A stretch of DNA of 64,000 bases from positions 1 to 64,000 of the forward strand of contig CDROCS010003444.1 in the NCBI GenBank assembly GCA_977020255.1. The letters run 5' to 3'. Every line of letters begins with the position of its first letter. Within the stretch, counting starts at the first letter, position 1. The notes beneath the pieces are model-generated. The model was not told the origin of the DNA and ran no database searches. It was given only the letters and a program-made list of their open reading frames with translations. Source of the DNA: Obrimoposthia wandeli (Eukaryota). The position numbers and the translations under genes are program-made. This document shows, piece after piece, positions 1 through 64,000 of the stretch.

Positions 1-479
1 GTGTACTTCCAGTTTTCTAAGTTACATGTTACTCTCAAATAAAACATGGCATATACTTGGGATGTCCAAGGGCCGATGCCTTTGTATTGGCAAAGCGTGC
101 TTAGTGCTTGTTCTAACGACATTGTGGCTAGTGCATCAAAATTTAGCTGGCCACTCGTTTGCGCTTGGGCCAATACTGTTAAAGTGTTGTGTTTAGCGTT
201 CGAAAGGCCACAACCGAGCAGTAGTTTAGCATCCGTTTTTAGATAGTTTTCAGCGGTTAAAGGTGCAACAAGTGCATTTAAACGGTTGGAGATTGCGTTG
301 GCACTGGCCACTGACAGTAATTGACCGACAACGATCAGTGCAATGCCTGCAAAACCACCTTCACGCAGGCGTAAAGGCACTGTATCAATAACCGCAAAAA
401 CCCGCTTTAATCGCGGGTCTTTAATCAGTAGCTGCTGTAGGTCGGCATTTACGTCTGCCGCAGAGGTGATGTTATCCAT
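1..479 (-). CDS. DNA-3-methyladenine glycosylase II (AlkA/HhH-GPD family), runs off the window edge; possibly interrupted
   Basis: Manual translation from ATG at 479 (MDNITSAADV...) has GGFAGIALIVVGQLLSVASA, GLSNAK and the HhH motif KGIGPWTSQVYAMFYL. No stop before position 1, so it is absent from the ORF track. Confidence 0.75.
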   Translation of the reverse strand, partial: MDNITSAADVNADLQQLLIKDPRLKRVFAVIDTVPLRLREGGFAGIALIVVGQLLSVASANAISNRLNALVAPLTAENYLKTDAKLLLGCGLSNAKHNTLTVLAQAQTSGQLNFDALATMSLEQALSTLCQYKGIGPWTSQVYAMFYLRVTCNLENWKY

Positions 480-499
480 CAACTCTGGTTGCTGCTAGC

Positions 500-772
500 T
501 TAGTCACTTTTTTTAGCATGTGCCGCTTTAATTTTGTCAGCTAAGCGCCCTTGATTGGCCGCTGCATGTGCTTTTTTAGCGGCACTATCTTGTGCTTGAT
601 CTTTTTGATCGCCACGTTGCTTTTCATATACTGACTTAGGCTTTTTCTTTTCAGCGAAAGCTTTTTTCTTGCGGCTTTCTTTACTATCTGGATCTTCTAA
701 GAATTCTTTCTTACTTGGCTTTCTGTCGAGTACTATCATTAATCCAGTACGTTTTTTCTTACTACGTGACAT
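500..772 (-). CDS. Small Lys-rich basic protein of unknown function
   Basis: 90-aa ORF whose ATG overlaps the rbgA stop (TAATG at 774-770), indicating translational coupling. Confidence 0.7.
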   Translation of the reverse strand: MSRSKKKRTGLMIVLDRKPSKKEFLEDPDSKESRKKKAFAEKKKPKSVYEKQRGDQKDQAQDSAAKKAHAAANQGRLADKIKAAHAKKSD

Positions 773-1842
773 TATGTATCACCTCTGTCTTTTGTTTCTA
801 TCGGCTGTGAGTGCTGTGCTAACTGAGCTTTTTCTTCATTCTCAGCGCGTTCACGGCGTGCATCGTCTATGGCGTTTTGGCGTTTATAGGCTTGTCTTTG
901 TGCATCACGCTGTGCGCGTTCTTCATCAATTAAGGCTTGTTTCGCCTGCTCTTTCTCTAATTCTATTTGTGCATCTACTATGCGCTGTTTTGCTTCCTCA
1001 AATTTGACGTACCACTCGGCAACGGTTTCATAGGTAATTAAACCTAATTTACCACCGCGTATATCATGAATCATGACTTCAGCCGCTTTGTGCATGTCGA
1101 TTTTGCCACCGGCTCTTAAACCGCCGCGCTTACTGCCGATAACTTCCAACATTTTCTTGTCAGTTTCTGGCATTGCTTTAAGCTTATAGCGCTCTAACAT
1201 ACGTTGCGGATACTTTTTCATCATAAAACTAGCGGCATAAAGCGCCACTGATTCATATTCAAGTGCGGTATCGCGAATAGCACCACTGGTTGCCAAGCGA
1301 TAACCTGAATCAACATCTGCAATTTTCGGCCATAAAATACCGGGTGTATCCGATAAGATAATGCCATTTTTAAGCGTATAACGGGTTTGTGATTTAGTCA
1401 CCGCAGGCTCATTACCTACCTTTGCAATGCGCTTGCCGACTAAAGCATTGATCATGGTGGATTTCCCTACATTGGGAATACCCATAATCATCACCCGAAC
1501 GGGTCTGTCATTGCGAATGCGTATCGGCGCCATTTTTCTAGCAATATCGGGGATTCTAGCAATTAGCTTTTTATCGCTAATATCAATTGATATCGCTTGG
1601 ATATTTTCTTGCTCGTTAAAATAGTCAACCCACTGCTGGGTAAATTCAGGGTCGGCTAAATCTTGTTTATTGAGCAATTTTAAAACGGGCGTGCCTTGTC
1701 TTAAATCCTTAATCATCGGATTTTGACTCGACATGGGTAGGCGCGCATCGAGCACTTCTATCACCATGTCAATATCGTTCATGGCTTCTTCGATTTCGAT
1801 GCGGGCTTTATTCATGTGCCCGGGAAACCAATTAATATGCAT
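772..1842 (-). CDS. ylqF: Ribosome biogenesis GTPase RbgA/YlqF with an extra charged C-terminal tail
   Basis: N-terminus HINWFPGHMNKA, DARLPMSSQNP, NKQDL, GIPNVGKST, DTPGILWPK: circularly permuted GTPase motifs. Confidence 0.95.
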   Translation of the reverse strand: MHINWFPGHMNKARIEIEEAMNDIDMVIEVLDARLPMSSQNPMIKDLRQGTPVLKLLNKQDLADPEFTQQWVDYFNEQENIQAISIDISDKKLIARIPDIARKMAPIRIRNDRPVRVMIMGIPNVGKSTMINALVGKRIAKVGNEPAVTKSQTRYTLKNGIILSDTPGILWPKIADVDSGYRLATSGAIRDTALEYESVALYAASFMMKKYPQRMLERYKLKAMPETDKKMLEVIGSKRGGLRAGGKIDMHKAAEVMIHDIRGGKLGLITYETVAEWYVKFEEAKQRIVDAQIELEKEQAKQALIDEERAQRDAQRQAYKRQNAIDDARRERAENEEKAQLAQHSQPIETKDRGDT

Positions 1843-2029
1843 GACGTTGTCCTGTTTGCTGTATTGACTTATTTACAGTGTTTACTTACAAAAAGAGCCA
1901 ATCATGTAACGCCGATTACTCTTCTATTTAAGCTTTATTGAGCTACTATTTTTAAACAAAACCATAAAACTAGCTATTTAAAACAGATAGTTATATGGAT
2001 TTATTAATCCGCACTATTAACTAACACTG

Positions 2030-3613
2030 CTACTCTTGGCTTTTTAGATACTCTTCATATCCGCCACGGAAATCAACAATGCCATTTTCTGTCATTTCAA
2101 GCACGCGCGTTGCTAGTGAAGATACAAACTCACGGTCATGGCTGACAAAAATTAGCGTGCCTTTGTAGTTATCTAACGCTAAGTTTAATGATTCGATCGA
2201 CTCCATATCTAAGTGGTTAGTCGGCTCGTCCATTAATAGTACGTTGTCATGGTTAAGCATTAACTTACCGAACAGCATACGCCCTTGCTCACCACCAGAA
2301 AGTACTTTTACTGATTTATGAATATCTTGTTGAGAGAACAATAAACGCCCTAACGTGCCACGAATAGCTTGCTCGTCATCGCCTTCATTGCTCCATTGGC
2401 CCATCCAATCAAGTAATAGCTTATCTTCTTCAAAATCTGAGGCGTGATCCTGTGCGTAGTAACCTAAGCTGGCATTTTCTGACCACTTAATTTCACCAGC
2501 ACTGGGTAATAAATCGCCTTGTAAACATCTTAATAAGGTTGTTTTACCACTGCCGTTAGGCCCGATAATAGCAACACGCTCGCCCACTTCGATCATCAGG
2601 TTCAGTTTTTCGAATAAGGTTTTATCAAACCCTTTCGCCAATCCTTCTACTTCAACCGCTAAGCGGTGTAACTTCTTTTCTTGCTCAAAGCGAATATAAG
2701 GGTTTTGACGTGATGAAGGCTTGATTTCAGCCAGTTCAATTTTATCAATACGCTTGGCACGAGAAGTGGCTTGCTTTGACTTAGACGCGTTGGCTGAGAA
2801 ACGGCTAACGAACGCTTTAAGTTCAGATATTTGTGCTTTCTTTTTGGCGTTATCTGTTTGCAGCTGCTCTTGCTTCATGGTTGCAGCGGTCATGTACTCA
2901 TCGTAGTTACCAGGGTAGACACGTAACTCACCGTAGTCTAAATCGGCCATGTGGGTACATACACTGTTTAAAAAGTGTCTATCGTGCGAAATGATAACCA
3001 TGGTGCAGTTACGCTCATTAAGCACTGATTCTAACCAGCGGATAGTGTTGATATCCAAGTTGTTGGTTGGCTCATCAAGTAGCATGATATCTGGGTTTGA
3101 AAACAATACTTGCGCTAGTAATACCCGTAATTTCCAACCCGGTGCTACTTCACTCATTAAGCCGAAGTGCTGCTCAGTAGGAATACCCACACCTAACAGT
3201 AATTCACCGGCGCGTGATTCAGCAGTATAACCGTCAAGTTCCGCAAATTCGCCTTCAAGATCGGCAACACGAATGCCGTCTTCTTCTGTCATGTCTGGGT
3301 TAGCGTATATCGCGTCACGCTCTTCTTTTACTGTCCATAGCTCTGCGTGGCCCATGATCACTGTATCTATTACTGTCAGTGTTTCAAAAGCAAATTGATC
3401 TTGCTTTAGTTTACCAATGCGCTCTAAAGGATCGGTAGAAACATTACCAGAAGATGCTTCTAAATCGCCTCCTAAGATTTTCATTAAGGTTGACTTACCG
3501 CAACCGTTTGCACCAATTAGACCATAGCGGTTACCACCACCAAATTTAACGGAGACGTTTTCGAAAAGAGGTTTAGCGCCAAACTGAATACTAAGATTTG
3601 AAGATACGAGCAA
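2030..3613 (-). CDS. ybiT: ABC-F family ATPase, YbiT-like
   Basis: Two ABC domains ([19 protein letters not shown]; [23 protein letters not shown]), an inter-ABC linker, no TM segments; MLVSSN..QFG N-terminus. Confidence 0.93.
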
Positions 3614-3910
3614 TGTAAGTTACCACTTGAAATTAAGGTTTATATGCAAGCTAAGCGACACATCATATAAACAGTATTGAACGATTTACTGCAATAACGT
3701 GGCTTGGCACATGTATAAATAGCACTATTTAAGATAGCGCCTGTATAAATGATCTTGGAAGGTAAGCAGTGTATTTTGGTACTGCCAATTACACGCACAC
3801 TTCCCCATACTTAAAGAGACGCTTTATGTAGATTTAGACGGGGAATTCATTACAAATACCTACAACTAAAACTTAACCAAAGCGTTCCTCTTTACCCAAG
3901 AGCAAAAAAA

Positions 3911-3926
3911 GCGGCGAATTATACCA
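3911..3926 (-). promoter_or_regulatory. Putative sigma70 extended -10 promoter with GC-rich discriminator, ~300 nt upstream of ybiT
   Basis: Minus strand reads TGGTATAATTCGCCGC. Confidence 0.45.
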
Positions 3927-4211
3927 CTATTGTAGGTTAAGTAGAATCATTATTAGGTGGAATGTGAGTATGAATTAGTGCTGTGAAGTCTCTACATCAC
4001 GCATCAGGCGACAGTTAAGCAAGGTAAAAACCAGAAGAACAAAGAAGCTTATAGCTATAAATAAGCATATCGAGTCGGCTTTTAATACAAAATAACTAAG
4101 GGCAGTAGTCGTTGTATTAATTAAAGGAGCAGTTACACAGAATAAATTACAACCTCAAAAAAAGCTATTTATATAGATAGAAAATGCAATCTCATTTTAA
4201 ACGCAATAAGT

Positions 4212-4397
4212 TTACACACTGACCCTATTTTTACCGTTAGCCATAGAATTATACATTGCCTGATCAGCTCTCTTCATTAATGTATAGCGATTATCGCTTT
4301 GAAAGGCTTTTGCTACAACAATACTTAATGTTAACCCTGCTTTCGCCTGGGTGCTTTGTCTACCAAAATTTCGAACCTTTACTAAGGTATCTTCAGC
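4212..4397 (-). pseudogene. C-terminal remnant of a GGDEF diguanylate cyclase, truncated by an IS3 end
   Basis: LTLSIVVA...LMKRADQAMYNSMANGKNRV matches the GGDEF C-terminus; the upstream part is replaced by IS sequence. Confidence 0.65.
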
Positions 4398-4832
4398 GGT
4401 AATCCCCCCATTTTTAATGGAGTTCAATAGTAGATATATTTCTCTGTGTTAATTCACGTTTTTGAATGGGAGTAATTCCACCAATTCCCATGTTAGGTCG
4501 CTCATGATTATAAGTCCACAACCATTGAGTTGCTCTCGCTTGAAGCTCTCCAATATCCCGATAAATATAGTGGCTCAGCCAATCATATCTTACTGTTCTA
4601 TTGAAACGTTCAATATAAGCATTTTGCTGTGGATTACCTGGCTGAATAAAACATAATTCAATATCATTCTTTTTTGCCCACACAGCGAGCTTATGACTTA
4701 TATATTCAGGTCCATTATCAGAGCGAATTCGTTCGGGCTTACCGCGCCACTCAATAATCCTATCAAGTGACTGAATAACTCGTTCTGCGGGTAGAGATAT
4801 ATCTGCATCTATCGTTAAACCTTCTCGGTTAG
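4398..4832 (-). mobile_element. IS3-family (IS407-like) right-end fragment with partial OrfB integrase core
   Basis: The frame extends beyond the ORF track: NREGLTIDADISLPAERVIQSLDRIIEWRGKPERIRSDNGPEY...IQPGNPQQNAYIERFNRTVR. The terminus GTAATCCCCCCATTTTT lies at 4399. Confidence 0.85.
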
Positions 4833-4833
4833 A

Positions 4834-4975
4834 CGAGCAAAAGTTTTATTTAAAGCAAGCAGAAACAGTTTAGGCAGTAGAGAACTGACTCAACAGTTAC
4901 GCAAAGATGGCTTCAAAGTCATTAGATACAGTAAAATTAAGCTCATGGGAAGGCTAAAGCTAATAGTGGGACGCA
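4834..4975 (+). mobile_element. Second IS3-family OrfB N-terminal (HTH) fragment, opposite orientation
   Basis: Manual translation AKVLFKASRNSLGSRELTQQLRKDGFKVIRYSKIKLMGRLKLIV resembles the IS3 OrfB HTH segment. Confidence 0.55.
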
Positions 4976-5103
4976 AAATAACATCGTATATAAGATAATT
5001 TCTTTTGAATAATAAGTGCCCGAAAAAAAGTAATTATTTATGCTTTTCGACAAAAACCCAAAGATTAGCAAATACCTCAGTAAACTTTACGAAACAATCA
5101 GAT

Positions 5104-8088
5104 TCAATCTACAACACTTAGATGCACAGTGACATCAACATAATCTATTTGATTAGGTGATAAATATTTTTGAGCGTACTTTAAATAAACACCACTTTTG
5201 AGGAAAAGGTCAAATAAGGGGCCATCGATATGGCTATCTTTTTTCATAAAACTCATGATACTAATCGTTTCGCTAAGTTTTTTTGCCTTTTTATAGGGTC
5301 TATCAACAGCGGTTAGCGCTTCAAATATATCTGCAATAGCCATCATTCTAGCTGGAACGGACATCTCCTCTCTTTTCAATCGTTTGGGGAAACCTGTACC
5401 ATCCATCTTCTCATGGTGACCACCTGCAATTTCAGCTACATTACTCAGCATAGTAGGTAATTTTAAAGAATCAAGCATGATAATAGTTTGTATCATATGT
5501 TCATTGATTTTATATCTTTCTTCCATATTTAAAGTACCCCTGCTAATGCAAAGATTATAAATCTCACCGCGGTTATACTGATGTTCAGGGCACTCCATAT
5601 TAAAACCCCATTGATTATCTTCAGTGAGTACATCTTTAGGGTGTCTTTCAATAATATGTTCAATTTTATCAGCGAAAAGTGATTCCATTATTGGTAATGT
5701 TGGATCCGGAGTTTTCTCTTTTCTAATATTTTCTTCCCATGAAATACCTACTCTATCACTTAAGGTTCTTTTCCAAGTAATCATGGACATTTTACGTATA
5801 CGTAGCGCATCAGCATTCGACATAAACTCACTACCTACATTACTACGCGCAACAAAATAAAAGTCATCGTCAATAATCTGAATTTTCTCATCCAATATCT
5901 TTTTCGCTTCTTCAATATCTTTACCTTCCACTAACGACTTCCAGTACTCTATTTCTGCACTACATTTTAGTACTTCAAAGCGCATCCGGATTTCATGAAT
6001 TCGGTCATATATAGTTTCTAGCTTTGTTGCTTTGTCTACTACATATTCGGGTGTTGTTATTTTTCCACAATCATGTAACCAAGCTGCTATCTCTAATTCG
6101 GCCCATTCTTCTTTTGTTAAGGAAAACTCTTTAAACTCCCCTTCTTGTTGTTTGCAGGCTTCTTTTGCTAGCATTGTTGTAATTTCTGGAACTCTTTTAC
6201 AATGCCCAGCAGTGTATCGAGATTTCGCATCAATAGACCCAGCAACTAATTGTATAATAGATGCCACTAAATCTTCTTGACTCTTTAATAAATGTCTACT
6301 TTCCATCGATACAGCAGCAAAACCAGATAAAGTCTGCATAAAGCTAATTCTATCTTCGTTCGCTAAATCATCAGTATTGTCATTATCATAATCGTTAATA
6401 ACACATAATATCCCTTCAATAACACCAGAACGGTTACTTAAAGGTAAAGTTAAGACTTGCAGATTTTCTGCGTGTAGCTTTTCAAAGAACGGTTTAAGTA
6501 AATATTGATCTCCATCGACACGTTTTGTAAATTTATGAACCTTGTGTATTCCCTCTTCAATAGATTCAATAATAAAATTGTTATTATTCACTATTTCACA
6601 TGACGTTAAGGAAAATTCACCATCAATTTCAATTGCTGTTTTCACACTCACTGGAGTTATTTGAGTACCCTCTCCATCCAGTAAAAACAAAACGGCAGCA
6701 TCCGCACGACTAACGTCTAAAGTTTGCTGAGTGATAGTGGTAAGTAATGAATCTAAGTTTTTCTCACCCGCAAGAGAATTAATCATCGTCAGGAAATGAC
6801 CTATGGTTAGTTTCATATTGTCCATATCTCTAGATAGTGTAGAAATTTCAGAGATAACAGACTTTTCCATTGGATGAGAAGTAAAATCAAATTGACGGAT
6901 TTTTCGAGTTTGTAAAGTTAAGCGTCTAATAGGCTTTGATATTAAATAAGCGCTGTAACCTGTTATAGGAACTGCAAAAAACATTAACAGTAAAGCAACT
7001 AGACTTGACTGCCAGCGAATTTCAATTGCTTTGGAAAACAGTTCATTGTCAGGTGCTATAAACGCAAAGAAAACCTTAAAATCATTATGAATATCAAATT
7101 TTCTAACAACGCCACCCCAGTGTTGATTTAAAAAATCAAAGTCAATCCGTTTCTCTTTCGCTTGAATTAGTTGGTTATTTTTTTTCAAAACACTGCTTTG
7201 TAAATCACCAATTCTAGCGATTGTATTATCGCCTTGTCTGTTTTCTATAATTAGTTTCTCGGGGTCTTTATATGCAATAACTTTTCCATTCGCAGTAAAC
7301 AGAACCAACTCCGACGAAGGGGTTATAATGTTTTCTTTTAAAATAGCTGATATGTCATCTAATTCAATATCCGCCGCAATTACCGCCCCCTCTATTTTAG
7401 TTTCGAGGGTAATCGATAAACCTACTTTCTTTACGAAATAATACAAGTAAGGCTCAGTTGTTGCGTAACCATCTGTTTCTAAGGCCAATTTATACCAAGG
7501 TCTAACTCTTGGATCGTAGATCATCCCCTTTAAGACTACGCGTGAAAGTTCCCGTAGATGTTTATCATAATAAACTCTTGTACTGCTGTTTCTTTCAGCA
7601 CTACTTGGTGCTTTTAGATCATCAACTGAATATGCAGTATTAGGGGGAGCATTAAACTGATTACGCATATACTCGGAGTCTATTACTCGTATAATAAAAA
7701 AATCTCCATTTTTATAGCCAATTTCAAAGCCACTTACTGCTTTATTGCCAAGAAGAATAGTACTCAGAACAGGAATAAATTTTAAACGTTCTTCCAGTGT
7801 ATCGGCTAAAGGCAAATCACTTTGGGCCATAATCTCGACACTATTAGAAGCAAGGTTATACTCAGCAGATAAGTCCATAATGGCGCGCTGCATGACTTTT
7901 TCATATTGAACTATTGAGTTTTCTTTAATTAATTCTGAGTTCTTTTGATAATTAAACCAAACTTGAATAACCCCTAGTGCCAGAGTTAAAACGATAAACA
8001 TCGTGGCTATATGCATATGTAATGGAAATTTAAACATTTTAAACATTTTAAATATTTTAAATATTTTTGATGAATTCAACTCTGACAT
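5104..8088 (-). CDS. Membrane-bound HD-GYP cyclic-dinucleotide phosphodiesterase (Cache-HAMP-GAF-like-HD-GYP)
   Basis: Two TM helices flanking a Cache region (YDPRVRPWY), HAMP, SRYTAGHCKRV, WLHDCGK, HHEKMDGTGFP, IADIFEALTAVDRPYKK. Confidence 0.88.
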   Translation of the reverse strand: MSELNSSKIFKIFKMFKMFKFPLHMHIATMFIVLTLALGVIQVWFNYQKNSELIKENSIVQYEKVMQRAIMDLSAEYNLASNSVEIMAQSDLPLADTLEERLKFIPVLSTILLGNKAVSGFEIGYKNGDFFIIRVIDSEYMRNQFNAPPNTAYSVDDLKAPSSAERNSSTRVYYDKHLRELSRVVLKGMIYDPRVRPWYKLALETDGYATTEPYLYYFVKKVGLSITLETKIEGAVIAADIELDDISAILKENIITPSSELVLFTANGKVIAYKDPEKLIIENRQGDNTIARIGDLQSSVLKKNNQLIQAKEKRIDFDFLNQHWGGVVRKFDIHNDFKVFFAFIAPDNELFSKAIEIRWQSSLVALLLMFFAVPITGYSAYLISKPIRRLTLQTRKIRQFDFTSHPMEKSVISEISTLSRDMDNMKLTIGHFLTMINSLAGEKNLDSLLTTITQQTLDVSRADAAVLFLLDGEGTQITPVSVKTAIEIDGEFSLTSCEIVNNNNFIIESIEEGIHKVHKFTKRVDGDQYLLKPFFEKLHAENLQVLTLPLSNRSGVIEGILCVINDYDNDNTDDLANEDRISFMQTLSGFAAVSMESRHLLKSQEDLVASIIQLVAGSIDAKSRYTAGHCKRVPEITTMLAKEACKQQEGEFKEFSLTKEEWAELEIAAWLHDCGKITTPEYVVDKATKLETIYDRIHEIRMRFEVLKCSAEIEYWKSLVEGKDIEEAKKILDEKIQIIDDDFYFVARSNVGSEFMSNADALRIRKMSMITWKRTLSDRVGISWEENIRKEKTPDPTLPIMESLFADKIEHIIERHPKDVLTEDNQWGFNMECPEHQYNRGEIYNLCISRGTLNMEERYKINEHMIQTIIMLDSLKLPTMLSNVAEIAGGHHEKMDGTGFPKRLKREEMSVPARMMAIADIFEALTAVDRPYKKAKKLSETISIMSFMKKDSHIDGPLFDLFLKSGVYLKYAQKYLSPNQIDYVDVTVHLSVVD
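8029..8068. repeat. 9-bp tandem repeat (TTTAAA[C/T]AT) x4-5 inside the HD-GYP N-terminus
   Basis: Encodes KIFKIFKMFKMFKF. Confidence 0.8.
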
Positions 8089-8304
8089 ATATTCTCACCT
8101 GATAATTCCATTTATTCAGTTAGCCGTTTAAAACAGCGATTGGATCTTGAGTTAATTGCTAATTGCTAATAATAAGATAGTGTGCAAATCGAACACGAAA
8201 AATCTGGCTTTAATTCGACTCGATAATTGAATCACAATAGCCATTAATAAATAATGAATGGTTACGGAAAGGTTTAGTCTTACTTTCCATCGTTAATTTA
8301 AAAA

Positions 8305-8330
8305 GGCTATGTTCCCTTTATTTAAGTGTG
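8305..8330. mobile_element. Solo IS1595-type terminal inverted repeat
   Basis: GGCTATGTTCCCTTTATTTAAGTGTG versus the reverse complement of the IS right end, GGCTATGTTCCCGTTAAGTGTTG; the first 12 bp are identical. Confidence 0.5.
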
Positions 8331-8950
8331 ACTAAAGAAACCTAGCATCAAAAGAACAAGTGCTATAAATTAAACTTTGTTTAATTACAATGCCTTAAAG
8401 ACAAGACGTTATCTATCTGAAATGTGCATTTCAAACAATTGATTCATTCTAATGACAGTTTAATTATATATATCAGTAAGTTACAAAATAGCACTCTTCA
8501 AAGAGATTATGGCCATTAAAAATTATACTTTAGTACATTAAATATCGTCCACATTAAAATAAAACGATAGTAGCCGCGATCCTTGAAGCCTCTATGCTTA
8601 ATACTAAAGCATTCAGATTCGTTATAACTGCTAATGCCAGATAGATGATAGTGTTATATATCATAATCTTACCTCCAACAGAGGGTATTACCTTTTCTTT
8701 CAATAATTTTGCAAATGGTTCTTTAGTCCAGTCCATATTCACCTTTTAATAGTGCACGAAATAAATTTAATTACCAGTACAACGTCCATAAAACCTATAG
8801 TCAAAACCTGCTGTAAAAAGTGCAGTTATTGATAAGACGCAGGAACAGTATATGGGCAGCCTTTTGGGCATACCAGCTCAGTATCTAGCTTAGTAAGGAG
8901 TTTGGAGCATGATTGAAAATCCTGACATATAGTTAAATAGCTATATAACT

Positions 8951-9262
8951 ATGTTCATGAATAATAAAACTGAACAATCAAAAGCTTTGGCTAATGAAGC
9001 GCGAATTTCTATTTTAAGGTGGTTAGTCTCACCTGATCAGCATTTTTCTCACCAATTGACAGGCACTCCTTCAAAAATTGGAGTTTGCGTGTCGTTATTG
9101 ACAGAGAAACTTGGGGTATCACAGCCGACAGTAAGTAGGCATTTAGAACTTTTGAAACAAGCAAATTTTGTGACTGTAGAAAAAGTTGGACAATGGTCTT
9201 TCTTTAAGCGCAACGAAGAAGGTTTATCTGAATACAAAAGGTGGATAAATGACAATATTTGA
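8951..9262 (+). CDS. ArsR/SmtB family transcriptional regulator
   Basis: KALANEARISILRWL...LGVSQPTVSRHLELLKQANFV winged HTH. Confidence 0.9.
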   Translation: MFMNNKTEQSKALANEARISILRWLVSPDQHFSHQLTGTPSKIGVCVSLLTEKLGVSQPTVSRHLELLKQANFVTVEKVGQWSFFKRNEEGLSEYKRWINDNI

Positions 9263-10166
9263 AAAAGCAGATCAACAGCTTCTCCCTCATTTTCAAAGAA
9301 AAACCGTCAGCATCAATCGCAACGATATTCTGGCTGTTATTGGAGGTAGTGGTCCGCCTTTACTCATGCTACATGGAGACCCTCAGACCCACCTTTGTTG
9401 GCACCTAATTGCTCCATAGTTAACAGCGCAGTTTACGGTGATTTTAACGGATATCAGAGGAAGAGGTGAAACTCATAAACCTCCTCATAATAATGAGCTT
9501 AATGCTTACTCAAAACGCTATATGGCCAATGAACAAGTAGCCGTAATGGAAGCATTAGGCTATTCACGATTCTCTCTAGTCGGCCACGACCGAGGAGGAC
9601 GCGTAGCAAGACGCCTTGCTCTTGACCACCCATCAGTCGTTGAACAGTTGATTATAATGGATATTATTCCAGCGCTTGATTTTTACGAACAGGTTAATTC
9701 TGATATTGCTCAAGATTATTATTACTTTTTCTTTTTGACGCAGTCTCATCCCTTGCCGGAATGGCTTATCAACGCAGACCCTGAAAGGTTTATGATGGGG
9801 ATACTTCAAGGTCTATCCGATAACTGTGTACCTTATGACGAGTACGCCCTCAAATCTTACCTTACATCAGCTTCCACACCTGAGTCAGTTACTGCTATGT
9901 GTGAGTGTTTTAGAGCAGGCATAACAATAGACTATATTCATGATACCGAGGATCGTAAGGTCGGTAAAACAATAGATTGCCCCACCTTGATTATGTGGGG
10001 AGAAAGAGGTGTTGTTGGTAAACATTTTGATGTTCGAGGTATTTGGGATAAATGGTGTACCAACGCCCAATATAAGAGCCTTCCAAGTGGTCATTTCATT
10101 CCTGAAGAGGTTCCTGATATCGTACTTAAATTAATGAATAATTTTTTAGTAATACCCAATACATAA
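9249..10166 (+). pseudogene. Alpha/beta hydrolase (haloacetate dehalogenase-like) with one in-frame TAG at 9417-9419
   Basis: ATG 9249 overlaps arsR. [40 protein letters not shown] continues in frame into the 9438 ORF with GHDRGGRV and SGHFIPEE. Confidence 0.85.
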
Positions 10167-10689
10167 CAAACCTGACAGCTGAGGTTCTATTTTCAAAATA
10201 TTGAAAGTGGTCGCTACTATGACCTTATTAATAATTGGCACGCCATATTCTTTACGCTACTTCATGTTATAAAAACTGTATATTTTATGCGCTAGTGGAA
10301 GTCTGATCTTAATCTACAAACTCGAATTGAAAGGTATTTACTGTTACTATTAAGGCACAATACACCTGTTTATCTTGTGGGAAATTAAAGCTCTCAAGCG
10401 TCAGACATAGCAGTGAGGTATGGCATTAGAGATAAGCTCAACAAAGCGGCTGCTTTATACCGTTTATCATCTCAGGATCCTCCAGTAAAAAGGCTTTGAT
10501 ATAGCTAATACCTAACAGCGATCCGAACTTCTTCTCAAAATTTAACTCATTAATTTACCTTGAAAGACAAATACAGAGCTGCTGTATAAAAAGAAGCTAA
10601 GCATTAAAATTTGAACCCTTTGAGGCCCTGGTTTAGGAGGTTTTGCTAGTTTCACATGATGATTAGTGTCTAAATTACGACCAAATTAG

Positions 10690-11095
10690 CTTATAAGCAT
10701 TAACCCCTCTGACTTTATATGCATTAAGCAATGTGCCTTCGTATTTAGCTAAATCATCTTTCACCTTTAGCCACGCAAGCTTGCTTTCATAGTTCACGTG
10801 GGAGGCTGGTTCGAGATCACGTGGGTTTTCCAAAGAAGCCACGTTTAAATGCATACCTTCACATAATAATCTGCTTTAAGCCCCATTGGCGATGAGTAAC
10901 CATCACAAAAATACCTGTAAACACCTTTTCAACTGTTAACGTTTTCGGGGCACTTCCTGTCCATTTAAAATTTTTGATCGCAACACCGAGCTAAGCGACA
11001 ATTGGAGACGCAAAATTACAACGATAATCGTCGCAATAACAATAACAAGCTCATGCTACTTCATTCACTAATTCCCAACGCTTTTTTTGCAATGG
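10690..11095 (-). pseudogene. Degraded GFA/CENP-V family gene
   Basis: Stitched frames give GNCHCK, ACYCYCDDYRCNFASPIVA*LGV, FKWTG, GVYRYFCDG, SLENPRDLEPASHVNYESKLAWLKVKDDLAKY, with several stops and frameshifts. Confidence 0.7.
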
Positions 11096-11145
11096 CAATT
11101 GCCGTATATCACCAAACTTCACTCCAGCTACCCATGTAAGGTAAA

Positions 11146-12165
11146 GGCTATTTTCCCGAAAGATAGTGCTATACTGATAATATGATCAGTATAGATAGGG
11201 GTTAATCATGATTACTGCAGAATTCAATAAGCTTTTAAGTGCGCTTACTCAATTAACAGACCTACAAACTAAGAGGCTAGAAAAAGCTTTAAAAAGTGAG
11301 AGTCCAGCTCAAATCATCATCAATATTTTAGAGAAAAGGCTGGTCTCGAATCCAGAATGCCCGCATTGCCATTCAGATCGAATAAAGCGTAATGGAAAGC
11401 TAAATACAATGCAGCGTTATAGATGTAGCACCTGCTCTAAAACATTCAATGCAACGACAAATACACCCTTAGCAAAACTTCATTATAAGGATAAATGGCT
11501 AACTTACTTTTCTTGCATGATTGAAGGCGATGTACTGAGAAAGTCCGCTCTCAAATGTAGCATAAATCTCAAAACATCTTTCAGATGGAGACATCGTCTT
11601 TTAGAGCTGCCTGCTCTTCTTAAGGCCACGTCTTTACAAGGAATTATAGAAATGGATGAAACCTTTTTTCCTTATTCTGAAAAAGGGAGCAGGAGTTTAA
11701 GTAGGCCTGCAAAGCAGCGTGGAGAGAAAGCAAAGAAACGAGGAAGATCCAAGCAAGATTGGGTTGCTGTTATGACTGCACGTGACAGGTCTAAGCATAC
11801 TTATGAAGCGGTATTATCTTCGGTTAGTTCTGCAGAGCTAAACCGAAACCTAAGCGGGAAAATAGAAAAAGACAGTGTGCTGTGTAGCGACGGTTTTAGG
11901 GCATATATTCAAGTAGCTTCGGTCAATAAAATGGAACATAAGCGACTAAATGTATCTGCTGGAATAAGAGTTATCGATAACGTTTTTCATATTCAAAACG
12001 TAAATGCCTATCACCAAAGACTGAAAAGTTGGATCAAGCGTTTTCATGGAGTAGCCACCAAATACCTTGAACACTATTTGGGCTGGTTTAGATTTTAGAC
12101 ACGACAGATAATCCTAATGAAAACAGTCTCTTCGAAGTGCAGCAACACTTAACGGGAACATAGCC
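11146..12165 (+). mobile_element. IS1595-family insertion sequence, 1020 bp, imperfect TIRs, 8-bp TSD AAGGTAAA
   Basis: IRL GGCTATTTTCCCGAAAG; IRR reverse complement GGCTATGTTCCCGTTAAG; AAGGTAAA at 11138-11145 and 12166-12173. Confidence 0.93.
11208..12098 (+). CDS. IS1595-family DDE transposase, probably C-terminally truncated by a frameshift
   Basis: Zn-ribbon CPHC...RYRCSTC, HTH, EMDETFF, SDG, HIQNVNAYHQRLKSWIKRFHGVATKYLEHYLGWF. Confidence 0.9.
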   Translation: MITAEFNKLLSALTQLTDLQTKRLEKALKSESPAQIIINILEKRLVSNPECPHCHSDRIKRNGKLNTMQRYRCSTCSKTFNATTNTPLAKLHYKDKWLTYFSCMIEGDVLRKSALKCSINLKTSFRWRHRLLELPALLKATSLQGIIEMDETFFPYSEKGSRSLSRPAKQRGEKAKKRGRSKQDWVAVMTARDRSKHTYEAVLSSVSSAELNRNLSGKIEKDSVLCSDGFRAYIQVASVNKMEHKRLNVSAGIRVIDNVFHIQNVNAYHQRLKSWIKRFHGVATKYLEHYLGWFRF

Positions 12166-12626
12166 AAGGTAAAAAGTATATATGCGAGGATTACTAGCTC
12201 AGGCCTCTAAAATAAAATTTTAAAATTTATTTTGAATTAAAATAAACCAAAATAATACGAAGGTAATGAGTTGGGGAAATACTCTATTTAACTGAAGAAA
12301 AAATAGTCTTGAGGCATGTGAATTCTTGATTTATCATCGTTGAAGATGACGCATGATTTACTTAGCTCGCCTCTAAAGCAGCTTTTTTAGTTCTTTTATC
12401 ACTCTCTTCTTATAAAAGTTCGCAGTTGTTTTTTAAACATTTCTGCAAATTCATCGCATTATATTATAGCAGTACCAGCACTTACCTTGAACTTCAATTT
12501 GTTGAACGATTTACGTTCGATAAGTGTTCTCATTAACATTTATTGATGTAATTATCCTGTACGCTTTTAGTTTTTAGATCCAAGCGCTATCTAGCGCTAT
12601 GTTGTTGACTTAAAAAGCACATTTCA

Positions 12627-12675
12627 TGTCGCTTAAATACTTTTGTGATGGCGCTTTGAAATAGCTCGGTGTCGC
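12627..12675 (+). promoter_or_regulatory. Candidate AraC/GlxA-type operator: TG(T/G)CGC x3 at 21-22-bp period upstream of mttB
   Basis: TGTCGC at 12627, TGGCGC at 12649, TGTCGC at 12670. Confidence 0.4.
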
Positions 12676-12781
12676 GCTTAGATCAGCCTGTAAGTGAATG
12701 TCTAACCATAATTGGCTCATTATCTAAGTAGTATTTATTATGATTCTTTCCACTACTTTCTATTCCATGGAGCAGTTTAAT

Positions 12782-14347
12782 ATGAGCGATACCCCAACTA
12801 ACGCACGTCGCGCACGTGGCGGCCGAGCAGGTCGTAAAGCAAAAGAAGCCATTGAGGTTAATCCAATTGTTCCGTATATCACTCGTAACATTCCCTTTTA
12901 TGAAGTGTTAGATGAGGATGGTTATAAAATCATCGAAGCGAATGCCGAAACTATTTTATCTGAAATCGGTATTGAGTTTAGAGACGACGAAGAGGCGTTA
13001 CAAATTTGGCGCGATGCCGGAGCTGACGTACAAGGTGAATTAGTAAAATTCCCTAAAGGTTTATGTCGCAAATTAATTCAAGACTCTGCCCCTAGAGAGT
13101 TTACACAGCATGCCCGCAATGCTGAGCGCAGTGTTGTTATTGGTGGTAAAAACACCGTATTCGTTCCCGCTTACGGAAGCCCATTTGTTTCAGATATGGA
13201 CAAAGGGAGACGCTACGCAACGATTGAAGATTTTCAAAATTTTGTAAAACTGGCCTATATGTCAGATAGCTTACATCACTCTGGCGGTACCATTTGCGAG
13301 CCGGTTGATTTACCAGTGAATAAGCGTCATTTCGATATGATTTATACTCATATGAAGTATTCAGATAAGCCTTTCATGGGGTCTGTAACAGCACCCGAAA
13401 GAGCACAAGACTCTGTTGATATGTGTAAGATATTGTTCGGTGATGATTATATTGATAGCGATACAGGCAAGCCTAAAACGTGCATGATTAGCTTGATTAA
13501 CGCCAACTCGCCAATGACCTTTGATGACACTATGCTAGGTGCTGCTAAAGTATACGCGCGCAACAACCAAGCCTGTATCGTCACACCGTTTATACTAGCA
13601 GGTGCTATGTCTCCTGTGACAGTTGCGGGTACTGCTGCGCAATCACTTGCTGAAGCAATGGCAGGCATGGCATTTGTTCAATTAGTTAATCCAGGTGCTC
13701 CTGTAGTGATGGGTAGTTTTGCGAGCTCCATTTCTATGCAATCAGGTGCTCCTACTTTCGGTACGCCCGAGCCTGCACTTGTGCTTTATATCATGGCGGC
13801 GTTAGCAAGACGCTTAGGAGTACCTTTCAGATCCGGTGGCGGCCTATGTGGTTCTAAACAACCTGATGCTCAAGCAGCGAGTGAAGCGGCTAATACTTTA
13901 ATTCCGGCTACTTTAGCCGGCGTTAACTTTGCATTACACACGGCTGGCTGGCAGGAAGGTGGCCTAGTAATGGGCTATGAAAAATTTGTGATGGATACGG
14001 ATTTAGCAGGCATGATGTGTACGAAGCTAAAAGGGGTTGATCTTTCGGAGAACGGCCAAGCTTTAGATGCGATTCGTGAAGTTGGCCCCGGTAATCACTT
14101 CCTCGGTTGCGCCCATACCCAAGCCAATTTTAAAAGTGCCTTTTATCGATCTCCTCTGGCTGATAATAATAGTTTTGAGCAATGGGAAGCTGATGGCAGT
14201 TTAAGTCAAGAGCAACGCGCAAACGCTCTTTGGAAAAAGATGCTGGCAAACTATGAAGCTCCGCCTATAGACCCTGAAACTGACGCAGCTCTTATTGCTT
14301 TCATGGATGCACGTAAAGCTGCATTCCCTGATTCTAATATTTCTTAA
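12782..14347 (+). CDS. Non-pyrrolysine MttB-superfamily methylamine/betaine:corrinoid methyltransferase (MtgB-like)
   Basis: PAYGSPFV, HHSGGTICEPVD, SDKPFMG, GAPTFGTPE, SKQPDAQA, VGPGNHFLG. No in-frame TAG. Start placed at ATG 12782 (track start 12740). Confidence 0.92.
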   Translation: MSDTPTNARRARGGRAGRKAKEAIEVNPIVPYITRNIPFYEVLDEDGYKIIEANAETILSEIGIEFRDDEEALQIWRDAGADVQGELVKFPKGLCRKLIQDSAPREFTQHARNAERSVVIGGKNTVFVPAYGSPFVSDMDKGRRYATIEDFQNFVKLAYMSDSLHHSGGTICEPVDLPVNKRHFDMIYTHMKYSDKPFMGSVTAPERAQDSVDMCKILFGDDYIDSDTGKPKTCMISLINANSPMTFDDTMLGAAKVYARNNQACIVTPFILAGAMSPVTVAGTAAQSLAEAMAGMAFVQLVNPGAPVVMGSFASSISMQSGAPTFGTPEPALVLYIMAALARRLGVPFRSGGGLCGSKQPDAQAASEAANTLIPATLAGVNFALHTAGWQEGGLVMGYEKFVMDTDLAGMMCTKLKGVDLSENGQALDAIREVGPGNHFLGCAHTQANFKSAFYRSPLADNNSFEQWEADGSLSQEQRANALWKKMLANYEAPPIDPETDAALIAFMDARKAAFPDSNIS

Positions 14348-14353
14348 TTTATC

Positions 14354-14386
14354 GCGACCTCGTACAACACGAGGTCGCTTTGTTTT
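14354..14386 (+). terminator. Intrinsic terminator after mttB
   Basis: GCGACCTCGT-ACAAC-ACGAGGTCGC followed by TTTGTTTT. Confidence 0.8.
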
Positions 14387-14681
14387 GCTATCTATTTATC
14401 TATGAAACCCATACACATTTTATTTGACTTACATTAATCTGAGTTCGCAGATTCACCATTACTTTGTGCCTAGTATTATCTTAAACTGCCTTTCGCTTAT
14501 TAATCTACGGTAAATTCGCACCTATCAACAAACTGATTTTTTCATCTTCTTTGTGCATATAATGCATAGGGTTTTTTAGAAATCGTGCTATTTTACAAGT
14601 TCTAGATCACTCTGATAAAAACTAAAAAAAACACTATAAATCCTTATCATATTAAGCTATATCAATAGCTTGAGATACGAC

Positions 14682-15668
14682 ATGACAATACAATCTACTA
14701 AATCACCAACACGTTACGGCTTTTTGCTAGTCGATAAATATTCAATGATTGCACTTAGTTCTGCAATTGAACCTTTGCGTATGGCAAACAGACTTTCTAA
14801 ACAAACCCTATATGAATGGCCTGTTTTTACGGTAGATGGACTACCTGTCCCCGCTAGCAACGGGTTAGTCGTTACGCCGGATAGCGCTGTCGATCAGATC
14901 GCTAACTTAGATATTTTATTTATTTGTGCAGGCGTTGATGTATCTGGGGTTTATACTAAAAAGCTGCACTCTACTTTATGCAAACTTGCACTGCAAAAAG
15001 TCAACTTAGGCGGCTTGTGTACGGGTACATATTTACTGGCTCGCGCCGGGTTACTCAATGGCTATAGATGTACTATCCACTGGGAGAATATGGCAAGCTT
15101 ACGTGAAGAGTACAATCAAGTCTCCGTTAGCGATGAGCTTTACGAGATTGACCGAGATCGCTACACCTGTGCCGGTGGCAGCGCCCCGTTAGATATGATG
15201 CTAAAACTCATTAGCGACTCAAATAGTGGTAAGCTTTCTGCCAATATTTCTGAGCAATTTGTTTGCGATAGAATTCGTGGCCGCCACGATAGACAGCGTA
15301 CACCGCTACAACAGCATTTAGGGGCTAGCCAGCCCAAATTAATTGAGGCAATTACCTTAATGGAAGCCAATATTGAGGAGCCGATGAGTATTGACGAACT
15401 GGCCAGCTTAGTAGGTGTCTCTAGAAGACAATTAGAGCGACTATTCCAAAAGTATTTGAGTTGTGTTCCAACAAGATATTATATGGACTTACGTTTGAAT
15501 TGTGCCCGCAGATTATTGCTACAAACCAGCAAATCTGTCATTGATGTATCACTTGCATGTGGTTTTGTTTCCCCGCCACATTTCAGCAAATGCTATCGGG
15601 ATTATTTTGGCATCCCACCTCGAAATGAACGCCAACAAAAACTATCCAATATGGATATAGAGTATTGA
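14682..15668 (+). CDS. GlxA/GbdR-family AraC regulator (DJ-1 domain + HTH)
   Basis: IEPLRMANRLS, GGLCTGTYLLARAGLL, TIHWEN, TCAGG, VSRRQLERLFQKY, SHFSK-like FVSPPHFSKCYR. Confidence 0.9.
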   Translation: MTIQSTKSPTRYGFLLVDKYSMIALSSAIEPLRMANRLSKQTLYEWPVFTVDGLPVPASNGLVVTPDSAVDQIANLDILFICAGVDVSGVYTKKLHSTLCKLALQKVNLGGLCTGTYLLARAGLLNGYRCTIHWENMASLREEYNQVSVSDELYEIDRDRYTCAGGSAPLDMMLKLISDSNSGKLSANISEQFVCDRIRGRHDRQRTPLQQHLGASQPKLIEAITLMEANIEEPMSIDELASLVGVSRRQLERLFQKYLSCVPTRYYMDLRLNCARRLLLQTSKSVIDVSLACGFVSPPHFSKCYRDYFGIPPRNERQQKLSNMDIEY

Positions 15669-15670
15669 TA

Positions 15671-15711
15671 AGTAATAAAAAAGGCGCTAATAAGGCGCCT
15701 TTTTTATTACT
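15671..15711. terminator. Bidirectional intrinsic terminator between convergent genes
   Basis: AGTAATAAAAAAGGCGC-TAATAAG-GCGCCTTTTTTATTACT, a perfect inverted repeat. Confidence 0.85.
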
Positions 15712-15734
15712 CAATACACTCTTAGTATTTCTAC

Positions 15735-17795
15735 TTATGAACTTCTCGATCTCCTTCGGCTCGTGGTACGCCCACCTCGAGGTGCACTACTCACTTCTTT
15801 CCTTGCGGGTAATTGCACCACTTTAGACAGATTAACAAAATCATCTGTCAAATGCGGTAAAGCCATTGCCGCTACAAAGTGATCTTGAAACTTTGCCTCG
15901 GTTGCTGTTTCAATCTTTTCAACTTTATCAATAATATTGGAGATCAGCGTTCGTTTTTCGCGATTCAACAATGCAATACGCGCACCCGTTCCGGCTGCAT
16001 TACCCACCGGGGCCACAAGCGGTAAATCGCAGTCGGGAATAAGCCCTAACACCATCGCATACTTAACATCAATATGACTGCCAAACGCACCCGCCAAGCC
16101 AATACGCCCTACTGTCGCCACTTGCATATGATCCATTAGCAATCGAATGCCTGCATATAGCGCTGCTTTTGCCAGCTGAATAGCACGCACATCATTTTGA
16201 GTGATAGACAGTGTTTTTTCACTTTCATGCAAAACGTAAGTAAAAGTACGGCCATCTGCGACTATTCGCTGACTTTTCTCGGCCATCGCGCCATCAATCA
16301 CACCATCACTATTAATAACGCCGGCTAAAAACAATTCAGCGACTATTTCAATAATACCTGAACCACAAATACCGCTAATCTGCAGCTTCTTAGTTTTCTC
16401 GGAAAAATCTTCATCGTTAGACCAAAGGTCACAGCCAATCACTTTGAATTTAGGTTCAAGGGTGTCTTTATCGATGCGTACACGCTCAACGGCACCTACT
16501 GCTGCGCGTTGGCCACAGCTAATTTGTGCGCCTTCAAATGCCGGCCCTGTTGGGCTAGATGCGGCTAATAAGCGCTCTTTGTTACCTAATACAATTTCGG
16601 CATTGGTGCCAATATCCACCAGCAAAGTGACTTCGTCAGCTTGATCAGGGCGCTCTGCTAAAATCATTCCTGCTGTATCAGCCCCTATATGCCCTGCTAT
16701 ACAAGGTAAAATAAATGCTTTAGCGCTTGGGTGCAGTGCTACATCTAACTGACTCGCTTTTAATGTAATCGCCATATCGGTGGCTAGCGCAAAAGGCGCG
16801 GTGCCCAGTGGCGTCGGGTCAATGCCTAACAATAAATGGTGCATGATAGGGTTGCACACGATGGTCATGTCGATGATATCGGCAATGTCTATTTTGGCTT
16901 TTTTGGCCGCTTCTTTAGCTAATTGATTAAACGCTTGGCGCACCGCGTTAGTCATTTCGACTTCGCCGCCATCATTCATCATCACATAAGAGACACGGCT
17001 CATTAAATCTTCGCCGAATCTTATTTGCGGGTTCATGGCAGCACAAGTTGCTAATACTTTGCCGCTACTAAGCTCGCACAAATGTGCCGCTATTGTGGTT
17101 GAGCCTAAATCGATGGCTAAACCGTATAGGCCAAGTTTAATGCCTGGCCATACTGCAATTATTTCTGCACTGCTCTTTATGTTGCGCTCAGGGCTGCTTG
17201 TGCTGACATCATTATCGTAATAAAGCGCTAGCGTAATCTCGCGACCCGCTTTTGCTAGAGCTGGTTGTAACTGCTGCATTACCGATAGCTCGCAACGACT
17301 ACTGTCTAGGTTATGTTGTTTTAACAACATATCTTGCACTCTCTGAAGATCAGAGGCTGGTTCATCAATGTTTGGCTCATCAACAGTGAAGGTAAACAAT
17401 TTTACATTCGGATCTATCACTAGCTCTAAGGCCGTCGCCTCTTTAACAATGTGCTGTTTATGTAGCTGACTACTCGCCGGAACATCGACAACTAAATCAC
17501 CTAAAATTTGCACATTACAGCTCAGGCGCTTACCCGTGCTTAAGTCTAATTTTCGATTGGTATGCTCAAGTTCACTCGGCACTGACATATTCTCTAATTT
17601 AGAGACAATGCCGTGTTTAGGAAACTCACCGATACTAGGCATAACCTGGCAGCGAGTACATATACCTCGCCCGCCACAGCTTGATTCAAGATCAACCCCT
17701 AATAGCTGCGCAGCTTGTAGCACTGGAGTACCCAATGCAAACTCACCGCGCAAACCACTAGGTGTAAATACTACTGTTGCTTTTTGTGTCATCAT
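15735..17795 (-). CDS. [2Fe-2S]-ASKHA reductive activator of corrinoid enzymes (RACE/RamA-like)
   Basis: CGGRGICTRC and RLSC ferredoxin motifs, IDLGSTT, GEDLMSRV, VDIGTNAEI, GPAFEG, GICGSG, GAFGS, GNAAG. Confidence 0.92.
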   Translation of the reverse strand: MMTQKATVVFTPSGLRGEFALGTPVLQAAQLLGVDLESSCGGRGICTRCQVMPSIGEFPKHGIVSKLENMSVPSELEHTNRKLDLSTGKRLSCNVQILGDLVVDVPASSQLHKQHIVKEATALELVIDPNVKLFTFTVDEPNIDEPASDLQRVQDMLLKQHNLDSSRCELSVMQQLQPALAKAGREITLALYYDNDVSTSSPERNIKSSAEIIAVWPGIKLGLYGLAIDLGSTTIAAHLCELSSGKVLATCAAMNPQIRFGEDLMSRVSYVMMNDGGEVEMTNAVRQAFNQLAKEAAKKAKIDIADIIDMTIVCNPIMHHLLLGIDPTPLGTAPFALATDMAITLKASQLDVALHPSAKAFILPCIAGHIGADTAGMILAERPDQADEVTLLVDIGTNAEIVLGNKERLLAASSPTGPAFEGAQISCGQRAAVGAVERVRIDKDTLEPKFKVIGCDLWSNDEDFSEKTKKLQISGICGSGIIEIVAELFLAGVINSDGVIDGAMAEKSQRIVADGRTFTYVLHESEKTLSITQNDVRAIQLAKAALYAGIRLLMDHMQVATVGRIGLAGAFGSHIDVKYAMVLGLIPDCDLPLVAPVGNAAGTGARIALLNREKRTLISNIIDKVEKIETATEAKFQDHFVAAMALPHLTDDFVNLSKVVQLPARKEVSSAPRGGRTTSRRRSRSS

Positions 17796-17803
17796 TAAAT
17801 CCG

Positions 17804-17893
17804 CTGAATAAGGTTATGAAAGATATCTAATATTATTATTGGCTACCTTTTACGGCACCCTCTGAATAAGGTTATGAAAGATATCTAATATTA
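17804..17893. repeat. Perfect 32-bp direct repeat x2 (17804-17835, 17862-17893) with a 26-bp spacer
   Basis: CTGAATAAGGTTATGAAAGATATCTAATATTA occurs twice; the second copy overlaps the stop codon of the upstream gene. Confidence 0.9.
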
Positions 17894-18787
17894 GGCGCGA
17901 CGTCTGCGCCCACTTCTACCGTTTCTACCTTCGCCTTCCGCTGTTGGCTCACGAAAACGTTTGATCCAATTAGCACAATCTGGATCTCGACCCATCATCA
18001 CATCAGCACCTAGTGTTGCTGCTATTACTTCTGTATGTAATGGATTGGTGATTGCAGAAGTCATACCCGCTGCTATTGCCATACTTAAAAATGCAGCATT
18101 AAAGCCATCTCTGTTAGGTATACCAAAACTGATGTTAGAAGCACCACAAGTGGTATTGACTTTAAGCTCAGTGCGCAAGCGATGTACTAATTTCATCACT
18201 TGAATACCTGAATCATTGATCGCGCCTATAGGCATAACTAAAGGATCAACAACTACATCGCACGCTGGAATACCATAATCTGCTGCGCGCTCTACTATTT
18301 TTTTAGCCACTTCAAAACGCACATTTGGATCTTGTGAGATACCCGTTTCATCGTTTGAAATGGCAACGACTGCAGCACCGTACTTTTTAACTAGTGGTAG
18401 TACGCGCTCCATTTGCTCATCTTCGCCGGTCACTGAATTAACAAGTGCTTTACCTTTATAAACGGACAAACCCACTTCTAAAGCTTCTACAATTGACGAG
18501 TCAATACATAAAGGAATATCGGTAAATGACTGAATAAGCTGAATAACTTCACCCAGTATTCTAGGCTCATCGGCCAGTGGAATACCTGCGTTAACATCGA
18601 GTATGTGTGCACCTGCAGCGATTTGTGCCAGCGCATCCGCTTTAACTCGGCTGTAATCACCTTCTTTCATTTCAGCGGCAAGTAGCTTACGACCCGTCGG
18701 GTTAATGCGCTCGCCAATAATTACAAACGGGCGCTCAAAACCAATCACAGCTTCTTTAGTGGCTGAACTTAAAATTGTATCTGTCAT
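17891..18787 (-). CDS. Pterin-binding methyl-THF:corrinoid methyltransferase (MeTr/MetH folate domain)
   Basis: IIGERINPTGRK, LDVNAG, PLCIDSS, VNSVTGE, VVDPLV, GASNISFGIPNR. Confidence 0.9.
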   Translation of the reverse strand: MTDTILSSATKEAVIGFERPFVIIGERINPTGRKLLAAEMKEGDYSRVKADALAQIAAGAHILDVNAGIPLADEPRILGEVIQLIQSFTDIPLCIDSSIVEALEVGLSVYKGKALVNSVTGEDEQMERVLPLVKKYGAAVVAISNDETGISQDPNVRFEVAKKIVERAADYGIPACDVVVDPLVMPIGAINDSGIQVMKLVHRLRTELKVNTTCGASNISFGIPNRDGFNAAFLSMAIAAGMTSAITNPLHTEVIAATLGADVMMGRDPDCANWIKRFREPTAEGEGRNGRSGRRRRA

Positions 18788-19803
18788 TTTGCTGTACTCT
18801 CTGTCAACAGTTGCTCATCGCGTCCCGGGTACCACGGGGTTCTTCCCTGTAGTACACCCGAGCGTTTAATTATGTCACCTACCGCATCTTCTTGGCGGTA
18901 TGCCATGACGTGTATGCCACTAACTCCTTCAATTTCACTGAGTTCTTGAATCAGCTCAACACAAAGCTCTTGGCTTTCTTTCTTTTGATCTTTAGCACCT
19001 GCTAAGCGTGCAATGACCGAATCCGGGATATGTATACCGGGCACATTATTGCGTATCCATGTAGCCGTTTTTGCGGATGCCATCGGCCCAACACCTGGCA
19101 ATACAAATACCTTTTCTAACAAACCTAAATCTCTCGACTTTGCCATAAACTCTTTAAAACGCGGCACATCAAAACAATAATTGGTTTGCACAAACTGTGC
19201 CCCCGCAGCTATTTTTTTAGCTAAGCGGTAAGGTCTAAAATCATGTGGTGGTGCAAAAGGGTTGGATGCTGCACCTAAAAAAACTGTAGGTGGATCAGTG
19301 ATTTTACGGCCGCTTAAAAACTGACCTTTATCGCGCATGCCTCTTATCGTTTCTAAAAGTGACATACAATCTAAATCAAATACAGGTTTGGCTTGTGGGT
19401 GATCGCCCGCCTGCACCCCATCTCCTGTTAGGCACAACATGTTAGTAACACCCATCGCTGCACCACCTAGCACATCACCTTGAATAGCAATGCGGTTTTT
19501 GTCACGACAAGAGATTTGCATAATAGGTGCATAACCAACACGGGTTAACAATGCACACATACTCACGCTTGACATATGACAGTTAGCGCCAGAGCCATCT
19601 GTGGCATTCATGCCGTCAACAAACCCATCGAACACACGAGCTCTGTCATATACATCTTGTGGGTTTGCTGAATCAGGTGGTGCGAGCTCGGATGTCACAG
19701 CAAAGTGACCGGCACGCAACACACGCTCTAATCTTCCAGCTGATGTATGCCCTTCTAATATAGGTAGCTTTTCGCCTGGGATAGGCTCATCCGTAAATAT
19801 CAT
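18784..19803 (-). CDS. metF: Methylenetetrahydrofolate reductase
   Basis: TSELAPP, NATDGS, QISCRDKNR, LCLTGD, KKIAAGAQFVQT, GIHVM. Confidence 0.88.
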   Translation of the reverse strand: MIFTDEPIPGEKLPILEGHTSAGRLERVLRAGHFAVTSELAPPDSANPQDVYDRARVFDGFVDGMNATDGSGANCHMSSVSMCALLTRVGYAPIMQISCRDKNRIAIQGDVLGGAAMGVTNMLCLTGDGVQAGDHPQAKPVFDLDCMSLLETIRGMRDKGQFLSGRKITDPPTVFLGAASNPFAPPHDFRPYRLAKKIAAGAQFVQTNYCFDVPRFKEFMAKSRDLGLLEKVFVLPGVGPMASAKTATWIRNNVPGIHIPDSVIARLAGAKDQKKESQELCVELIQELSEIEGVSGIHVMAYRQEDAVGDIIKRSGVLQGRTPWYPGRDEQLLTESTAK

Positions 19804-20282
19804 TTTTGTTTAGGCTCTTGTTGTGTAGGCTCATATTGCTGAACTATTTCGTTTATTTTACGCAACCAAGAAGAACTACCTTGCTGTGAGTGATCAACAG
19901 GGATTTGCACGATATTAATACGATCGCCTGAATTCATACTTTGGCTACCTCGCCAAGCCTCCATCCATACACAACGCATTTCAGGCTTTACTTCACAATG
20001 GCCATTTTGACGCACACCGCCACAAGGCCCGTTACGCAAATTTTTTGGGCAGTTCATAGAACATGACATACCCGTTGAGCTTAACGCGCACTGCCCACAC
20101 ATTTTGCAATCGAATAATAAGCCTTTACACCATTGCTCTACTTTTGCGACAGGCTTTTCTAAACGCTCGAAGCCAATTTTAGCTAATAGCGGATGTATTT
20201 TAATTAACACTTTTTCAAACGTGTTGTACAAGCATTCAAAAATATTTGAATGTGTAACCGCCCACTGACGCACCTTTAACAT
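19800..20282 (-). CDS. MetV-like / MTHFR C-terminal Cys-rich protein
   Basis: CKMCGQC, CSMNCPK, NGPCGG, CEV, CVW; stop overlaps the metF start. Confidence 0.8.
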   Translation of the reverse strand: MLKVRQWAVTHSNIFECLYNTFEKVLIKIHPLLAKIGFERLEKPVAKVEQWCKGLLFDCKMCGQCALSSTGMSCSMNCPKNLRNGPCGGVRQNGHCEVKPEMRCVWMEAWRGSQSMNSGDRINIVQIPVDHSQQGSSSWLRKINEIVQQYEPTQQEPKQK

Positions 20283-20468
20283 TTATATCTCCAACCCAGT
20301 TCTTTGTCACTAGTATCTTAGAGAAGATGTTAAAAAGCGGCGGCCACTTTTTAGTAGTCACCCGTTTATATATCATGTTCAGCTAAGATAATTCTGCGTT
20401 CTAGTCTCGATGCTTTCATGCTTCCTACTTTGTGCTAAGTAAAAGGCTTAAGACGTACTTAAGGAAAG

Positions 20469-21176
20469 CTATACAAGCTGAACGGCTATTTTATTATTAA
20501 ATTCGGCCAAAGGTCTCGATAGTCCGTTGGTGCCGGTATATTGGTACTCATATTCAAGATTTAAACGCCTAGCTGCAATCATCGCAGCAGCTTGAAGCTT
20601 TTCATCTTCACACTGTGACAAATACATCAACTTTCGATAGTTGCCAAAGTATAAAGATAATAATTCTGGCTTTTGATCAATGCCTAAACCACGAATGATT
20701 AAACGTTCAAAATGTCGTACTAGAAAATCAGTTAAATAAAAGGTACCCAATTCGGCTTCTTGCAATTGCTCAAACTGCTCGCTACCTGCGTAGAATTCAT
20801 AGCAATGTGCCCCCGCAATTCGTTCTACCTGCTCTTCTTCAATCAAGGTATCGAGCAACCCTCCAGTACCACAATCGGCAAACGCTACAAAGATCTGCTG
20901 CTGCTTTGCCTTTGCAATATCAATTAGCACTTTTACTTCTCCCGTAATGCGTTGAGGATAGTTATGTACTTCAGCGCTAATACACTGGACATCAAGGTGC
21001 ATCCAATTATTGGCTTTACATACGCTTAAGATATCGCGCATTAAAGCAGAACAACAAATGATAACGGCGCTCGCATTTTCATTTTTGGTAGATGAGTTAA
21101 CTACAGCTGATGATTTAATTACTTTAGTTTGCGTAGCGGCTATTGATTCAAGCCTTTTAGCTCTTCCTCTACGCAT
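20469..21176 (-). CDS. DUF1638 domain protein (corrinoid reactivation-associated)
   Basis: AEVHNYPQRI, ADCGTGG, AHCYEFYAG, GTFYLTDFL, YFGNYRKLMYL. Confidence 0.8.
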   Translation of the reverse strand: MRRGRAKRLESIAATQTKVIKSSAVVNSSTKNENASAVIICCSALMRDILSVCKANNWMHLDVQCISAEVHNYPQRITGEVKVLIDIAKAKQQQIFVAFADCGTGGLLDTLIEEEQVERIAGAHCYEFYAGSEQFEQLQEAELGTFYLTDFLVRHFERLIIRGLGIDQKPELLSLYFGNYRKLMYLSQCEDEKLQAAAMIAARRLNLEYEYQYTGTNGLSRPLAEFNNKIAVQLV

Positions 21177-21256
21177 TTAAATCACCTGCAGTTTTTTGCA
21201 ATTACAATATTTTCACAATTGTGATAACCAATTTTCAACCGCTACTCGGCTAATAC

Positions 21257-21955
21257 TTAAGCTGCTCGCTTTTGCTTTATCATCTCTAATGCCATATCAA
21301 CTGCAATGGCTGCATCACGACAATAACCATCAGCGCCTACTGCATCACCAAATTCTTGGTTAAGTGGTGCTCCGCCTACTAATACAATGTAATCATCACG
21401 AATACCTTGCTCTTTCATGGTATCGATCACAACTTTCATATAAGGCATGGTAGTGGTTAGCAGTGCAGACATACCTAATATATCCGGCTTGTGCTCTTCT
21501 AAGGCTTCTAAGTACTTTTCAACGGGAATATTAATACCTAGATCGATCACTTCAAGTCCAGCGCCCTCCATCATCATGCCTACCAAGTTTTTACCGATGT
21601 CATGAATATCGCCTTTAACGGTTCCGATCACCATTTTTCCGACTGATTCAACACCTGTTTCAGCCAGTAATGGCCGTAGGATAGCCATGCCGCCTTTCAT
21701 TGCGCCCGCTGCGCTGAGCACTTCAGGTACGAATAAAATTCCATCACGAAAATCAACACCGACAATTGCCATTCCTCCAACGAGAGCATCATTTAACACT
21801 CTATCAGGCGCCCAACCGCGCGCTAGCAATATGTTAGTGCCCTCAGAAACTTCTTCTGCCATACCGTCGTAGAGATCGTCGTGCATCTGCTCTACAAGTT
21901 CGTCATCATTCAGGGTTGATAAATCTAGTTCATCATCAAAATTTTCTTCAGACAT
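21257..21955 (-). CDS. Stand-alone corrinoid (B12-binding) protein
   Basis: Cap domain ILFVPEVL plus GTVKGDIHDIGKNLV (DxHxxG) and SALLTTTM, VLVGGAPL. Confidence 0.93.
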   Translation of the reverse strand: MSEENFDDELDLSTLNDDELVEQMHDDLYDGMAEEVSEGTNILLARGWAPDRVLNDALVGGMAIVGVDFRDGILFVPEVLSAAGAMKGGMAILRPLLAETGVESVGKMVIGTVKGDIHDIGKNLVGMMMEGAGLEVIDLGINIPVEKYLEALEEHKPDILGMSALLTTTMPYMKVVIDTMKEQGIRDDYIVLVGGAPLNQEFGDAVGADGYCRDAAIAVDMALEMIKQKRAA

Positions 21956-22156
21956 CGGGCAAACCCCATCACATTAGTGTATTTAATTGCTTATTTTGCG
22001 CTAACTAAAATATTCAATAACCAACTAGCATAAGTATAATAAAATCTGCTGATTCAGCATTTTCTAAACACCCATAATTATTATTTTCCACTTTTTTAGC
22101 ACCTACTTTATTAACGCCTAGATTATGACCACGAGCTTTTCCACGCTGACATTGTT

Positions 22157-22183
22157 GCGACGAGAAGATACTAGAAAGCGACA
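22157..22183 (-). promoter_or_regulatory. Candidate operator: (T/C)GTCGC x2 at 21-bp spacing upstream of the corrinoid operon
   Basis: GCGACG at 22157 and GCGACA at 22178; same motif and period as upstream of mttB. Confidence 0.4.
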
Positions 22184-22493
22184 CGCTTTACTGTGGCGTG
22201 CCTAACGCAGTTTTAACTCAATTTTAAATTCTTATTTATTAGTCAATAACGCCAAATAACTGCCCAAAAAACCGCTTATGATAAACATGCATGGACATAA
22301 GCAATTGATATAAGGAAAACTATTTTCTTGGCAAGAAAAGAAGGAAGAAACATGAAGGTTGTATAAATAAATTCACGCTTGGTGTGCTCAAGCGCATATA
22401 ACTGATACTTCCAATCACCCCTCTAAACACCAGTAGCCTTGTTAACCGCTGCGAGTGTTTAATAGGATAATTAGAAATTGGTCACATAGATAA

Positions 22494-23594
22494 TTACGCT
22501 GCGCTAGTTAACATACGAATTTTACTATCTACCTCACCATGATCGATATAGTACCCGCGCAGATGCCTGTCACCAGTGGTGGGATCAAAAGCTGAGCGCC
22601 CATGTAACACACGCCCATTGTCAAATATCATCATCTCCCCAGCCTGTAACTTTAACTGCAAAGCGTATTGAGGGGAGCGAATACGACGCATTAAATCTTG
22701 ATACGCACGGTAAAAGTCGATATTTTGACCATCAATTAAGTTTGCGCTTTCAGCCAGATGGGCATTGAAAATAAAATTATTAATCACGCCATTCTCTTCA
22801 CTAATCGATGCATGCTTATAACGAATATCACAATTGCTATCATGAAACCTAAACGGCATTTTCTGTTGACATAAACGTAGGTAATTATCTGAATTTTGAC
22901 TACGTAGGTCTTCAGCAATCGCAAAACCATCTGCCAATAATGACTCTCCGCCTTGCGCATCATTTTTAATGCAGTGCAAAAATTGATACCCAGGTGGTAA
23001 TTGCTGGTTGGTAAGATCAGTGTGCAAAGGCAGTTCTACTGCGGTATATGCTAAATTGTTTGGATCCGCTTTATTAATAACTTCAAACATAACCCCAAAG
23101 TTCGTTTCACGTTTAAAGCCAATCAAATCACCAAATTGCTCACCGCTGAGCTCTCCTTGCAATTCATTAATAATAACTAAACCATCACGCTTCAAAGCAC
23201 TTAACATCTCTTTAAGTTGCGCCGGATTTTCTTCATCAAATTTATTAGCACTAAAGCGCTGTATATCAAAATCACCTTCCCAACGAGCATAGCTTATTTC
23301 TGCTGGATCTTGCAGCTGACAACCCACAGCATAGCTAGCTAATAGTTTAGCGGAAAATACTGAGCGCTCAATTTCACCTGGCCACTGCAAAGATATATGC
23401 TCTTTTGTATACTCTATATCCGTTGGAATAATTTCAATTGACACTTTTGTTAGATCAAATAAGCGCTCTGCAGTTTGCGGATGGAACCCTAAAGGATCGA
23501 TATCACGCAACCAAATAAATGGGAATTTAGATTGGCTGCTATCAGCCCAAGTGAGATCAATTGTAGCGTTGGTAACATTTATAGCTTTTATCAT
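22494..23594 (-). CDS. Gamma-butyrobetaine hydroxylase-like Fe(II)/2-oxoglutarate dioxygenase (TauD family)
   Basis: N-terminal WLRD segment, NNLAYT, LHTDL (HxD), QFLHC, SLLADGF, FDNGRVLHGR, RHLRGYY. Confidence 0.85.
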   Translation of the reverse strand: MIKAINVTNATIDLTWADSSQSKFPFIWLRDIDPLGFHPQTAERLFDLTKVSIEIIPTDIEYTKEHISLQWPGEIERSVFSAKLLASYAVGCQLQDPAEISYARWEGDFDIQRFSANKFDEENPAQLKEMLSALKRDGLVIINELQGELSGEQFGDLIGFKRETNFGVMFEVINKADPNNLAYTAVELPLHTDLTNQQLPPGYQFLHCIKNDAQGGESLLADGFAIAEDLRSQNSDNYLRLCQQKMPFRFHDSNCDIRYKHASISEENGVINNFIFNAHLAESANLIDGQNIDFYRAYQDLMRRIRSPQYALQLKLQAGEMMIFDNGRVLHGRSAFDPTTGDRHLRGYYIDHGEVDSKIRMLTSAA

Positions 23595-24109
23595 GGCGAT
23601 ATCTTTATTTATTAAAACATTAAAAATATCAGATAGAAAAACAGCGCGAATACAGTGAGATACGTAGCTATATACTACGTTAAAACGTGTAGCGAGATAT
23701 TTCTTTAACTGATGGAAAAATTACAACACTGTAATTTTTCGGTGGCGGCCACCAGTCAAAGCGTTTTACGTAAAGAGGATTAATAGTCATAGGATATGAA
23801 ATACTCGTTATCTTTTGACAAGTCAACAAATAATTTTTTTCGCTACCTATTTATCTATAGCCATAAGGAAACAAACACTATTAATTTATAACGGACCTTT
23901 ATAAAAAAATATTATAAAACAAACAGATACCGAGCAGCCTGTAGGCAACACTGCGGATAACTGACAATCACTCATCAAAATAATATTCAATAACGATACA
24001 ACCTTGCTCTGTCATTTGCATTTTCGTAATTAGATTATTTATCCAAGCTTTATAACCGTCGTTGCTTTTTAGCGCAGCCAATAAACTGTTTAAGAAAATT
24101 GAGCTTAAA

Positions 24110-24293
24110 ATATGACGCACAAGAATTTTGAATACGCATTGTAGAGAATTTATTTACCATATCAGATGGCAATCTATCTATGACAATAAGCTTTGGGGCC
24201 GGACAGCTATTAACCGCTGAAAAGTTAAATAGCACTATTTTAAAAGCAAATAGCGCTATTTATTTAGCAAGACAGCAAGACACAACGAAGTGA
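24110..24293 (+). pseudogene. Second GGDEF C-terminal remnant
   Basis: Manual translation IRIVENLFTISDGNLSMTISFGAGQLLTAEKLNSTILKANSAIYLARQQ, with upstream stops. Confidence 0.45.
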
Positions 24294-24342
24294 TTATTCA
24301 CAACGCTTAATCCGCAACCTTACTGCTGCTAGCTATTACAAA

Positions 24343-25944
24343 TTAAGCGACTTGTGTTAAAACTTTATTAGCCAGGTATTCATCGTAAGTACCTTGAAAA
24401 TCGATCATTTTTTTGTCTTTAATTTCAACAACACGGGTCGCGAGTGTCGATACAAACTCACGGTCATGGCTGACAAAGATAAGTGTGCCATCGTAATCTT
24501 TCATCGCATTGTTTAACGCTTCAATCGCTTCCATGTCCATGTGGTTGGTTGGCTCGTCCATAACTAATACATTGGTATCCATCATCATCAACTTGCCGAA
24601 CAATAAGCGGTTTTTCTCACCACCTGAACAAACACGCGCTTTTTTATTGAAATCGTTTTCGGTAAATAATAAACGCCCCAAAAGAGCACGTACTTTTAAA
24701 TCATCATGCTTGACGGTGCGCCACTGTGACATCCAATCAAACAATGTGAGGTCAGTGTCAAAATCTGCTGTGTTATCCTGCGGACAGTAACCAACAACGG
24801 CATTCTCAGCCCATTTTATAGTACCTGAGTTAGCCGTTAGCTGATTCATTAAGCAGCGCAAAAAGGTACTTTTACCTGCGCCATTCTCACCCAGCACAGC
24901 TAATTTAGCACCGGCTTCTATGATGACATCACCTGTGTTAAATAATGTTCCCTCCTCAAATCCATGAGACAATTTCTCGAACACTAACGCCTGGCGATGT
25001 AATTTCTTATGCTGCTTGAAATTCAATGAAGGCGTCATCCGGCTTGATGACTTTACGTCATCAAGCTTAATTTTATCCATTTTCTTAGCACGTGAACTCG
25101 CTTGCTTCGCTTTAGAGGCATTCGCGCCAAAACGGTTTACAAACGCTTGTAGCTCGTCTATTTCTGCACTTTTCTTGGCATTCTCTGAATGCAGCTGATC
25201 ACGAATCAGTGATGATGCACTCAAGAAATATTCATAGTTACCAGGATATACACGCAATTCACCGTAATCGATATCGGCCATATGCGTACAAACCGAATTC
25301 AAGAAGTGGCGATCGTGAGAAATAATAATCATAGTACATTTACGTTTATTAAGCTCGATCGCTAACCAATTGATAGTATCGATATCTAGGTTGTTGGTCG
25401 GCTCATCTAATAATAAAATATCTGGGTTAGAAAACAATGCTTGTGCTAATAACACACGTAGCTTCCAACCGGGTGCCACTTGGCTCATTAAACCAAAATG
25501 GAATTCTTCAGCAATACCCGCTTGAAAAAGGATATCCCCTGCACGACTTTCAGCTGTGTAGCCGTCCATCTCAGCAAATTCAGACTCAAGATGGCCTACT
25601 TCCATCCCCTCTTCTTCAGTCATCTCAGGTAATGAGTAAATACGGTCGCGTTCTTGCTTAACTTTCCATAACGCTTTGTCACCCATGATTACAGCGTCTA
25701 CAACACTATATTCTTCAAAGGCGAACTGATCTTGGCTAAGTGTTCCCACCTTCTCACCAGGAGTAACAGAAATGTTTCCTGATGTTGGCGTCAATTCTCC
25801 ACTCATGATTTTCATCAGAGTTGATTTTCCACAGCCATTGGCGCCTATTAAGCCGTATCTATTACCATTGCCAAATTTTGCAGAGATATTTTCAAATAAA
25901 GGTTGAGCACCAAACTGCATGGTGATGTTTGCTGTGGATATCAA
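24343..25944 (-). CDS. Second YbiT-like ABC-F ATPase paralog
   Basis: Same motif layout as 2030-3613. Start placed at TTG 25944 ([11 protein letters not shown]) by homology and a GGAAG RBS; track start 25968. Confidence 0.92.
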
Positions 25945-25973
25945 AGGAAGCTTCCAGTTATTAGTCAATCGAG

Positions 25974-26009
25974 GGCGCGCATTATACAGAACAATCTGCT
26001 TAAGGTCGA
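25974..26009 (-). promoter_or_regulatory. Putative sigma70 promoter with GC-rich discriminator
   Basis: Minus strand reads TCGACC-N17-TATAAT-GCGCGCC. Confidence 0.55.
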
Positions 26010-26308
26010 CCGTGTTGATTGTTTTTTGCGCAACAATTCTTACTTAAATTGATTGATCACTAAATTAAGTTAATTGCTGATAGAAGTTGTGATTAATAGG
26101 CACTATGTCGGAAATAGAAAGGTATTTAGCCTTCAGAGTAATGCAATGGTAAACCGGATCGTGTTTACTATAGGAAATATTATTTCATATTGGGGAATTA
26201 TTTGTTATAAGTTACATTAAATACTTAATTCTCTAAATAGCGACATCGCAATAATTAGCTCAATGCTAGTTAAAGCGTAAAAATCAACCTTAGCAGGTAA
26301 TTCAAAAT

Positions 26309-29281
26309 ATGGTTTCTATACAACAACTAAATACAGCACGTAATACAGCAATCGCCGCAACTAGCACCGGTGCTCCCAAGGCGACCTCTAACCAGTTTTT
26401 TGGTGTCGGCCCCATCACTGATATGACTCTAAACGAGGTAGACGCTAGATTATTGCGTTTTGAATTTGATGCTTGGATAGAAGCTAACTACCCAAAACTT
26501 GATGATCAAGGCAATAAAATTGGTCAATTTACCACTGCTGAAATTGGCCGTGGTATGCACCGTGGCTATCCTGCTGATAAAGTATTAAATGACATGATGC
26601 GTGAAATGCACCGTTATTTTGCTTTTCCTAAAAGCAATAAAATGGCGGTGGGCTTGGGCGGTGGGCACAGTGGTTTTACCGCCGCAGCCCTGCATATGAT
26701 GAATGCAAATAACAGTGAACAGATTGTATTTGTTGATACACCTAAGCCTGAATCTGAAGCAGCTAAAGCCGGAGGCTTCTTTCGCCAATCTTGGGGAACG
26801 CAATTAACTGAATTACAACGCTATGCAACTAACGGTGATGAAAGCCGCTTAATCTTTGCAGAAGGCGAAGGCGCTATTCCAAGTGCTGATTTTTTAGTAT
26901 CTAAAGGTGTTAAATTATTCTTTGGTGTAGGCCATGAAACAACAGGGGCTACCACTTACACAAGCGAGGAAATAACTAACTTATTAGCTTGGATTGATTT
27001 AAACCCCGGCGAACACCATGCAGTAATTGATGCAACTTCCTTATTAGGCGCGATGCCTTGGCCACAAACGCTGGTTGAGCAGATGCTGGCTAAGTGCACC
27101 ATGTTTATGCCTTTCCAAAAGGCTATTGGCGGTATTTCAGGCTACTACGTCATTTCTTTAACACCCCAAGCGCTTAACTTAATTGATGAAAACCAAAAAG
27201 ATCCTTCATGGGCTATCCCTAGGCAATTAAAAATTGCTGTATCTGTTGATGGCACTTTACCGCTAAGCTCAGCAAAAAGTACTGCACTGGGGCCAATTTA
27301 CGACCCTCAAACAGATAAAATGCTCGGTGGTATCATCAACACTTACAGCACTTTGGCGTTTGCAGAAACAACTTTTGGTATTTTACGTAATGAAAGAAAC
27401 ATTGGTGATGTAACCACGCTTAACGAACGCTCAAGCACTAACCGCAATATCGTCAATACATGGGTTGCTAACAATCCACTATTTGAGCTAGGCGTTGCTA
27501 ATGAAGATGCACGTGGTGCTGCTGTTACGTTATTAAAGGTAACTGATAGCGACATTACTGATGATGCTGTTCACCAGCGCATCGTAGCTAAATCTAAGCA
27601 GTTACTAGGTTATGATGGTATTACTCATGCTGATGGCTGCCACGAAAAAGGCCTAGATGTAGCACGTTATGTTAATGCTTTCCCAGGCTCTCCCGGTGAT
27701 TATCGCGCATGGATTGGTGGTATTCGCCCACAAGTTGATATTACATCCCTTCTGGATAATGTTAACTACTGCTACTTGCGCGCAAAAATTGCCGTGCTAG
27801 AAGAGCTATTAACCGATGCTGGTGAAAGTTTTGACAGCGCTGTTAATACCACTAGTACTGATGAAGCTCGCGTGGATGATTCACAACGTGCTTATAAAGT
27901 ATTGATCGCAGATTTAGTCGGCATGGTCTTTGATGTAAATGGCGAAGCCGATTGCTCTAGCGTTAAGCAACATGTTGAAAGCAAAGGCGGTGTTTTTCAC
28001 AATCAAGCCCTCAACGATGACGCAAAACTAGCTGCTGGCATGCATTTCTTTTATCAACCGCACTTAAGCCGTGAAGATGAGTTGTTAGCACAAACTGAGC
28101 AAGGACAATACGATGCAACCATCGTAGCTGCTACCTTCTTGCCTAAAACGGCTAAGTTTGAATTTGGCGGTGTACGCATTGGTGCTGGCACTGGCAACAT
28201 GGGCGCAGATAGCTGGGGCGGAGGTAACGGCACTGGCGGTATTGCACCTTTAATGAATACACCTAGTTTTAATTCAAGAGCGACTGCACAAACCGCTTTT
28301 AAAGCATTACTTAAAGTACTACCCGATTTACAAGTACAAGCAATGCACGATTTAGTGGTTGCTGGTGATTTCGATACAGGCAAAAATCTTGCACAATTCC
28401 CGACCACTAAACTTGAGGGCAAGAAGATAGCCATCATTGGTTTTGGCAATATTGGTCGTGAAGTGGCTAAATTAGCCGCAGCATTTGGCATGCGCGTCAG
28501 TGTTTATGCTAGAGCAAAACACCAGGTTTGGATTGAATCTGAAGGCTTTGAATATGCATCTTCTATCGTTGCAGCTGCTAAAGATGCCGATGTTATTAGC
28601 CCGCACACTGGCCTTGGCGCATTAGATGCTACAACGGGTATTTTCAGCAATGCTAATATCATCAATAGTGAAGTTTTCTCTGCAATGAACCAAGCTGCAA
28701 TACTGGTTAACTATGATCGCGGTGAAGTGGTTGATATAAACGCTTTAGATGCAGCGCTAAGCAGCGGCCAAATTCGTTACGCAGCGATTGATGCCGATTT
28801 GTTTAAAGATCCGACGAGCGGTGAATTATCAGGCCCTATGGTTCCTTACCGTAATATTGAGCCTAAGCACGTTGGAAAAATGGAGTTATTACCCCATGCA
28901 GCGGCCGATACTGAGCATATGTCTCGTGTTGAAGGCGCTAAGCAAGCGGTTGATCAGATTTTCGATGTTATCCAATATCGCAAGGTAACTAACCTTAAAG
29001 GTGATTTACCTGCAGGTTATGAAGATGATGGTGCTAAAACAGTTAATGGTGTTGGTAAAGTCAATGCTGCTAACTTACAGGGTTTAGATGATGCACAGCT
29101 TCAACAACTAAGCGAAAGCGCACAATATGTGGCTGCTTTTTGGGGAGCGGTTAACGCAACTCAAGATCCGCAACGTAAAGCGCAATTAATTGCTCAATAT
29201 AGTGAACAGCTAGTGCTTCAATCTAATATTTATGCAACGCTTATGCAAAAGAATGGCCTGCAAGGTCCTTTAGCTGAATAA
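26309..29281 (+). CDS. Fusion of a class-V PLP aminotransferase (SerC-like) and a D-2-hydroxyacid dehydrogenase
   Basis: N-terminal half: GLGGGHSGF, VIDATSLLG, MPFQKAIGG (PLP Lys), GDYRAW. C-terminal half: IIGFGNIGREVA, VNYDRGEVVD, LLPHAAA. Single uninterrupted ORF. Confidence 0.85.
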   Translation: MVSIQQLNTARNTAIAATSTGAPKATSNQFFGVGPITDMTLNEVDARLLRFEFDAWIEANYPKLDDQGNKIGQFTTAEIGRGMHRGYPADKVLNDMMREMHRYFAFPKSNKMAVGLGGGHSGFTAAALHMMNANNSEQIVFVDTPKPESEAAKAGGFFRQSWGTQLTELQRYATNGDESRLIFAEGEGAIPSADFLVSKGVKLFFGVGHETTGATTYTSEEITNLLAWIDLNPGEHHAVIDATSLLGAMPWPQTLVEQMLAKCTMFMPFQKAIGGISGYYVISLTPQALNLIDENQKDPSWAIPRQLKIAVSVDGTLPLSSAKSTALGPIYDPQTDKMLGGIINTYSTLAFAETTFGILRNERNIGDVTTLNERSSTNRNIVNTWVANNPLFELGVANEDARGAAVTLLKVTDSDITDDAVHQRIVAKSKQLLGYDGITHADGCHEKGLDVARYVNAFPGSPGDYRAWIGGIRPQVDITSLLDNVNYCYLRAKIAVLEELLTDAGESFDSAVNTTSTDEARVDDSQRAYKVLIADLVGMVFDVNGEADCSSVKQHVESKGGVFHNQALNDDAKLAAGMHFFYQPHLSREDELLAQTEQGQYDATIVAATFLPKTAKFEFGGVRIGAGTGNMGADSWGGGNGTGGIAPLMNTPSFNSRATAQTAFKALLKVLPDLQVQAMHDLVVAGDFDTGKNLAQFPTTKLEGKKIAIIGFGNIGREVAKLAAAFGMRVSVYARAKHQVWIESEGFEYASSIVAAAKDADVISPHTGLGALDATTGIFSNANIINSEVFSAMNQAAILVNYDRGEVVDINALDAALSSGQIRYAAIDADLFKDPTSGELSGPMVPYRNIEPKHVGKMELLPHAAADTEHMSRVEGAKQAVDQIFDVIQYRKVTNLKGDLPAGYEDDGAKTVNGVGKVNAANLQGLDDAQLQQLSESAQYVAAFWGAVNATQDPQRKAQLIAQYSEQLVLQSNIYATLMQKNGLQGPLAE

Positions 29282-29327
29282 CTAACGACATAATTATTCA
29301 ACTATTTTACTATTCAAGGAATACAGC

Positions 29328-30485
29328 GTGAAAGATCAGATCAAACAGCAGTTAATTACTATTTTTGATGCCGCCGTGCAAGACGTCGCAGGCTTTAATG
29401 CTTGTTATAAAAGCGTGAAGCAAGGCGCATTAGCGAATACTAATTTTCAGCCTGATCAGATCATCGCTGTGGGCAAAGCAGCTAGCGGCATGTGCGCAGG
29501 CGTGCTTTGCGCACTTGAAGAATCTAGCTCCAAAGCTCTTTGCCCTGCTCTAGTTGTAACTAAGTATCAACATACAGACCCACAACTGGCCCAGTACAAA
29601 AATGTAACAGTGATAGAATCAGCTCATCCTGTGCCTGATGACAACTCGCTATTGGCAGGACAAACATTGCTCGACACTGTGCAATCGCTTCCTGAAAATA
29701 GCCAGTTACTAGTGTTAGTGTCAGGTGGTGCTTCATCATTGGCTGAGTCATTACCTGAGCAAACAAGCTTAGAACAGTGGCAGCAACTAACCAATAGCAT
29801 GTTATCTAGTGGCTATAATATTGGCCAAATCAATACTGTAAGAAAACAAACGTCCCTTATTAAAGATGGCAAATTACTTGCTAATTTTAAAGGCAGTGCC
29901 GTACAAGTCTTAGCCATATCTGATGTTGAAGGCGATGACATAAGTGTGATTGGCTCAGGCATTGGCGATACGAAAAGACTCAACTGTGACGCTAATATCC
30001 ACTTGATTGCAACTAACCAAGTGGCTAGAGATGCAGCCCAACGCTGCGCTATTGATGCAGGTTTCTCTGTTATTAGTAACACTGAAACAATGTATAAAGA
30101 TGTGCAGCAAGTCTCTTCAGATATAGCCGGTTGCCTGCTAAATGCCCAAGCGGGGGTTTATATTTTTGGCGGAGAACCGACCGTTGTTTTACCAGAGAAT
30201 CCTGGTAGTGGTGGGCGCAATCAAAGCTTAGCACTTTCTTTAGCTATCGCTATTGAAGGCACTGATAACATTCATGTTCTCGTTGCTGGCACCGATGGCA
30301 GCGATGGCCCGACCGATGCTGCCGGCGGCATTATTAACGGCCATACGATCACTGACTTTAACAAAGCTGAAGAATATTTAAAGTCCGCAGATGCTGGAAG
30401 TTTATTACGCGAGCTTCAGGCAATTTTTATCACAGGACCAACCAATACCAACGTGATGGATTTAGTCATTGCTATTATTGAATAA
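29328..30485 (+). CDS. Glycerate 2-kinase (class II, DUF4147/MOFRL; GckA/TtuD type)
   Basis: AVGKAA, HPVPD, VSGGASSL, ISDVEGDD..VIGSG, GGEPTV, GGRNQ, GTDGSDGPT, TGPTNTNVMD. Confidence 0.9.
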   Translation: MKDQIKQQLITIFDAAVQDVAGFNACYKSVKQGALANTNFQPDQIIAVGKAASGMCAGVLCALEESSSKALCPALVVTKYQHTDPQLAQYKNVTVIESAHPVPDDNSLLAGQTLLDTVQSLPENSQLLVLVSGGASSLAESLPEQTSLEQWQQLTNSMLSSGYNIGQINTVRKQTSLIKDGKLLANFKGSAVQVLAISDVEGDDISVIGSGIGDTKRLNCDANIHLIATNQVARDAAQRCAIDAGFSVISNTETMYKDVQQVSSDIAGCLLNAQAGVYIFGGEPTVVLPENPGSGGRNQSLALSLAIAIEGTDNIHVLVAGTDGSDGPTDAAGGIINGHTITDFNKAEEYLKSADAGSLLRELQAIFITGPTNTNVMDLVIAIIE

Positions 30486-30498
30486 TTCAAAAAATTGG

Positions 30499-30855
30499 CT
30501 AACTATTCACTGCTAGTTGCTTAAGTAAAGCTGATGTCTTGGCCGCTAAAATAAAATCGTTTTTGTGTAAACCACGTAGTGTATGTGTCCACCAAAAAAC
30601 CGTTACTTTTGCATATTCAATAATAATTTTGGGATGATGGTCTACAGATTCAGCTAACTCAGCTATTGCATTACAAAAAGCAATTGCTCTCATATAGTTC
30701 TGGATTTTAAACTCTGCTTTTAAATGCTCTTCATCATTATCAACAATTAATTCCCAATCGGGTAACTGCGCCATTAACGGTCTTATTATAAATGGGCTGA
30801 TCAGCTCTTTAACCTTTTTATTATTAGTACAATCTAAGTTTACTAATACTTCCAT
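30499..30855 (-). CDS. phhB: Pterin-4a-carbinolamine dehydratase
   Basis: AELAESVDHHPKI...WWTHTLRGLHKNDFILAAK. Confidence 0.9.
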   Translation of the reverse strand: MEVLVNLDCTNNKKVKELISPFIIRPLMAQLPDWELIVDNDEEHLKAEFKIQNYMRAIAFCNAIAELAESVDHHPKIIIEYAKVTVFWWTHTLRGLHKNDFILAAKTSALLKQLAVNS

Positions 30856-31387
30856 ATTTACCTCTTTTCAATCCATCCTGAAGCATAAAGATCCATGTAT
30901 ATGAATGTGCGGAGCAAACAAACGACCTTTAAAGGTTATAAGCCTCCCTGAGCATTGACAGAGACTTGTTCGCATTTATCACAGTATAGGTATTAAAAAT
31001 TTCTAAAACATTAATCTGAATCAATTTTTTGTCAACACGAACAATAAGTAATTATAGTAAATGCGTTACCAATATAAATAGAAGCTATGCCGCTTAGGTA
31101 GAAAGTCCTTTTTAACACTCAAACTAACTAATCCCGCCACTGCCTTCGAAGTAATACTCTTTCAAGCGCATAGGATCCATCATAGAACTGCTGGCAAACA
31201 TTACATATCCAATGTATAAAATTTTTTGGGTAATTTATGTAGCTAAACGACGGAGTAAATGTGGAGATCACTCAAGATAAAAACTACATCGATATTTGAT
31301 TAGATAACGGTATAAAATAAAAAATAGAAATTACTTTCTACCTACACCTAATTTTACATAAGCGATTGTATTTTAGTTATCTTTTAA

Positions 31388-31538
31388 CAATGCTGTCCGG
31401 TAAAAAAGTGTAAGCTCTTTACTCATTGACCTGTGGTTTTCTAGCATAGTTAACTTGATATTCTCGGCCGAATAACACTTGTGGTTAACGTAAAATCAAT
31501 GGGTTAAAGAACAACAAAAATTAAACCGGATACTAATG
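31388..31538 (+). mobile_element. MITE-like element, copy 1
   Basis: CAATGCTGTCCGG...TTAAACCGGATACTAATG; high similarity to three other copies in the window. Confidence 0.85.
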
Positions 31539-31671
31539 ATCTTTTATCCTGAAATGGTCATTACTTTCTTAGAATACTATCCAAGTTTTACATATAATGA
31601 TTCAAAGCAAGGCTAACGAATACTGAACATCGTAAACTGGCATTAATAATAATCCATGAGAATAAACAAAC

Positions 31672-31941
31672 ATGTCGTCACAAATACTGTTTTGGGTAAT
31701 AGCTTTTGTATTTTTCCAACCACTGCATCTAGGTTTACCTATCCTCTATCTTTTTATCTATACAAAAGAGCAAGGTCGCAGTGTGAAGGTAAAGAAAGTA
31801 CTTCTTTTAGGAATAGCTAGTTCAGCGTTGCTGTTTATTATCGCCGCCTGGCTCTCACAAGAACATTTGTACTTAGCTATTATAGTGTTAGTGGTTTCTA
31901 TCCCGCTGCCCTGGCTTGGGTTACGCGAAAAAACGTCATGA
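31672..31941 (+). CDS. Small hypothetical membrane protein (~3 TM helices)
   Basis: 89 aa, three hydrophobic stretches, upstream GAG-containing RBS. Confidence 0.6.
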   Translation: MSSQILFWVIAFVFFQPLHLGLPILYLFIYTKEQGRSVKVKKVLLLGIASSALLFIIAAWLSQEHLYLAIIVLVVSIPLPWLGLREKTS

Positions 31942-32093
31942 AAGGTACTTCGACTCAAACACATAAAAAATGCCTTGCGAGTGTTAACAATACAAAGCAC
32001 TGTATATAGCTTACCAATTATGTACTTATAAATCAGTCAGTCGTGTTTAAATTGCTTAACTCGCTGTGGCATGGCTTAATAACGTTTGGTTAT

Positions 32094-32630
32094 TTACTCG
32101 CTGTAATTACCGCGAATAGGATAGTTATTTTCGGGGTTTTTCAACCAACCAATACCCGCTACTAACTCACTAATTTCAGGGCGAATAAATGGATTGTTTG
32201 AAGTATTTATTAGATGTAACAAACCTTGCTCATTAACAACGAAGATAGCCGGCTCTGGATACAAGTGATCATTTTCCTGTTCACTACGTGGTGATGAGAT
32301 AAACAAACCTAATTGTTGCATCTGCTGCAGGTTTAAACCGTAATAGATTGGATAGTTAACGGTTAGTTTTTCGCTAAATTCACGTAATTGATCTTCACGA
32401 TCTGCCGATACAGCCGCCACATCTACCTTAAGTTCAAGTAACCCTTCTCTGTGCTGCTCTAATGTATTCAAGTACTTTACGCATAATGGGCAGTGTTTAC
32501 CGCGATAAACAACGATTAGCTTCCAGTCGCATCCTTCTTTCTTTGCTGCAATATCGATAGATTGCGCTTCTAACGTATTTAAACTGATACTTGGAAATTG
32601 CGTACCTGGTAGTAATTTCTGATTATTCAT
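32094..32630 (-). CDS. Peroxiredoxin-like AhpC/TSA family protein
   Basis: LIVVYRGKHCPLC (CxxC), EPAIFVVN. Confidence 0.85.
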   Translation of the reverse strand: MNNQKLLPGTQFPSISLNTLEAQSIDIAAKKEGCDWKLIVVYRGKHCPLCVKYLNTLEQHREGLLELKVDVAAVSADREDQLREFSEKLTVNYPIYYGLNLQQMQQLGLFISSPRSEQENDHLYPEPAIFVVNEQGLLHLINTSNNPFIRPEISELVAGIGWLKNPENNYPIRGNYSE

Positions 32631-32816
32631 TGATCGAACCCTAAGTTAGATGTAATAAAAGTTACCTAACTAAGATAATATATATAACTAACGGTAAATT
32701 ACAGAACAATCATTCTGTTATTTTAAATAACTCTCTTTCCCACCAAAAAACCTTTGCTACTGGCTTTTCAACAACAATATTGTGGATGACATTAGCGCTT
32801 TTAGCCTCTTAAATTT

Positions 32817-33752
32817 TTAACTCGCATTAAATAAACTAGGCGCCCAATACAAAGTAATAGGGAGCGTGATAAAAGCAAGCACCGTTTGCACTGTGATGAT
32901 TGCCGCCATTGAAGGTGCATCCCCACCTAACTTGCGCGCTAAAATATAAGATGCAGGTGCCGTTGGCACACTGAGAAACACCAAGATAACTAAACTCGCA
33001 ATACCTTGTAATGCGAATAAATTTATCAGTATTATTGCTGTCACAGGTTTAATTAAAAACTGCACAAAAATACTGGTAATAATTAGCTCTTTAGCGCTTT
33101 GAAGCCCTTTAAAATTTAAACCAGCACCAACTAATATCAAGCCAATTGGAAATGCAGCTCGGCCAAATAAATCCAGTGAAGCACTGAGCGTACTATGCAA
33201 GCCAACACCAGTGATATTCAATAAAATACCAATTGCAGCTCCTTGAATCCATGGATTAATCAGTAACTGCTTGATGACTGCAACGGCACTGAATTTAGTT
33301 TCTCTTATGGTTAAGCTGAAGGTGGTAACACATAGAATGTTAATTAACAAAATCATACCAGTGGCTGCCAACGCTGAATAACTGAGTCCTTCATCGCCAT
33401 ATAAAGCTGCTACTAAAGCAAGTGAAATAAAGGTGTTATACCTCACCCCTCCTTGGAATAAAGAAGTAAAAGCGGGCCCTGGTAAATGACGGTAAAAACG
33501 CTGCCACAATGTGATTAACAAAGCGCATAGCAGAACCGTTGAAAATAATACAAATAAAAAGCTCAGCCATTCTAAATCAGCTAACTTACGATTAGATAAA
33601 ATACTCACTAACAAGGCGGGAGTTAATACATAATAGGTAAGGCTTTCAGCTCCTTGCCAAAAATCTTTAGGCAGCTTTGCACTGCGCTTAATGACATAGC
33701 CTAAGAGAATAGTAAAAATGATTGGGACGAGAGCATTTGCTATGTCTAGCAT
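32817..33752 (-). CDS. AEC (auxin efflux carrier) family transporter
   Basis: ~10 TM helices; YYVLTPALL, FQGGVRYNT, PTAPASYILARKLGGD. Confidence 0.88.
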   Translation of the reverse strand: MLDIANALVPIIFTILLGYVIKRSAKLPKDFWQGAESLTYYVLTPALLVSILSNRKLADLEWLSFLFVLFSTVLLCALLITLWQRFYRHLPGPAFTSLFQGGVRYNTFISLALVAALYGDEGLSYSALAATGMILLINILCVTTFSLTIRETKFSAVAVIKQLLINPWIQGAAIGILLNITGVGLHSTLSASLDLFGRAAFPIGLILVGAGLNFKGLQSAKELIITSIFVQFLIKPVTAIILINLFALQGIASLVILVFLSVPTAPASYILARKLGGDAPSMAAIITVQTVLAFITLPITLYWAPSLFNAS

Positions 33753-34275
33753 GATATTCCTAGTGTATTGGCAGGTTGTTCATTATGACCGCTAGTATAG
33801 GAGCTAACGAAGAATAAGAATATATATTTAAAGGCAAGCTGTTGTGAATGTTAAAGTTTGTGAAATTTCATTCAAGCCAATCAATTACTCTCGTTTAAAC
33901 AATAAGCAGTCACTATCTATTTTGATGGTGAAAGAAACCTACCGAGCAGTTTTGAGCACAACAGTACTTCAAATATTGATCGCTCAAGTTTCAATCGCAT
34001 CATCGAAACAGGAATATAATGCGGTAATTGATCGCAAGGTACTGCTAGCGCAGTTGGTTTTTTTAGCCGCTCACCCGCGTGCTTAAACAATAGCGGTAAC
34101 GAAAACCATCAGAAAACTGCCTGTCTTTCAAGGAAATACCAGTAGCACTGAAGATAAATCGAGTGTACAAAATAGCAGCACCCAATCGAGTATATTTGGT
34201 GATTCTATTGATAGTATAAATTTTTCTAACTCACTGAAATCCCGCTTTGCTCGCAGCCAACAATCTATATACTCA

Positions 34276-35247
34276 CTACTTATCTATAAAATACTGAGAA
34301 TGTTGAGCGAACCATTCAATTAGTAAACGTTTAAATACCTTCAACTTTTTTGGCAACTGACGCTCAGCTGCATGAATAATCGCCATTTCATGTACATAGA
34401 GCTCATAATCTACCAACACTCGCTGTAACTTTTTATCGGCTACGCTCTGTTCTACGCAATACCAAGGCAGGCTGGCAATCCCACAACCTTGCTCTGCCAG
34501 TACTTTAGCCGTTGCATACTTACTGGTCGCAATATTCCCACTGACCACCACAGATTCCGTCTGCGAACACATAGCAGAAGTTAATTTAGAAGTTGGCTGA
34601 GCTATGGCTTCAGTTTCATTTTGCAAGTGCATCCGCCATACATTCCACGCTTGTTGATGACTATTAAGAATACAGTTGTGCGCTTTCAGATCTTGCAAGC
34701 AATTAATAGTGGGCCGCCCCTGCAAATAATCAGCACTTGCCACAAGCACATTGCGCATCCTCCCAACCGATTTAGCCACCACTAATTCTGGCAAGGAGGC
34801 AAAGGCTCTTAACGCAATGTCATTTTCACCACTGGCTAAATCAAATTCACGGTTCGAAAAATTTAATTCTAGCGCTACATTTGGACATTCTAGTTGGTAG
34901 GGTCTTAATAGATCTTGCATCATACGATCACCAATTGAGATCGGTGCAGTAAATCGTAATAACCCACCAGCTTCTTGGGTCATATCTTGAATTTCTCGCT
35001 TAACAGAATTAGCTTGTGAAAAAATTTTTTGTGCTTCTAAATATAATTTCTCACCCGCTTCTGTCATTCGTATCACACGGGTAGTGCGATGTAATAACTT
35101 CGCGCTCAACTGTATTTCTAACTTATTTACATGCCGACTTACTAGCCCTTTAGATACTTGTAAATATTGCGCTGCCGCACTAAATCCACCTTGGCTGACC
35201 ACCGCAGCATAACTTTGTAAATAACTTAAATTCACCATTAAACCCAT
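34276..35247 (-). CDS. LysR family transcriptional regulator
   Basis: GFSAAAQYLQVSKGLVSRHVNKLE, LLHRTTR; divergent from the SDR gene. Confidence 0.92.
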   Translation of the reverse strand: MGLMVNLSYLQSYAAVVSQGGFSAAAQYLQVSKGLVSRHVNKLEIQLSAKLLHRTTRVIRMTEAGEKLYLEAQKIFSQANSVKREIQDMTQEAGGLLRFTAPISIGDRMMQDLLRPYQLECPNVALELNFSNREFDLASGENDIALRAFASLPELVVAKSVGRMRNVLVASADYLQGRPTINCLQDLKAHNCILNSHQQAWNVWRMHLQNETEAIAQPTSKLTSAMCSQTESVVVSGNIATSKYATAKVLAEQGCGIASLPWYCVEQSVADKKLQRVLVDYELYVHEMAIIHAAERQLPKKLKVFKRLLIEWFAQHSQYFIDK

Positions 35248-35394
35248 TCATTATGTTTACTCACCACGTCTACTCTGTAAATTAATTGAATCTATTAAAC
35301 TCAATAAGTAAACAATAGGTTTATTATATGCGGTTTTTCTCTTCATTAAATCTCTTTATGCTAAACAAGTAATTTAATTAACGGGAAGGCACGT

Positions 35395-36006
35395 ATGAAC
35401 ATAGTAATTATTGGCGCGACAGGGACCATTGGCAGTGCTGTTGCAAATGCATTTGGCGAAGAACATCATGTAATCAAGGTCGGTTTCACCAATGGTGATT
35501 ACCAAATGGATATCAATGATGAAACAAGCATCAAGCAATGTTTGTCGCAGATAAAAACTGATCACGGATCAATAGAAGCACTGATTAGCACAACTGGCAA
35601 AGCGGCATTTAATGAGTTTTCCAAGCTTTCCAGCGAAGATTGGCAGCTAGGTATTAGCAGTAAAATGATGGGGCAAATTAATTTAGTACGATTTGCAAAA
35701 GATTATCTTGCGCATGGCGCTGCAATTACGTTAACAACAGGCGTACTTAACGATGAGCCTATCGCCATTGGTGTAAGTGCTGCTGCAATGAACGGCGCTA
35801 TCAATAGCTTTGTTGAAGCTGTCGCCCCCGTACTGGAAAATAATATGCGTATTAATTGCGTAAGCCCTACAGTACTTGAAGAGTCCATGCATATTTATGA
35901 AAAATTTTTCCCAGGTTTTGTACCTGTCGCTGCTAAAAAAGTAGCCCAAGCATATGTGCGTTCAACCTTAGGTATTGCTAATGGCCAAATTATGAGAGTT
36001 AGTTAA
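35395..36006 (+). CDS. Short-chain dehydrogenase/reductase (atypical short type)
   Basis: IIGATGTIGSAV, SKMMGQINLVR, RINCVSP. Confidence 0.85.
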   Translation: MNIVIIGATGTIGSAVANAFGEEHHVIKVGFTNGDYQMDINDETSIKQCLSQIKTDHGSIEALISTTGKAAFNEFSKLSSEDWQLGISSKMMGQINLVRFAKDYLAHGAAITLTTGVLNDEPIAIGVSAAAMNGAINSFVEAVAPVLENNMRINCVSPTVLEESMHIYEKFFPGFVPVAAKKVAQAYVRSTLGIANGQIMRVS

Positions 36007-36030
36007 CACGTTACCTCTCAATATTTAAAT

Positions 36031-36066
36031 CGCAAACCACAGTTTTTTCCAAACCTGTGGTTTGCG
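36031..36066. terminator. Hairpin between convergent SDR and trpA genes
   Basis: CGCAAACCACAG...CTGTGGTTTGCG, a 12-bp stem. Confidence 0.7.
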
Positions 36067-36075
36067 CGTAAGCTA

Positions 36076-36858
36076 TTAATGCACGCTTAATAACTCATCT
36101 GCCTTTTGCGAGAATTCACTAATTCCGCCATTTTGATAAGCGCGTAATAAGGCACTTCCAACCACAGCCACATCCACTAGACCGGCAATCTGTTCTATAT
36201 CTTGCGCGGTTGAAATACCAAAGCCTAGTGCTAATGGCACGTCAGTATGCTTTTTAATGCCTTGCAAATATGCCGCTAGTTGAGATGTTTCACTTTGGCT
36301 ATCAGCACCTTGCCCTGTTACCCCTTTGCGACTAACACAATAAAGTAGCCCTTGTGCATGCTCGCTCACTAACGACATACGCTGATCAGTCATGTCTGGA
36401 ATCATTAACCAAATAGGATCAACATTTTTAGCCGCTAAAGGCGCCACCATTGCGTGGTGATCGATCGGTAAATCAGGAATAATTATGCCTGATATACCTT
36501 CGCTCATATCCGTTGCTAATCGCTCAAAACCGTATTGCAATATCGGGTTCAAGTAGCTCATCAGTAAAATTTTGGTTTGCGGGTATGCCTTTCCAAGCTC
36601 AGTGATATCTTGCAGACACTGAGCTAATTTAGGGTTACTTGCTAATGCTGCATGGCATGCATTGGTGATGACAGGGCCATCGGCAACAGGATCCGAAAAT
36701 GGAAATTGAACTTCCAGAATTGCCACACCTTTTTCTAGCAGTGTTTTCATCATCTGCAAGCTTTCATCAATGCTCGGATATCCGTAGATAACATGCGTCA
36801 TTAACAGTATTGATTTTTCTTGGCGCTGCTCTTTTATAAACGTTGCGAGAGGGTTCAT
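36076..36858 (-). CDS. trpA: Tryptophan synthase alpha subunit (divergent)
   Basis: EVQFPFSDPVADGPVI, SYLNP, YCVSRKGVTG, LGFGIS, VVGSA. Confidence 0.9.
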   Translation of the reverse strand: MNPLATFIKEQRQEKSILLMTHVIYGYPSIDESLQMMKTLLEKGVAILEVQFPFSDPVADGPVITNACHAALASNPKLAQCLQDITELGKAYPQTKILLMSYLNPILQYGFERLATDMSEGISGIIIPDLPIDHHAMVAPLAAKNVDPIWLMIPDMTDQRMSLVSEHAQGLLYCVSRKGVTGQGADSQSETSQLAAYLQGIKKHTDVPLALGFGISTAQDIEQIAGLVDVAVVGSALLRAYQNGGISEFSQKADELLSVH

Positions 36859-38082
36859 TTAGTTCGCTCCTGCTAGGTAATTATGTAAGAAGTCGTTGAA
36901 TGGCTCATCTTTCAAAGCTTTAGCGATGGTAAAAATATCTTTATCGCCACGCCCTGAAACATTGATAACGATATTCTTATCGCTACTTAATTCCGCCGCT
37001 TCACGAATACCACCGGCGATTGCATGAGAAGACTCAAGTGCCGCAATAATACCTTCTGCTTTCATTAACTGTTTAAATCCAGCGATCACTTCTTCATCAC
37101 GTGCACTGCTCATGCGCACAAGCCCTTTATCGGATAAATCCGCTAAAATCGGTGATACACCAACATAATCTAAACCTGCAGAAATCGAATGTGTTGGCGC
37201 TAATTGGCCTTGGTCATCTTGTAAAAACATGGTGGCGAAACCTTGCGAGATGCCAAATTTAGCTTGATCAGTATGAAAACGTTTAGCGTGCTCTCCTACT
37301 CCATCGCCACGGCCACCAGCTTCAATACCGATTAACTCAGTTTGTGTACCAACAAAAGGCAGGAAGATGCCACAAGCATTACTACCGCCGCCAACACAAG
37401 CGTATATTTTATCAGGCATTTTACCAATCTGCGCCATCGCTTGTTCTTTAACTTCTTCGCCTATGACGGATTGAAAACCTGCCACCATTTCTGGAAACGG
37501 CTCACAACCGCAACTCGTTCCAATCAAGTAATGGGTATTTTCAAAGCTGGCGGTCCAATCACGCAAGGCTTCATCTAATGCATCTTTAAGCGTTTGCGAC
37601 CCCGTTGTAACAGGGACAACGGTTGCACCTAGCTGTTTCATCCAAAAAACATTTGGATATTGACGCTCGATATCATGAGCGCCCATATAAATCGTGCATT
37701 CCAGGCCTAATCTAGCGCTAACTAAGGCTGTTGCCACACCATGTTGACCGGCACCTGTTTCAGCAATAACACGCTTTTTACCCATGCGCTTAGCTAACAG
37801 ACCTTGGCCGATGACATTATTCATCTTATGCGCGCCACTGTGATTAAGATCCTCACGCTTAAGATAAATTTGTGCGCCGCCAACTTGTTCTGACAAATTA
37901 GGACAATGCGTTAATGGCGTGGGCCTACCTGAATACTGCTGCATTTCTTGTTTTACCTTGGCGATAAAACTTGGATCGGCCATTGCTTCTCTGTAATGAC
38001 GCAACAACTCCTGCTGAGATGAAAAAAGAATTTCGGGAATAAAGCTCCCGCCGTATTGACCAAAATACCCTTGATCGTTCAT
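36859..38082 (-). CDS. trpB: Tryptophan synthase beta subunit
   Basis: GRPTPL, KREDLNHSGAHKMNN, AETGAGQHG, CVGGGSNA, SISAGLDY, ALESSHA, NVSGRGDKD. Confidence 0.95.
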   Translation of the reverse strand: MNDQGYFGQYGGSFIPEILFSSQQELLRHYREAMADPSFIAKVKQEMQQYSGRPTPLTHCPNLSEQVGGAQIYLKREDLNHSGAHKMNNVIGQGLLAKRMGKKRVIAETGAGQHGVATALVSARLGLECTIYMGAHDIERQYPNVFWMKQLGATVVPVTTGSQTLKDALDEALRDWTASFENTHYLIGTSCGCEPFPEMVAGFQSVIGEEVKEQAMAQIGKMPDKIYACVGGGSNACGIFLPFVGTQTELIGIEAGGRGDGVGEHAKRFHTDQAKFGISQGFATMFLQDDQGQLAPTHSISAGLDYVGVSPILADLSDKGLVRMSSARDEEVIAGFKQLMKAEGIIAALESSHAIAGGIREAAELSSDKNIVINVSGRGDKDIFTIAKALKDEPFNDFLHNYLAGAN

Positions 38083-38161
38083 GATGACCTCACACTTTTA
38101 TTTATTAACTAAACGGTATAGTAAAGTTAATACGTTTTTCATCTCAGGTCAAGGAAAAAAC

Positions 38162-38719
38162 ATGGCTCGTGGTCGTCCATCCAAAAAAGGTAGTATTTTA
38201 GATATCGCGCAGCAATTATTTGCCGAGTTTGGCTATCAGGGAACATCCATTGACTTAGTCGTTCGTAAAGCCGGTGTTTCTAAACCAACGGTATATAATA
38301 ACTTTCCCAGTAAACAAGTTTTATTACAATCACTGATTAGTCGTAAAATTGAGGCTATTAAAACGCGTCACCAGAAAATAGTGGCTAGTGATGCCAATAA
38401 TTTGCAAAAGCTTTACCTAATACTAGATCAAGTCATTAACGAGCCCTTTGAGTTGGCTATTTTTAAAATATTATACGGTGAGGCACATAAACTCGATTCA
38501 TTTAGCTATGCTTTATGTGAAGAATTTGAGCAACAGGTGAATAATGCATTCACGGATATTTTATTACCGCTACAACTTGACCCTATAGAATGTGAAGTTG
38601 TATCAGCCCTTTTTAAACAAGCTCAACTAACAAGTGCATTAAGTGGCAAAAAAGCCCTTACTACGATCGAACTAAATACCCAGTTGCAGGTCTTAAAGCC
38701 GCTTAATCTATATAATTAG
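38162..38719 (+). CDS. TetR/AcrR family regulator divergent from trpBA
   Basis: MARGRPSKK...FAEFGYQGTSIDLVVRKAGVSKPTVYNNF; ATG 38162 preferred over the track start 38081. Confidence 0.9.
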   Translation: MARGRPSKKGSILDIAQQLFAEFGYQGTSIDLVVRKAGVSKPTVYNNFPSKQVLLQSLISRKIEAIKTRHQKIVASDANNLQKLYLILDQVINEPFELAIFKILYGEAHKLDSFSYALCEEFEQQVNNAFTDILLPLQLDPIECEVVSALFKQAQLTSALSGKKALTTIELNTQLQVLKPLNLYN

Positions 38720-38890
38720 GTGTTGCACCTAAACGTGGTTTTACGTAATTAAACGCAACTGAAATTTGAAATTAACCACGAGTTATTCAATAATAGCAGC
38801 GGTGTTTTGTTGGTTATAGCTACACCCTCATTTTTGGCTTTTGTATGCATGCTTAAATGATTAAAAACCTACAAAACACTTATTAAAAAT

Positions 38891-39043
38891 CGTTAGTGTA
38901 CGGTTTAATTTTTGTTGTTTTTTAAGTCATTGATTTTACGTTAATCACAAGGGTTATTTGGCTAAAAACAATCCAATTACCTAGGCTAGAAAACCAAAAA
39001 TCAATCAGTTAGAGAGCATACACTTCTTAACCGGGCAGCAATG
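38891..39043 (-). mobile_element. MITE-like element, copy 2 (reverse orientation)
   Basis: Reverse complement reads CATTGCTGCCCGGTTAAG...TTAAACCGTACACTAACG. Confidence 0.85.
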
Positions 39044-39136
39044 ATTATAAATAACAAATTCATTCTAAGTCGTTGTATATTTATTTGATATGCAGTTACG
39101 TCGAAAAAACATAGCTAATTTAAAACAGGTAAACCA

Positions 39137-39748
39137 GTGAAAAAAAATCTTTCCTTACTCAGCGCACTTCTCCTATGCTTTTCCATCGATACTCAGGCAG
39201 CTAACCGTTATGTTAGTGACCAGCTGTTTACTTATATGCATTCAGGACCGAGTTCGCAATTTAGAATTATCGGTAGCGTCAATGCTGGTAGTGTCGTTAA
39301 TTTAATTGAGAACAATGCGAGCTCGGGTTACAGCAAAGTAACAGATAGCAAAGGGCGTAGCGGTTGGATTGACACTAAATTCATCACCAAAAAAATGCCT
39401 GCATCACTGCGTCTTCCTCAAGTAGAAGAAGCTTTACATACTGCTCGTACTGAACTAAAAACCATAGGAGATAAAAACAAAATATCTTTAGACAGTAAGC
39501 AAAAAACACTCGCTAATCAGATCAAAACTAACAATCAACTTGCCACTCAAAGGCAAGAGCTTCTCAATCAAATGAAAGCACTACAGTTAGATAATTCTAA
39601 ATTACAAAACCGTATTGCCAATCAAAGTGAAGAGGTGCAGAGGCAGTGGTTTATTAAAGGCGCTGCTGTGATCATCATGGGTATTTTTATTGGCTTAGTT
39701 GTCCCTCATTTACCAAGACGTAAAAAGAAGAACGACAATTGGGCATAA
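39137..39748 (+). CDS. ygiM: TIGR04211-type SH3 domain membrane protein (YgiM/HtrG)
   Basis: Signal peptide, YVSDQLFTYMHSGPSSQFRIIG SH3, coiled coil, C-terminal TM, PRRKK..W. Confidence 0.85.
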   Translation: MKKNLSLLSALLLCFSIDTQAANRYVSDQLFTYMHSGPSSQFRIIGSVNAGSVVNLIENNASSGYSKVTDSKGRSGWIDTKFITKKMPASLRLPQVEEALHTARTELKTIGDKNKISLDSKQKTLANQIKTNNQLATQRQELLNQMKALQLDNSKLQNRIANQSEEVQRQWFIKGAAVIIMGIFIGLVVPHLPRRKKKNDNWA

Positions 39749-39762
39749 ATACTCCTGCTGAG

Positions 39763-40074
39763 ATAACTGAACAAGAACTAAGATTAAATAGCCACAAACA
39801 CACGCCTGCAGGATATTTCGTTAATAGGCAATGCTTACATGCAGTGGTTGCCCCGGCGAGAGCTATTTATACCAAGGGGAATATCTTGTGGTTTTAAATA
39901 AAGATCCCCTTAGGGCGCTTACGTTCTCAAAGAAACCAAAGGGTGTCTTTGTCTTGTCAAGGAATCGACTTCACTGTGGTGGTGGTATCTGCTCCCTTAG
40001 TTATGACTATTGGTTTCAAGGTGTTCCTTAAATAACTGAACGAGAACTAAGATTAAATAGCCACAAACAAACGC
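39763..40074. repeat. Two 43-bp direct repeats (41/43 identical; 39763-39805, 40032-40074) flanking a 226-bp segment containing hairpins
   Basis: ATAACTGAAC[A/G]AGAACTAAGATTAAATAGCCACAAACA[C/A]ACGC. Confidence 0.88.
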
Positions 40075-40134
40075 TTTAAATAGCTCACGCTCAGTAGGCT
40101 ATTTATTGATAATAGCTGTAACTTATAGATTGAA

Positions 40135-40542
40135 TTAAACCTGACAAATAACAAAAAAACAGTTTTGCTCAATGCTTTCACCAAAACCGATTAAAGGTGT
40201 GTCGTATCTCAATATAGTCCCATTCTCTTCTCTCTCCTGCGTGGCCAAAAACTCATACTCTTTGAGGGGATCATTCATCATCTCTTTGATATGTGCGACA
40301 CTCACACCTTCAATATTTACACCATCATTACTTTCACTAACATTATTTTCATTAACATAGTGAAGTAAACACTCTTTACTGTAAGCATCAACCTCTACAC
40401 TAACCACTACTAAAGCAGCACCTGATTCAGTTACTTGACCTTCTGCATCAATAGCCACCTTTAGGACATGCAACGTAAAATGATCCTCTATCTCGCCATG
40501 AACTTCAAATTCATCCATTAAATCTTTGCCGTATTTACTCAA
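40135..40542 (-). CDS. Hypothetical acidic protein
   Basis: 135-aa ORF with upstream GGAG RBS; no family recognised. Confidence 0.6.
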   Translation of the reverse strand: MSKYGKDLMDEFEVHGEIEDHFTLHVLKVAIDAEGQVTESGAALVVVSVEVDAYSKECLLHYVNENNVSESNDGVNIEGVSVAHIKEMMNDPLKEYEFLATQEREENGTILRYDTPLIGFGESIEQNCFFVICQV

Positions 40543-40668
40543 AAACTGACTCCTAGTGTCAAATCAAAGAAGCTAACAAATTTTTATTAACTATTCCACA
40601 GAATAAATTTAGTCAATGAACTAAAAAAAATCAGCTCAGCTTTTGAGGTATCATCTAGATAACGCTAA

Positions 40669-41292
40669 CTAATCTGCTTTTTTAGTTAACTCTTGGATAT
40701 GCTCTGCTATGTCTTCAGGGGTTGTATTACTAGAATAACGCACTACACCATTAATATCGATAACCACCTGCCACGGGGTTCCAACCACCGAATAGCGCTT
40801 AGTGATAACGGTATTTTCATCAAAAGCGACTGCATAAGGCAGCTGATGAGTTTTTTTATAAGCCGTCGCTTTTTCTAAAGTATCCTCAAAGCCAACATTG
40901 ATTCCCAGTACTTCAATTTGATCGCCAATTTGTTGGTGAATCTTCTTCAAATTAGGGATTTCTGCACGGCAAATTGGGCACCAAGTAGCCCAAAAAACCA
41001 GATAAACCGGTTTTTTTCCTCTATAGTCAGAAAGACGAAACTTTTCTCCTGCTAAAGTAGTCAATTCAAAGTCTGGTGCGATATCGCCTAGCTCTAACGC
41101 ATTAGCATGCACACTATACAAAGACGCAAAACTACTAGTTAACACTGCCATCAGTATCGCTTTAACATTTCGCTGATAAAAGCTACGACTAGTATTAGAG
41201 GCACTCTTACGCCAAATAAAAGGGTAGCAAAGCGCTAATTTTTGCAAGAAAGTAGCTTTCTTAAAAAATAATGCAGCTGAGGTTTGTATCAT
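40669..41292 (-). CDS. TlpA/ResA-like thiol-disulfide oxidoreductase, probably exported; real start may be downstream
   Basis: APDFELTTL, FWATWCPIC, VVGTPWQVVID (cis-Pro). Confidence 0.85.
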   Translation of the reverse strand: MIQTSAALFFKKATFLQKLALCYPFIWRKSASNTSRSFYQRNVKAILMAVLTSSFASLYSVHANALELGDIAPDFELTTLAGEKFRLSDYRGKKPVYLVFWATWCPICRAEIPNLKKIHQQIGDQIEVLGINVGFEDTLEKATAYKKTHQLPYAVAFDENTVITKRYSVVGTPWQVVIDINGVVRYSSNTTPEDIAEHIQELTKKAD

Positions 41293-41678
41293 ACTTTAAC
41301 TCCAAGCAATTACAGAATAATGAGATTTATCATCTAGAGCTTGTCCTCTTTATCTAGAAAAATCAGATCATTGACTGACTTATCAAGAATGGATACAGCG
41401 CTCTATGTTGACTCATATACTCATATTTTTATTGTTTGGATTCGCTCTTAAACGATACAGTTGTAATATTTCTAGTAATTACCTGATACTCAATACATTT
41501 AGCATTCGTCGTTTATTCGCTGCAGGTTTTTTTACTTGATTAAGTGGCATTGGGATAAAGCGTTTAGCTTGCTATGCTTTTTCTTAGAAGGATATTAAGA
41601 TAAAAAATCTAATTTTACTCAAAGCGGCTTTCTTTCACAAAAGAAGCTTCACCAAACAAGTAAAATTAGATGATGCTA

Positions 41679-43664
41679 TTACAGTGTAAATCTATTGGTC
41701 AGCTCATGTTGCATTTTAGAAATTTCTAGCAGTTTGTCACTGCTCATTTCAGCTTCTTTCGCCCCTTTTGCTGTACGATTAGCCACTTGATTAATCTCTT
41801 CCAAATGCTGACTCACAACACTCACTGTTTCATGCTGCTCTGCTGCAACATTACTAATAGTATGACTCATGGTACGTATAACAGTAATCGATTCTTGCAA
41901 TAGCAAAAGTGAATCGCTTGATGATCCAGCTAACTGCACTCCAGAGTCTGATTTTTTTTGCGTTTCTTGTAATAGCATCGATACTTTCTGTATCTGAGCT
42001 TTCATCATTTCAACAGTGCTTTGAATCTCCGCGGTCGAATTTTGTGTTCGACTCGCCAATGCACGCACTTCGTCGGCAACTACAGCAAACCCCCTACCAT
42101 GCTCTCCGGCACGGGCTGCTTCTATTGCTGCATTGAGCGCCAGTAAATTCGTTTGATCTGCAATAGCATTTATTGTGACGAGAATGGTATCTATTTGCTG
42201 ACTCCGTTGCTCTAGTAGTTGTGATTCCTTCACGACAACTGCAATTTCATCACTTTGAGTAACAATGTTTTGGCTAGTTTCACTCACCCGTGCATCTGCT
42301 TGTTTTGTTAGATCATGGCAATTATCCACAGCTTGTAGTGTAGAAACAACTTGCTCTGACACTCTAGTCACACTTTGTTTAAACTGGTCTGCAGATTCTG
42401 ATGTTGCCAGTAGCTGAATACTTTGCTGCTCCATTGAACTTGTTGTTTCATGGCTTATCTTACTATTAATATTAGCCGTGGTTTCTAACTCGTTAGATTT
42501 CACGCCAATTTGTTGCAGTATCGAGTGCAAGTTATTCACTAGTAAGTTTAGATCTTCACCCAATGAGCCAAACTCATCTTTGCGCTGCTCATCAAAAGTG
42601 ACGGTCATATCTCCTTTGCCTAGCTCTTTGAGTTGCTTACTAATTCTTTTAAGTGGCCTTTGAATAGTGATAAATACGAAGTACGCCGTCACAGAAGCGA
42701 CAATTAATGAAGCTAATATCAAGCCTATTATCAACGTTCTAGTGGTTGTGAATGTTGTATTACTGTCTATTTTACTTTGCTGCGCCGTTAAAATGGCATT
42801 ATCAATTAATGCTCTAGCGTTTACTTGTGTCACACTCAATTGCTTTTGTGCACTAATAATATTGCTATTAATGTTTTTGTTTAAGGCATCAGATTGTTTA
42901 TAACTTAGCAGTAAACCTGAATCGGCTTGTATCAATAACACGAGCTGATCTATGTGTTGCTTTAAGAATTTAGCTTTTTTCTCGACAGCTAAAAATTGCT
43001 CAAACTCACTTTGTATTTGTATTCGAAGCCTGTCACCTTGCTTAGTTAAACGCGTTATGTCGCCTTGAAGTTGATATTGACGTATCGCAATTCGCACTTG
43101 GTTAGCAGATGTCACCAATTTACGCAAAGCTTTCACCGCTACTGGATTTGCGCTAATTAATCCGCTAATTTTTTGGCTAAATTTATTAATTGTCTCTAAT
43201 TTAGTTTGCAGCTTTTGCAACTGATCTGTTATTTGATAGCTTAATGCCATATCTTCTTTATGATTGTTAACTAATTTCTGAGCATTGAGATAGTAAATCG
43301 AGGAGGCTGCAGACACTGTTTTCAACAACTGCGCTGATGGTGTATTTTCAATTTGATCATTTGATTGACTTAAAGATTGCTTGAACTGGCTAAACCTACT
43401 TTCAAATACAGCCAGCTCTTTTTGAAGTAGATCTTCATCATCTGTTCCTAAATAGATTAAGAGTGCTTCATTGGCTAATGATATGTTTAAGCTTTGATTA
43501 AAGCGCGTCACTAATTCAGGAATATCACTATCGGTAACTTTTTGAACTTGATGGTTTAATTCGCTAATGCTGCGCAACCCGCCGCCGCCTACTACCAGTA
43601 TAGATAACGCCAGCAGTACGAACCCAGCCAACGTTTTTAAAGCAACTGTAAATCGAAATGTCAT
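41679..43664 (-). CDS. Methyl-accepting chemotaxis protein
   Basis: Two TM helices, [38 protein letters not shown]. Confidence 0.95.
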
Positions 43665-44338
43665 GGAAACCTCAAAATGAATGTTTAAAAGTAATTAGCT
43701 AACTAAAGCTGTATTTTTTAAGCTTACTATTAATCGCTTTCCATAGCTGATAAGCCTAACTCGTTTAAACCCAGTGACAACTTGCATAATCCGCATTCAA
43801 CATAATGTTAGATTAATATTACCTTGCAAGTTATCGGTAGTCACTCTTCAAAATGCGCTATAGCATTAATTGTGACGCACTTTACATTTGAAAAGCTTAT
43901 AATATTCAGGGCTGATTCATTTCAATCATAAATAAAGCTTTAATACGCAATACTTAAAAATACACCCAAGCATAATATAATGTACTCTTTAGCAATTATT
44001 ATGATCCACCCGTCCAATTATAATGAGTCCAGATTCATACAGCTCTCTCTACACTAATAAGCGCTAAAATTTATGACATTGGTCATTGGTATTAGCGCTT
44101 TACTGCATTAGCATCCTTAGCAGCGCTTTGGACATGTTGTAAACTTATCTAGCTGAAACTAACATTTCATACAGCGCTGATGCATTAATATTCTAATGCC
44201 ATTAATTACTCTTCAAGCTGAATTAATAAGACCTTGGCCGACACTTATTGTTAATCCTAAACTACAAATAGTGGCTTTCCAGTGAGTTGGCTTTTCCAAA
44301 AAAACAACAAATATTCAATACAGCCCACTAATCAATGG

Positions 44339-45724
44339 CTAATGTTTAAAGCGAGCTGCTGATGAGCGTAGCTGACAAGCGCCACTTGGCCAATGCGCTG
44401 CAAACTGATCGAACCTAACAGGAAATTTGATGCGCTTAGCGGCTCCCCAGAGAGTGCTTTCAATAGTGCTTGAATAATCATCTTCATTTAAAGGAGCCAT
44501 TTTTGCTGACAGCGTAGCTCTAGGTACTGTTTGTAAAAGGTTTGCCGTGGCTGCTAGAGAGCATCGTGCGTGGGTAATAATATTATGATAGTGCCTAAGC
44601 TCTATCGCCTGAATAACACTGGTTGCCAAAAAATATCCGGTGGCGTGATCTAATGCTTGAACAGGTAAAGGGCTTGGTTTATTGGCGTCGCTTTGCAGCA
44701 TTGCATAGTGCGCAATGCCGCTGCTCATTTGTACTAAGCTATCAAACCCTCTCCTATTTTCCCAAGGCCCCTGCCACCCATAAGCATTAAGGGAAATATT
44801 AAGTAAATTTGGATTTATATTTTTTAATTCATCACTAGAAAAACCTAGATTTACTAATGCATCAGCCCGATAGCCGTGCAATAACACATCGGCCTCTTTT
44901 ATGAGCGCTATAAACTGCTGTTTTCCTTGTGGGCTTTTCAGGTCTATTGGTGCACACCTTTTACCCAAAGTTACTTCAGCAACAATACTCGGTTCTTGCC
45001 AGTCTTGTGGATCTAATCTTAACACTTGTGCCCCAAAACCTGCTAAAAAGCGACTAGCAATAGGCCCTGCTAACACACGAGTTAAATCGAGTACTTTAAT
45101 GCCCGCAAGAGGTAGGTTTTGTTTAGAAGTTGTTTTGGTGGAAAGACTTTCCCCTGTATAATACTGGCTTTCATGATAACTCCAATTAACCAGAGGCTGA
45201 TTAACGAGTAAACGCCCTTGCTCGTGTTGCTGCCATTGTTGTGTGCTACGCATTTTTGCGGCACAACCTCCTGCACTCACCACCATGTCTTCAAGCATAT
45301 CACCACGCCAAGCTTTTACGGCTTTAGTCACCGCCTCCCTTGTGCTCTGGCAACCCAAAACATTTAGAACGCAAGCTTTATGCTGTACTGCGTTGGTGTG
45401 CAACCTAATCCATCCATCACTTGTTTGATAATCTCCTGCTATTGCATCCCAAGCAGTGGGAATTTTGAAATCAACAGGACTTAAGGTCATATCAAACCAG
45501 AGATTGGCGAGACGCTGATCAAGTTGTGCATCTACTTTGTCCGCCGTAGCAGCAAAGTGTAGCCTGGTTAGCGCCGCACTTGCTGCGCCCATTGAGGCCG
45601 TTACTAACGCTGTGACTTCGTACCAAGCAGGTAAATTATCTGTTTTGATAATTTTTGGAAAGCGTAATGCTGCTAATGAATCGTGATTAAATGATTGCTC
45701 TATAGCACTTTGAAATGGATTCAT
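44339..45724 (-). CDS. Family III CoA-transferase (CaiB/BaiF)
   Basis: GIKVLDLTRVLAGP, GAQVLR, LGKR, ADVLLHGYR, RRGFDSLVQ. Confidence 0.88.
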   Translation of the reverse strand: MNPFQSAIEQSFNHDSLAALRFPKIIKTDNLPAWYEVTALVTASMGAASAALTRLHFAATADKVDAQLDQRLANLWFDMTLSPVDFKIPTAWDAIAGDYQTSDGWIRLHTNAVQHKACVLNVLGCQSTREAVTKAVKAWRGDMLEDMVVSAGGCAAKMRSTQQWQQHEQGRLLVNQPLVNWSYHESQYYTGESLSTKTTSKQNLPLAGIKVLDLTRVLAGPIASRFLAGFGAQVLRLDPQDWQEPSIVAEVTLGKRCAPIDLKSPQGKQQFIALIKEADVLLHGYRADALVNLGFSSDELKNINPNLLNISLNAYGWQGPWENRRGFDSLVQMSSGIAHYAMLQSDANKPSPLPVQALDHATGYFLATSVIQAIELRHYHNIITHARCSLAATANLLQTVPRATLSAKMAPLNEDDYSSTIESTLWGAAKRIKFPVRFDQFAAHWPSGACQLRSSAARFKH

Positions 45725-45738
45725 TTTTCACCTTAAGT

Positions 45739-45868
45739 CATTGCTGTCCACTTAAAAAGTGTAAGCTCTCTAACTCATTGATTTGTGGTTTCTAGCATAG
45801 TTAATTGGATTTATTCACGGACACTAATCAATGAGTTAAAGAGCAACAAAAAACAAGCCAGACACTAC
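45739..45868 (+). mobile_element. MITE-like element, copy 3 (internally deleted), 15 bp upstream of the CoA-transferase start
   Basis: CATTGCTGTCCACTTAAAAAGTGTAAGCTCTC...AATCAATGAGTT...GCCAGACACTA. Confidence 0.8.
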
Positions 45869-46052
45869 AAGTAACGTTTAATACCCCATGAGCGCTTAAC
45901 AAACTTCATACTATCATTATCTTATTGAAGTTTTTATATTCGATAACATTTAAGCAATGAGCACCTGAATTAACATTGAAAATTATATATGCAAACAAGA
46001 TAGATAGTGCTTTATCAAGTGCTATCTATTTCAGATCAAAAAATGTATCTAT

Positions 46053-47189
46053 TTAAACAGCCAAGTTAGCCTCTAGCGCTTGAGTGCTCATTAAACGCTG
46101 CTCTGTTTTTGCATCAAACAAATGTAATTTATCTAATTCAAACTGTATCGCCACGCTATCGCCGCTACTATAATTCGAGCGTTGCATAGAATAAACACAA
46201 AAGCTTTTATCTTCTATTTTGAAGTATAGCTGTTCACTAATGCCTGTTGGCTCAACCACCGAAACATCGTTTATAGTATGGGCATTATTTTTATCACTAC
46301 ACACCTTACAATGCTCAGGGCGTATCCCACAAGTGACTTTATCTCCCTCTTGTAACTGCGGGTAATACCTCGTTAAAGGTAGCTTCATACCAGATTGTGT
46401 CAATAAAATTTGTTGCCCATCTACTACACTTAATGTCGCTTGCATGAAGTTCATTGACGGCGCACCCATAAAGCTTGCGACAAAGACATTTGCAGGGCGA
46501 TCATAAAGCGTTAAAGGAGCCCCAATTTGCTGAATAATGCCACCATTGAGCACCACAATTCGATCCGCCAGCGTCATCGCCTCTACTTGATCATGTGTTA
46601 CATAGACAATAGTCGTTTGTAATTTTTGATGCAGCGCTTTTATTTCTAAACGCATTTGTACCCGCAGCTGTGCATCTAAATTGGAAAGCGGTTCGTCAAA
46701 TAGGAAAACCTGCGGTTGGCGAACAATGGCGCGCCCCATAGCAACGCGTTGACGCTGCCCACCAGAGAGTTCTTTAGGTTTACGCTCTAATAAATTACTC
46801 AAACCCAATACATCTGCCGCTTTATTCACAGCAGCTGCGATTTCTGCGGCGGGTTTCTTTTGAACTTCTAAACTAAACCCCATATTACGGGCAACACTCA
46901 TATGCGGATACAGCGCATATGATTGGAAAACCATCGATATATCACGATCTTTAGGGGCAAGATCATTCACCCTTCTTTCACCAATCATGATGTCGCCACT
47001 GGTGACCGTTTCTAAGCCTGCAATAGTGCGCAGCAATGTTGATTTACCACAGCCTGATGGCCCAACTAAGATAACTAATTCACCGTCTTGAATGTCTATG
47101 TCAATATTTTTAAGCACTTCAATTTTATCAAAGTGTTTGCGTAATTTTTTTATTTTAATCGCAGCCATAACTCTATCCTTTAACCGCAC
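46053..47189 (-). CDS. CUT1 sugar ABC transporter ATP-binding subunit (MalK/UgpC-like)
   Basis: GPSGCGKST, VFQSYALYPH, LSGGQRQR, FDEPLSNLDAQLR, TOBE tail. Confidence 0.93.
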   Translation of the reverse strand: MRLKDRVMAAIKIKKLRKHFDKIEVLKNIDIDIQDGELVILVGPSGCGKSTLLRTIAGLETVTSGDIMIGERRVNDLAPKDRDISMVFQSYALYPHMSVARNMGFSLEVQKKPAAEIAAAVNKAADVLGLSNLLERKPKELSGGQRQRVAMGRAIVRQPQVFLFDEPLSNLDAQLRVQMRLEIKALHQKLQTTIVYVTHDQVEAMTLADRIVVLNGGIIQQIGAPLTLYDRPANVFVASFMGAPSMNFMQATLSVVDGQQILLTQSGMKLPLTRYYPQLQEGDKVTCGIRPEHCKVCSDKNNAHTINDVSVVEPTGISEQLYFKIEDKSFCVYSMQRSNYSSGDSVAIQFELDKLHLFDAKTEQRLMSTQALEANLAV

Positions 47190-48021
47190 CGGCTGTTAAG
47201 CCCTGTACTAAGTAACGTTGAATAAATGCAAAGAAGATACAGGCAGGCACTAAAGCCATTACGCCCGCCGCCATCATTTGCCCCCATTCAACTGCAAATT
47301 TTGATACAAAATTAAGTAGCCCCACTGGGAAAGTGCTGACTTTATTATCGCTGATTAGCATTAACGCGAATAACAGCTCACTCCAAGCGGCGGTAAACAC
47401 AAAACCTAACGTCGCCGCCATGCCTGGCAGTGTTAATGGAATTACAACTTTGCGCAAAGCACCAAAGCGTGAACAGCCTTCAACCATAGCTGACTCTTCA
47501 AGATCTCTTGGAATGCCATCAAAAAAGGATTGCATTAAAAAGGTCGCGAACGGCACATTAAAGGCGGTATAAATTAACACGAGTCCCAACAAACTATTAG
47601 TCAGCCCTAAAGGCGCCATAATTTTGTAAATAGGTGCTAGTACCATCACCAACGGAAACATTTGCGTGATCAATAACAATGCACTAATCGTTAATTTTCC
47701 GCGAAAACGAAAACGCGAAAACGCGTAACCTGCTCCCGCAGCTATAACGGTAGTGAGTATCGCCGTTGAAAACGAAACGATCATACTATTGGCAAAAAAA
47801 TTCGGAAAATCGCTTTGTGTCAATACTGATTGAAAGTTTTCCCAAGTGAACTGACTTGGCCATAATCTTACGCCTTCACTGTAAAGAAGTTTATTAGGTG
47901 TTACTGATATTTTTAACAACCAGTACAGTGGGAAAAGCGCAAACGCCACATACATAAGTATTGCTGAGCGGTGCGCGAAAGTTTTAAGGCCGATTGAATT
48001 GCTCTGCTGTAAAATTGTCAT
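47173..48021 (-). CDS. CUT1 ABC permease (MalG-like)
   Basis: FFDGIPRDLEESAMVEGCSR (EAA loop). Confidence 0.92.
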   Translation of the reverse strand: MTILQQSNSIGLKTFAHRSAILMYVAFALFPLYWLLKISVTPNKLLYSEGVRLWPSQFTWENFQSVLTQSDFPNFFANSMIVSFSTAILTTVIAAGAGYAFSRFRFRGKLTISALLLITQMFPLVMVLAPIYKIMAPLGLTNSLLGLVLIYTAFNVPFATFLMQSFFDGIPRDLEESAMVEGCSRFGALRKVVIPLTLPGMAATLGFVFTAAWSELLFALMLISDNKVSTFPVGLLNFVSKFAVEWGQMMAAGVMALVPACIFFAFIQRYLVQGLTAGAVKG

Positions 48022-48030
48022 CTATCCTCC

Positions 48031-48951
48031 TTATCCTTTAAATAACTTACCGCGCAAGTGCAGTAATATTACAGCATAGAGCATGAGTAATATTAGCAGC
48101 GCTACCGCCATTGCGGATGCGTAACCAAAATCTAGGCGACGATACGCAGTAGTGAAGATATAACTTGGCAAGGTTTGTGTTGAATTGGCAGGGCCACCGC
48201 TGGTCATCACTATGATTAAGTCAGCAAAATTAGCAATCCAAATAGTGCGTAGCATCACAGTGATCGCAATCATGGGAGCTAAGAAAGGAAGTGTGATTTT
48301 GACAAACACCTGCCAGCTACTCGCACCATCTATTCCAGCGGCTTCGTATAAATCTTGTGGAATAGATTGCAACGCGGCGAGCAACGTAATAGCAAAGAAT
48401 GGGATGCCAAACCAAACATTCGCTAATATAGGTCCATACAATGCTAAATCAGGATCCGATAAGATATTAAAAGGCTCGCTAATCATACCCAATGCAGCCA
48501 TCCAATGAGGTAGCACTCCGATCACTGGATTAAACAACCAAGCCCAAGTTAAGCCCGATAAAAAAGTCGGTACAGCCCAAGGTAGAAACACTAATGCTTG
48601 TACTATTTTGCGCCCTGCAAACTTTTGATTAAGTAACATGGCAAGGCCTAAACCTAAACTGAACTGAAAAAATAATGAAATTAGCGTCCAATCGACAGTA
48701 TTTCCTAAAGCTCTAAAAAAATAACGATCGGACATCATTTTTTCAAAATGTGCAAGGCCAACCCAACCCGTGTTAAATGGATTTAGCAGCTCGATGTTTT
48801 GAAACGCATATGAAAGGCCGACTATGGTAGGGGTAATAATAATCAGCCCGATAATGATTAATGCTGGGCTCAAGTATAGATAAGGTTCAATTAGCTGACT
48901 AAAAAACAATCTTAGTTTTGTGTTATTTTGTGAAGCAGTTTGGCTGCTCAT
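48031..48951 (-). CDS. CUT1 ABC permease (MalF/UgpA-like)
   Basis: LQSIPQDLYEAAGIDGAS, GGPANST, GYASAMAV. Confidence 0.92.
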   Translation of the reverse strand: MSSQTASQNNTKLRLFFSQLIEPYLYLSPALIIIGLIIITPTIVGLSYAFQNIELLNPFNTGWVGLAHFEKMMSDRYFFRALGNTVDWTLISLFFQFSLGLGLAMLLNQKFAGRKIVQALVFLPWAVPTFLSGLTWAWLFNPVIGVLPHWMAALGMISEPFNILSDPDLALYGPILANVWFGIPFFAITLLAALQSIPQDLYEAAGIDGASSWQVFVKITLPFLAPMIAITVMLRTIWIANFADLIIVMTSGGPANSTQTLPSYIFTTAYRRLDFGYASAMAVALLILLMLYAVILLHLRGKLFKG

Positions 48952-49178
48952 GATTCACCTCTATTGCCATGCACTGCATGCACATAGGAGTAGTATTTGA
49001 TGTTTTGTATGTTTGCTTAAATTTAATGAATCTAGTTGAGATAAATTCATCAATACTGTTCATTCACACAATACAAATAGTTAATTGGCTGTTAATAGTT
49101 ATCACCAATGAATAAACGTTTGGAAATCGTAAGCTATTAAAAACTTGCTATCCCCAAACGTTTAACATTCGCGCTAAA

Positions 49179-50444
49179 TTATTGAGCCTTCATAAAAGTT
49201 TGCTGTTCTTTAGTTAGGTAATCAGCCCAACTTTGCGCCATTTGCTGGGCACTAATTTGGCCTAACAACGCTTCTTGTGAGAGATCTTTAGCCAACACTG
49301 AGTTAAAGTAACCCCAACCTTTCAAATGCGTTGGCATGGTTAAAGGAATATAATTCGGGTTATTTAGCTCTTCAAACCATCCTTTGTACTGTTCTGTACT
49401 AAAGAATGCATTTTTCTCTGCACCTTTATAAATAGGGAGTACACCTATCTTCTTCGCCCATTGAATATTCGCATCAGGACTCGATAAATGCGAAATCAAC
49501 TTCCAGCTATCTGCTTTGTTATCACTATTTTTAAAAATAGACCAACCGGTGTAACCAATTGTTGGATATGCTTTCCCCGAAGGACCTACTGGCATAGGAG
49601 CAACCGCAAAGTCGGCCTTATCCATGCTTTTTTCTACAGCGATAAGCGCATCTGGGTCCTGATCTAGCATCGCGCATTTTCCAGAGTAAAAGCCTGATAC
49701 AATTTCGTTGAAGCCCCAATTGACGCTATCTTTTGGTGCAGCTCCATTTTTGTACATATCAATTAACAACTGCGCACCTTTCACGGCATTTGGATCAGAT
49801 AAACGGCTATTTCCATTAGCATCGAAGAAATCAGGAGAGCCATTCATTGCAGCCATAAACATCATCCAACCATTGGTACCACCTACCCCACCACGCAGAC
49901 AGTACCCTGAAATACCATTGCCTAACGCACTGATTTTTTTCGATGCATCAACGAACTCTGTCATCGTTTTTGGCGCTTCACTCATACCGGCTTTAGCAAA
50001 CAGTTTTTTATTCCAAAACATAGCGCGCAGATAGAAGCCGTAGGGAATCATGTTGGCTTTGCCATCAACAGCACGCGCCATCGCCATGGTTTTATCAGTC
50101 AACTTAGCTTCTAAGCCCGCTTGGGCAATGTTATCTTCTAAGTTCTCTAACATCCCATTGCCTGCATAAAGGCCCTGCCATGAATCCGGCATTTCAACGA
50201 CATCAGGTGTCTGTCCACTTTGAACCATGGTGGCTAACTTTTCGAATGCTTGCCCCCAAGGTAGTGAGGTTATCTCAACATTGATCCCAGGATTGTTTGC
50301 TTCAAATTGCGCTACTTGCTGCTCTAGCACTTTGGTGCGATCTGGGCTGGTAATCACTTCTACCAGTTTCAAAGTTGATTGTGCGAATACAGAGCCGCTG
50401 ACCACGCTCATTGACAATAAAGTCGTGCATAAAAGTTTTTTCAT
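49179..50444 (-). CDS. CUT1 sugar-type solute-binding protein
   Basis: Signal peptide, FEANNPGINVE, GQTPDVV, MFWNKKLF. Confidence 0.9.
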   Translation of the reverse strand: MKKLLCTTLLSMSVVSGSVFAQSTLKLVEVITSPDRTKVLEQQVAQFEANNPGINVEITSLPWGQAFEKLATMVQSGQTPDVVEMPDSWQGLYAGNGMLENLEDNIAQAGLEAKLTDKTMAMARAVDGKANMIPYGFYLRAMFWNKKLFAKAGMSEAPKTMTEFVDASKKISALGNGISGYCLRGGVGGTNGWMMFMAAMNGSPDFFDANGNSRLSDPNAVKGAQLLIDMYKNGAAPKDSVNWGFNEIVSGFYSGKCAMLDQDPDALIAVEKSMDKADFAVAPMPVGPSGKAYPTIGYTGWSIFKNSDNKADSWKLISHLSSPDANIQWAKKIGVLPIYKGAEKNAFFSTEQYKGWFEELNNPNYIPLTMPTHLKGWGYFNSVLAKDLSQEALLGQISAQQMAQSWADYLTKEQQTFMKAQ

Positions 50445-50587
50445 CTCATCCAGTCTCCACTTAGTTATTTTTATTACTTCAAAGGATATTATTTAAAAAG
50501 GAATTTTTATTAAATTTATTGCAGGCTTAATCGCCCCTCCTTTAGGCTTTACCTGAATTAGCAATGGGTATTTCTACTCAAGATAAT

Positions 50588-51793
50588 TTAACGCCCAGCG
50601 ATCGCTAGCGCATTCTCAAGGTCGCTCCATAATTCATCAGCGTTTTCTAAACCAATAAATAGACGAATAACTGTTGAGCTCACTCCAAAATCTTGAGCTG
50701 AATTGAACTCCCCACTTTGGTTGACAACGGCTTGAGCTGGAATGATTAAGCTCTCATACCCGCCCCAACTGACGCCCAACCTAAATATATTTAGAGCATC
50801 GCAGAATTTTGGAACACTTAAGTGCGCATTTAATTCAAAACTAAACAAGCTACCGTAACCTGTTAGACTGCCGCACCCTTCATCCACGAGTGCAGGATGA
50901 TAAACCCTATCTATCAATGGATGCGCTGCTAACGCTTTAGCAATGGTTAAACCACTTGTGCTATGTCGCTCCATACGCAGAGATAAAGTGCGCAATCCGC
51001 GAATTAATAACCAAGCTTCATGGGCAGATAACTTACCTCCCAAAAATGGACTAACATTTTGCTTCACTTGGTCAATTAAGCGCTGGCTCGACACCACCAC
51101 TCCCGCCACAGTATCACTGTGCCCCGATATGTATTTAGACGCAGAATGCACAACGATATCTATGCCTAATGTCAGTGGCTTTTGATATAAAGGAGTTGCC
51201 CAAGAATTATCGATAATAGTCACTACATCATGTGCATTCGCCAGTTTCGCTACTTTTTCTAGATTCTGCTGCTGCATTAACCAGCTGTTAGGACTCTCCA
51301 GATATAAAAGTTTAGCGCCGGGTAAGTGTGCGGCGATAGCTTCTAAGTCAGTGCCATCAACAAATTTAACTTTGACGCCGAAACGATCGCAAAACCCACG
51401 CAAAAAACGGTATGCATCAGGGTACACGTGGTTAATACATAATATTTGATCGCCGCTTTTTACAACACTTAATATGGCATTGCTAATAGCAGCCATACCA
51501 CTACCAAAAGCCACAGCGGCTTCAGCTCGCTCCAGTTTTGCCATTTTTTCCTCAAAAACAGCTACCGTCGGATTATCAATACGTGAATATAAAGCTTCAT
51601 TACTATCTCCGCGAAAACGGCTCAGCATATGGTCATAATTCGCAAAAGAGAACAGTGACGACTGATATATCGGTGGTGATACAGCCCCTTTATCATAGCG
51701 TTCATCATGCACTAATAGTGTTTCATCAGATAGAATTTGCTGATCGGCTTTTCCTGTTTCTAACACTCTTTCAATATTTTGCTCATCGACCAT
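50588..51793 (-). CDS. Cys/Met-metabolism PLP-dependent lyase (cystathionine gamma-synthase/beta-lyase family)
   Basis: PPIYQSSLF, YSRIDNPT, GSGMAAI, IDNSWATP, HSASKYISGHSD (PLP Lys), GVSWGGYESL, IRLFIGLE. Confidence 0.88.
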   Translation of the reverse strand: MVDEQNIERVLETGKADQQILSDETLLVHDERYDKGAVSPPIYQSSLFSFANYDHMLSRFRGDSNEALYSRIDNPTVAVFEEKMAKLERAEAAVAFGSGMAAISNAILSVVKSGDQILCINHVYPDAYRFLRGFCDRFGVKVKFVDGTDLEAIAAHLPGAKLLYLESPNSWLMQQQNLEKVAKLANAHDVVTIIDNSWATPLYQKPLTLGIDIVVHSASKYISGHSDTVAGVVVSSQRLIDQVKQNVSPFLGGKLSAHEAWLLIRGLRTLSLRMERHSTSGLTIAKALAAHPLIDRVYHPALVDEGCGSLTGYGSLFSFELNAHLSVPKFCDALNIFRLGVSWGGYESLIIPAQAVVNQSGEFNSAQDFGVSSTVIRLFIGLENADELWSDLENALAIAGR

Positions 51794-52511
51794 CCGCTAT
51801 TCTCCGTATATCTCGTTCTGTGACATCTAATATTTCGTGGGTTAATTGCTTTGCCAACTTAGGATCTCTACTTTTAATGGCATCAAATAGCTTGCGATGT
51901 AAATAAAATGAATCATCGGCAAAATTTTGCTCAGGAGGCGCTTCAAAAAAAGCATGGAATGCGCTGTACATCTCTTTGACGATGTTCTCAAACATTGGGT
52001 TGTGTGTTGCGCGATAAATTGAAGAGTGAAATTCCCAATCCTCATCCCCAGCTCCTCCATAAAGTATGTGTACTCGTTCTACTTCATCGATGCATTTTTC
52101 CATGTACAAAAGATCATCTTCAGTGGCGCGTACCGCTGCATAAGCACTTGCCTCTGCCTCTAATGCTCTTCGTATTTCTAAAGTATGTAAAATGCTAGTT
52201 GAATCGCTTTTAATATTTAATGATAAAAAGCTATCGCCGGGATGAATATGTGCTTTAAGAAAAGTCCCGCTACCTTTGCGTCGATGAATAATACCTAACG
52301 CTTCCCAGCGCTTAAGTGCTTCTCGCACTGTATTACGACTTACTTGTAAACGCTCTACTAGCTCACGTTCTGCTGGTAACTTATCTCCTATCTGCATTTG
52401 ATTGTTAGTAACAAACAAAGCCAATGCATCTAAAACCAATATATCACTACGTTTATTGCTTACAGGCGTAAGAATACTGGGCTGTAATTTTGCAGAAGAA
52501 ATATCACTCAT
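51783..52511 (-). CDS. GntR/FadR family regulator
   Basis: GDKLPAERELVERLQVSRNTVREAL...GSGT plus an FCD domain. Confidence 0.92.
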   Translation of the reverse strand: MSDISSAKLQPSILTPVSNKRSDILVLDALALFVTNNQMQIGDKLPAERELVERLQVSRNTVREALKRWEALGIIHRRKGSGTFLKAHIHPGDSFLSLNIKSDSTSILHTLEIRRALEAEASAYAAVRATEDDLLYMEKCIDEVERVHILYGGAGDEDWEFHSSIYRATHNPMFENIVKEMYSAFHAFFEAPPEQNFADDSFYLHRKLFDAIKSRDPKLAKQLTHEILDVTERDIRRIADGR

Positions 52512-53693
52512 TTTGAAATCCCAACTTATCTAGATTTTGTCTTTTAATATCATGCAATTAAATTGGCCCAACCACTTTGTAAGAATTATTTAAGCATAGC
52601 TTTAGTCAAATCTGCAACCGCTTATTTTGAGTTTAGCAAGCTCGCCAAATTTGATTGACGTGTAAACAATTGAAAGTAAAACAACATCTTGAAATTGGTC
52701 CAACAAATTTTTTATCCATTTATAATTCAAGAAAACTTGTAATGGCTAATACTTACAAAAAATTTGTCTGCTTGATTTTCTTAAGTAACCAGTAAAAGCT
52801 GCTTTACAACGAACGGCTAAGTTGCTGAAAGTAGGGAATTTGATGCGCCATTTAATGAAGGGAATAATACGAGAGAAGGTCTGGGTATCGATAATGCTTA
52901 TCAGAGCCCTCTATTAACTATTTTTAATGCATAAACCACTTGTTGCTATATTGTTTTTGTTACTTCTACATTAAGCTCAAGAGCCACTTGGGTTTAAAAA
53001 TGCTATTTATTGCATTGAGCGAGTTGTCGATAGATATAAAATACGCAATACTTAAAAGAATATTAGCACTGCTAAGTTTTGATCATCGAGCGGAAACGTT
53101 TAATTCAAAAAACACAAAATTCCAGGCCATGCCTGTTGAAACTGTTCACTTTTTTGGTTTTATTGTGACTCATTTATTGATTAATCTATCTAGCTAACAC
53201 ATGTTTGATAATTGTGTTAATACGCTTTTAAGCAATGCTAACTTCCCTTTCTTACCGAATTCGCCCATGATTATCAAGCAACATATTATTCGCTTGTATC
53301 AAAATTTGCTTTATTATGGCATTATTTTTCAAGATCCATGGCGAGCTAATACAATTTTCGTATCTTTATAAGTCACTTGGTCATTTACTGAAACAATAAT
53401 GTTTTATCGATGAGCACAAATGGATAGTGACGATACAATCTATACAAAACACCTTCACATTAAAATTTTAATGTAAGTGACGAAGGCTTAATCTACAAAT
53501 GAGTCCGCAAAAAACGGAGTTTATGCAATGGACAAAAATAACTTATGTGCATCAAAGTTCGATAAGTTTAAAAATAATACGCAATTATTTTTAAATAAAA
53601 AATATAGTAAATTTTTCTTTAAATTAGACTGGCTATTGTTTCTCTCTTTTGTGGTTTTAGTCACTTTATTATTACAGTAATCATATTCATAAA

Positions 53694-53844
53694 CATTGCT
53701 GTCCGGTTAAAAAATGTAAGCTCTTTACTCATTGATTTGTGGTTTCCTAGTATAGTTAATTGGGCTATTTCAGCCAAATAATACTTATGGGTGACGTAAA
53801 ATCAATGAGTTATAGAACAACAACAATTAAACCGGACACTAATG
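53694..53844 (+). mobile_element. MITE-like element, copy 4 (best-preserved TIRs)
   Basis: CATTGCTGTCCGGTTAA...TTAAACCGGACACTAATG; internal IR ACTCATTGATTT/AAATCAATGAGT. Confidence 0.88.
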
Positions 53845-53849
53845 ATTCA

Positions 53850-53890
53850 TAAATGTGATTTTTATACCTTTCACCAAAAAATCACATTTA
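53850..53890. other. Perfect 14-bp inverted repeat next to MITE copy 4 (hairpin or operator)
   Basis: TAAATGTGATTTTT-N13-AAAAATCACATTTA. Confidence 0.55.
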
Positions 53891-54247
53891 ATTGCGTGAA
53901 GGCTGCTGTGTAAGCTTCTGACTGATCACCTTGATAAACTCAAATCGAATGATAAGCGCTTAATAACTATCTTGGTGTCACTTACAAGGTAAAGATATTA
54001 CCCGCCTTATACTACAGCGTTAAATTGAAATATGCTTAACGAAGATTACTAAGCGTTAAAACTCTTCTACCTTGCCCTTAAAACACTTTAACGATTATTT
54101 CTTTCGTGATCCCCAATGCCTTAGCTCAATATCATCCCTCATTTCAAGCTTAATAAAGCAAATAGTGAATGATTAGTATCATGACCTTTATTGCTGACAA
54201 ATAACTTGATGTCAAAAAGCCAAGCAAGCCATTAATCATGAGTGCAT

Positions 54248-54337
54248 TTTATATCGCTGTTGCACTTTAAATCGCTGTTACACTTTATATCGCTGTTACA
54301 CTTTATATCGCTGTTACACTTTATATCGCTGTAGCAC
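54248..54337. repeat. 18-bp VNTR x5
   Basis: Unit TTTATATCGCTGTTACAC with minor variants. Confidence 0.92.
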
Positions 54338-54434
54338 TTCAAACGCCTAAAGGTGCAATTCTCGATGCATGATAGCAATCATTAAGGTCTATCATTATTG
54401 ATGGCTTTATAATAGATAATAGATAGTGGAATGA

Positions 54435-55346
54435 TTAATGAATTTGTAATAGATAATGAGCTTCTTCCACTACTATTGCATGTCGTTTTGCCAGTGCCAA
54501 TTGATCTTTATCGTATCCGCCACCAATTACTGTCGCCACGGGAATTTTTAATTCTAAACAACGCTTTAAAACATAGCGATCACGCTTTCGTATGCCTGCT
54601 AAACTCACGTTAATAAGGCCCAGCGGATCATCTACATACACGTCCACTCCCGCATCGTAGATAATAAAATCTGCTTGACTCAAAGCAACGGCTTCTTCAA
54701 AGCCCTCCATCATCAAAGTTAAATATGTATCATCATCTGCTTCTGCCGGTATTTCAACATCCAGATCACTTTGTGCCTTACGCGCCGGAAAGTTTTTTTG
54801 ACAATGAACTGAGCAGGTATAGACTTGGGGTTGCTGCGCCAAAATTCTTGCAGTGCCATCTCCCTGATGCACATCAACATCGAAAATCAGCACTTTTTTC
54901 ACTAATTTTTGAGCCAATAGGCGATTAGCTGCAATGGCTAAATCATTGAGAATGCAATAACCCGAAGCAAAATCATAATGCGCATGATGTGTCCCTCCCG
55001 CTAAATGACATGCTATGCCATGTTTAAGTGCTAATTGACACGTAAGCAACGTACCTAAAGGTGATATCAAAGTTCGCCTAACTAGCGCTTCACTCCAAGG
55101 TAATCCCATTCGGCGCAGGGCCTGTTTATCTAATTTATTGGTAATAAATTGTTCAAGGTACTCTTCACAATGAGCATGCATTAAAAGAGCTATATTTGCT
55201 TTCGCCGGTCTATATGTGTTTTCAATAGTCGCGATACCTACTTCAGTGAGGTATTGATGCAACAAGCGGAACTTCTGCATAGGGAAACGGTGTTTATCAC
55301 TAAATTCATAGCTATAAGCTGGATGAGAAACTAGAGGTAAGTGCAT
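54435..55346 (-). CDS. Histone deacetylase family (class II-like) amidohydrolase
   Basis: HRFPMQKF, AGGTHHA..DFASGYCILND, DVDVHQGDGT, YDAGVD, IGGGY. Confidence 0.92.
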   Translation of the reverse strand: MHLPLVSHPAYSYEFSDKHRFPMQKFRLLHQYLTEVGIATIENTYRPAKANIALLMHAHCEEYLEQFITNKLDKQALRRMGLPWSEALVRRTLISPLGTLLTCQLALKHGIACHLAGGTHHAHYDFASGYCILNDLAIAANRLLAQKLVKKVLIFDVDVHQGDGTARILAQQPQVYTCSVHCQKNFPARKAQSDLDVEIPAEADDDTYLTLMMEGFEEAVALSQADFIIYDAGVDVYVDDPLGLINVSLAGIRKRDRYVLKRCLELKIPVATVIGGGYDKDQLALAKRHAIVVEEAHYLLQIH

Positions 55347-55821
55347 AGATTGAAGCGGCTCGCTTTTAAAAATAATTCATAAGTAATGACGACAGCTTAG
55401 TATTCAAGTGTATAAAGCAACATAGCTTGTTACTGACTACTAGGTAATAATTAGCTTTCATCCGTAAACAAAAACTAACTGAGATTTTTGATTATTGCAG
55501 TTAGTTATATGGTTTTTCTCGATAATATTTTCTACATCTTACCCTTAATATATTCAAGCATTAGTAGTTGTTTGCCTATCTATAAGTGAGTTAGCTTTCT
55601 CTATAATTTTACAGTTATTTTAATCAAATCACTTAAAAAATAAACCTGGATATCTGCTATAAATAAAAGTATCGACCTTAATCGCAGTCTAATATTTGAA
55701 CACAAATACTATTTATTAACTAATAAATTGATATGGATCATTATATTTGTATTCAATTGTAATTACACAACTGTACAAATATTTTTAAAGCGCTAAACTC
55801 CATCTCGTTCAAATCGTTGCG

Positions 55822-55855
55822 ATATATCATATATCATATATCATATATCATATAT
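55822..55855. repeat. 7-bp microsatellite (ATATCAT)x4 plus a partial copy, upstream of the MCP gene
   Basis: Directly visible tandem repeat. Confidence 0.9.
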
Positions 55856-55998
55856 TACTGCAGCTTTTCATTGCCTTTACATTTTTCAAAAACGCACATG
55901 AAAACATCTCAAGTTAACCGTAAAGGCAATAATAGCAGCAAAAGCCACTATTTAATGCACGAGCAATTACACAGATCTCTTCACAAGGCCTATGACCA

Positions 55999-57630
55999 AT
56001 GAACTTAATTAGCAACCTTTCAGTGCGATATAAACTTTCACTGATTATATTTCTATTCTCCGCACTTATCCTAGTTCTAGAATTTGTCAATTTAACACAT
56101 ATGCGCGAGCAACTAGAAACCTCTAAAGCTGATCAATCTAAAGAAATAGTAATGAGCGCCAGTAACATCGCCGAACACTTTTACGACCAATACAAGAAAG
56201 GTGATATATCCGAAGCACAGGCGCGTAAATCAGCTTTAGAAGCGATTTCTGCTATACGCTATGATGATCAAAACTATGTCTTTATTTCAGATTTAAATGC
56301 TCACATGATCTCACATCCCATCAAGCCACAATTAAATGGTAAGGATATGAGCAACACTAGCGATCCTAATGGGTTTAAACTATTTACTGAGTTTGCTATT
56401 TTGGCAAAAAAACAAGGTGGCGGCGTCGTAAATTACTATTGGCCAAAACCTGAATTTGTTGACCCTATAGAAAAAACAACCTATATCCACCTGATGAAGG
56501 GCTGGGGTTGGGTATTAGGTACTGGTGTGTATGTTGACGATTTAGATCAAATTTTTTATCATGAATTAATTAATGCCATCATTTTGCTATCCTTAATAAT
56601 GCCTATTATTCTCATAGTAGCGGTTTTTATTTCACGTAACATCACCCGCCCTATCGCCCAAATCAGTGAAGCAATGGAACATTTAGCTAAAGGTGATTTC
56701 ACAGTAGTAGCCACTTACACTAGCCGTGATGAAATTGGCCATTTAGCAAAAAGTTTAAATACCACCACACATGCGCTGAGTAATTTAATTAGACAAGTAG
56801 AGAGCTCTTGTCTATTGATTAAACAATCCACCCAAAGTGCTGCGGCAACAACCGTGCAAACCTTTGATGGCATCAATCGCCAAAAAGATCAAACCGAAGC
56901 GTTAGCCGCTGCCGTTAACGAAATGTCGCTGACATCGCAAGAAGTAGCCCAAACAGCCAATCTTACTGCTGATCACAGCCGTAGTGCAGATAGCGCTGCG
57001 CAGCAAGGGCGCGAAATTGTGGAATCAACAATAGGGAGAATTAATTTAGTTTCTTCTGAAATGCAAAGCCTGCTGGTCACAATGGAACAGTTACAACAAG
57101 ACACAGAAGAAGTAGAAACGATCCTTAATGTTATCAGCAATATATCCGATCAAACTAACCTACTTGCACTTAATGCCGCTATTGAGGCCGCTCGTGCAGG
57201 CGATCAAGGTCGTGGTTTTGCTGTCGTCGCTGATGAAGTCAGGCAATTAGCCAAGCGTACCCAAGAATCTACCGGCCAAATTAGAGAGCTAAACGAGCGC
57301 TTAAAAGCAGCTTTTACCAATGCTGTTACTATGGTTGAAAAAGGCCATGAATATACACAACACAGTACTAGTAGCGCAAAAGATGCCAGCGATTATATAA
57401 ATACAATATCATCGAAAATTAATGAAATACTGCAAATGAATGATCAAGTAGCAAGCTCGGCCGGCCAGCAAAGTATCGTCGCAGAAGAAATCAACCAGAG
57501 TATTTCAACCATTTCGAGTATTACAGAAGAAACTAGTTTAGGCGCTAATGAAACAACACAAGCTACCCAGTCGTTAGCGGATATGTCGATACAGCTGGAA
57601 ACACATCTACAAAAGTTTAAGGTTAGCTAG
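55999..57630 (+). CDS. Methyl-accepting chemotaxis protein with a single Cache domain
   Basis: [62 protein letters not shown]. Confidence 0.95.
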
Positions 57631-57919
57631 TTTTTTGGGGTTTTGAGCTCATCCTTACAGCTAAAACAGGTATCAGATGAGCGCTTTGCAAATGCGCTCA
57701 GAACTGACCAGGTGATTCATTTAAAAGTAGACTATAATCAAATCGATATAAATGCATTGCGCAAAAATAAAATAACCTGATAGTTTGAGATAAGTACCAT
57801 CAAAACGCTGGACTCTTTAAAAAAATTCTCCGGGGTATGTAGGATAGTTAACTAATAACCACTTTCGGTTGAATTGTATTTCCTGCTGGTATACTTTCTC
57901 AATTTTATAGGAATTAATA

Positions 57920-58570
57920 TTGTTCGGTGATAATCAAATAAACGCTGCTTCATCAACTAAACTTCTAGCAAAGCAAATTCGCCGCGACATACGACTTGGA
58001 GCTCGTGTGCCAGAGTCTGAGCTGATTGTTGATGAGCTAATGCTGGAATATGGCGGGAGTTCTCAGCATATAAATGCAGCACTAGAAACGCTTTTGATTG
58101 AGGGTCAAATTGAAAAAACTGCCGATAATTACTTCAAACTTACCAAGCCTAAAGAAGCAGATATATCTGAGCTGCTCAACAAACGTGCTAAAGTGGAGTG
58201 TATCGCTTTGGAGTGTTCATTAAAAAAAGGCAATATCCATTGGCAAGGAATGGTTGTTGCCGCTCAAAAAAATTTACTTGAAACGTTAGCCCTAGCAGAG
58301 CATAACCCTGATCTTTTCATACCCGCTCTTGAAGAGAGTAATAGTTTATTTCATAAAAGCCTGATAAGTGCTTGTGATGTACCGAGCATTATTGCCCAAC
58401 AAGACATGTTATACCAACAAAGCAGGCAAGTTAGATTAGCTAAAATAATGGACAACGAGTTAGATTACAAGCATATGAAATCTATCTTAAATTCACTCGT
58501 CGCCGCTATTTTGGAAACTAACATTACGCTTGCGAAACAGTTATTAACGCTTTTTATCACCTTTAGATAA
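57920..58570 (+). CDS. GntR-family regulator (FCD domain), divergent sequence
   Basis: IRRDIRLG...L..EG.I N-terminus; NSLFHKSLISAC FCD-like segment; TTG start. Confidence 0.65.
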   Translation: MFGDNQINAASSTKLLAKQIRRDIRLGARVPESELIVDELMLEYGGSSQHINAALETLLIEGQIEKTADNYFKLTKPKEADISELLNKRAKVECIALECSLKKGNIHWQGMVVAAQKNLLETLALAEHNPDLFIPALEESNSLFHKSLISACDVPSIIAQQDMLYQQSRQVRLAKIMDNELDYKHMKSILNSLVAAILETNITLAKQLLTLFITFR

Positions 58571-58906
58571 CCACTAAATCAAACATCCACCTAGTATCAC
58601 TTTTGATTTTAGCTACTATGCTATATACATCTACCCCATGCTACTGCTGCTCTTTTAATGAGCTTTCAGTCGCCCCATAACACCCGGCATGCGTGTTACA
58701 TTGTATTTTATTTCATTGAACAGTCCTTCTTAAAACATAGCGATAACCATCACAAATGAGTGAACTCTGTAAATAAAGAGTTAATACGCCGTAAAATATC
58801 AAGCAATAAAACTTGACCCAAAAGTCAGGTTTTAGTCTAATCGTCTTTAACAATGAGATTTAGTGGTATCACAAGGCTCATAAAATAATAATAAGGAGGA
58901 TTAACT

Positions 58907-60391
58907 GTGATCGAATTTTTACTCCATGATGAAAAAATAACTTTAAATGACATAGACCCAAACACCACAGTATTGGAATTTTTAAGAAGCCAGCAACAGT
59001 TAACAGGCACGAAGGAGGGCTGTGCTTCTGGAGATTGCGGCGCTTGCACAGTTTGCATTGTAGAGCTAAATGCACAAAACCAATTAGAATATAAAAGCAT
59101 TAATGCTTGTATCACTTTTATTAGTGCTTTACACGGAAAACAATTAATTAGCATAGAAGCACTCAAGCAGCAAAACCAATTGCATAGCTGCCAGCAAGCC
59201 ATGCTAGATTCAGACGGCTCACAATGCGGTTTTTGTACTCCTGGCATTGTTATGTCATTATTTGCTTTGCAAAAAAATCAAGCATCTTATAACAGGCATA
59301 AAGTTCAACAAGCGCTGGCAGGAAATCTGTGCCGCTGCACCGGCTATCGCGCGATTGATAATGCCGCCAAACAAGCACTTAACTCCCCTGTTGTTGATCA
59401 TTTTGATCCTCGGGCATCTTCTACTCTTGCGTCATTACTGGATATTCAGCAGCAATCTGCCAACAAAACAACGCAACTCATACAAGATGACAAAAGCTGT
59501 TACATTCCCAGAACAGCGGTAGACTTAGCACAGCTTCTAATCGAACATCCACAAAGTACACTGGTGGCTGGAGGAACTGATTTAGCTATTGCGGTAACTC
59601 AACATGGCGCTTCTTTTAAACAGCTGATCGCTTTGAACCAAGTCGCTGAATTACTCGAATACCACAAAACCGATCAGCAAATAACATTAGGCGCAGCACT
59701 TTCTTTAGATCGTTGTCAGCAGCTCATGGCAGATGCATTTGCGGATTTTGCTATTTTATTAGATCGTTTTGCTTCTTTGCAAGTACGTAATCAGGGAACT
59801 ATTGGTGGCAATATTGCCAATGCTTCCCCTATTGGCGATATCCCACCAGCACTCATTGCTCTTGATGCACGTCTACAATTAAGGTGTGATAAAACACTTC
59901 GAACAATGCAGGTTGCTGACTTTTTTATCGATTATCGTAAAACAGCTTTGCAAAGCAGTGAATTCATAACTAACATCATTATCGACATTCCTACTAAGCC
60001 TTTCATCTTCAAAATCTATAAAATTTCAAAACGCTTAGATGATGATATATCAGCTCTTTGTGCGGCCTGCTTTTTACAATTGGATACTCAAGGGAAAGTG
60101 CTGCAAATACGCTTGGCATATGGTGGTATGGCAGCGATTGCTAAACGGGCTTTGAAAACAGAACAAGCATTATTGGGCAAGACTTGGAGCAGAGAAAATA
60201 TTACCCTTGCTACAAACAGCCTTAGTGATGATTTCCAACCACTGTCCGACTTTCGAGCATCAAGTGAATATCGCCTCACTGTAGCAAAAAACTTACTACA
60301 CAAGTTTTTCATTGAGTCTACTACTTGTGATGAAACCTCTTCAGATAGTGCTGATTTTTCTGCTCATACAAGGATTTTTGACTATGTCTAA
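58907..60391 (+). CDS. xdhA: Xanthine dehydrogenase small subunit (2x[2Fe-2S]/FAD)
   Basis: GTKEGCASGDCGACTV, QCGFCTPG, GNLCRCTGY, AGGTD, NASPIGD, KISKR.DDDIS. Confidence 0.95.
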   Translation: MIEFLLHDEKITLNDIDPNTTVLEFLRSQQQLTGTKEGCASGDCGACTVCIVELNAQNQLEYKSINACITFISALHGKQLISIEALKQQNQLHSCQQAMLDSDGSQCGFCTPGIVMSLFALQKNQASYNRHKVQQALAGNLCRCTGYRAIDNAAKQALNSPVVDHFDPRASSTLASLLDIQQQSANKTTQLIQDDKSCYIPRTAVDLAQLLIEHPQSTLVAGGTDLAIAVTQHGASFKQLIALNQVAELLEYHKTDQQITLGAALSLDRCQQLMADAFADFAILLDRFASLQVRNQGTIGGNIANASPIGDIPPALIALDARLQLRCDKTLRTMQVADFFIDYRKTALQSSEFITNIIIDIPTKPFIFKIYKISKRLDDDISALCAACFLQLDTQGKVLQIRLAYGGMAAIAKRALKTEQALLGKTWSRENITLATNSLSDDFQPLSDFRASSEYRLTVAKNLLHKFFIESTTCDETSSDSADFSAHTRIFDYV

Positions 60392-62774
60392 ACTTAATAA
60401 AACAGTGGCTAGTCAAAAAGAAATGCTCACGGCCAGTGCACAAAAACTGGCAACCGGTGTTGGCAAGAAGGTCGCTCATGAAAGTGCTGCTCGTCATATT
60501 ACTGGCGAAGCGATTTATATTGATGACCGCTTAGAATATCCAAATCAATTACATTTGTATCCAGTGTTAAGTGACGTTGCGCACGGTATTATCACTCATA
60601 TAAACATAGAACATTGCCTAAAAATAGCGGGCGTTGAGCGTGTTATTGTCGCTAAAGATATTCCCGGTGAATCAGACATTGGGCCGGTATTACCTGGAGA
60701 CCCTTTACTTGCTGATGATAAAGTTGAATATATTGGCCAAGTCATTGCAATTGTTGCCGCTAATTCACTAGCCATTGCTAAAAAAGCTGCGAGCTTAGTA
60801 CAAGTACAAATAACACCATTAGAAGCGGTTTTAGATGTAGTAAAAGCGCATAGCCTTAAACATTACGTTATGGACCCTCACAGCCACAGCATAGGGGATG
60901 CAAGCCTAGCATTAGCATCTGCGCAACACAGTATTAAAGGAGATCTAGAAATTGGTGGGCAAGAACATTTCTATTTAGAAACACAAATCTGCAGCACTGT
61001 CCCCACAGAAGAGGGTGGCATGTTGGTGTATACCTCTAGCCAACATCCCAGTGAAGTCCAAAAATTAGTCGCACAAGTGATTGGTGTTGCTCAACACAAA
61101 GTTATTGTCGATATGCGACGGATGGGCGGAGGCTTTGGCGGGAAAGAAACCCAAGCGGCACAACCTGCTTGCTTAGCTGCTTTAACCTCTTTTCTGACTG
61201 GCAAGCCGTGTAAAATGAGATTGCCGCGCGAACTTGATATGCGTATGACAGGTAAACGTCATCCTTTTGTGGTGCAGTTTGAGGTTGGCTTTAATGACCA
61301 AGGGCTGTTAAGTGGTTTAAAACTAGATTTATTAGCGGATTGTGGCTATTCCCCTGATCTTTCAGGCTCCATCGTTGACAGAGCGATGTTTCATGCCGAT
61401 AACGCTTACTATTTAGGTCACGCTGATATCACCGGTTATCGCTGTAAAACCCACCGCGCCTCCAATACTGCTTATCGCGGTTTTGGCGGCCCACAAGGTA
61501 TGGTTGCGATCGAAAACATCATGGATCATATAGCAAGGTATCTAAAGGCAGATCCACTTAGTGTTCGTAAATTAAATTACTACCAAAAAGACCATCGCAA
61601 TCTCACCCACTATGGGCAAGTAGTTGAAGGCAACTTACTTGATGAAATGACCGCGCAACTCGAAAAAAGCTGCGAATACCATCTAAGGCGCCAAGAAATA
61701 ACGCAGTTTAATAAGCACTCTGCTTTTATGAAGAAAGGCATTGCGCTAACACCTGTTAAGTTTGGTATTTCATTTACCGCTACTTTCCTCAATCAAGGCG
61801 GCGCATTAATCCATATTTATACCGACGGCAGCATTCACCTAAATCATGGTGGTACTGAAATGGGCCAAGGTTTGCACACTAAAGTTGCGCAAATTGTTGC
61901 TGAAGAATTTCAAGTAGACATACAGCATATTTTAGTTTCAGCAACCAATACCGATAAAGTGCCCAATACTTCCCCTACTGCCGCGTCATCTGGCACTGAT
62001 ATTAATGGGAAAGCGGCACAAAATGCTGCGCGCACAATCAAACAGCGCCTTATTAATTTCGCAGCTGAACACTACCAAGTTGCTACCGATAAAATCAGCT
62101 TCGCCAATAACCATGTAAAGCTTGATAACAAAGTCATCAGCTTTGTAGAACTAATACAACAGGCATATTTTGGCCAAGTTTCTCTGTCTAGCACTGGCTT
62201 TTACAAAACGCCAAAAATATTTTATGACCGTGAGAAAGCGTCAGGCACCCCTTTCTACTACTATTCTTATGGTATGTCTTGCTCTGAGGTGATCATAGAT
62301 ACCCTAACGGGCGAATACAAAGTGCTACGCGCTGATATTTTGCACGATGTAGGTGATTCACTAAACTCACGACTTGATATCGGACAAATTGAAGGCGGAT
62401 TTGTGCAAGGAATGGGTTGGATGACCACCGAAGAACTGGTTTGGAGCGATGAAGGAAAACTGCTCACCAGTAATCCAATGAGTTACAAAATCCCTGCAAT
62501 CACTGATATACCTAATGACTTTCGTGTGAAGCTGGTCGAAAATAGAAAGAATCCGCAAGATACTGTTTATCACTCTAAAGCGGTCGGTGAACCCCCTTTT
62601 ATGCTGGCTATTTCAGTATGGTGCGCACTTAAAGATGCAGTTGCAAGCCTTGATAACTATAAAACACAGCCGCGTTTGAACTCCCCTGCTACACCAGAGG
62701 CGGTATTGTGGGCTGTACAAGAAATATCTAATGGGCAAACTAATCTCCACCCACACGAACAGGTGAGCACTTGA
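60384..62774 (+). CDS. xdhB: Xanthine dehydrogenase molybdopterin-binding subunit
   Basis: GGQEHFYLE, RMGGGFGGKE, AYRGFGGPQG, GTEMGQG, AVGEPP. ATG 60384 overlaps the xdhA stop (track start 60312). Confidence 0.95.
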   Translation: MSKLNKTVASQKEMLTASAQKLATGVGKKVAHESAARHITGEAIYIDDRLEYPNQLHLYPVLSDVAHGIITHINIEHCLKIAGVERVIVAKDIPGESDIGPVLPGDPLLADDKVEYIGQVIAIVAANSLAIAKKAASLVQVQITPLEAVLDVVKAHSLKHYVMDPHSHSIGDASLALASAQHSIKGDLEIGGQEHFYLETQICSTVPTEEGGMLVYTSSQHPSEVQKLVAQVIGVAQHKVIVDMRRMGGGFGGKETQAAQPACLAALTSFLTGKPCKMRLPRELDMRMTGKRHPFVVQFEVGFNDQGLLSGLKLDLLADCGYSPDLSGSIVDRAMFHADNAYYLGHADITGYRCKTHRASNTAYRGFGGPQGMVAIENIMDHIARYLKADPLSVRKLNYYQKDHRNLTHYGQVVEGNLLDEMTAQLEKSCEYHLRRQEITQFNKHSAFMKKGIALTPVKFGISFTATFLNQGGALIHIYTDGSIHLNHGGTEMGQGLHTKVAQIVAEEFQVDIQHILVSATNTDKVPNTSPTAASSGTDINGKAAQNAARTIKQRLINFAAEHYQVATDKISFANNHVKLDNKVISFVELIQQAYFGQVSLSSTGFYKTPKIFYDREKASGTPFYYYSYGMSCSEVIIDTLTGEYKVLRADILHDVGDSLNSRLDIGQIEGGFVQGMGWMTTEELVWSDEGKLLTSNPMSYKIPAITDIPNDFRVKLVENRKNPQDTVYHSKAVGEPPFMLAISVWCALKDAVASLDNYKTQPRLNSPATPEAVLWAVQEISNGQTNLHPHEQVST

Positions 62775-63643
62775 ACCCTCATTGGAGTAAAACTTTAGAT
62801 CACTGCCAACAACAAGGCGAAGCTTGCGCGCTTGTCACTATTTTTTCCACAAAGGGATCTACGCCTAGAGAAAGTGGCAGTAAAATGCTTGTCACGCAAC
62901 AGCAAAGCTTTGCAAGTATAGGCGGTGGGCATTTAGAGCACCAAGCAATAAAGCTTGCACGCAAAATGCTAAAGGAACAAAACAACCAAGCGTTTATCAA
63001 TAGCTTTTCACTAGGTCCTAGCTTAGGCCAATGTTGCGGTGGCAGCGTAGAGCTACTATTTGAAGCTTTTTACCCGCCTCAGCATCATGTCGTGGTTTTT
63101 GGCGCAGGACATATTGCCAATGCTTTAATTCCAATTTTAGGACAACTGCCTTGCTCGGTCACTTGGATAGATTCACGTGCAGCACTTTTTACTAGCGCAA
63201 CTGCGGATAACACCCACACTATTATTAGCGATGATGTTGTCGCTGAGGTGGACAAAATACCCAACAATAGTTATGTATTAGTCATGACACATAATCACCA
63301 GCTAGATCAAAATTTATGTGAAAGCTTACTAAACAGGCAAGACTGTAGTTTTATTGGGGTGATTGGTTCGAAAACTAAACAGAAAAAATTCAAACTGCGC
63401 TTACAGCACAAAAACTTCACAGCACAACAGGTAGATAGTATCTGCTGTCCTATAGGTTTGAGTAGCATGAGTGGTAAACTGCCCATGGAAATTGCGGTGA
63501 GTGTCAGCGCGCAATTTATCAATTTTTATCAAAGTAAAACCGCCGCAAATTTGACTTTGATTAACACTAAAAATAGCTCAGCTGTGCGCCGCCCTCTAGA
63601 GGCTGTCGTAAAGATAGCGAGCGATAATAAGACAAGGCTATAA
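62771..63643 (+). CDS. xdhC: Xanthine dehydrogenase accessory protein
   Basis: GSTPRESGSKM, IGGGHLE, LGQCCGG, FGAGH, MTHNHQLD, CPIGL, KLPMEIAVSV. Confidence 0.93.
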   Translation: MNPHWSKTLDHCQQQGEACALVTIFSTKGSTPRESGSKMLVTQQQSFASIGGGHLEHQAIKLARKMLKEQNNQAFINSFSLGPSLGQCCGGSVELLFEAFYPPQHHVVVFGAGHIANALIPILGQLPCSVTWIDSRAALFTSATADNTHTIISDDVVAEVDKIPNNSYVLVMTHNHQLDQNLCESLLNRQDCSFIGVIGSKTKQKKFKLRLQHKNFTAQQVDSICCPIGLSSMSGKLPMEIAVSVSAQFINFYQSKTAANLTLINTKNSSAVRRPLEAVVKIASDNKTRL

Positions 63644-63783
63644 TCGTCAAAATAGCAGTATTGACGGGTGTAAATGAGCATATTGATCTGGCTTTTAACG
63701 ACGTATTCTTAAGTGCAGTTATCGTGCCCTTCCGATAAGTTTTACATCACCCTCTTTAATCAACTAATAGTTAAGAGACTACT

Positions 63784-64000
63784 ATGAACAACACCTTTAC
63801 TGCTCACCGTGCAGCTATATTCCACTCACTTGCCGACCCCGATTTACAGGGAGTTGAAGGTTCATATCAATATTTCGAAGATGGTTTACTGATTCTTAAA
63901 GGGGGGTTAATTGAACAAATTGGCGATGCAAAATCATTAATTGCGCAAAACCCTACACTCGATATTACAGAGCACCACAACAAGCTCATTGTGCCAGGTT
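63784..64000 (+). CDS. guaD: Guanine deaminase, 5' partial
   Basis: Manual translation MNNTFTAHRAAIFHSLADP...YQYFEDGLL...G.IEQIG...KLIVPG, plus position after xdhC. Confidence 0.8.
   Translation, partial: MNNTFTAHRAAIFHSLADPDLQGVEGSYQYFEDGLLILKGGLIEQIGDAKSLIAQNPTLDITEHHNKLIVPG

What the first reader, a model, noticed from the sequence alone, without database searches (positions are those of the whole stretch)
12782..21955. Near-complete B12-dependent betaine-to-folate methyl-transfer module in an apparent gammaproteobacterium
Seen: non-Pyl MttB (Leu at the apparent Pyl position, GLCGSK), a corrinoid protein, a pterin-binding methyltransferase, a RACE activase, DUF1638, MetF, a MetV-like protein and a GbdR-like regulator, all co-located. 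Established: MttB-family MtgB/MtcB/MtyB/MtpB enzymes demethylate quaternary amines onto corrinoids in anaerobes, and split-MetH parts with RamA and DUF1638 are known in roseobacters. Inference: methyl flows from a betaine to the corrinoid, to THF, then to methylene-THF. No homocysteine methyltransferase domain is in the window, which favours C1 harvesting over methionine synthesis.
Basis: partly seen in the sequence, partly recalled or inferred. Interest (0 to 1): 0.78.

Follow-up and report, generated by a model that had tools for sequence, protein, structure and literature searches.

The report
Cobalamin-dependent glycine betaine demethylation gene cluster
This is a marine gammaproteobacterium's copy of the vitamin-B12-dependent system that strips a methyl group from glycine betaine and passes it to folate, a system described in aerobic marine bacteria in 2025 and common in related species, so it is a correct but ordinary finding.

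Summary
They are a non-pyrrolysine MttB (Leu at the Pyl position), a GbdR-like regulator, a RACo/RamA-type activase, a pterin-binding methyltransferase, MetF, MetV, DUF1638 and an MtgC-type corrinoid protein.

The interpretation also holds. The cluster matches, gene for gene (46-76% identity), the Sinorhizobium meliloti cluster that Mausz et al. (PNAS 2025) assign to the MtgBCD glycine betaine demethylase of aerobic bacteria.

The cluster is not rare. The same synteny occurs in dozens of Gamma- and Betaproteobacteria, and about 5% of sampled species of the class carry the MttB orthologue. An Oceanospirillaceae MAG shares the gene order from the mttB module through the glycerate-kinase and AhpC genes (window about 12.7-32.6 kb).

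- A GbdR/CdhR-type direct-repeat operator lies upstream of both mttB and mtgC and is conserved across genera.
- Three of the four glycine-betaine-binding residues of Desulfitobacterium MtgB are invariant.
- MttB, MeTr and RACo carry conserved Arg-rich tails, and MtgC has an acidic N-terminus.
- A clade-specific TauD-family (butyrobetaine-hydroxylase-like) gene sits next to mtgC.

The missing homocysteine methyltransferase is weak evidence, because that gene is usually unlinked. Verdict: new member of a known kind, low interest. The scan read this same stretch twice more; no report on other DNA was found.

The parts
12626..12675 (+). Predicted operator upstream of mttB. It has three direct half-sites, TGTCGC-N16-TGGCGC-N15-TGTCGC, 107-156 nt before the 12782 start.
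   Evidence: Only 3 relaxed dyads occur in the 64-kb window, all in the two promoters, against 0.53 expected. The architecture matches the P. aeruginosa CdhR/GbdR sites, GGTCGC with a 15-bp spacer (PMC5806209).
12782..14347 (+). mttB/mtgB: a non-pyrrolysine MttB-superfamily methyltransferase (MT1). It is predicted to methylate Co(I)-MtgC with glycine betaine. The ORF opens at 12740, and the N-terminus is Arg-rich.
   Evidence: PF06253 761 bits. PDB 4YYC E 1e-228, D. hafniense MtgB 2QNE/9YCE E 1e-132, Pyl-MttB 7XCL E 2e-38. Leu369 sits at the Pyl position. Y145, R364, H400 and W404 are invariant in 120 orthologues.
14354..14378 (+). Terminator-like hairpin (10 pairs, 7 of them G-C, followed by a T tail) directly after mttB, which suggests mttB is monocistronic.
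14670..15668 (+). GbdR-like AraC-family activator with a GATase1/DJ-1 sensor domain and two HTH motifs.
   Evidence: NF052371 GbdR 463 bits (cut-off 480), PF01965 plus PF12833. It lies adjacent to the MttB orthologue in 36 of 80 related loci.
15735..17795 (-). RACo/RamA-type ATP-dependent reductive activase of the corrinoid protein. It has an N-terminal 2Fe-2S ferredoxin domain, an ASKHA domain and an Arg-rich C-terminal tail.
   Evidence: PF17650, PF17651 and PF14574; AcsV model 371 bits. Cys40/46/49/93. The tail is conserved.
17891..18787 (-). Pterin-binding methyltransferase (MT2, called MtgD or MeTr), acting as methyl-Co(III)-MtgC:THF methyltransferase. It has an Arg-rich C-terminal tail.
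   Evidence: PF00809; PRK07535 360 bits against a cut-off of 259. It is 61% identical to the S. meliloti cluster gene.
18784..19803 (-). MetF-type methylene-THF reductase (MetF2), predicted to run in the oxidative direction from methyl-THF to methylene-THF.
   Evidence: PF02219. It is 75% identical to the S. meliloti cluster gene.
19800..20282 (-). MetV-like Cys-rich partner of MetF (DUF5981). Its coding sequence overlaps metF by 4 nt.
   Evidence: PF12225 87 bits. It has 10 Cys residues. It is 62% identical to the S. meliloti 'MTHFR C-terminal domain' protein.
20469..21176 (-). DUF1638 protein. Its biochemical role is unknown. Genetic evidence in Phaeobacter links it to upkeep of the corrinoid protein.
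   Evidence: PF07796. It is the only copy in the 1.35-Gb assembly. Fitness data are in PMC5764234.
21257..21955 (-). MtgC-type corrinoid protein with a cap domain and a Rossmann B12 domain. It carries the His-on motif DIHDIG and a strongly acidic N-terminus.
   Evidence: PF02607 plus PF02310. Motif and 76% identity to the S. meliloti protein. Net charge is -16 over the first 40 residues.
22157..22182 (-). Predicted operator upstream of the mtgC operon. Read towards mtgC it is GTCGC-N16-GTCGC, about 200-230 nt before the start codon.
   Evidence: The block is conserved in L110 and L089. The strict dyad is present upstream of mtgC in 22 of 34 related loci, against 0.009 expected per 350 nt.
22494..23594 (-). 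TauD-family Fe/2-oxoglutarate dioxygenase, about equally related to TmpA and gamma-butyrobetaine hydroxylase. It is a neighbour specific to this clade, probably its own transcript, and its link to the module is uncertain.
   Evidence: PF02668 plus PF06155. It scores below the cut-offs of both the BBOX and TmpA NCBIfam models. PDB 6NPB E 4e-38 and 4BG1 E 1e-34. It is conserved beside mtgC in L110 and L089-91 and beside a BCCT transporter in L111. A hairpin lies at 22396-22374.

Best explanation
The cluster is a GbdR-regulated, cobalamin-dependent quaternary-amine demethylation module of the MtgBCD type found in aerobic Proteobacteria. Its substrate is most likely glycine betaine.

**Proposed steps**
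- MttB/MtgB transfers one N-methyl group of glycine betaine to the Co(I) form of the corrinoid protein MtgC, leaving dimethylglycine.
- The pterin-binding methyltransferase moves the methyl group from methyl-Co(III) to tetrahydrofolate.
- MetF, with its Cys-rich partner MetV, oxidises methyl-THF to methylene-THF for C1 oxidation or serine formation.
- When the cofactor falls to Co(II), the RACo/RamA-type activase re-reduces it using ATP and its 2Fe-2S domain. DUF1638 assists in an unknown way.
- The GbdR-like activator binds direct repeats upstream of mttB and of the mtgC-DUF1638-metV-metF-mtgD-ramA operon and switches both on.

**Basis of each claim**
- Shown here: gene content, orthology and synteny, active-site and cofactor motifs, and the shared cis-element.
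- Inferred from published genetics in roseobacters: the direction of methyl flow and the dependence on B12.
- Inferred only: the substrate, the electron acceptor of MetFV, and regulator binding.
For: **Domains and system membership**
- Seven structural genes have orthologues, in the same order, in the S. meliloti cluster (46-76% identity). PMC12478193 names that cluster as MtgBCDE with the reactivation modules.
- mtgC and mtgD knock-outs in R. pomeroyi abolish growth on and consumption of glycine betaine, and MetF2, RamA and DUF1638 are induced.
- A P. inhibens mtgB1 gbcAB double mutant cannot grow on glycine betaine.

**Substrate**
- The window MttB is far closer to D. hafniense MtgB (E 1e-132) than to Pyl-MttB (E 2e-38).
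- It keeps Tyr97, Arg312 and His348 of the glycine betaine site. These are invariant in 120 orthologues, and three distant paralogues in the assembly lack them.
- A dimethylglycine-dehydrogenase-like gene lies within 10 kb of the MttB orthologue in 15 of 80 related loci, and FolD in 8 of 80.

**Regulation**
- GbdR/CdhR-type dyads occur only in the two promoters of the window.
- They are strongly enriched upstream of mtgC in other genera.

**Catabolic rather than biosynthetic role**
- Four of the five related genomes checked (Amphritea, Motiliproteus, Halomonas, Halioglobus) also have full-length MetH.
Against: - The fourth glycine-betaine-binding residue of D. hafniense MtgB (Phe356) aligns with an invariant Gly408. 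Trp404 may replace it, but this was not tested structurally.
- Orthology to the genetically validated P. inhibens MtgB1, or to R. pomeroyi SPO2108/SPO2134, could not be tested because those sequences were out of reach.
- No betaine transporter and no dimethylglycine or sarcosine enzyme was found on the 184-kb contig with the queries available.
- The regulator scores just below NCBI's GbdR cut-off.
- The corrinoid protein scores below both MtgC model cut-offs.
- No experiment exists for this organism.
Confidence: 0.78

Rival explanations
1. The machinery is the same, but the physiological methyl donor is another quaternary amine, such as proline betaine, carnitine, gamma-butyrobetaine, a hydroxylated derivative made by the neighbouring TauD-family dioxygenase, or another marine betaine.
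For: - Phe356 of the MtgB site is not conserved.
- MttB-superfamily members with other betaine substrates keep Arg312 and often His348.
- A butyrobetaine-hydroxylase/TmpA-like gene is conserved beside mtgC in this clade and lies beside a BCCT transporter elsewhere.
Against: - The paper on the MtgB site states that other specificities do not conserve the aromatic pair, yet Tyr97 is kept here along with Arg and His.
- The orthologue sits in the S. meliloti cluster next to bmt and a glycine betaine/proline ABC transporter.
- The regulator is closest to GbdR.
- Dimethylglycine-dehydrogenase-like genes are frequent neighbours.
- The TauD-family gene is absent from 80 other loci and has its own terminator-like hairpin.
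Confidence: 0.17
2. The main role is anabolic. MtgC, MeTr, the activase and DUF1638 form a split methionine synthase together with an unlinked homocysteine-binding MtgE, and MetF supplies the methyl-THF.
For: [quoted passage not shown]
- mtgE is usually unlinked in marine Gammaproteobacteria.
- Stand-alone 355-366-aa PF02574 genes exist in the mixed assembly and in the relatives.
Against: - The cluster includes a betaine-type MT1 and a GbdR-like regulator whose operator sits on both promoters.
- Four of the five related genomes checked carry full-length MetH.
- No PF02574 domain lies on the 184-kb contig.
- A secondary dual role is not excluded.
Confidence: 0.05

Closest known systems
MtgBCD(E)/RamA/DUF1638/MetF2 system of aerobic marine and soil Proteobacteria (Ruegeria pomeroyi, Phaeobacter inhibens, Sinorhizobium meliloti; PMC12478193, PMC5764234, bioRxiv 10.64898/2025.12.19.695462)
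   Same: All components are present and are orthologous to the S. meliloti cluster at 46-76% identity, in the same order. The system was already reported in Gammaproteobacteria.
   Different: - All catabolic parts are compacted into two divergent-convergent units, whereas they are scattered in the roseobacters.
- No mtgE lies nearby.
- A GbdR-like regulator with a recognisable operator is present, and those papers do not discuss one.
- A TauD-family gene occupies the position where the closest other genera have FolD.
Desulfitobacterium hafniense MtgB/MtgC/MtgA glycine betaine:THF methyltransferase (PDB 2QNE, 9YCE; PMC13080624)
   Same: It uses the same three-component chemistry. MT1 matches at E 1e-132, Leu sits at the Pyl position, and Tyr97, Arg312 and His348 are kept.
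   Different: - Phe356 is replaced: Gly408 aligns with it, and an invariant Trp404 lies nearby.
- The window protein has a roughly 45-residue Arg-rich N-terminal extension that the D. hafniense enzyme lacks.
- The corrinoid protein scores below both NCBIfam MtgC cut-offs.
- The host is aerobic.
Pyrrolysine-dependent trimethylamine methyltransferase MttB of methanogens (PDB 7XCL)
   Same: It shares the TIM-barrel family (PF06253) and has a cognate corrinoid protein and an activase.
   Different: There is no pyrrolysine: Leu369 sits at that position. Similarity is weak (E 2e-38), and the protein scores 260 bits against a cut-off of 525 for TIGR02369.
Pseudomonas aeruginosa GbdR/CdhR/SouR regulators of betaine catabolism
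   Same: The domain architecture is the same. The predicted site uses direct repeats with a GTCGC core at 21-22-bp periodicity.
   Different: In Pseudomonas, GbdR drives the oxygenase route (GbcAB). Here the predicted regulon is the cobalamin route. The protein scores 463 bits against a cut-off of 480.

Membership tests
MtgBCD-type cobalamin-dependent glycine betaine demethylase system (aerobic Proteobacteria) | MttB-superfamily MT1 without pyrrolysine | tested here: met
   PF06253 761 bits. Leu369 aligns with the Pyl of 7XCL, and there is no in-frame stop.
MtgBCD-type cobalamin-dependent glycine betaine demethylase system (aerobic Proteobacteria) | Stand-alone corrinoid protein with a cap domain, a Rossmann B12 domain and the DxHxxG motif | tested here: met
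   PF02607 plus PF02310. DIHDIG is at residue 116, and the protein is 76% identical to the S. meliloti cluster protein.
MtgBCD-type cobalamin-dependent glycine betaine demethylase system (aerobic Proteobacteria) | Pterin-binding MT2 (MtgD), a RamA/RACo-like activase, DUF1638 and a second MetF | tested here: met
   Each has an orthologue in the S. meliloti cluster.
MtgBCD-type cobalamin-dependent glycine betaine demethylase system (aerobic Proteobacteria) | Glycine-betaine-binding residues of MtgB (Y97, R312, H348, F356; PMC13080624) | tested here: inconclusive
   Y145, R364 and H400 are kept. F356 aligns with G408, and W404 is invariant nearby.
MtgBCD-type cobalamin-dependent glycine betaine demethylase system (aerobic Proteobacteria) | Orthology to a genetically validated MtgB (P. 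inhibens MtgB1 PGA1_RS07270; R. pomeroyi SPO2108/SPO2134) | not tested
   The sequences were not obtainable with the tools. Only orthology to the S. meliloti cluster gene was shown (68% identity).
MtgBCD-type cobalamin-dependent glycine betaine demethylase system (aerobic Proteobacteria) | Glycine-betaine-dependent, B12-dependent methyl transfer to THF, and induction by glycine betaine | not testable with these tools
   This needs an enzyme assay, growth tests or RNA-seq.
Split methionine synthase MtgCDE | Homocysteine-binding subunit (PF02574, MtgE) belonging to the same organism | tested here: inconclusive
   None lies on the 184-kb contig. The assembly is a mixture of organisms, and the candidate contigs could not be fetched.
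Pyrrolysine-type trimethylamine methyltransferase (TIGR02369) | In-frame UAG/pyrrolysine and a score above the equivalog cut-off | tested here: not met
   260 bits against a cut-off of 525. Leu sits at the Pyl position.
NCBIfam MtgC (NF047996 / NF047995; anaerobe and methanogen type) | A score above the model cut-off | tested here: not met
   205 bits against 370, and 173 bits against 310. This agrees with the separate lineage described in PMC12478193.
GbdR (NF052371) | A score above the cut-off, and a direct-repeat operator of the GGTCGC-N15 type | tested here: inconclusive
   463 bits against 480. An operator of matching architecture lies in both promoters. Binding was not tested.
MetFV-type methylene-THF reductase | A MetF (PF02219) with an adjacent Cys-rich MetV (PF12225) | tested here: met
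   The two genes overlap by 4 nt. MetV has ten Cys residues.

The most novel reading that the evidence does not exclude
The Arg-rich tails on MttB (N-terminus), MeTr (C-terminus) and the activase (C-terminus), together with the strongly acidic N-terminus of MtgC, may form an electrostatic docking code. Such a code would let one corrinoid protein be time-shared between several partners: up to four MttB paralogues, MeTr, the activase and possibly an unlinked MtgE. The tails are conserved in all 18 proteobacterial loci examined, and D. hafniense MtgB lacks the N-terminal extension that carries the tail in MttB. In this Oceanospirillaceae clade the hub would also be fed by a new TauD-family hydroxylase acting on an imported betaine.
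Probability: 0.2. Interest if true: 0.55.

Novelty: new member of a known kind. Interest (0 to 1): 0.25.

Why it matters
The cluster adds one more marine gammaproteobacterium, of the Oceanospirillaceae type and recovered in a mixed assembly, to the organisms that spend vitamin B12 on glycine betaine catabolism. This fits the 2025 proposal that the route is a major sink for betaine and for cobalamin in the sea.

Three details may be useful:
- The conserved GbdR-type operator is a testable handle on how the cobalamin route is regulated.
- The invariant Tyr/Arg/His/Trp pocket could be used to sort glycine-betaine-type MttB proteins from their many paralogues.
- The conserved charged tails point to a testable docking mechanism.

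None of these changes the known picture of the pathway.

Tried and rejected
- **Exact-sequence look-up of the window MttB.** It is not on record.
- **Linking other contigs to this organism through the IS1595 copy.** No identical copy exists elsewhere; the best match is 82% identical.
- **Tetranucleotide comparison.** It suggests that the three other MttB-bearing contigs could belong to the same organism (r 0.92-0.94 to the window), but it cannot prove this. Lineages that are clearly different organisms (the Osedax symbiont Rs1 and the TARA metagenome loci) already reach r 0.89-0.90, and the assembly holds other marine Gammaproteobacteria such as Moritella.
- **Fetching MetH-, MetE- and MtgE-bearing contigs to compare composition.** Whether this bacterium has MetH or MtgE therefore stays open.
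- **Rfam scan.** No cobalamin riboswitch or any other RNA family was found in the window, and there are no tRNAs.
- **Literature search for PDB 4YYC.** Nothing was found.
- **Operator dyad upstream of the TauD-family gene or the aminotransferase-reductase fusion.** No dyad is present. A single half-site lies 70 nt before the fusion gene and is conserved in L110. It was not counted as evidence.
- **Osedax symbiont Rs1.** Its MttB orthologue (86% identity) stands alone beside a defence island, so that genome gave no information on context.
- **Jobs not sent.** Structure prediction, complex prediction and the large profile search were not run. A related solved structure exists (4YYC, E 1e-228), and partner binding follows from family knowledge.


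Full report
**What is there**

| Gene | Coordinates | Strand | Basis |
|---|---|---|---|
| mttB | 12740-14347 | + | PF06253, 761 bits |
| GbdR-like AraC regulator | 14670-15668 | + | DJ-1/PfpI plus HTH; 463 bits against a cut-off of 480 for NCBIfam GbdR |
| RACo/AcsV-type activase | 15735-17795 | - | PF17650, PF17651, PF14574 |
| Pterin-binding methyltransferase | 17891-18787 | - | PRK07535, 360 bits against a cut-off of 259 |
| MetF | 18784-19803 | - | PF02219 |
| MetV-like | 19800-20282 | - | DUF5981 |
| DUF1638 | 20469-21176 | - | PF07796 |
| Corrinoid protein | 21257-21955 | - | B12-binding_2 plus B12-binding |

- A strong hairpin follows mttB at 14354-14378.
- The six minus-strand genes are tightly spaced or overlapping and look like one operon.
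- The corrinoid protein has the His-on motif DIHDIG.
- The activase has a Cys40/46/49/93 ferredoxin motif.
- MetV has ten cysteines.
- Leu369, in GLCGSK, aligns with the pyrrolysine of Methanosarcina MttB 7XCL.

**Where it comes from**

- The 'genome' is a 1.35-Gb mixed assembly that holds many bacteria, with at least 15 MetH genes.
- The window is the first 64 kb of a 184-kb bacterial contig with about 40% G+C.
- The nearest relative is an Oceanospirillaceae MAG (GCA_036960485.1, locus L110). It shares the gene order AhpC, glycerate kinase, 990-aa fusion, ABC-F, TauD, mtgC, DUF1638, metV, metF, MeTr, RACo, gbdR, mttB.
- Other close MttB orthologues come from an Osedax symbiont, Aliamphritea, Amphritea and Motiliproteus.
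- 'Apparent gammaproteobacterium' is therefore correct.

**Is it known?**

Yes.
- Mausz et al. (PMC12478193) showed that in Ruegeria pomeroyi MtgC and the pterin-binding MtgD are needed both for glycine betaine demethylation and for methionine synthesis. MttB-family proteins, MetF2, RamA and DUF1638 are induced on glycine betaine. The genes occur in Alpha-, Delta- and Gammaproteobacteria, often clustered, and mtgE is usually elsewhere.
- A 2025 preprint shows that a P. inhibens mtgB1 gbcAB double mutant cannot grow on glycine betaine.
- Price et al. found the RamA-like and DUF1638 genes through fitness data.
- The window genes have orthologues at 46-76% identity, in the same order, in the S. 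meliloti cluster. That cluster also holds bmt (= MtgE) and a glycine betaine/proline ABC transporter.
- PDB 4YYC, a 'putative trimethylamine methyltransferase', matches the window MttB at E 1e-228.

**How common is it?**

The best 80 are 70-83% identical and are almost all Gamma- or Betaproteobacteria.
- Of those 80 loci, 31-44 carry each other component within 10 kb in the same order.
- In 300 genomes drawn evenly from the class of the Amphritea MAG, 16 have an orthologue at 64% identity or more.

**Substrate**

- The window MttB matches D. hafniense MtgB at E 1e-132 but Pyl-MttB only at E 2e-38.
- Of the four residues that bind glycine betaine in MtgB (Y97, R312, H348, F356; PMC13080624), Y145, R364 and H400 are kept and are invariant in 120 orthologues.
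- F356 aligns with an invariant Gly408. An invariant Trp404 lies four residues upstream and may supply the second cation-pi contact.
- Three distant MttB paralogues elsewhere in the assembly lack the Tyr and the Arg.
- Dimethylglycine-dehydrogenase-like genes lie within 10 kb of the MttB orthologue in 15 of 80 related loci, and FolD in 8 of 80.
- I put glycine betaine at roughly two in three, with another betaine as the main alternative.

**Regulation (new here)**

- Both promoters carry direct repeats with a GTCGC core at 21-22-bp periodicity. Upstream of mttB (12626-12675) the site reads TGTCGC-N16-TGGCGC-N15-TGTCGC. Upstream of mtgC (22157-22182) it reads GTCGC-N16-GTCGC.
- A relaxed dyad pattern finds only these three hits in the whole window, against 0.53 expected.
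- The mtgC block is a phylogenetic footprint shared with L110 and L089.
- The strict dyad lies upstream of mtgC in 22 of 34 related loci, against 0.009 expected per 350 nt. A relaxed form lies upstream of mttB in 22 of 83 loci, against 0.046 expected.
- The architecture equals that of the P. aeruginosa CdhR, GbdR, SouR and ArgR sites, which are GGTCGC half-sites with a 15-bp spacer (PMC5806209).
- Mausz et al. mention no regulator.

**Catabolic or anabolic?**

- No PF02574 domain lies on the contig. This is weak evidence, because mtgE is usually unlinked.
- More telling, Amphritea, Motiliproteus, Halomonas and Halioglobus genomes that carry the cluster also have full-length MetH.
- A secondary role in methionine synthesis cannot be excluded.

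**Neighbours**

- A TauD-family dioxygenase (22494-23594) scores below the cut-offs of both the butyrobetaine-dioxygenase and TmpA models. It matches the TmpA and BBOX structures about equally.
- That gene is kept beside mtgC in L110 (85% identity) and in TARA contigs (63%). It sits beside a BCCT transporter in another lineage, and beside a 2-hydroxyacid dehydrogenase and glycerate kinase in a third.
- It is absent from the 80 other loci and has its own terminator-like hairpin. In Amphritea and Motiliproteus, FolD occupies that position.
- It probably hydroxylates an imported trimethylammonium compound. A link to the module is possible but not shown.

**Verdict**

This is a new member of a known system, and interest is low.

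Noticed in passing
window 12782-12930 (MttB N-terminus), 17891-17960 (MeTr C-terminus), 15735-15800 (RACo C-terminus), 21840-21955 (MtgC N-terminus): MttB, MeTr and the activase carry Arg-rich tails, and MtgC has a very acidic N-terminus (net charge -16 over 40 residues). Both features are conserved in all 18 orthologous loci examined, from Oceanospirillales to Steroidobacteraceae and an alphaproteobacterium. The basic tail of DUF1638 is confined to the closest clade. D. hafniense MtgB lacks the N-terminal extension.
   Followed up: partly
window 22494-23594 (-): A TauD-family dioxygenase about equally related to TmpA and gamma-butyrobetaine hydroxylase, scoring below both NCBIfam cut-offs. 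It is conserved beside mtgC only in this clade, beside a BCCT transporter in L111, and beside 2-Hacid_dh plus glycerate kinase in L113. Its substrate is unknown.
   Followed up: partly
L089, L090, L091 (TARA and other marine metagenome contigs): In a sister lineage (MttB 88% identical) the cluster has lost metF and metV between MeTr and DUF1638, leaving only a 71-aa ORF there. The TauD-family gene is kept.
   Followed up: no
G000 contigs C6212:25780-27336, C6364:15448-17004, C4396:63143-64684: Three further MttB-family genes are 26-27% identical to the window protein. Two lie between a PrpD/MmgE-like gene and a GbdR-like regulator. One lies next to a dimethylglycine-dehydrogenase-like gene and a LysR regulator. 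Their composition resembles the window (G+C 0.41-0.43, tetranucleotide r 0.92-0.94), but the same organism is not proven. The whole assembly holds only one DUF1638 gene and, apart from the window's mtgC, only one other stand-alone MtgC-like gene; that one lies on C6047, whose composition is unlike the window (G+C 0.35, r 0.29).
   Followed up: partly
window 11144-12165 (transposase ORF 11208-12098, +): An IS1595-family element lies about 460 bp upstream of the mttB operator. The only other copy in the assembly is 82% identical, on contig C2866.
   Followed up: partly
window 26309-30485 (+) and L110, L113: The 990-aa aminotransferase/2-hydroxyacid-reductase fusion and the glycerate kinase keep their place near the TauD-family gene in L110. 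An unfused 475-aa reductase plus glycerate kinase does so in L113. A route from serine to glycerate next to a betaine demethylation module would suit assimilation of glycine plus C1 units. Only a single operator half-site lies 70 nt before the fusion gene.
   Followed up: partly
G000 as a whole: The assembly behaves like a metagenome or holobiont. It has at least 15 MetH-type genes, several MetE genes and many Mb-sized bacterial contigs. 'Own genome' searches therefore say nothing about the gene content of this one bacterium.
   Followed up: partly
G004 (Granulosicoccus MAG) C1:3416118-3422582: In this relative no full-length MetH was found, and a stand-alone 357-aa PF02574 gene lies about 4 kb from the MttB orthologue. 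This would fit the dual MtgBCDE arrangement.
   Followed up: no

What the first reader, a model, noticed from the sequence alone, without database searches (positions are those of the whole stretch)
26309..30485. 990-aa aminotransferase/hydroxyacid-dehydrogenase fusion in an operon with glycerate 2-kinase
Seen: a class-V PLP domain with the FQK lysine motif fused to a D-2-hydroxyacid dehydrogenase, followed 46 bp later by a MOFRL glycerate kinase. An annotation pipeline might call this SerC-SerA. However, the kinase uses free glycerate, and the Rossmann beta-B ends in YAR rather than the acidic YDP, which suggests NADPH and the reductive direction. Inference: serine to hydroxypyruvate to D-glycerate to 2-phosphoglycerate, the Sga/Hpr/Gck steps of the serine cycle, with unstable hydroxypyruvate channelled within one polypeptide. 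I do not know of a characterised enzyme with this architecture.
Basis: partly seen in the sequence, partly recalled or inferred. Interest (0 to 1): 0.85.

Follow-up and report, generated by a model that had tools for sequence, protein, structure and literature searches.

The report
Uncharacterised aminotransferase-reductase fusion beside glycerate kinase
A 990-residue protein joins a phosphoserine-aminotransferase-like domain to an NADPH-type 2-hydroxyacid reductase and sits in front of a glycerate kinase; it belongs to a widespread, untested family that most likely turns serine into glycerate and then 2-phosphoglycerate.

Summary
ORF 26309-29281 (+) encodes 990 aa, and a DUF4147/MOFRL glycerate-2-kinase homologue starts 46 bp downstream behind a Shine-Dalgarno site.

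What the fusion is:
- The N-terminal 520 aa is a divergent phosphoserine aminotransferase (PSAT)-clade PLP domain. PLP Lys271, Asp241, Trp162, Arg466 and His84-Arg85 are conserved. The second His-Arg phosphate clamp is not.
- The C-terminal part is a D-2-hydroxyacid dehydrogenase. It has invariant Arg804/His863 and an invariant A-R-x-x-H loop where NAD+-dependent SerA/PdxB carry Asp.
- The family holds at least 698 proteins, all about 990 aa, in at least 524 species of Alpha- and Gammaproteobacteria.

Evidence on its role:
- It is not the housekeeping SerC/SerA. Five genomes that carry it also encode canonical SerC, SerA and serine dehydratase.
- The kinase is adjacent only in one clade of the family tree (15 of 21 assessable loci) and never in the other (0 of 42).
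- Still, 47 of 50 carrier genomes have some glycerate kinase.

Best reading (about 0.45): serine to hydroxypyruvate to D-glycerate to 2-phosphoglycerate. The substrate and the idea of channelling are both untested. I found no paper on this architecture. I rate it a new variant of a known kind, of moderate interest.

The scan had already noted the adjacent betaine C1 module on this same DNA.

The parts
26309..29281 (+). 990-aa fusion ORF: PSAT-like aminotransferase domain, D-2-hydroxyacid dehydrogenase domain and a C-terminal helical tail
26309..27868 (+). N-terminal PLP domain (aa 1-520). Fold-type I, PSAT clade, with about 160 extra residues as insertions
   Evidence: NCBIfam NF002841 5e-14. 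hhalign against alpha-type SerC: probability 98.9%, 381 columns. AF2 model pLDDT 92.9. Best folds are M. tuberculosis PSAT 3vom/2fyf, TM 0.81-0.82.
27119..27121 (+). Codon of Lys271 in PFQKAIGG, the predicted PLP Schiff-base lysine
   Evidence: Aligns with E. coli SerC K198. Invariant across fusions, stand-alone relatives and canonical PSATs.
26558..26563 (+). Codons of His84-Arg85 (MHRG). They correspond to the SHR motif that binds the phosphate of phosphoserine and the gamma-carboxylate of glutamate in PSAT
   Evidence: Aligns with E. coli SerC H41-R42. Their role in AtPSAT1 (H110/R111) is described in PMC6043687.
27890..28993 (+). D-2-hydroxyacid dehydrogenase domain (about aa 528-895) with invariant Arg804 and His863
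   Evidence: Pfam PF02826 5e-29. hhalign against SerA: probability 98.7%. Foldseek matches CtBP, D-LDH and PGDH about equally, E ~1e-17. Invariant columns.
28505..28522 (+). Beta-B/alpha-D loop Y733-A-R-A-K-H738. A734, R735 and H738 are invariant and there is no Asp, which predicts a preference for NADP(H)
   Evidence: rule for cofactor specificity from PMC6303947
28202..28243 (+). Glycine-rich loop (aa 632-645, invariant W636 G637 G638 G639 G641 G643 G644). It replaces a helix of canonical 2HADH substrate-binding domains and its role is unknown
   Evidence: modelled at pLDDT 40-47
28994..29281 (+). C-terminal extension of about 95 aa, predicted as two long helices. No family match
29282..29327 (+). 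46-bp spacer with the Shine-Dalgarno sequence AAGGA at 29316-29320 and no terminator-like site
29328..30485 (+). 385-aa DUF4147/MOFRL kinase, a homologue of glycerate 2-kinase. It belongs to the 'short' subtype (376-389 aa) that is always the copy next to the fusion

Best explanation
The two genes form a small operon that converts L-serine to 2-phosphoglycerate.

The N-terminal PLP domain transaminates serine to hydroxypyruvate. Because the domain derives from PSATs, the acceptor is probably 2-oxoglutarate. The C-terminal 2-hydroxyacid dehydrogenase domain reduces hydroxypyruvate to D-glycerate, probably with NADPH. The MOFRL kinase then phosphorylates D-glycerate to 2-phosphoglycerate.

This would be a non-orthologous equivalent of the Sga/HprA/GckA branch of the serine cycle, built from a PSAT-type rather than an AGT-type aminotransferase. 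In this lineage it lies next to a corrinoid-dependent quaternary-amine demethylation cluster, which produces C1 units and glycine, that is, serine.

Shown: the domain identities, intact catalytic residues, the NADPH-type loop, the operon layout, the clade-wide kinase linkage, and independence from housekeeping SerA/SerC.

Inferred: the substrates, the direction of the reaction, the amino acceptor, and any channelling.
For: 1. The only recurrent neighbour in 80 loci is the MOFRL kinase. It is always immediately downstream on the same strand, in 15 loci with otherwise different flanks: Marinomonas, Nitrincolaceae, Aliikangiella and one alphaproteobacterium. A second bacterium in the same assembly has the same pair.
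2. The kinase matches T. maritima glycerate kinase 2B8N end to end at 3e-57.
3. 44 of 50 carrier genomes have a MOFRL gene, against 51 of 101 sampled Alphaproteobacteria. The three Nitrincolaceae/Osedax-symbiont carriers without MOFRL have a PF02595 glycerate kinase instead, while the window's closest relative has MOFRL and no PF02595.
4. [quoted passage not shown] According to PMC6303947, Asp marks the NAD+-dependent dehydrogenases SERA and PDXB, and its absence marks NADPH-preferring 2-keto-acid reductases.
5. Canonical SerC and SerA are present in all 5 carrier genomes tested.
6. The second PSAT phosphate clamp (E. coli H328-R329) aligns with Val455-Asn456, so the distal pocket has been remodelled.
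7. Context: a GbdR-like regulator, an MttB methyltransferase, a corrinoid protein, RACo and MTHFR lie upstream. In the Osedax-symbiont loci a PurU-like gene lies downstream. In Pseudomonas and Vibrio betaine clusters the comparable position is held by glyA1 and sdaB, which remove glycine through serine (PMC12093977).
Against: - The aminotransferase is closest to genuine phosphoserine aminotransferases in sequence, language-model features and fold. It keeps His84-Arg85, Trp162 and Arg466, which bind phosphoserine in AtPSAT1.
- The dehydrogenase domain scores equally against PGDH and glyoxylate reductase models: 78.6 and 80 bits, both far below their cut-offs.
- The kinase is not adjacent in 48 of 63 assessable loci, and never in the larger clade. 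There the gene stands alone among unrelated neighbours.
- Glycerate kinases are common anyway, so co-occurrence is weak evidence and is not corrected for phylogeny or genome size.
- The carriers also have serine dehydratase.
- One stand-alone relative of the N-domain lies just upstream of a serA gene.
- There are no expression or biochemical data.
Confidence: 0.45

Rival explanations
1. The fusion is a second enzyme pair of the SerC/SerA type that works on phosphorylated substrates (phosphoserine, 3-phosphohydroxypyruvate, 3-phosphoglycerate). It could be an unregulated, NADP-linked bypass of serine biosynthesis or a route for phosphoserine breakdown. On this view the adjacent kinase is only loosely related.
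For: - PSATs are the nearest family by sequence, features and fold.
- His84-Arg85, Trp162 and Arg466 are conserved.
- Arg623 aligns with the GRAG arginine of type-I PGDH.
- A stand-alone N-domain relative lies upstream of a 380-aa gene and serA.
- Some databases already call members 'phosphoglycerate dehydrogenase'.
Against: - All carriers tested already have canonical SerC and SerA.
- There is no ACT or ASB regulatory domain.
- The Asp that marks NAD+-dependent SERA enzymes is invariably absent.
- The position aligned with the Arg of SerA's I-R-S-A-T motif is Val/Ala.
- The second His-Arg phosphate clamp is lost.
- A pathway on phosphorylated substrates gives no reason for a conserved co-transcribed glycerate kinase.
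Confidence: 0.2
2. The enzyme acts on a different amino acid and 2-oxo acid pair with an anionic or polar side chain. Candidates include cysteate/sulfopyruvate/sulfolactate, phosphonoalanine/phosphonopyruvate, aspartate, or glutamate/2-oxoglutarate giving D-2-hydroxyglutarate. The short MOFRL paralogue might then phosphorylate a hydroxy acid other than glycerate.
For: - Half of the anion pocket is retained and the other half remodelled.
- There is an unusual invariant glycine-rich loop in the substrate domain of the dehydrogenase.
- The kinase next to the fusion is a distinct short subtype that coexists with a normal long MOFRL in Marinomonas and in L072.
- In L072 a PhnD-type (Phosphonate-bd) ABC transporter follows the pair on the same strand.
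- Most carriers show no kinase linkage at all.
Against: - MOFRL proteins are known only as glycerate 2-kinases (my own knowledge of the family).
- A PF02595 glycerate kinase replaces MOFRL in three carrier genomes.
- The L072 transporter is a single case, separated by a 228-bp gap.
- No sulfonate or phosphonate genes recur near the fusion.
Confidence: 0.2
3. The fusion runs in the biosynthetic direction, D-glycerate to hydroxypyruvate to serine. This would be a non-phosphorylated serine pathway, with the aminotransferase pulling an unfavourable oxidation.
For: - The same chemistry can be read backwards.
- Fusing the two enzymes would help pull an unfavourable oxidation, which is the logic suggested by the stramenopile PGDH-PSAT fusions (PMC5715807).
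- In Alphaproteobacteria the gene stands alone in housekeeping-type surroundings.
Against: - The NADPH-type cofactor loop argues for reduction. Almost all 2HADH enzymes that work as dehydrogenases use NAD+.
- A co-transcribed glycerate kinase would compete for the substrate.
- Canonical serine biosynthesis is present.
Confidence: 0.1

Closest known systems
Phosphoserine aminotransferase of the SerC_2 / PRK03080 type (e.g. M. tuberculosis SerC, PDB 2FYF/3VOM)
   Same: - Fold-type I, class-V PLP fold.
- Best structural match, TM 0.81-0.82.
- hhalign probability 98.9% over the whole SerC length.
- Conserved PLP Lys, Asp, stacking Trp, Asn-Thr, carboxylate Arg and the N-terminal His-Arg.
   Different: - About 160 extra residues, and only 15-25% identity.
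- 52 bits against a 477-bit cut-off.
- Pfam Aminotran_5 does not match.
- The second His-Arg phosphate clamp is not conserved.
- Fused to a dehydrogenase.
- The genomes keep a separate canonical SerC.
Glyoxylate/hydroxypyruvate reductases (GHRA/GHRB/GHRC subfamilies of D-2-hydroxyacid dehydrogenases, e.g. E. coli GhrA/GhrB, M. extorquens HprA)
   Same: - 2HADH fold with the catalytic Arg and His.
[quoted passage not shown] The basic A-R-x-x-H pattern resembles the GHRA NADPH fingerprint [ST]R[ST]x[RK].
- The proposed reaction is the HprA step of the serine cycle.
   Different: - Scores are far below every equivalog cut-off: 80 against 455, and 55 against 492.
- It is equally distant from PGDH, CtBP and D-LDH.
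- The GxGxDNxD motif is altered to GAGTGNMG and followed by a glycine-rich loop.
- The canonical Glu partner of the catalytic His is not clearly conserved.
- It carries a 95-aa helical tail.
PGDH-PSAT fusion proteins of oomycetes, brown algae and Thecamonas
   Same: A 2HADH-family dehydrogenase and a PSAT-family aminotransferase for consecutive steps sit in one polypeptide (PMC5715807, PMC2705460).
   Different: - The domain order is opposite there (PGDH at the N-terminus, PSAT at the C-terminus).
- They are eukaryotic and mitochondrial, built from canonical SerA/SerC-type domains, and assigned to serine biosynthesis.
- The fusion here is bacterial, highly divergent, has an NADPH-type loop and coexists with canonical SerA/SerC.
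Serine-cycle branch Sga-HprA-GckA of methylotrophs
   Same: The proposed sequence of reactions is the same, and it includes a MOFRL-type glycerate 2-kinase that yields 2-phosphoglycerate.
   Different: - The aminotransferase is PSAT-derived rather than AGT/SGAT-type.
- Two of the three activities are fused.
- The hosts are marine heterotrophs rather than classical methylotrophs.
- No other serine-cycle genes were seen nearby.

Membership tests
Phosphoserine aminotransferase (SerC, EC 2.6.1.52) | Fold-type I class-V PLP fold with the Schiff-base Lys, Asp to the pyridine N, a stacking Trp, and an Arg for the alpha-carboxylate | tested here: met
   K271, D241, W162 and R466 align with E. coli K198, D174, W102 and R335. 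K271, D241 and R466 are invariant across the superfamily alignment. Fold match TM 0.81-0.82.
Phosphoserine aminotransferase (SerC, EC 2.6.1.52) | Both halves of the phosphate clamp: His-Arg in the N-terminal loop and His-Arg in the beta13-beta14 loop (AtPSAT1 H110/R111 and H396/R397) | tested here: not met
   The first pair is conserved (H84-R85). The second aligns with V455-N456, with invariant R453 two residues upstream and a 4-residue insertion. The loop alignment is uncertain.
Phosphoserine aminotransferase (SerC, EC 2.6.1.52) | Score above the curated NCBIfam equivalog cut-off, and the only such gene in the genome | tested here: not met
   52 bits against 477 (NF002841) and 40 against 448 (TIGR01365). 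Canonical SerC is present in 5 of 5 carrier genomes.
D-3-phosphoglycerate dehydrogenase (SerA) | 2HADH fold with the catalytic Arg and His | tested here: met
   R804 and H863 are invariant. hhalign against SerA gives probability 98.7%.
D-3-phosphoglycerate dehydrogenase (SerA) | [quoted passage not shown] | tested here: not met
   [YH]-A-R-x-x-H in 18 of 18 sequences. The rule comes from PMC6303947.
D-3-phosphoglycerate dehydrogenase (SerA) | Phosphate-binding arginines of the substrate domain (the I-R-S-A-T and G-R-A-G motifs), regulatory ACT/ASB domains, and the equivalog score | tested here: not met
   The Arg of SerA's I-R-S-A-T motif aligns with Val606 (Val or Ala across the family). The Arg of the G-R-A-G motif aligns with invariant Arg623. 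No ACT domain. 78.6 bits against 454. Assigning these two arginines to phosphate binding rests on my memory of the PHGDH literature.
Glyoxylate/hydroxypyruvate reductase (GHRA/GHRB/GHRC) | NADPH-type beta-B/alpha-D loop without Asp | tested here: met
   A734-R735-x-x-H738 is invariant, similar to [ST]R[ST]x[RK].
Glyoxylate/hydroxypyruvate reductase (GHRA/GHRB/GHRC) | Equivalog-level sequence score, and the subfamily's substrate-pocket tryptophans | tested here: not met
   80 bits against 455 (NF009714), 55 against 492 (GhrB) and 26 against 403 (GhrA). Pocket residues could not be mapped without model coordinates.
Glyoxylate/hydroxypyruvate reductase (GHRA/GHRB/GHRC) | Reduces hydroxypyruvate to D-glycerate | not testable with these tools
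   Needs an enzyme assay.
MOFRL glycerate 2-kinase (GckA/TtuD/TM1585) | DUF4147 N-terminal domain plus MOFRL C-terminal domain, homologous end to end to a solved glycerate kinase | tested here: met
   161.5 and 105.7 bits, both above their cut-offs. 2B8N at 3e-57 over residues 34-384. The archaeal equivalog cut-offs are not reached: 172 against 550.
MOFRL glycerate 2-kinase (GckA/TtuD/TM1585) | Phosphorylates D-glycerate at C2 | not testable with these tools
   Indirect support only: a PF02595 glycerate kinase takes its place in three carrier genomes.
Serine-glyoxylate / alanine-glyoxylate aminotransferase (Sga/AGT) | Membership of the AGT branch of class V (matches Pfam Aminotran_5; closest folds are AGT/SPT) | tested here: not met
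   No PF00266 match. AGT/SPT structures rank below PSATs, with TM 0.63-0.74 and higher rmsd.

The most novel reading that the evidence does not exclude
A family found in more than 500 species of marine and soil Proteobacteria is a previously unrecognised bifunctional serine:2-oxo-acid aminotransferase / NADPH hydroxypyruvate reductase. It evolved from a phosphoserine aminotransferase whose phosphate pocket was remodelled to accept unphosphorylated serine. With a dedicated short MOFRL kinase it forms a portable two-gene 'serine to 2-phosphoglycerate' module. Heterotrophs could use it to assimilate C1/C2-derived serine, for example from glycine betaine and other methylated amines, into phosphoenolpyruvate without losing carbon through pyruvate.
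Probability: 0.35. Interest if true: 0.65.

Novelty: new variant of a known kind. Interest (0 to 1): 0.55.

Why it matters
If the proposed function holds, annotation pipelines that now call these proteins 'NAD(P)-dependent oxidoreductase' or 'phosphoglycerate dehydrogenase' miss a serine-assimilation route in hundreds of species. These include symbionts of marine animals and common seawater and soil taxa.

It would also be a clear case of a phosphoserine aminotransferase scaffold recruited to a non-phosphorylated substrate, and a bacterial counterpart, in reverse domain order, of the eukaryotic PGDH-PSAT fusions.

For carbon-cycle models, it would link the breakdown of methylated osmolytes (betaine-type compounds) to gluconeogenic carbon through a serine-cycle-like branch.

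The family is very strongly conserved: about 65% identity between Alpha- and Gammaproteobacteria over 990 residues, with about 270 invariant positions in 18 diverse members. The protein should be easy to express and assay.

Tried and rejected
- Pfam on the isolated N-terminal half found no aminotransferase family, even at E = 10.
- A narrow family profile against PDB sequences found no PSAT. Global hhalign against gamma-type SerC alone failed; the alpha-type and mixed SerC profiles worked.
- Rfam found no riboswitch or other RNA in the window, and the promoter/terminator scan was no better than its shuffles.
- De novo clustering of neighbours in 80 loci found no conserved partner apart from the kinase. 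Amidase, arginase, FAA hydrolase and a sigma/anti-sigma pair each recur only within narrow lineages.
- Contexts of stand-alone N-domain relatives and of the divergent fusions were mostly too short to be informative.
- I found no public RNA run holding this stretch, so expression and co-transcription could not be checked and read laying was not used.
- Literature searches for this architecture, and the 2HADH classification paper, returned nothing on an aminotransferase fusion. A search for E. coli PSAT residue numbers found nothing.
- Absence of serine dehydratase as an argument: rejected, since all five genomes have it.
- 'The own genome lacks SerA/SerC': not testable. G000 is a 1.35-Gb mixed assembly, so carrier genomes reached through loci were used instead.
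- A dehydrogenase-domain tree with named references, and complex prediction on the two domains: considered and not run, because neither would settle the substrate.
- Sequence and fold comparison of the dehydrogenase domain does not separate PGDH from glyoxylate reductase or CtBP.

Full report
**1. Observation**

The window holds a 990-codon ORF at 26309-29281 (+). It is followed after 46 bp by a 385-codon ORF at 29328-30485 (+). The spacer carries AAGGA 7 nt before the GTG start and no terminator-like hairpin.

Pfam finds only 2-Hacid_dh_C (residues 676-829, 5e-29) in the long protein. In the second protein it finds DUF4147 plus MOFRL. The second protein matches the T. maritima glycerate kinase structure 2B8N over its full length at 3e-57.

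**2. The N-terminal domain**

Pfam's class-V model does not see it, even at E = 10. NCBIfam phosphoserine transaminase models do, weakly: NF002841 at 5e-14 and TIGR01365 at 3e-10, both far below their cut-offs.

A profile of 18 family members aligns with alpha-type SerC over the whole SerC length: hhalign probability 98.9%, E = 3e-16, 381 columns. An AlphaFold2 model of residues 1-520 is confident (pLDDT 92.9, pTM 0.90). Its best PDB matches are phosphoserine aminotransferases, led by M. tuberculosis 3VOM/2FYF at TM 0.81-0.82. AGT and serine-pyruvate aminotransferases rank lower. Language-model features agree with this.

Mapping onto E. coli SerC:

| E. coli SerC | Fusion | Conserved? |
|---|---|---|
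| H41-R42 | H84-R85 | yes |
| W102 | W162 | yes |
| T153 | T211 | yes |
| D174 | D241 | yes |
| Q197-K198 | Q270-K271 | yes |
| N239-T240 | N344-T345 | yes |
| R335 | R466 | yes |
| H328-R329 | V455-N456 | no |

In the Arabidopsis PSAT-phosphoserine complex, the phosphate is held by exactly these two His-Arg pairs, and the carboxylate by the equivalents of R335 and W102 (PMC6043687). So the catalytic machinery is intact. Half of the distal anion pocket is kept and the other half is remodelled. This fits a change of substrate. It also fits continued use of glutamate/2-oxoglutarate, which occupies the same pocket. It does not decide between serine and phosphoserine.

**3. The C-terminal domain**

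It is a D-2-hydroxyacid dehydrogenase with invariant Arg804 and His863. By sequence and by fold it is about equally distant from PGDH, glyoxylate reductase, CtBP and D-LDH, so it forms a subfamily of its own.

[quoted passage not shown] The 2HADH classification paper states three relevant points (PMC6303947):
- SERA, PDXB, CTBP, FDH and LDHD carry a conserved Asp in this loop, which goes with a preference for NADH.
- Nearly all members that work physiologically as dehydrogenases use NAD+.
- The NADPH fingerprint of GHRA is [ST]R[ST]x[RK].

This supports a reductase that uses NADPH.

Against SerA, the Arg of SerA's I-R-S-A-T motif aligns with Val/Ala, while the Arg of the G-R-A-G motif aligns with invariant Arg623. 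There is no ACT domain.

Three features are unusual:
- The GxGxDNxD motif reads GAGTGNMG and is followed by an invariant glycine-rich loop (W636-G644). The model is poor there (pLDDT about 40-47).
- There is an insertion after D828-A-D830.
- There is a 95-residue helical tail.

**4. Distribution**

The family is tight and widespread. At least 698 proteins in the 5.8-billion-protein set are about 990 aa long, and the best 120 are 63-97% identical. At least 524 GTDB species encode it, in Alpha- and Gammaproteobacteria. Source names include 'NAD(P)-dependent oxidoreductase', 'phosphoglycerate dehydrogenase' and 'lactate dehydrogenase-like 2-hydroxyacid dehydrogenase/phosphoserine aminotransferase'.

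A profile search of 1.84 billion cluster representatives found only 110 hits. They fall into four groups:
- the main cluster;
- two divergent fusions (952 and 990 aa);
- a handful of stand-alone N-domain relatives of 512-610 aa with no Pfam match;
- canonical PSATs, at E about 1e-5.

**5. Not the housekeeping enzymes**

The window's assembly is a 1.35-Gb mixture, so I used five carrier genomes reached through loci: a 97%-identical Oceanospirillaceae MAG, Marinomonas gallaica, a Nitrincola chromosome, Labrys sp. KNU-23 and Kiloniella laminariae.

All five have a canonical SerC and a canonical SerA above the NCBIfam cut-offs. In the two alphaproteobacteria these lie next to each other as serC-serA. 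All five also have L-serine dehydratase and a MOFRL gene.

**6. Gene neighbourhood**

In 80 loci with 10-kb flanks, the only recurrent neighbour is the MOFRL kinase. It occurs in 15 loci, always immediately downstream on the same strand, while the outer flanks differ between genera. A second bacterium in the same assembly has the same ABC-F / fusion / kinase arrangement, with a fusion 81% identical and a kinase 62% identical.

On a maximum-likelihood tree of the fusions, the linkage is confined to one clade: Oceanospirillaceae, Aliikangiella and a few alphaproteobacteria. There it is seen in 15 of 21 assessable loci, and the pattern needs 3 changes on the tree. In the other clade (Thiotrichales and most alphaproteobacteria) it is seen in 0 of 42. 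In that clade the gene stands alone among unrelated neighbours.

At genome level:
- 44 of 50 carriers have a MOFRL gene, against 51 of 101 sampled Alphaproteobacteria. This is not corrected for phylogeny or genome size.
- The three MOFRL-less Nitrincolaceae/Osedax-symbiont carriers have a PF02595 glycerate kinase instead, whereas the window's closest relative has none. This either/or pattern fits glycerate kinase being the needed activity.
- The copies next to the fusion are a distinct short subtype (376-389 aa). In several genomes they coexist with a longer MOFRL of 420-450 aa.

**7. Wider context in this lineage**

Upstream, divergently transcribed and separated in this window by an ABC-F gene, lie:
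- a GBBH/TmpA-like dioxygenase;
- a corrinoid protein, DUF1638, MTHFR with its C-terminal partner, a pterin-binding methyltransferase and RACo;
- a GbdR-like regulator (463 bits against a 480-bit cut-off);
- an MttB-family methyltransferase.

The same upstream genes flank the fusion in the Osedax-symbiont and Nitrincolaceae loci, where a PurU-like gene lies downstream. In Pseudomonas and Vibrio betaine clusters, glyA1, purU and sdaB dispose of the glycine and C1 units through serine (PMC12093977). A serine-consuming enzyme at this position is therefore plausible, but this argument covers only a few close relatives.

**8. Interpretation**

The best-supported reading is serine to hydroxypyruvate to D-glycerate to 2-phosphoglycerate, with the first two steps on one polypeptide.

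Shown: the domain identities, intact catalytic residues, the NADPH-type loop, the operon layout, clade-wide linkage to the kinase, and redundancy with SerA/SerC.

Inferred: the substrate, the amino acceptor, the direction, and channelling.

The main rivals are:
- activity on the phosphorylated pair;
- a different anionic amino or oxo acid. One alphaproteobacterial locus has a PhnD-type transporter after the pair, and the short kinase is a paralogue of a normal one;
- the biosynthetic direction.

**9. Comparison with known systems and novelty**

PGDH-PSAT fusions are known in oomycetes, brown algae and Thecamonas. They have the opposite domain order, use canonical domains and serve serine biosynthesis (PMC5715807, PMC2705460).

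I found no paper on a PSAT-like/2HADH fusion in bacteria. The library is incomplete, so this is not proof of absence.

I rate it a new variant of a known kind: known folds and known chemistry in an uncharacterised, widespread architecture whose physiological role is open.

Noticed in passing
window 12740-21955: A cluster for corrinoid-dependent methyl transfer from a quaternary amine to folate: an MttB-family methyltransferase (761 bits), a GbdR-like AraC/DJ-1 regulator (463 bits against a 480-bit cut-off), a RACo activase, a pterin-binding methyltransferase, MTHFR with its C-terminal partner, DUF1638 and a B12-binding protein. The host appears to be an aerobic member of the Oceanospirillaceae.
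   Followed up: partly
window 22494-23594 (-): A TauD-family dioxygenase with a GBBH-like N-terminal domain. It scores below the cut-off against both gamma-butyrobetaine dioxygenase (251 of 415 bits) and the TMAEP dioxygenase TmpA (229 of 400), so its trimethylammonium substrate is open. It is transcribed divergently from the fusion in the related Osedax-symbiont loci L003, L008 and L013.
   Followed up: partly
G000:C5776 (L103, L105): The assembly is a 1.35-Gb mixture of 6912 contigs. A second, related bacterium in it carries the same ABC-F / fusion / short-MOFRL arrangement. Its proteins are 84%, 81% and 62% identical to those of the window, so the kinase evolves much faster than the fusion.
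   Followed up: yes
L099:4069-4350 and L100:4285-4575: The two most divergent fusions (P0131 of 990 aa and P0128 of 952 aa) are each followed, within 4-16 bp, by a homologous ORF of about 95 aa (35% identity, no Pfam match). This ORF is absent from the main family's loci.
   Followed up: partly
P0133, P0137, P0148, P0169, P0181, P0190, P0200, P0210: Stand-alone relatives of the N-terminal domain (512-610 aa, no Pfam match) exist in metagenomes. One of them, P0137, lies directly upstream, on the same strand, of a 380-aa gene without a Pfam match (possibly serC) and a canonical serA.
   Followed up: partly
L072:14376-17860: In a Candidatus Poriferihabitaceae genome, the fusion-kinase pair is followed on the same strand by a PhnD-type (Phosphonate-bd) binding protein, an ABC ATPase and two permeases. 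This is a single case, after a 228-bp gap.
   Followed up: no
window 28202-28243 (aa 632-645): An invariant glycine-rich loop (W-G-G-G-N-G-x-G-G) replaces a helix in the substrate-binding domain of the dehydrogenase. The structure model is poor there. Its function is unknown.
   Followed up: no
genomes G009, G011, G015, G050: MOFRL kinases fall into two size classes. The short class (376-389 aa, 100-110 bits) is the one next to the fusion. The long class (420-450 aa, 130-141 bits) lies elsewhere in the genome. Several genomes have both.
   Followed up: partly
window 11208-12098 (+): An ISXO2/IS1595-type transposase ORF lies just upstream of the MttB gene. In L010 another transposase (DDE_Tnp_1_4) sits directly upstream of the fusion.
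   Followed up: no
L092/L006: 14321-14611 and 16389-16661: In Marinomonas foliarum, a 97-aa ORF just after the kinase is repeated 2 kb downstream at 97% identity, inside or next to a radical-SAM gene region. A 56%-identical copy occurs in a Cocleimonas locus (L023).
   Followed up: no
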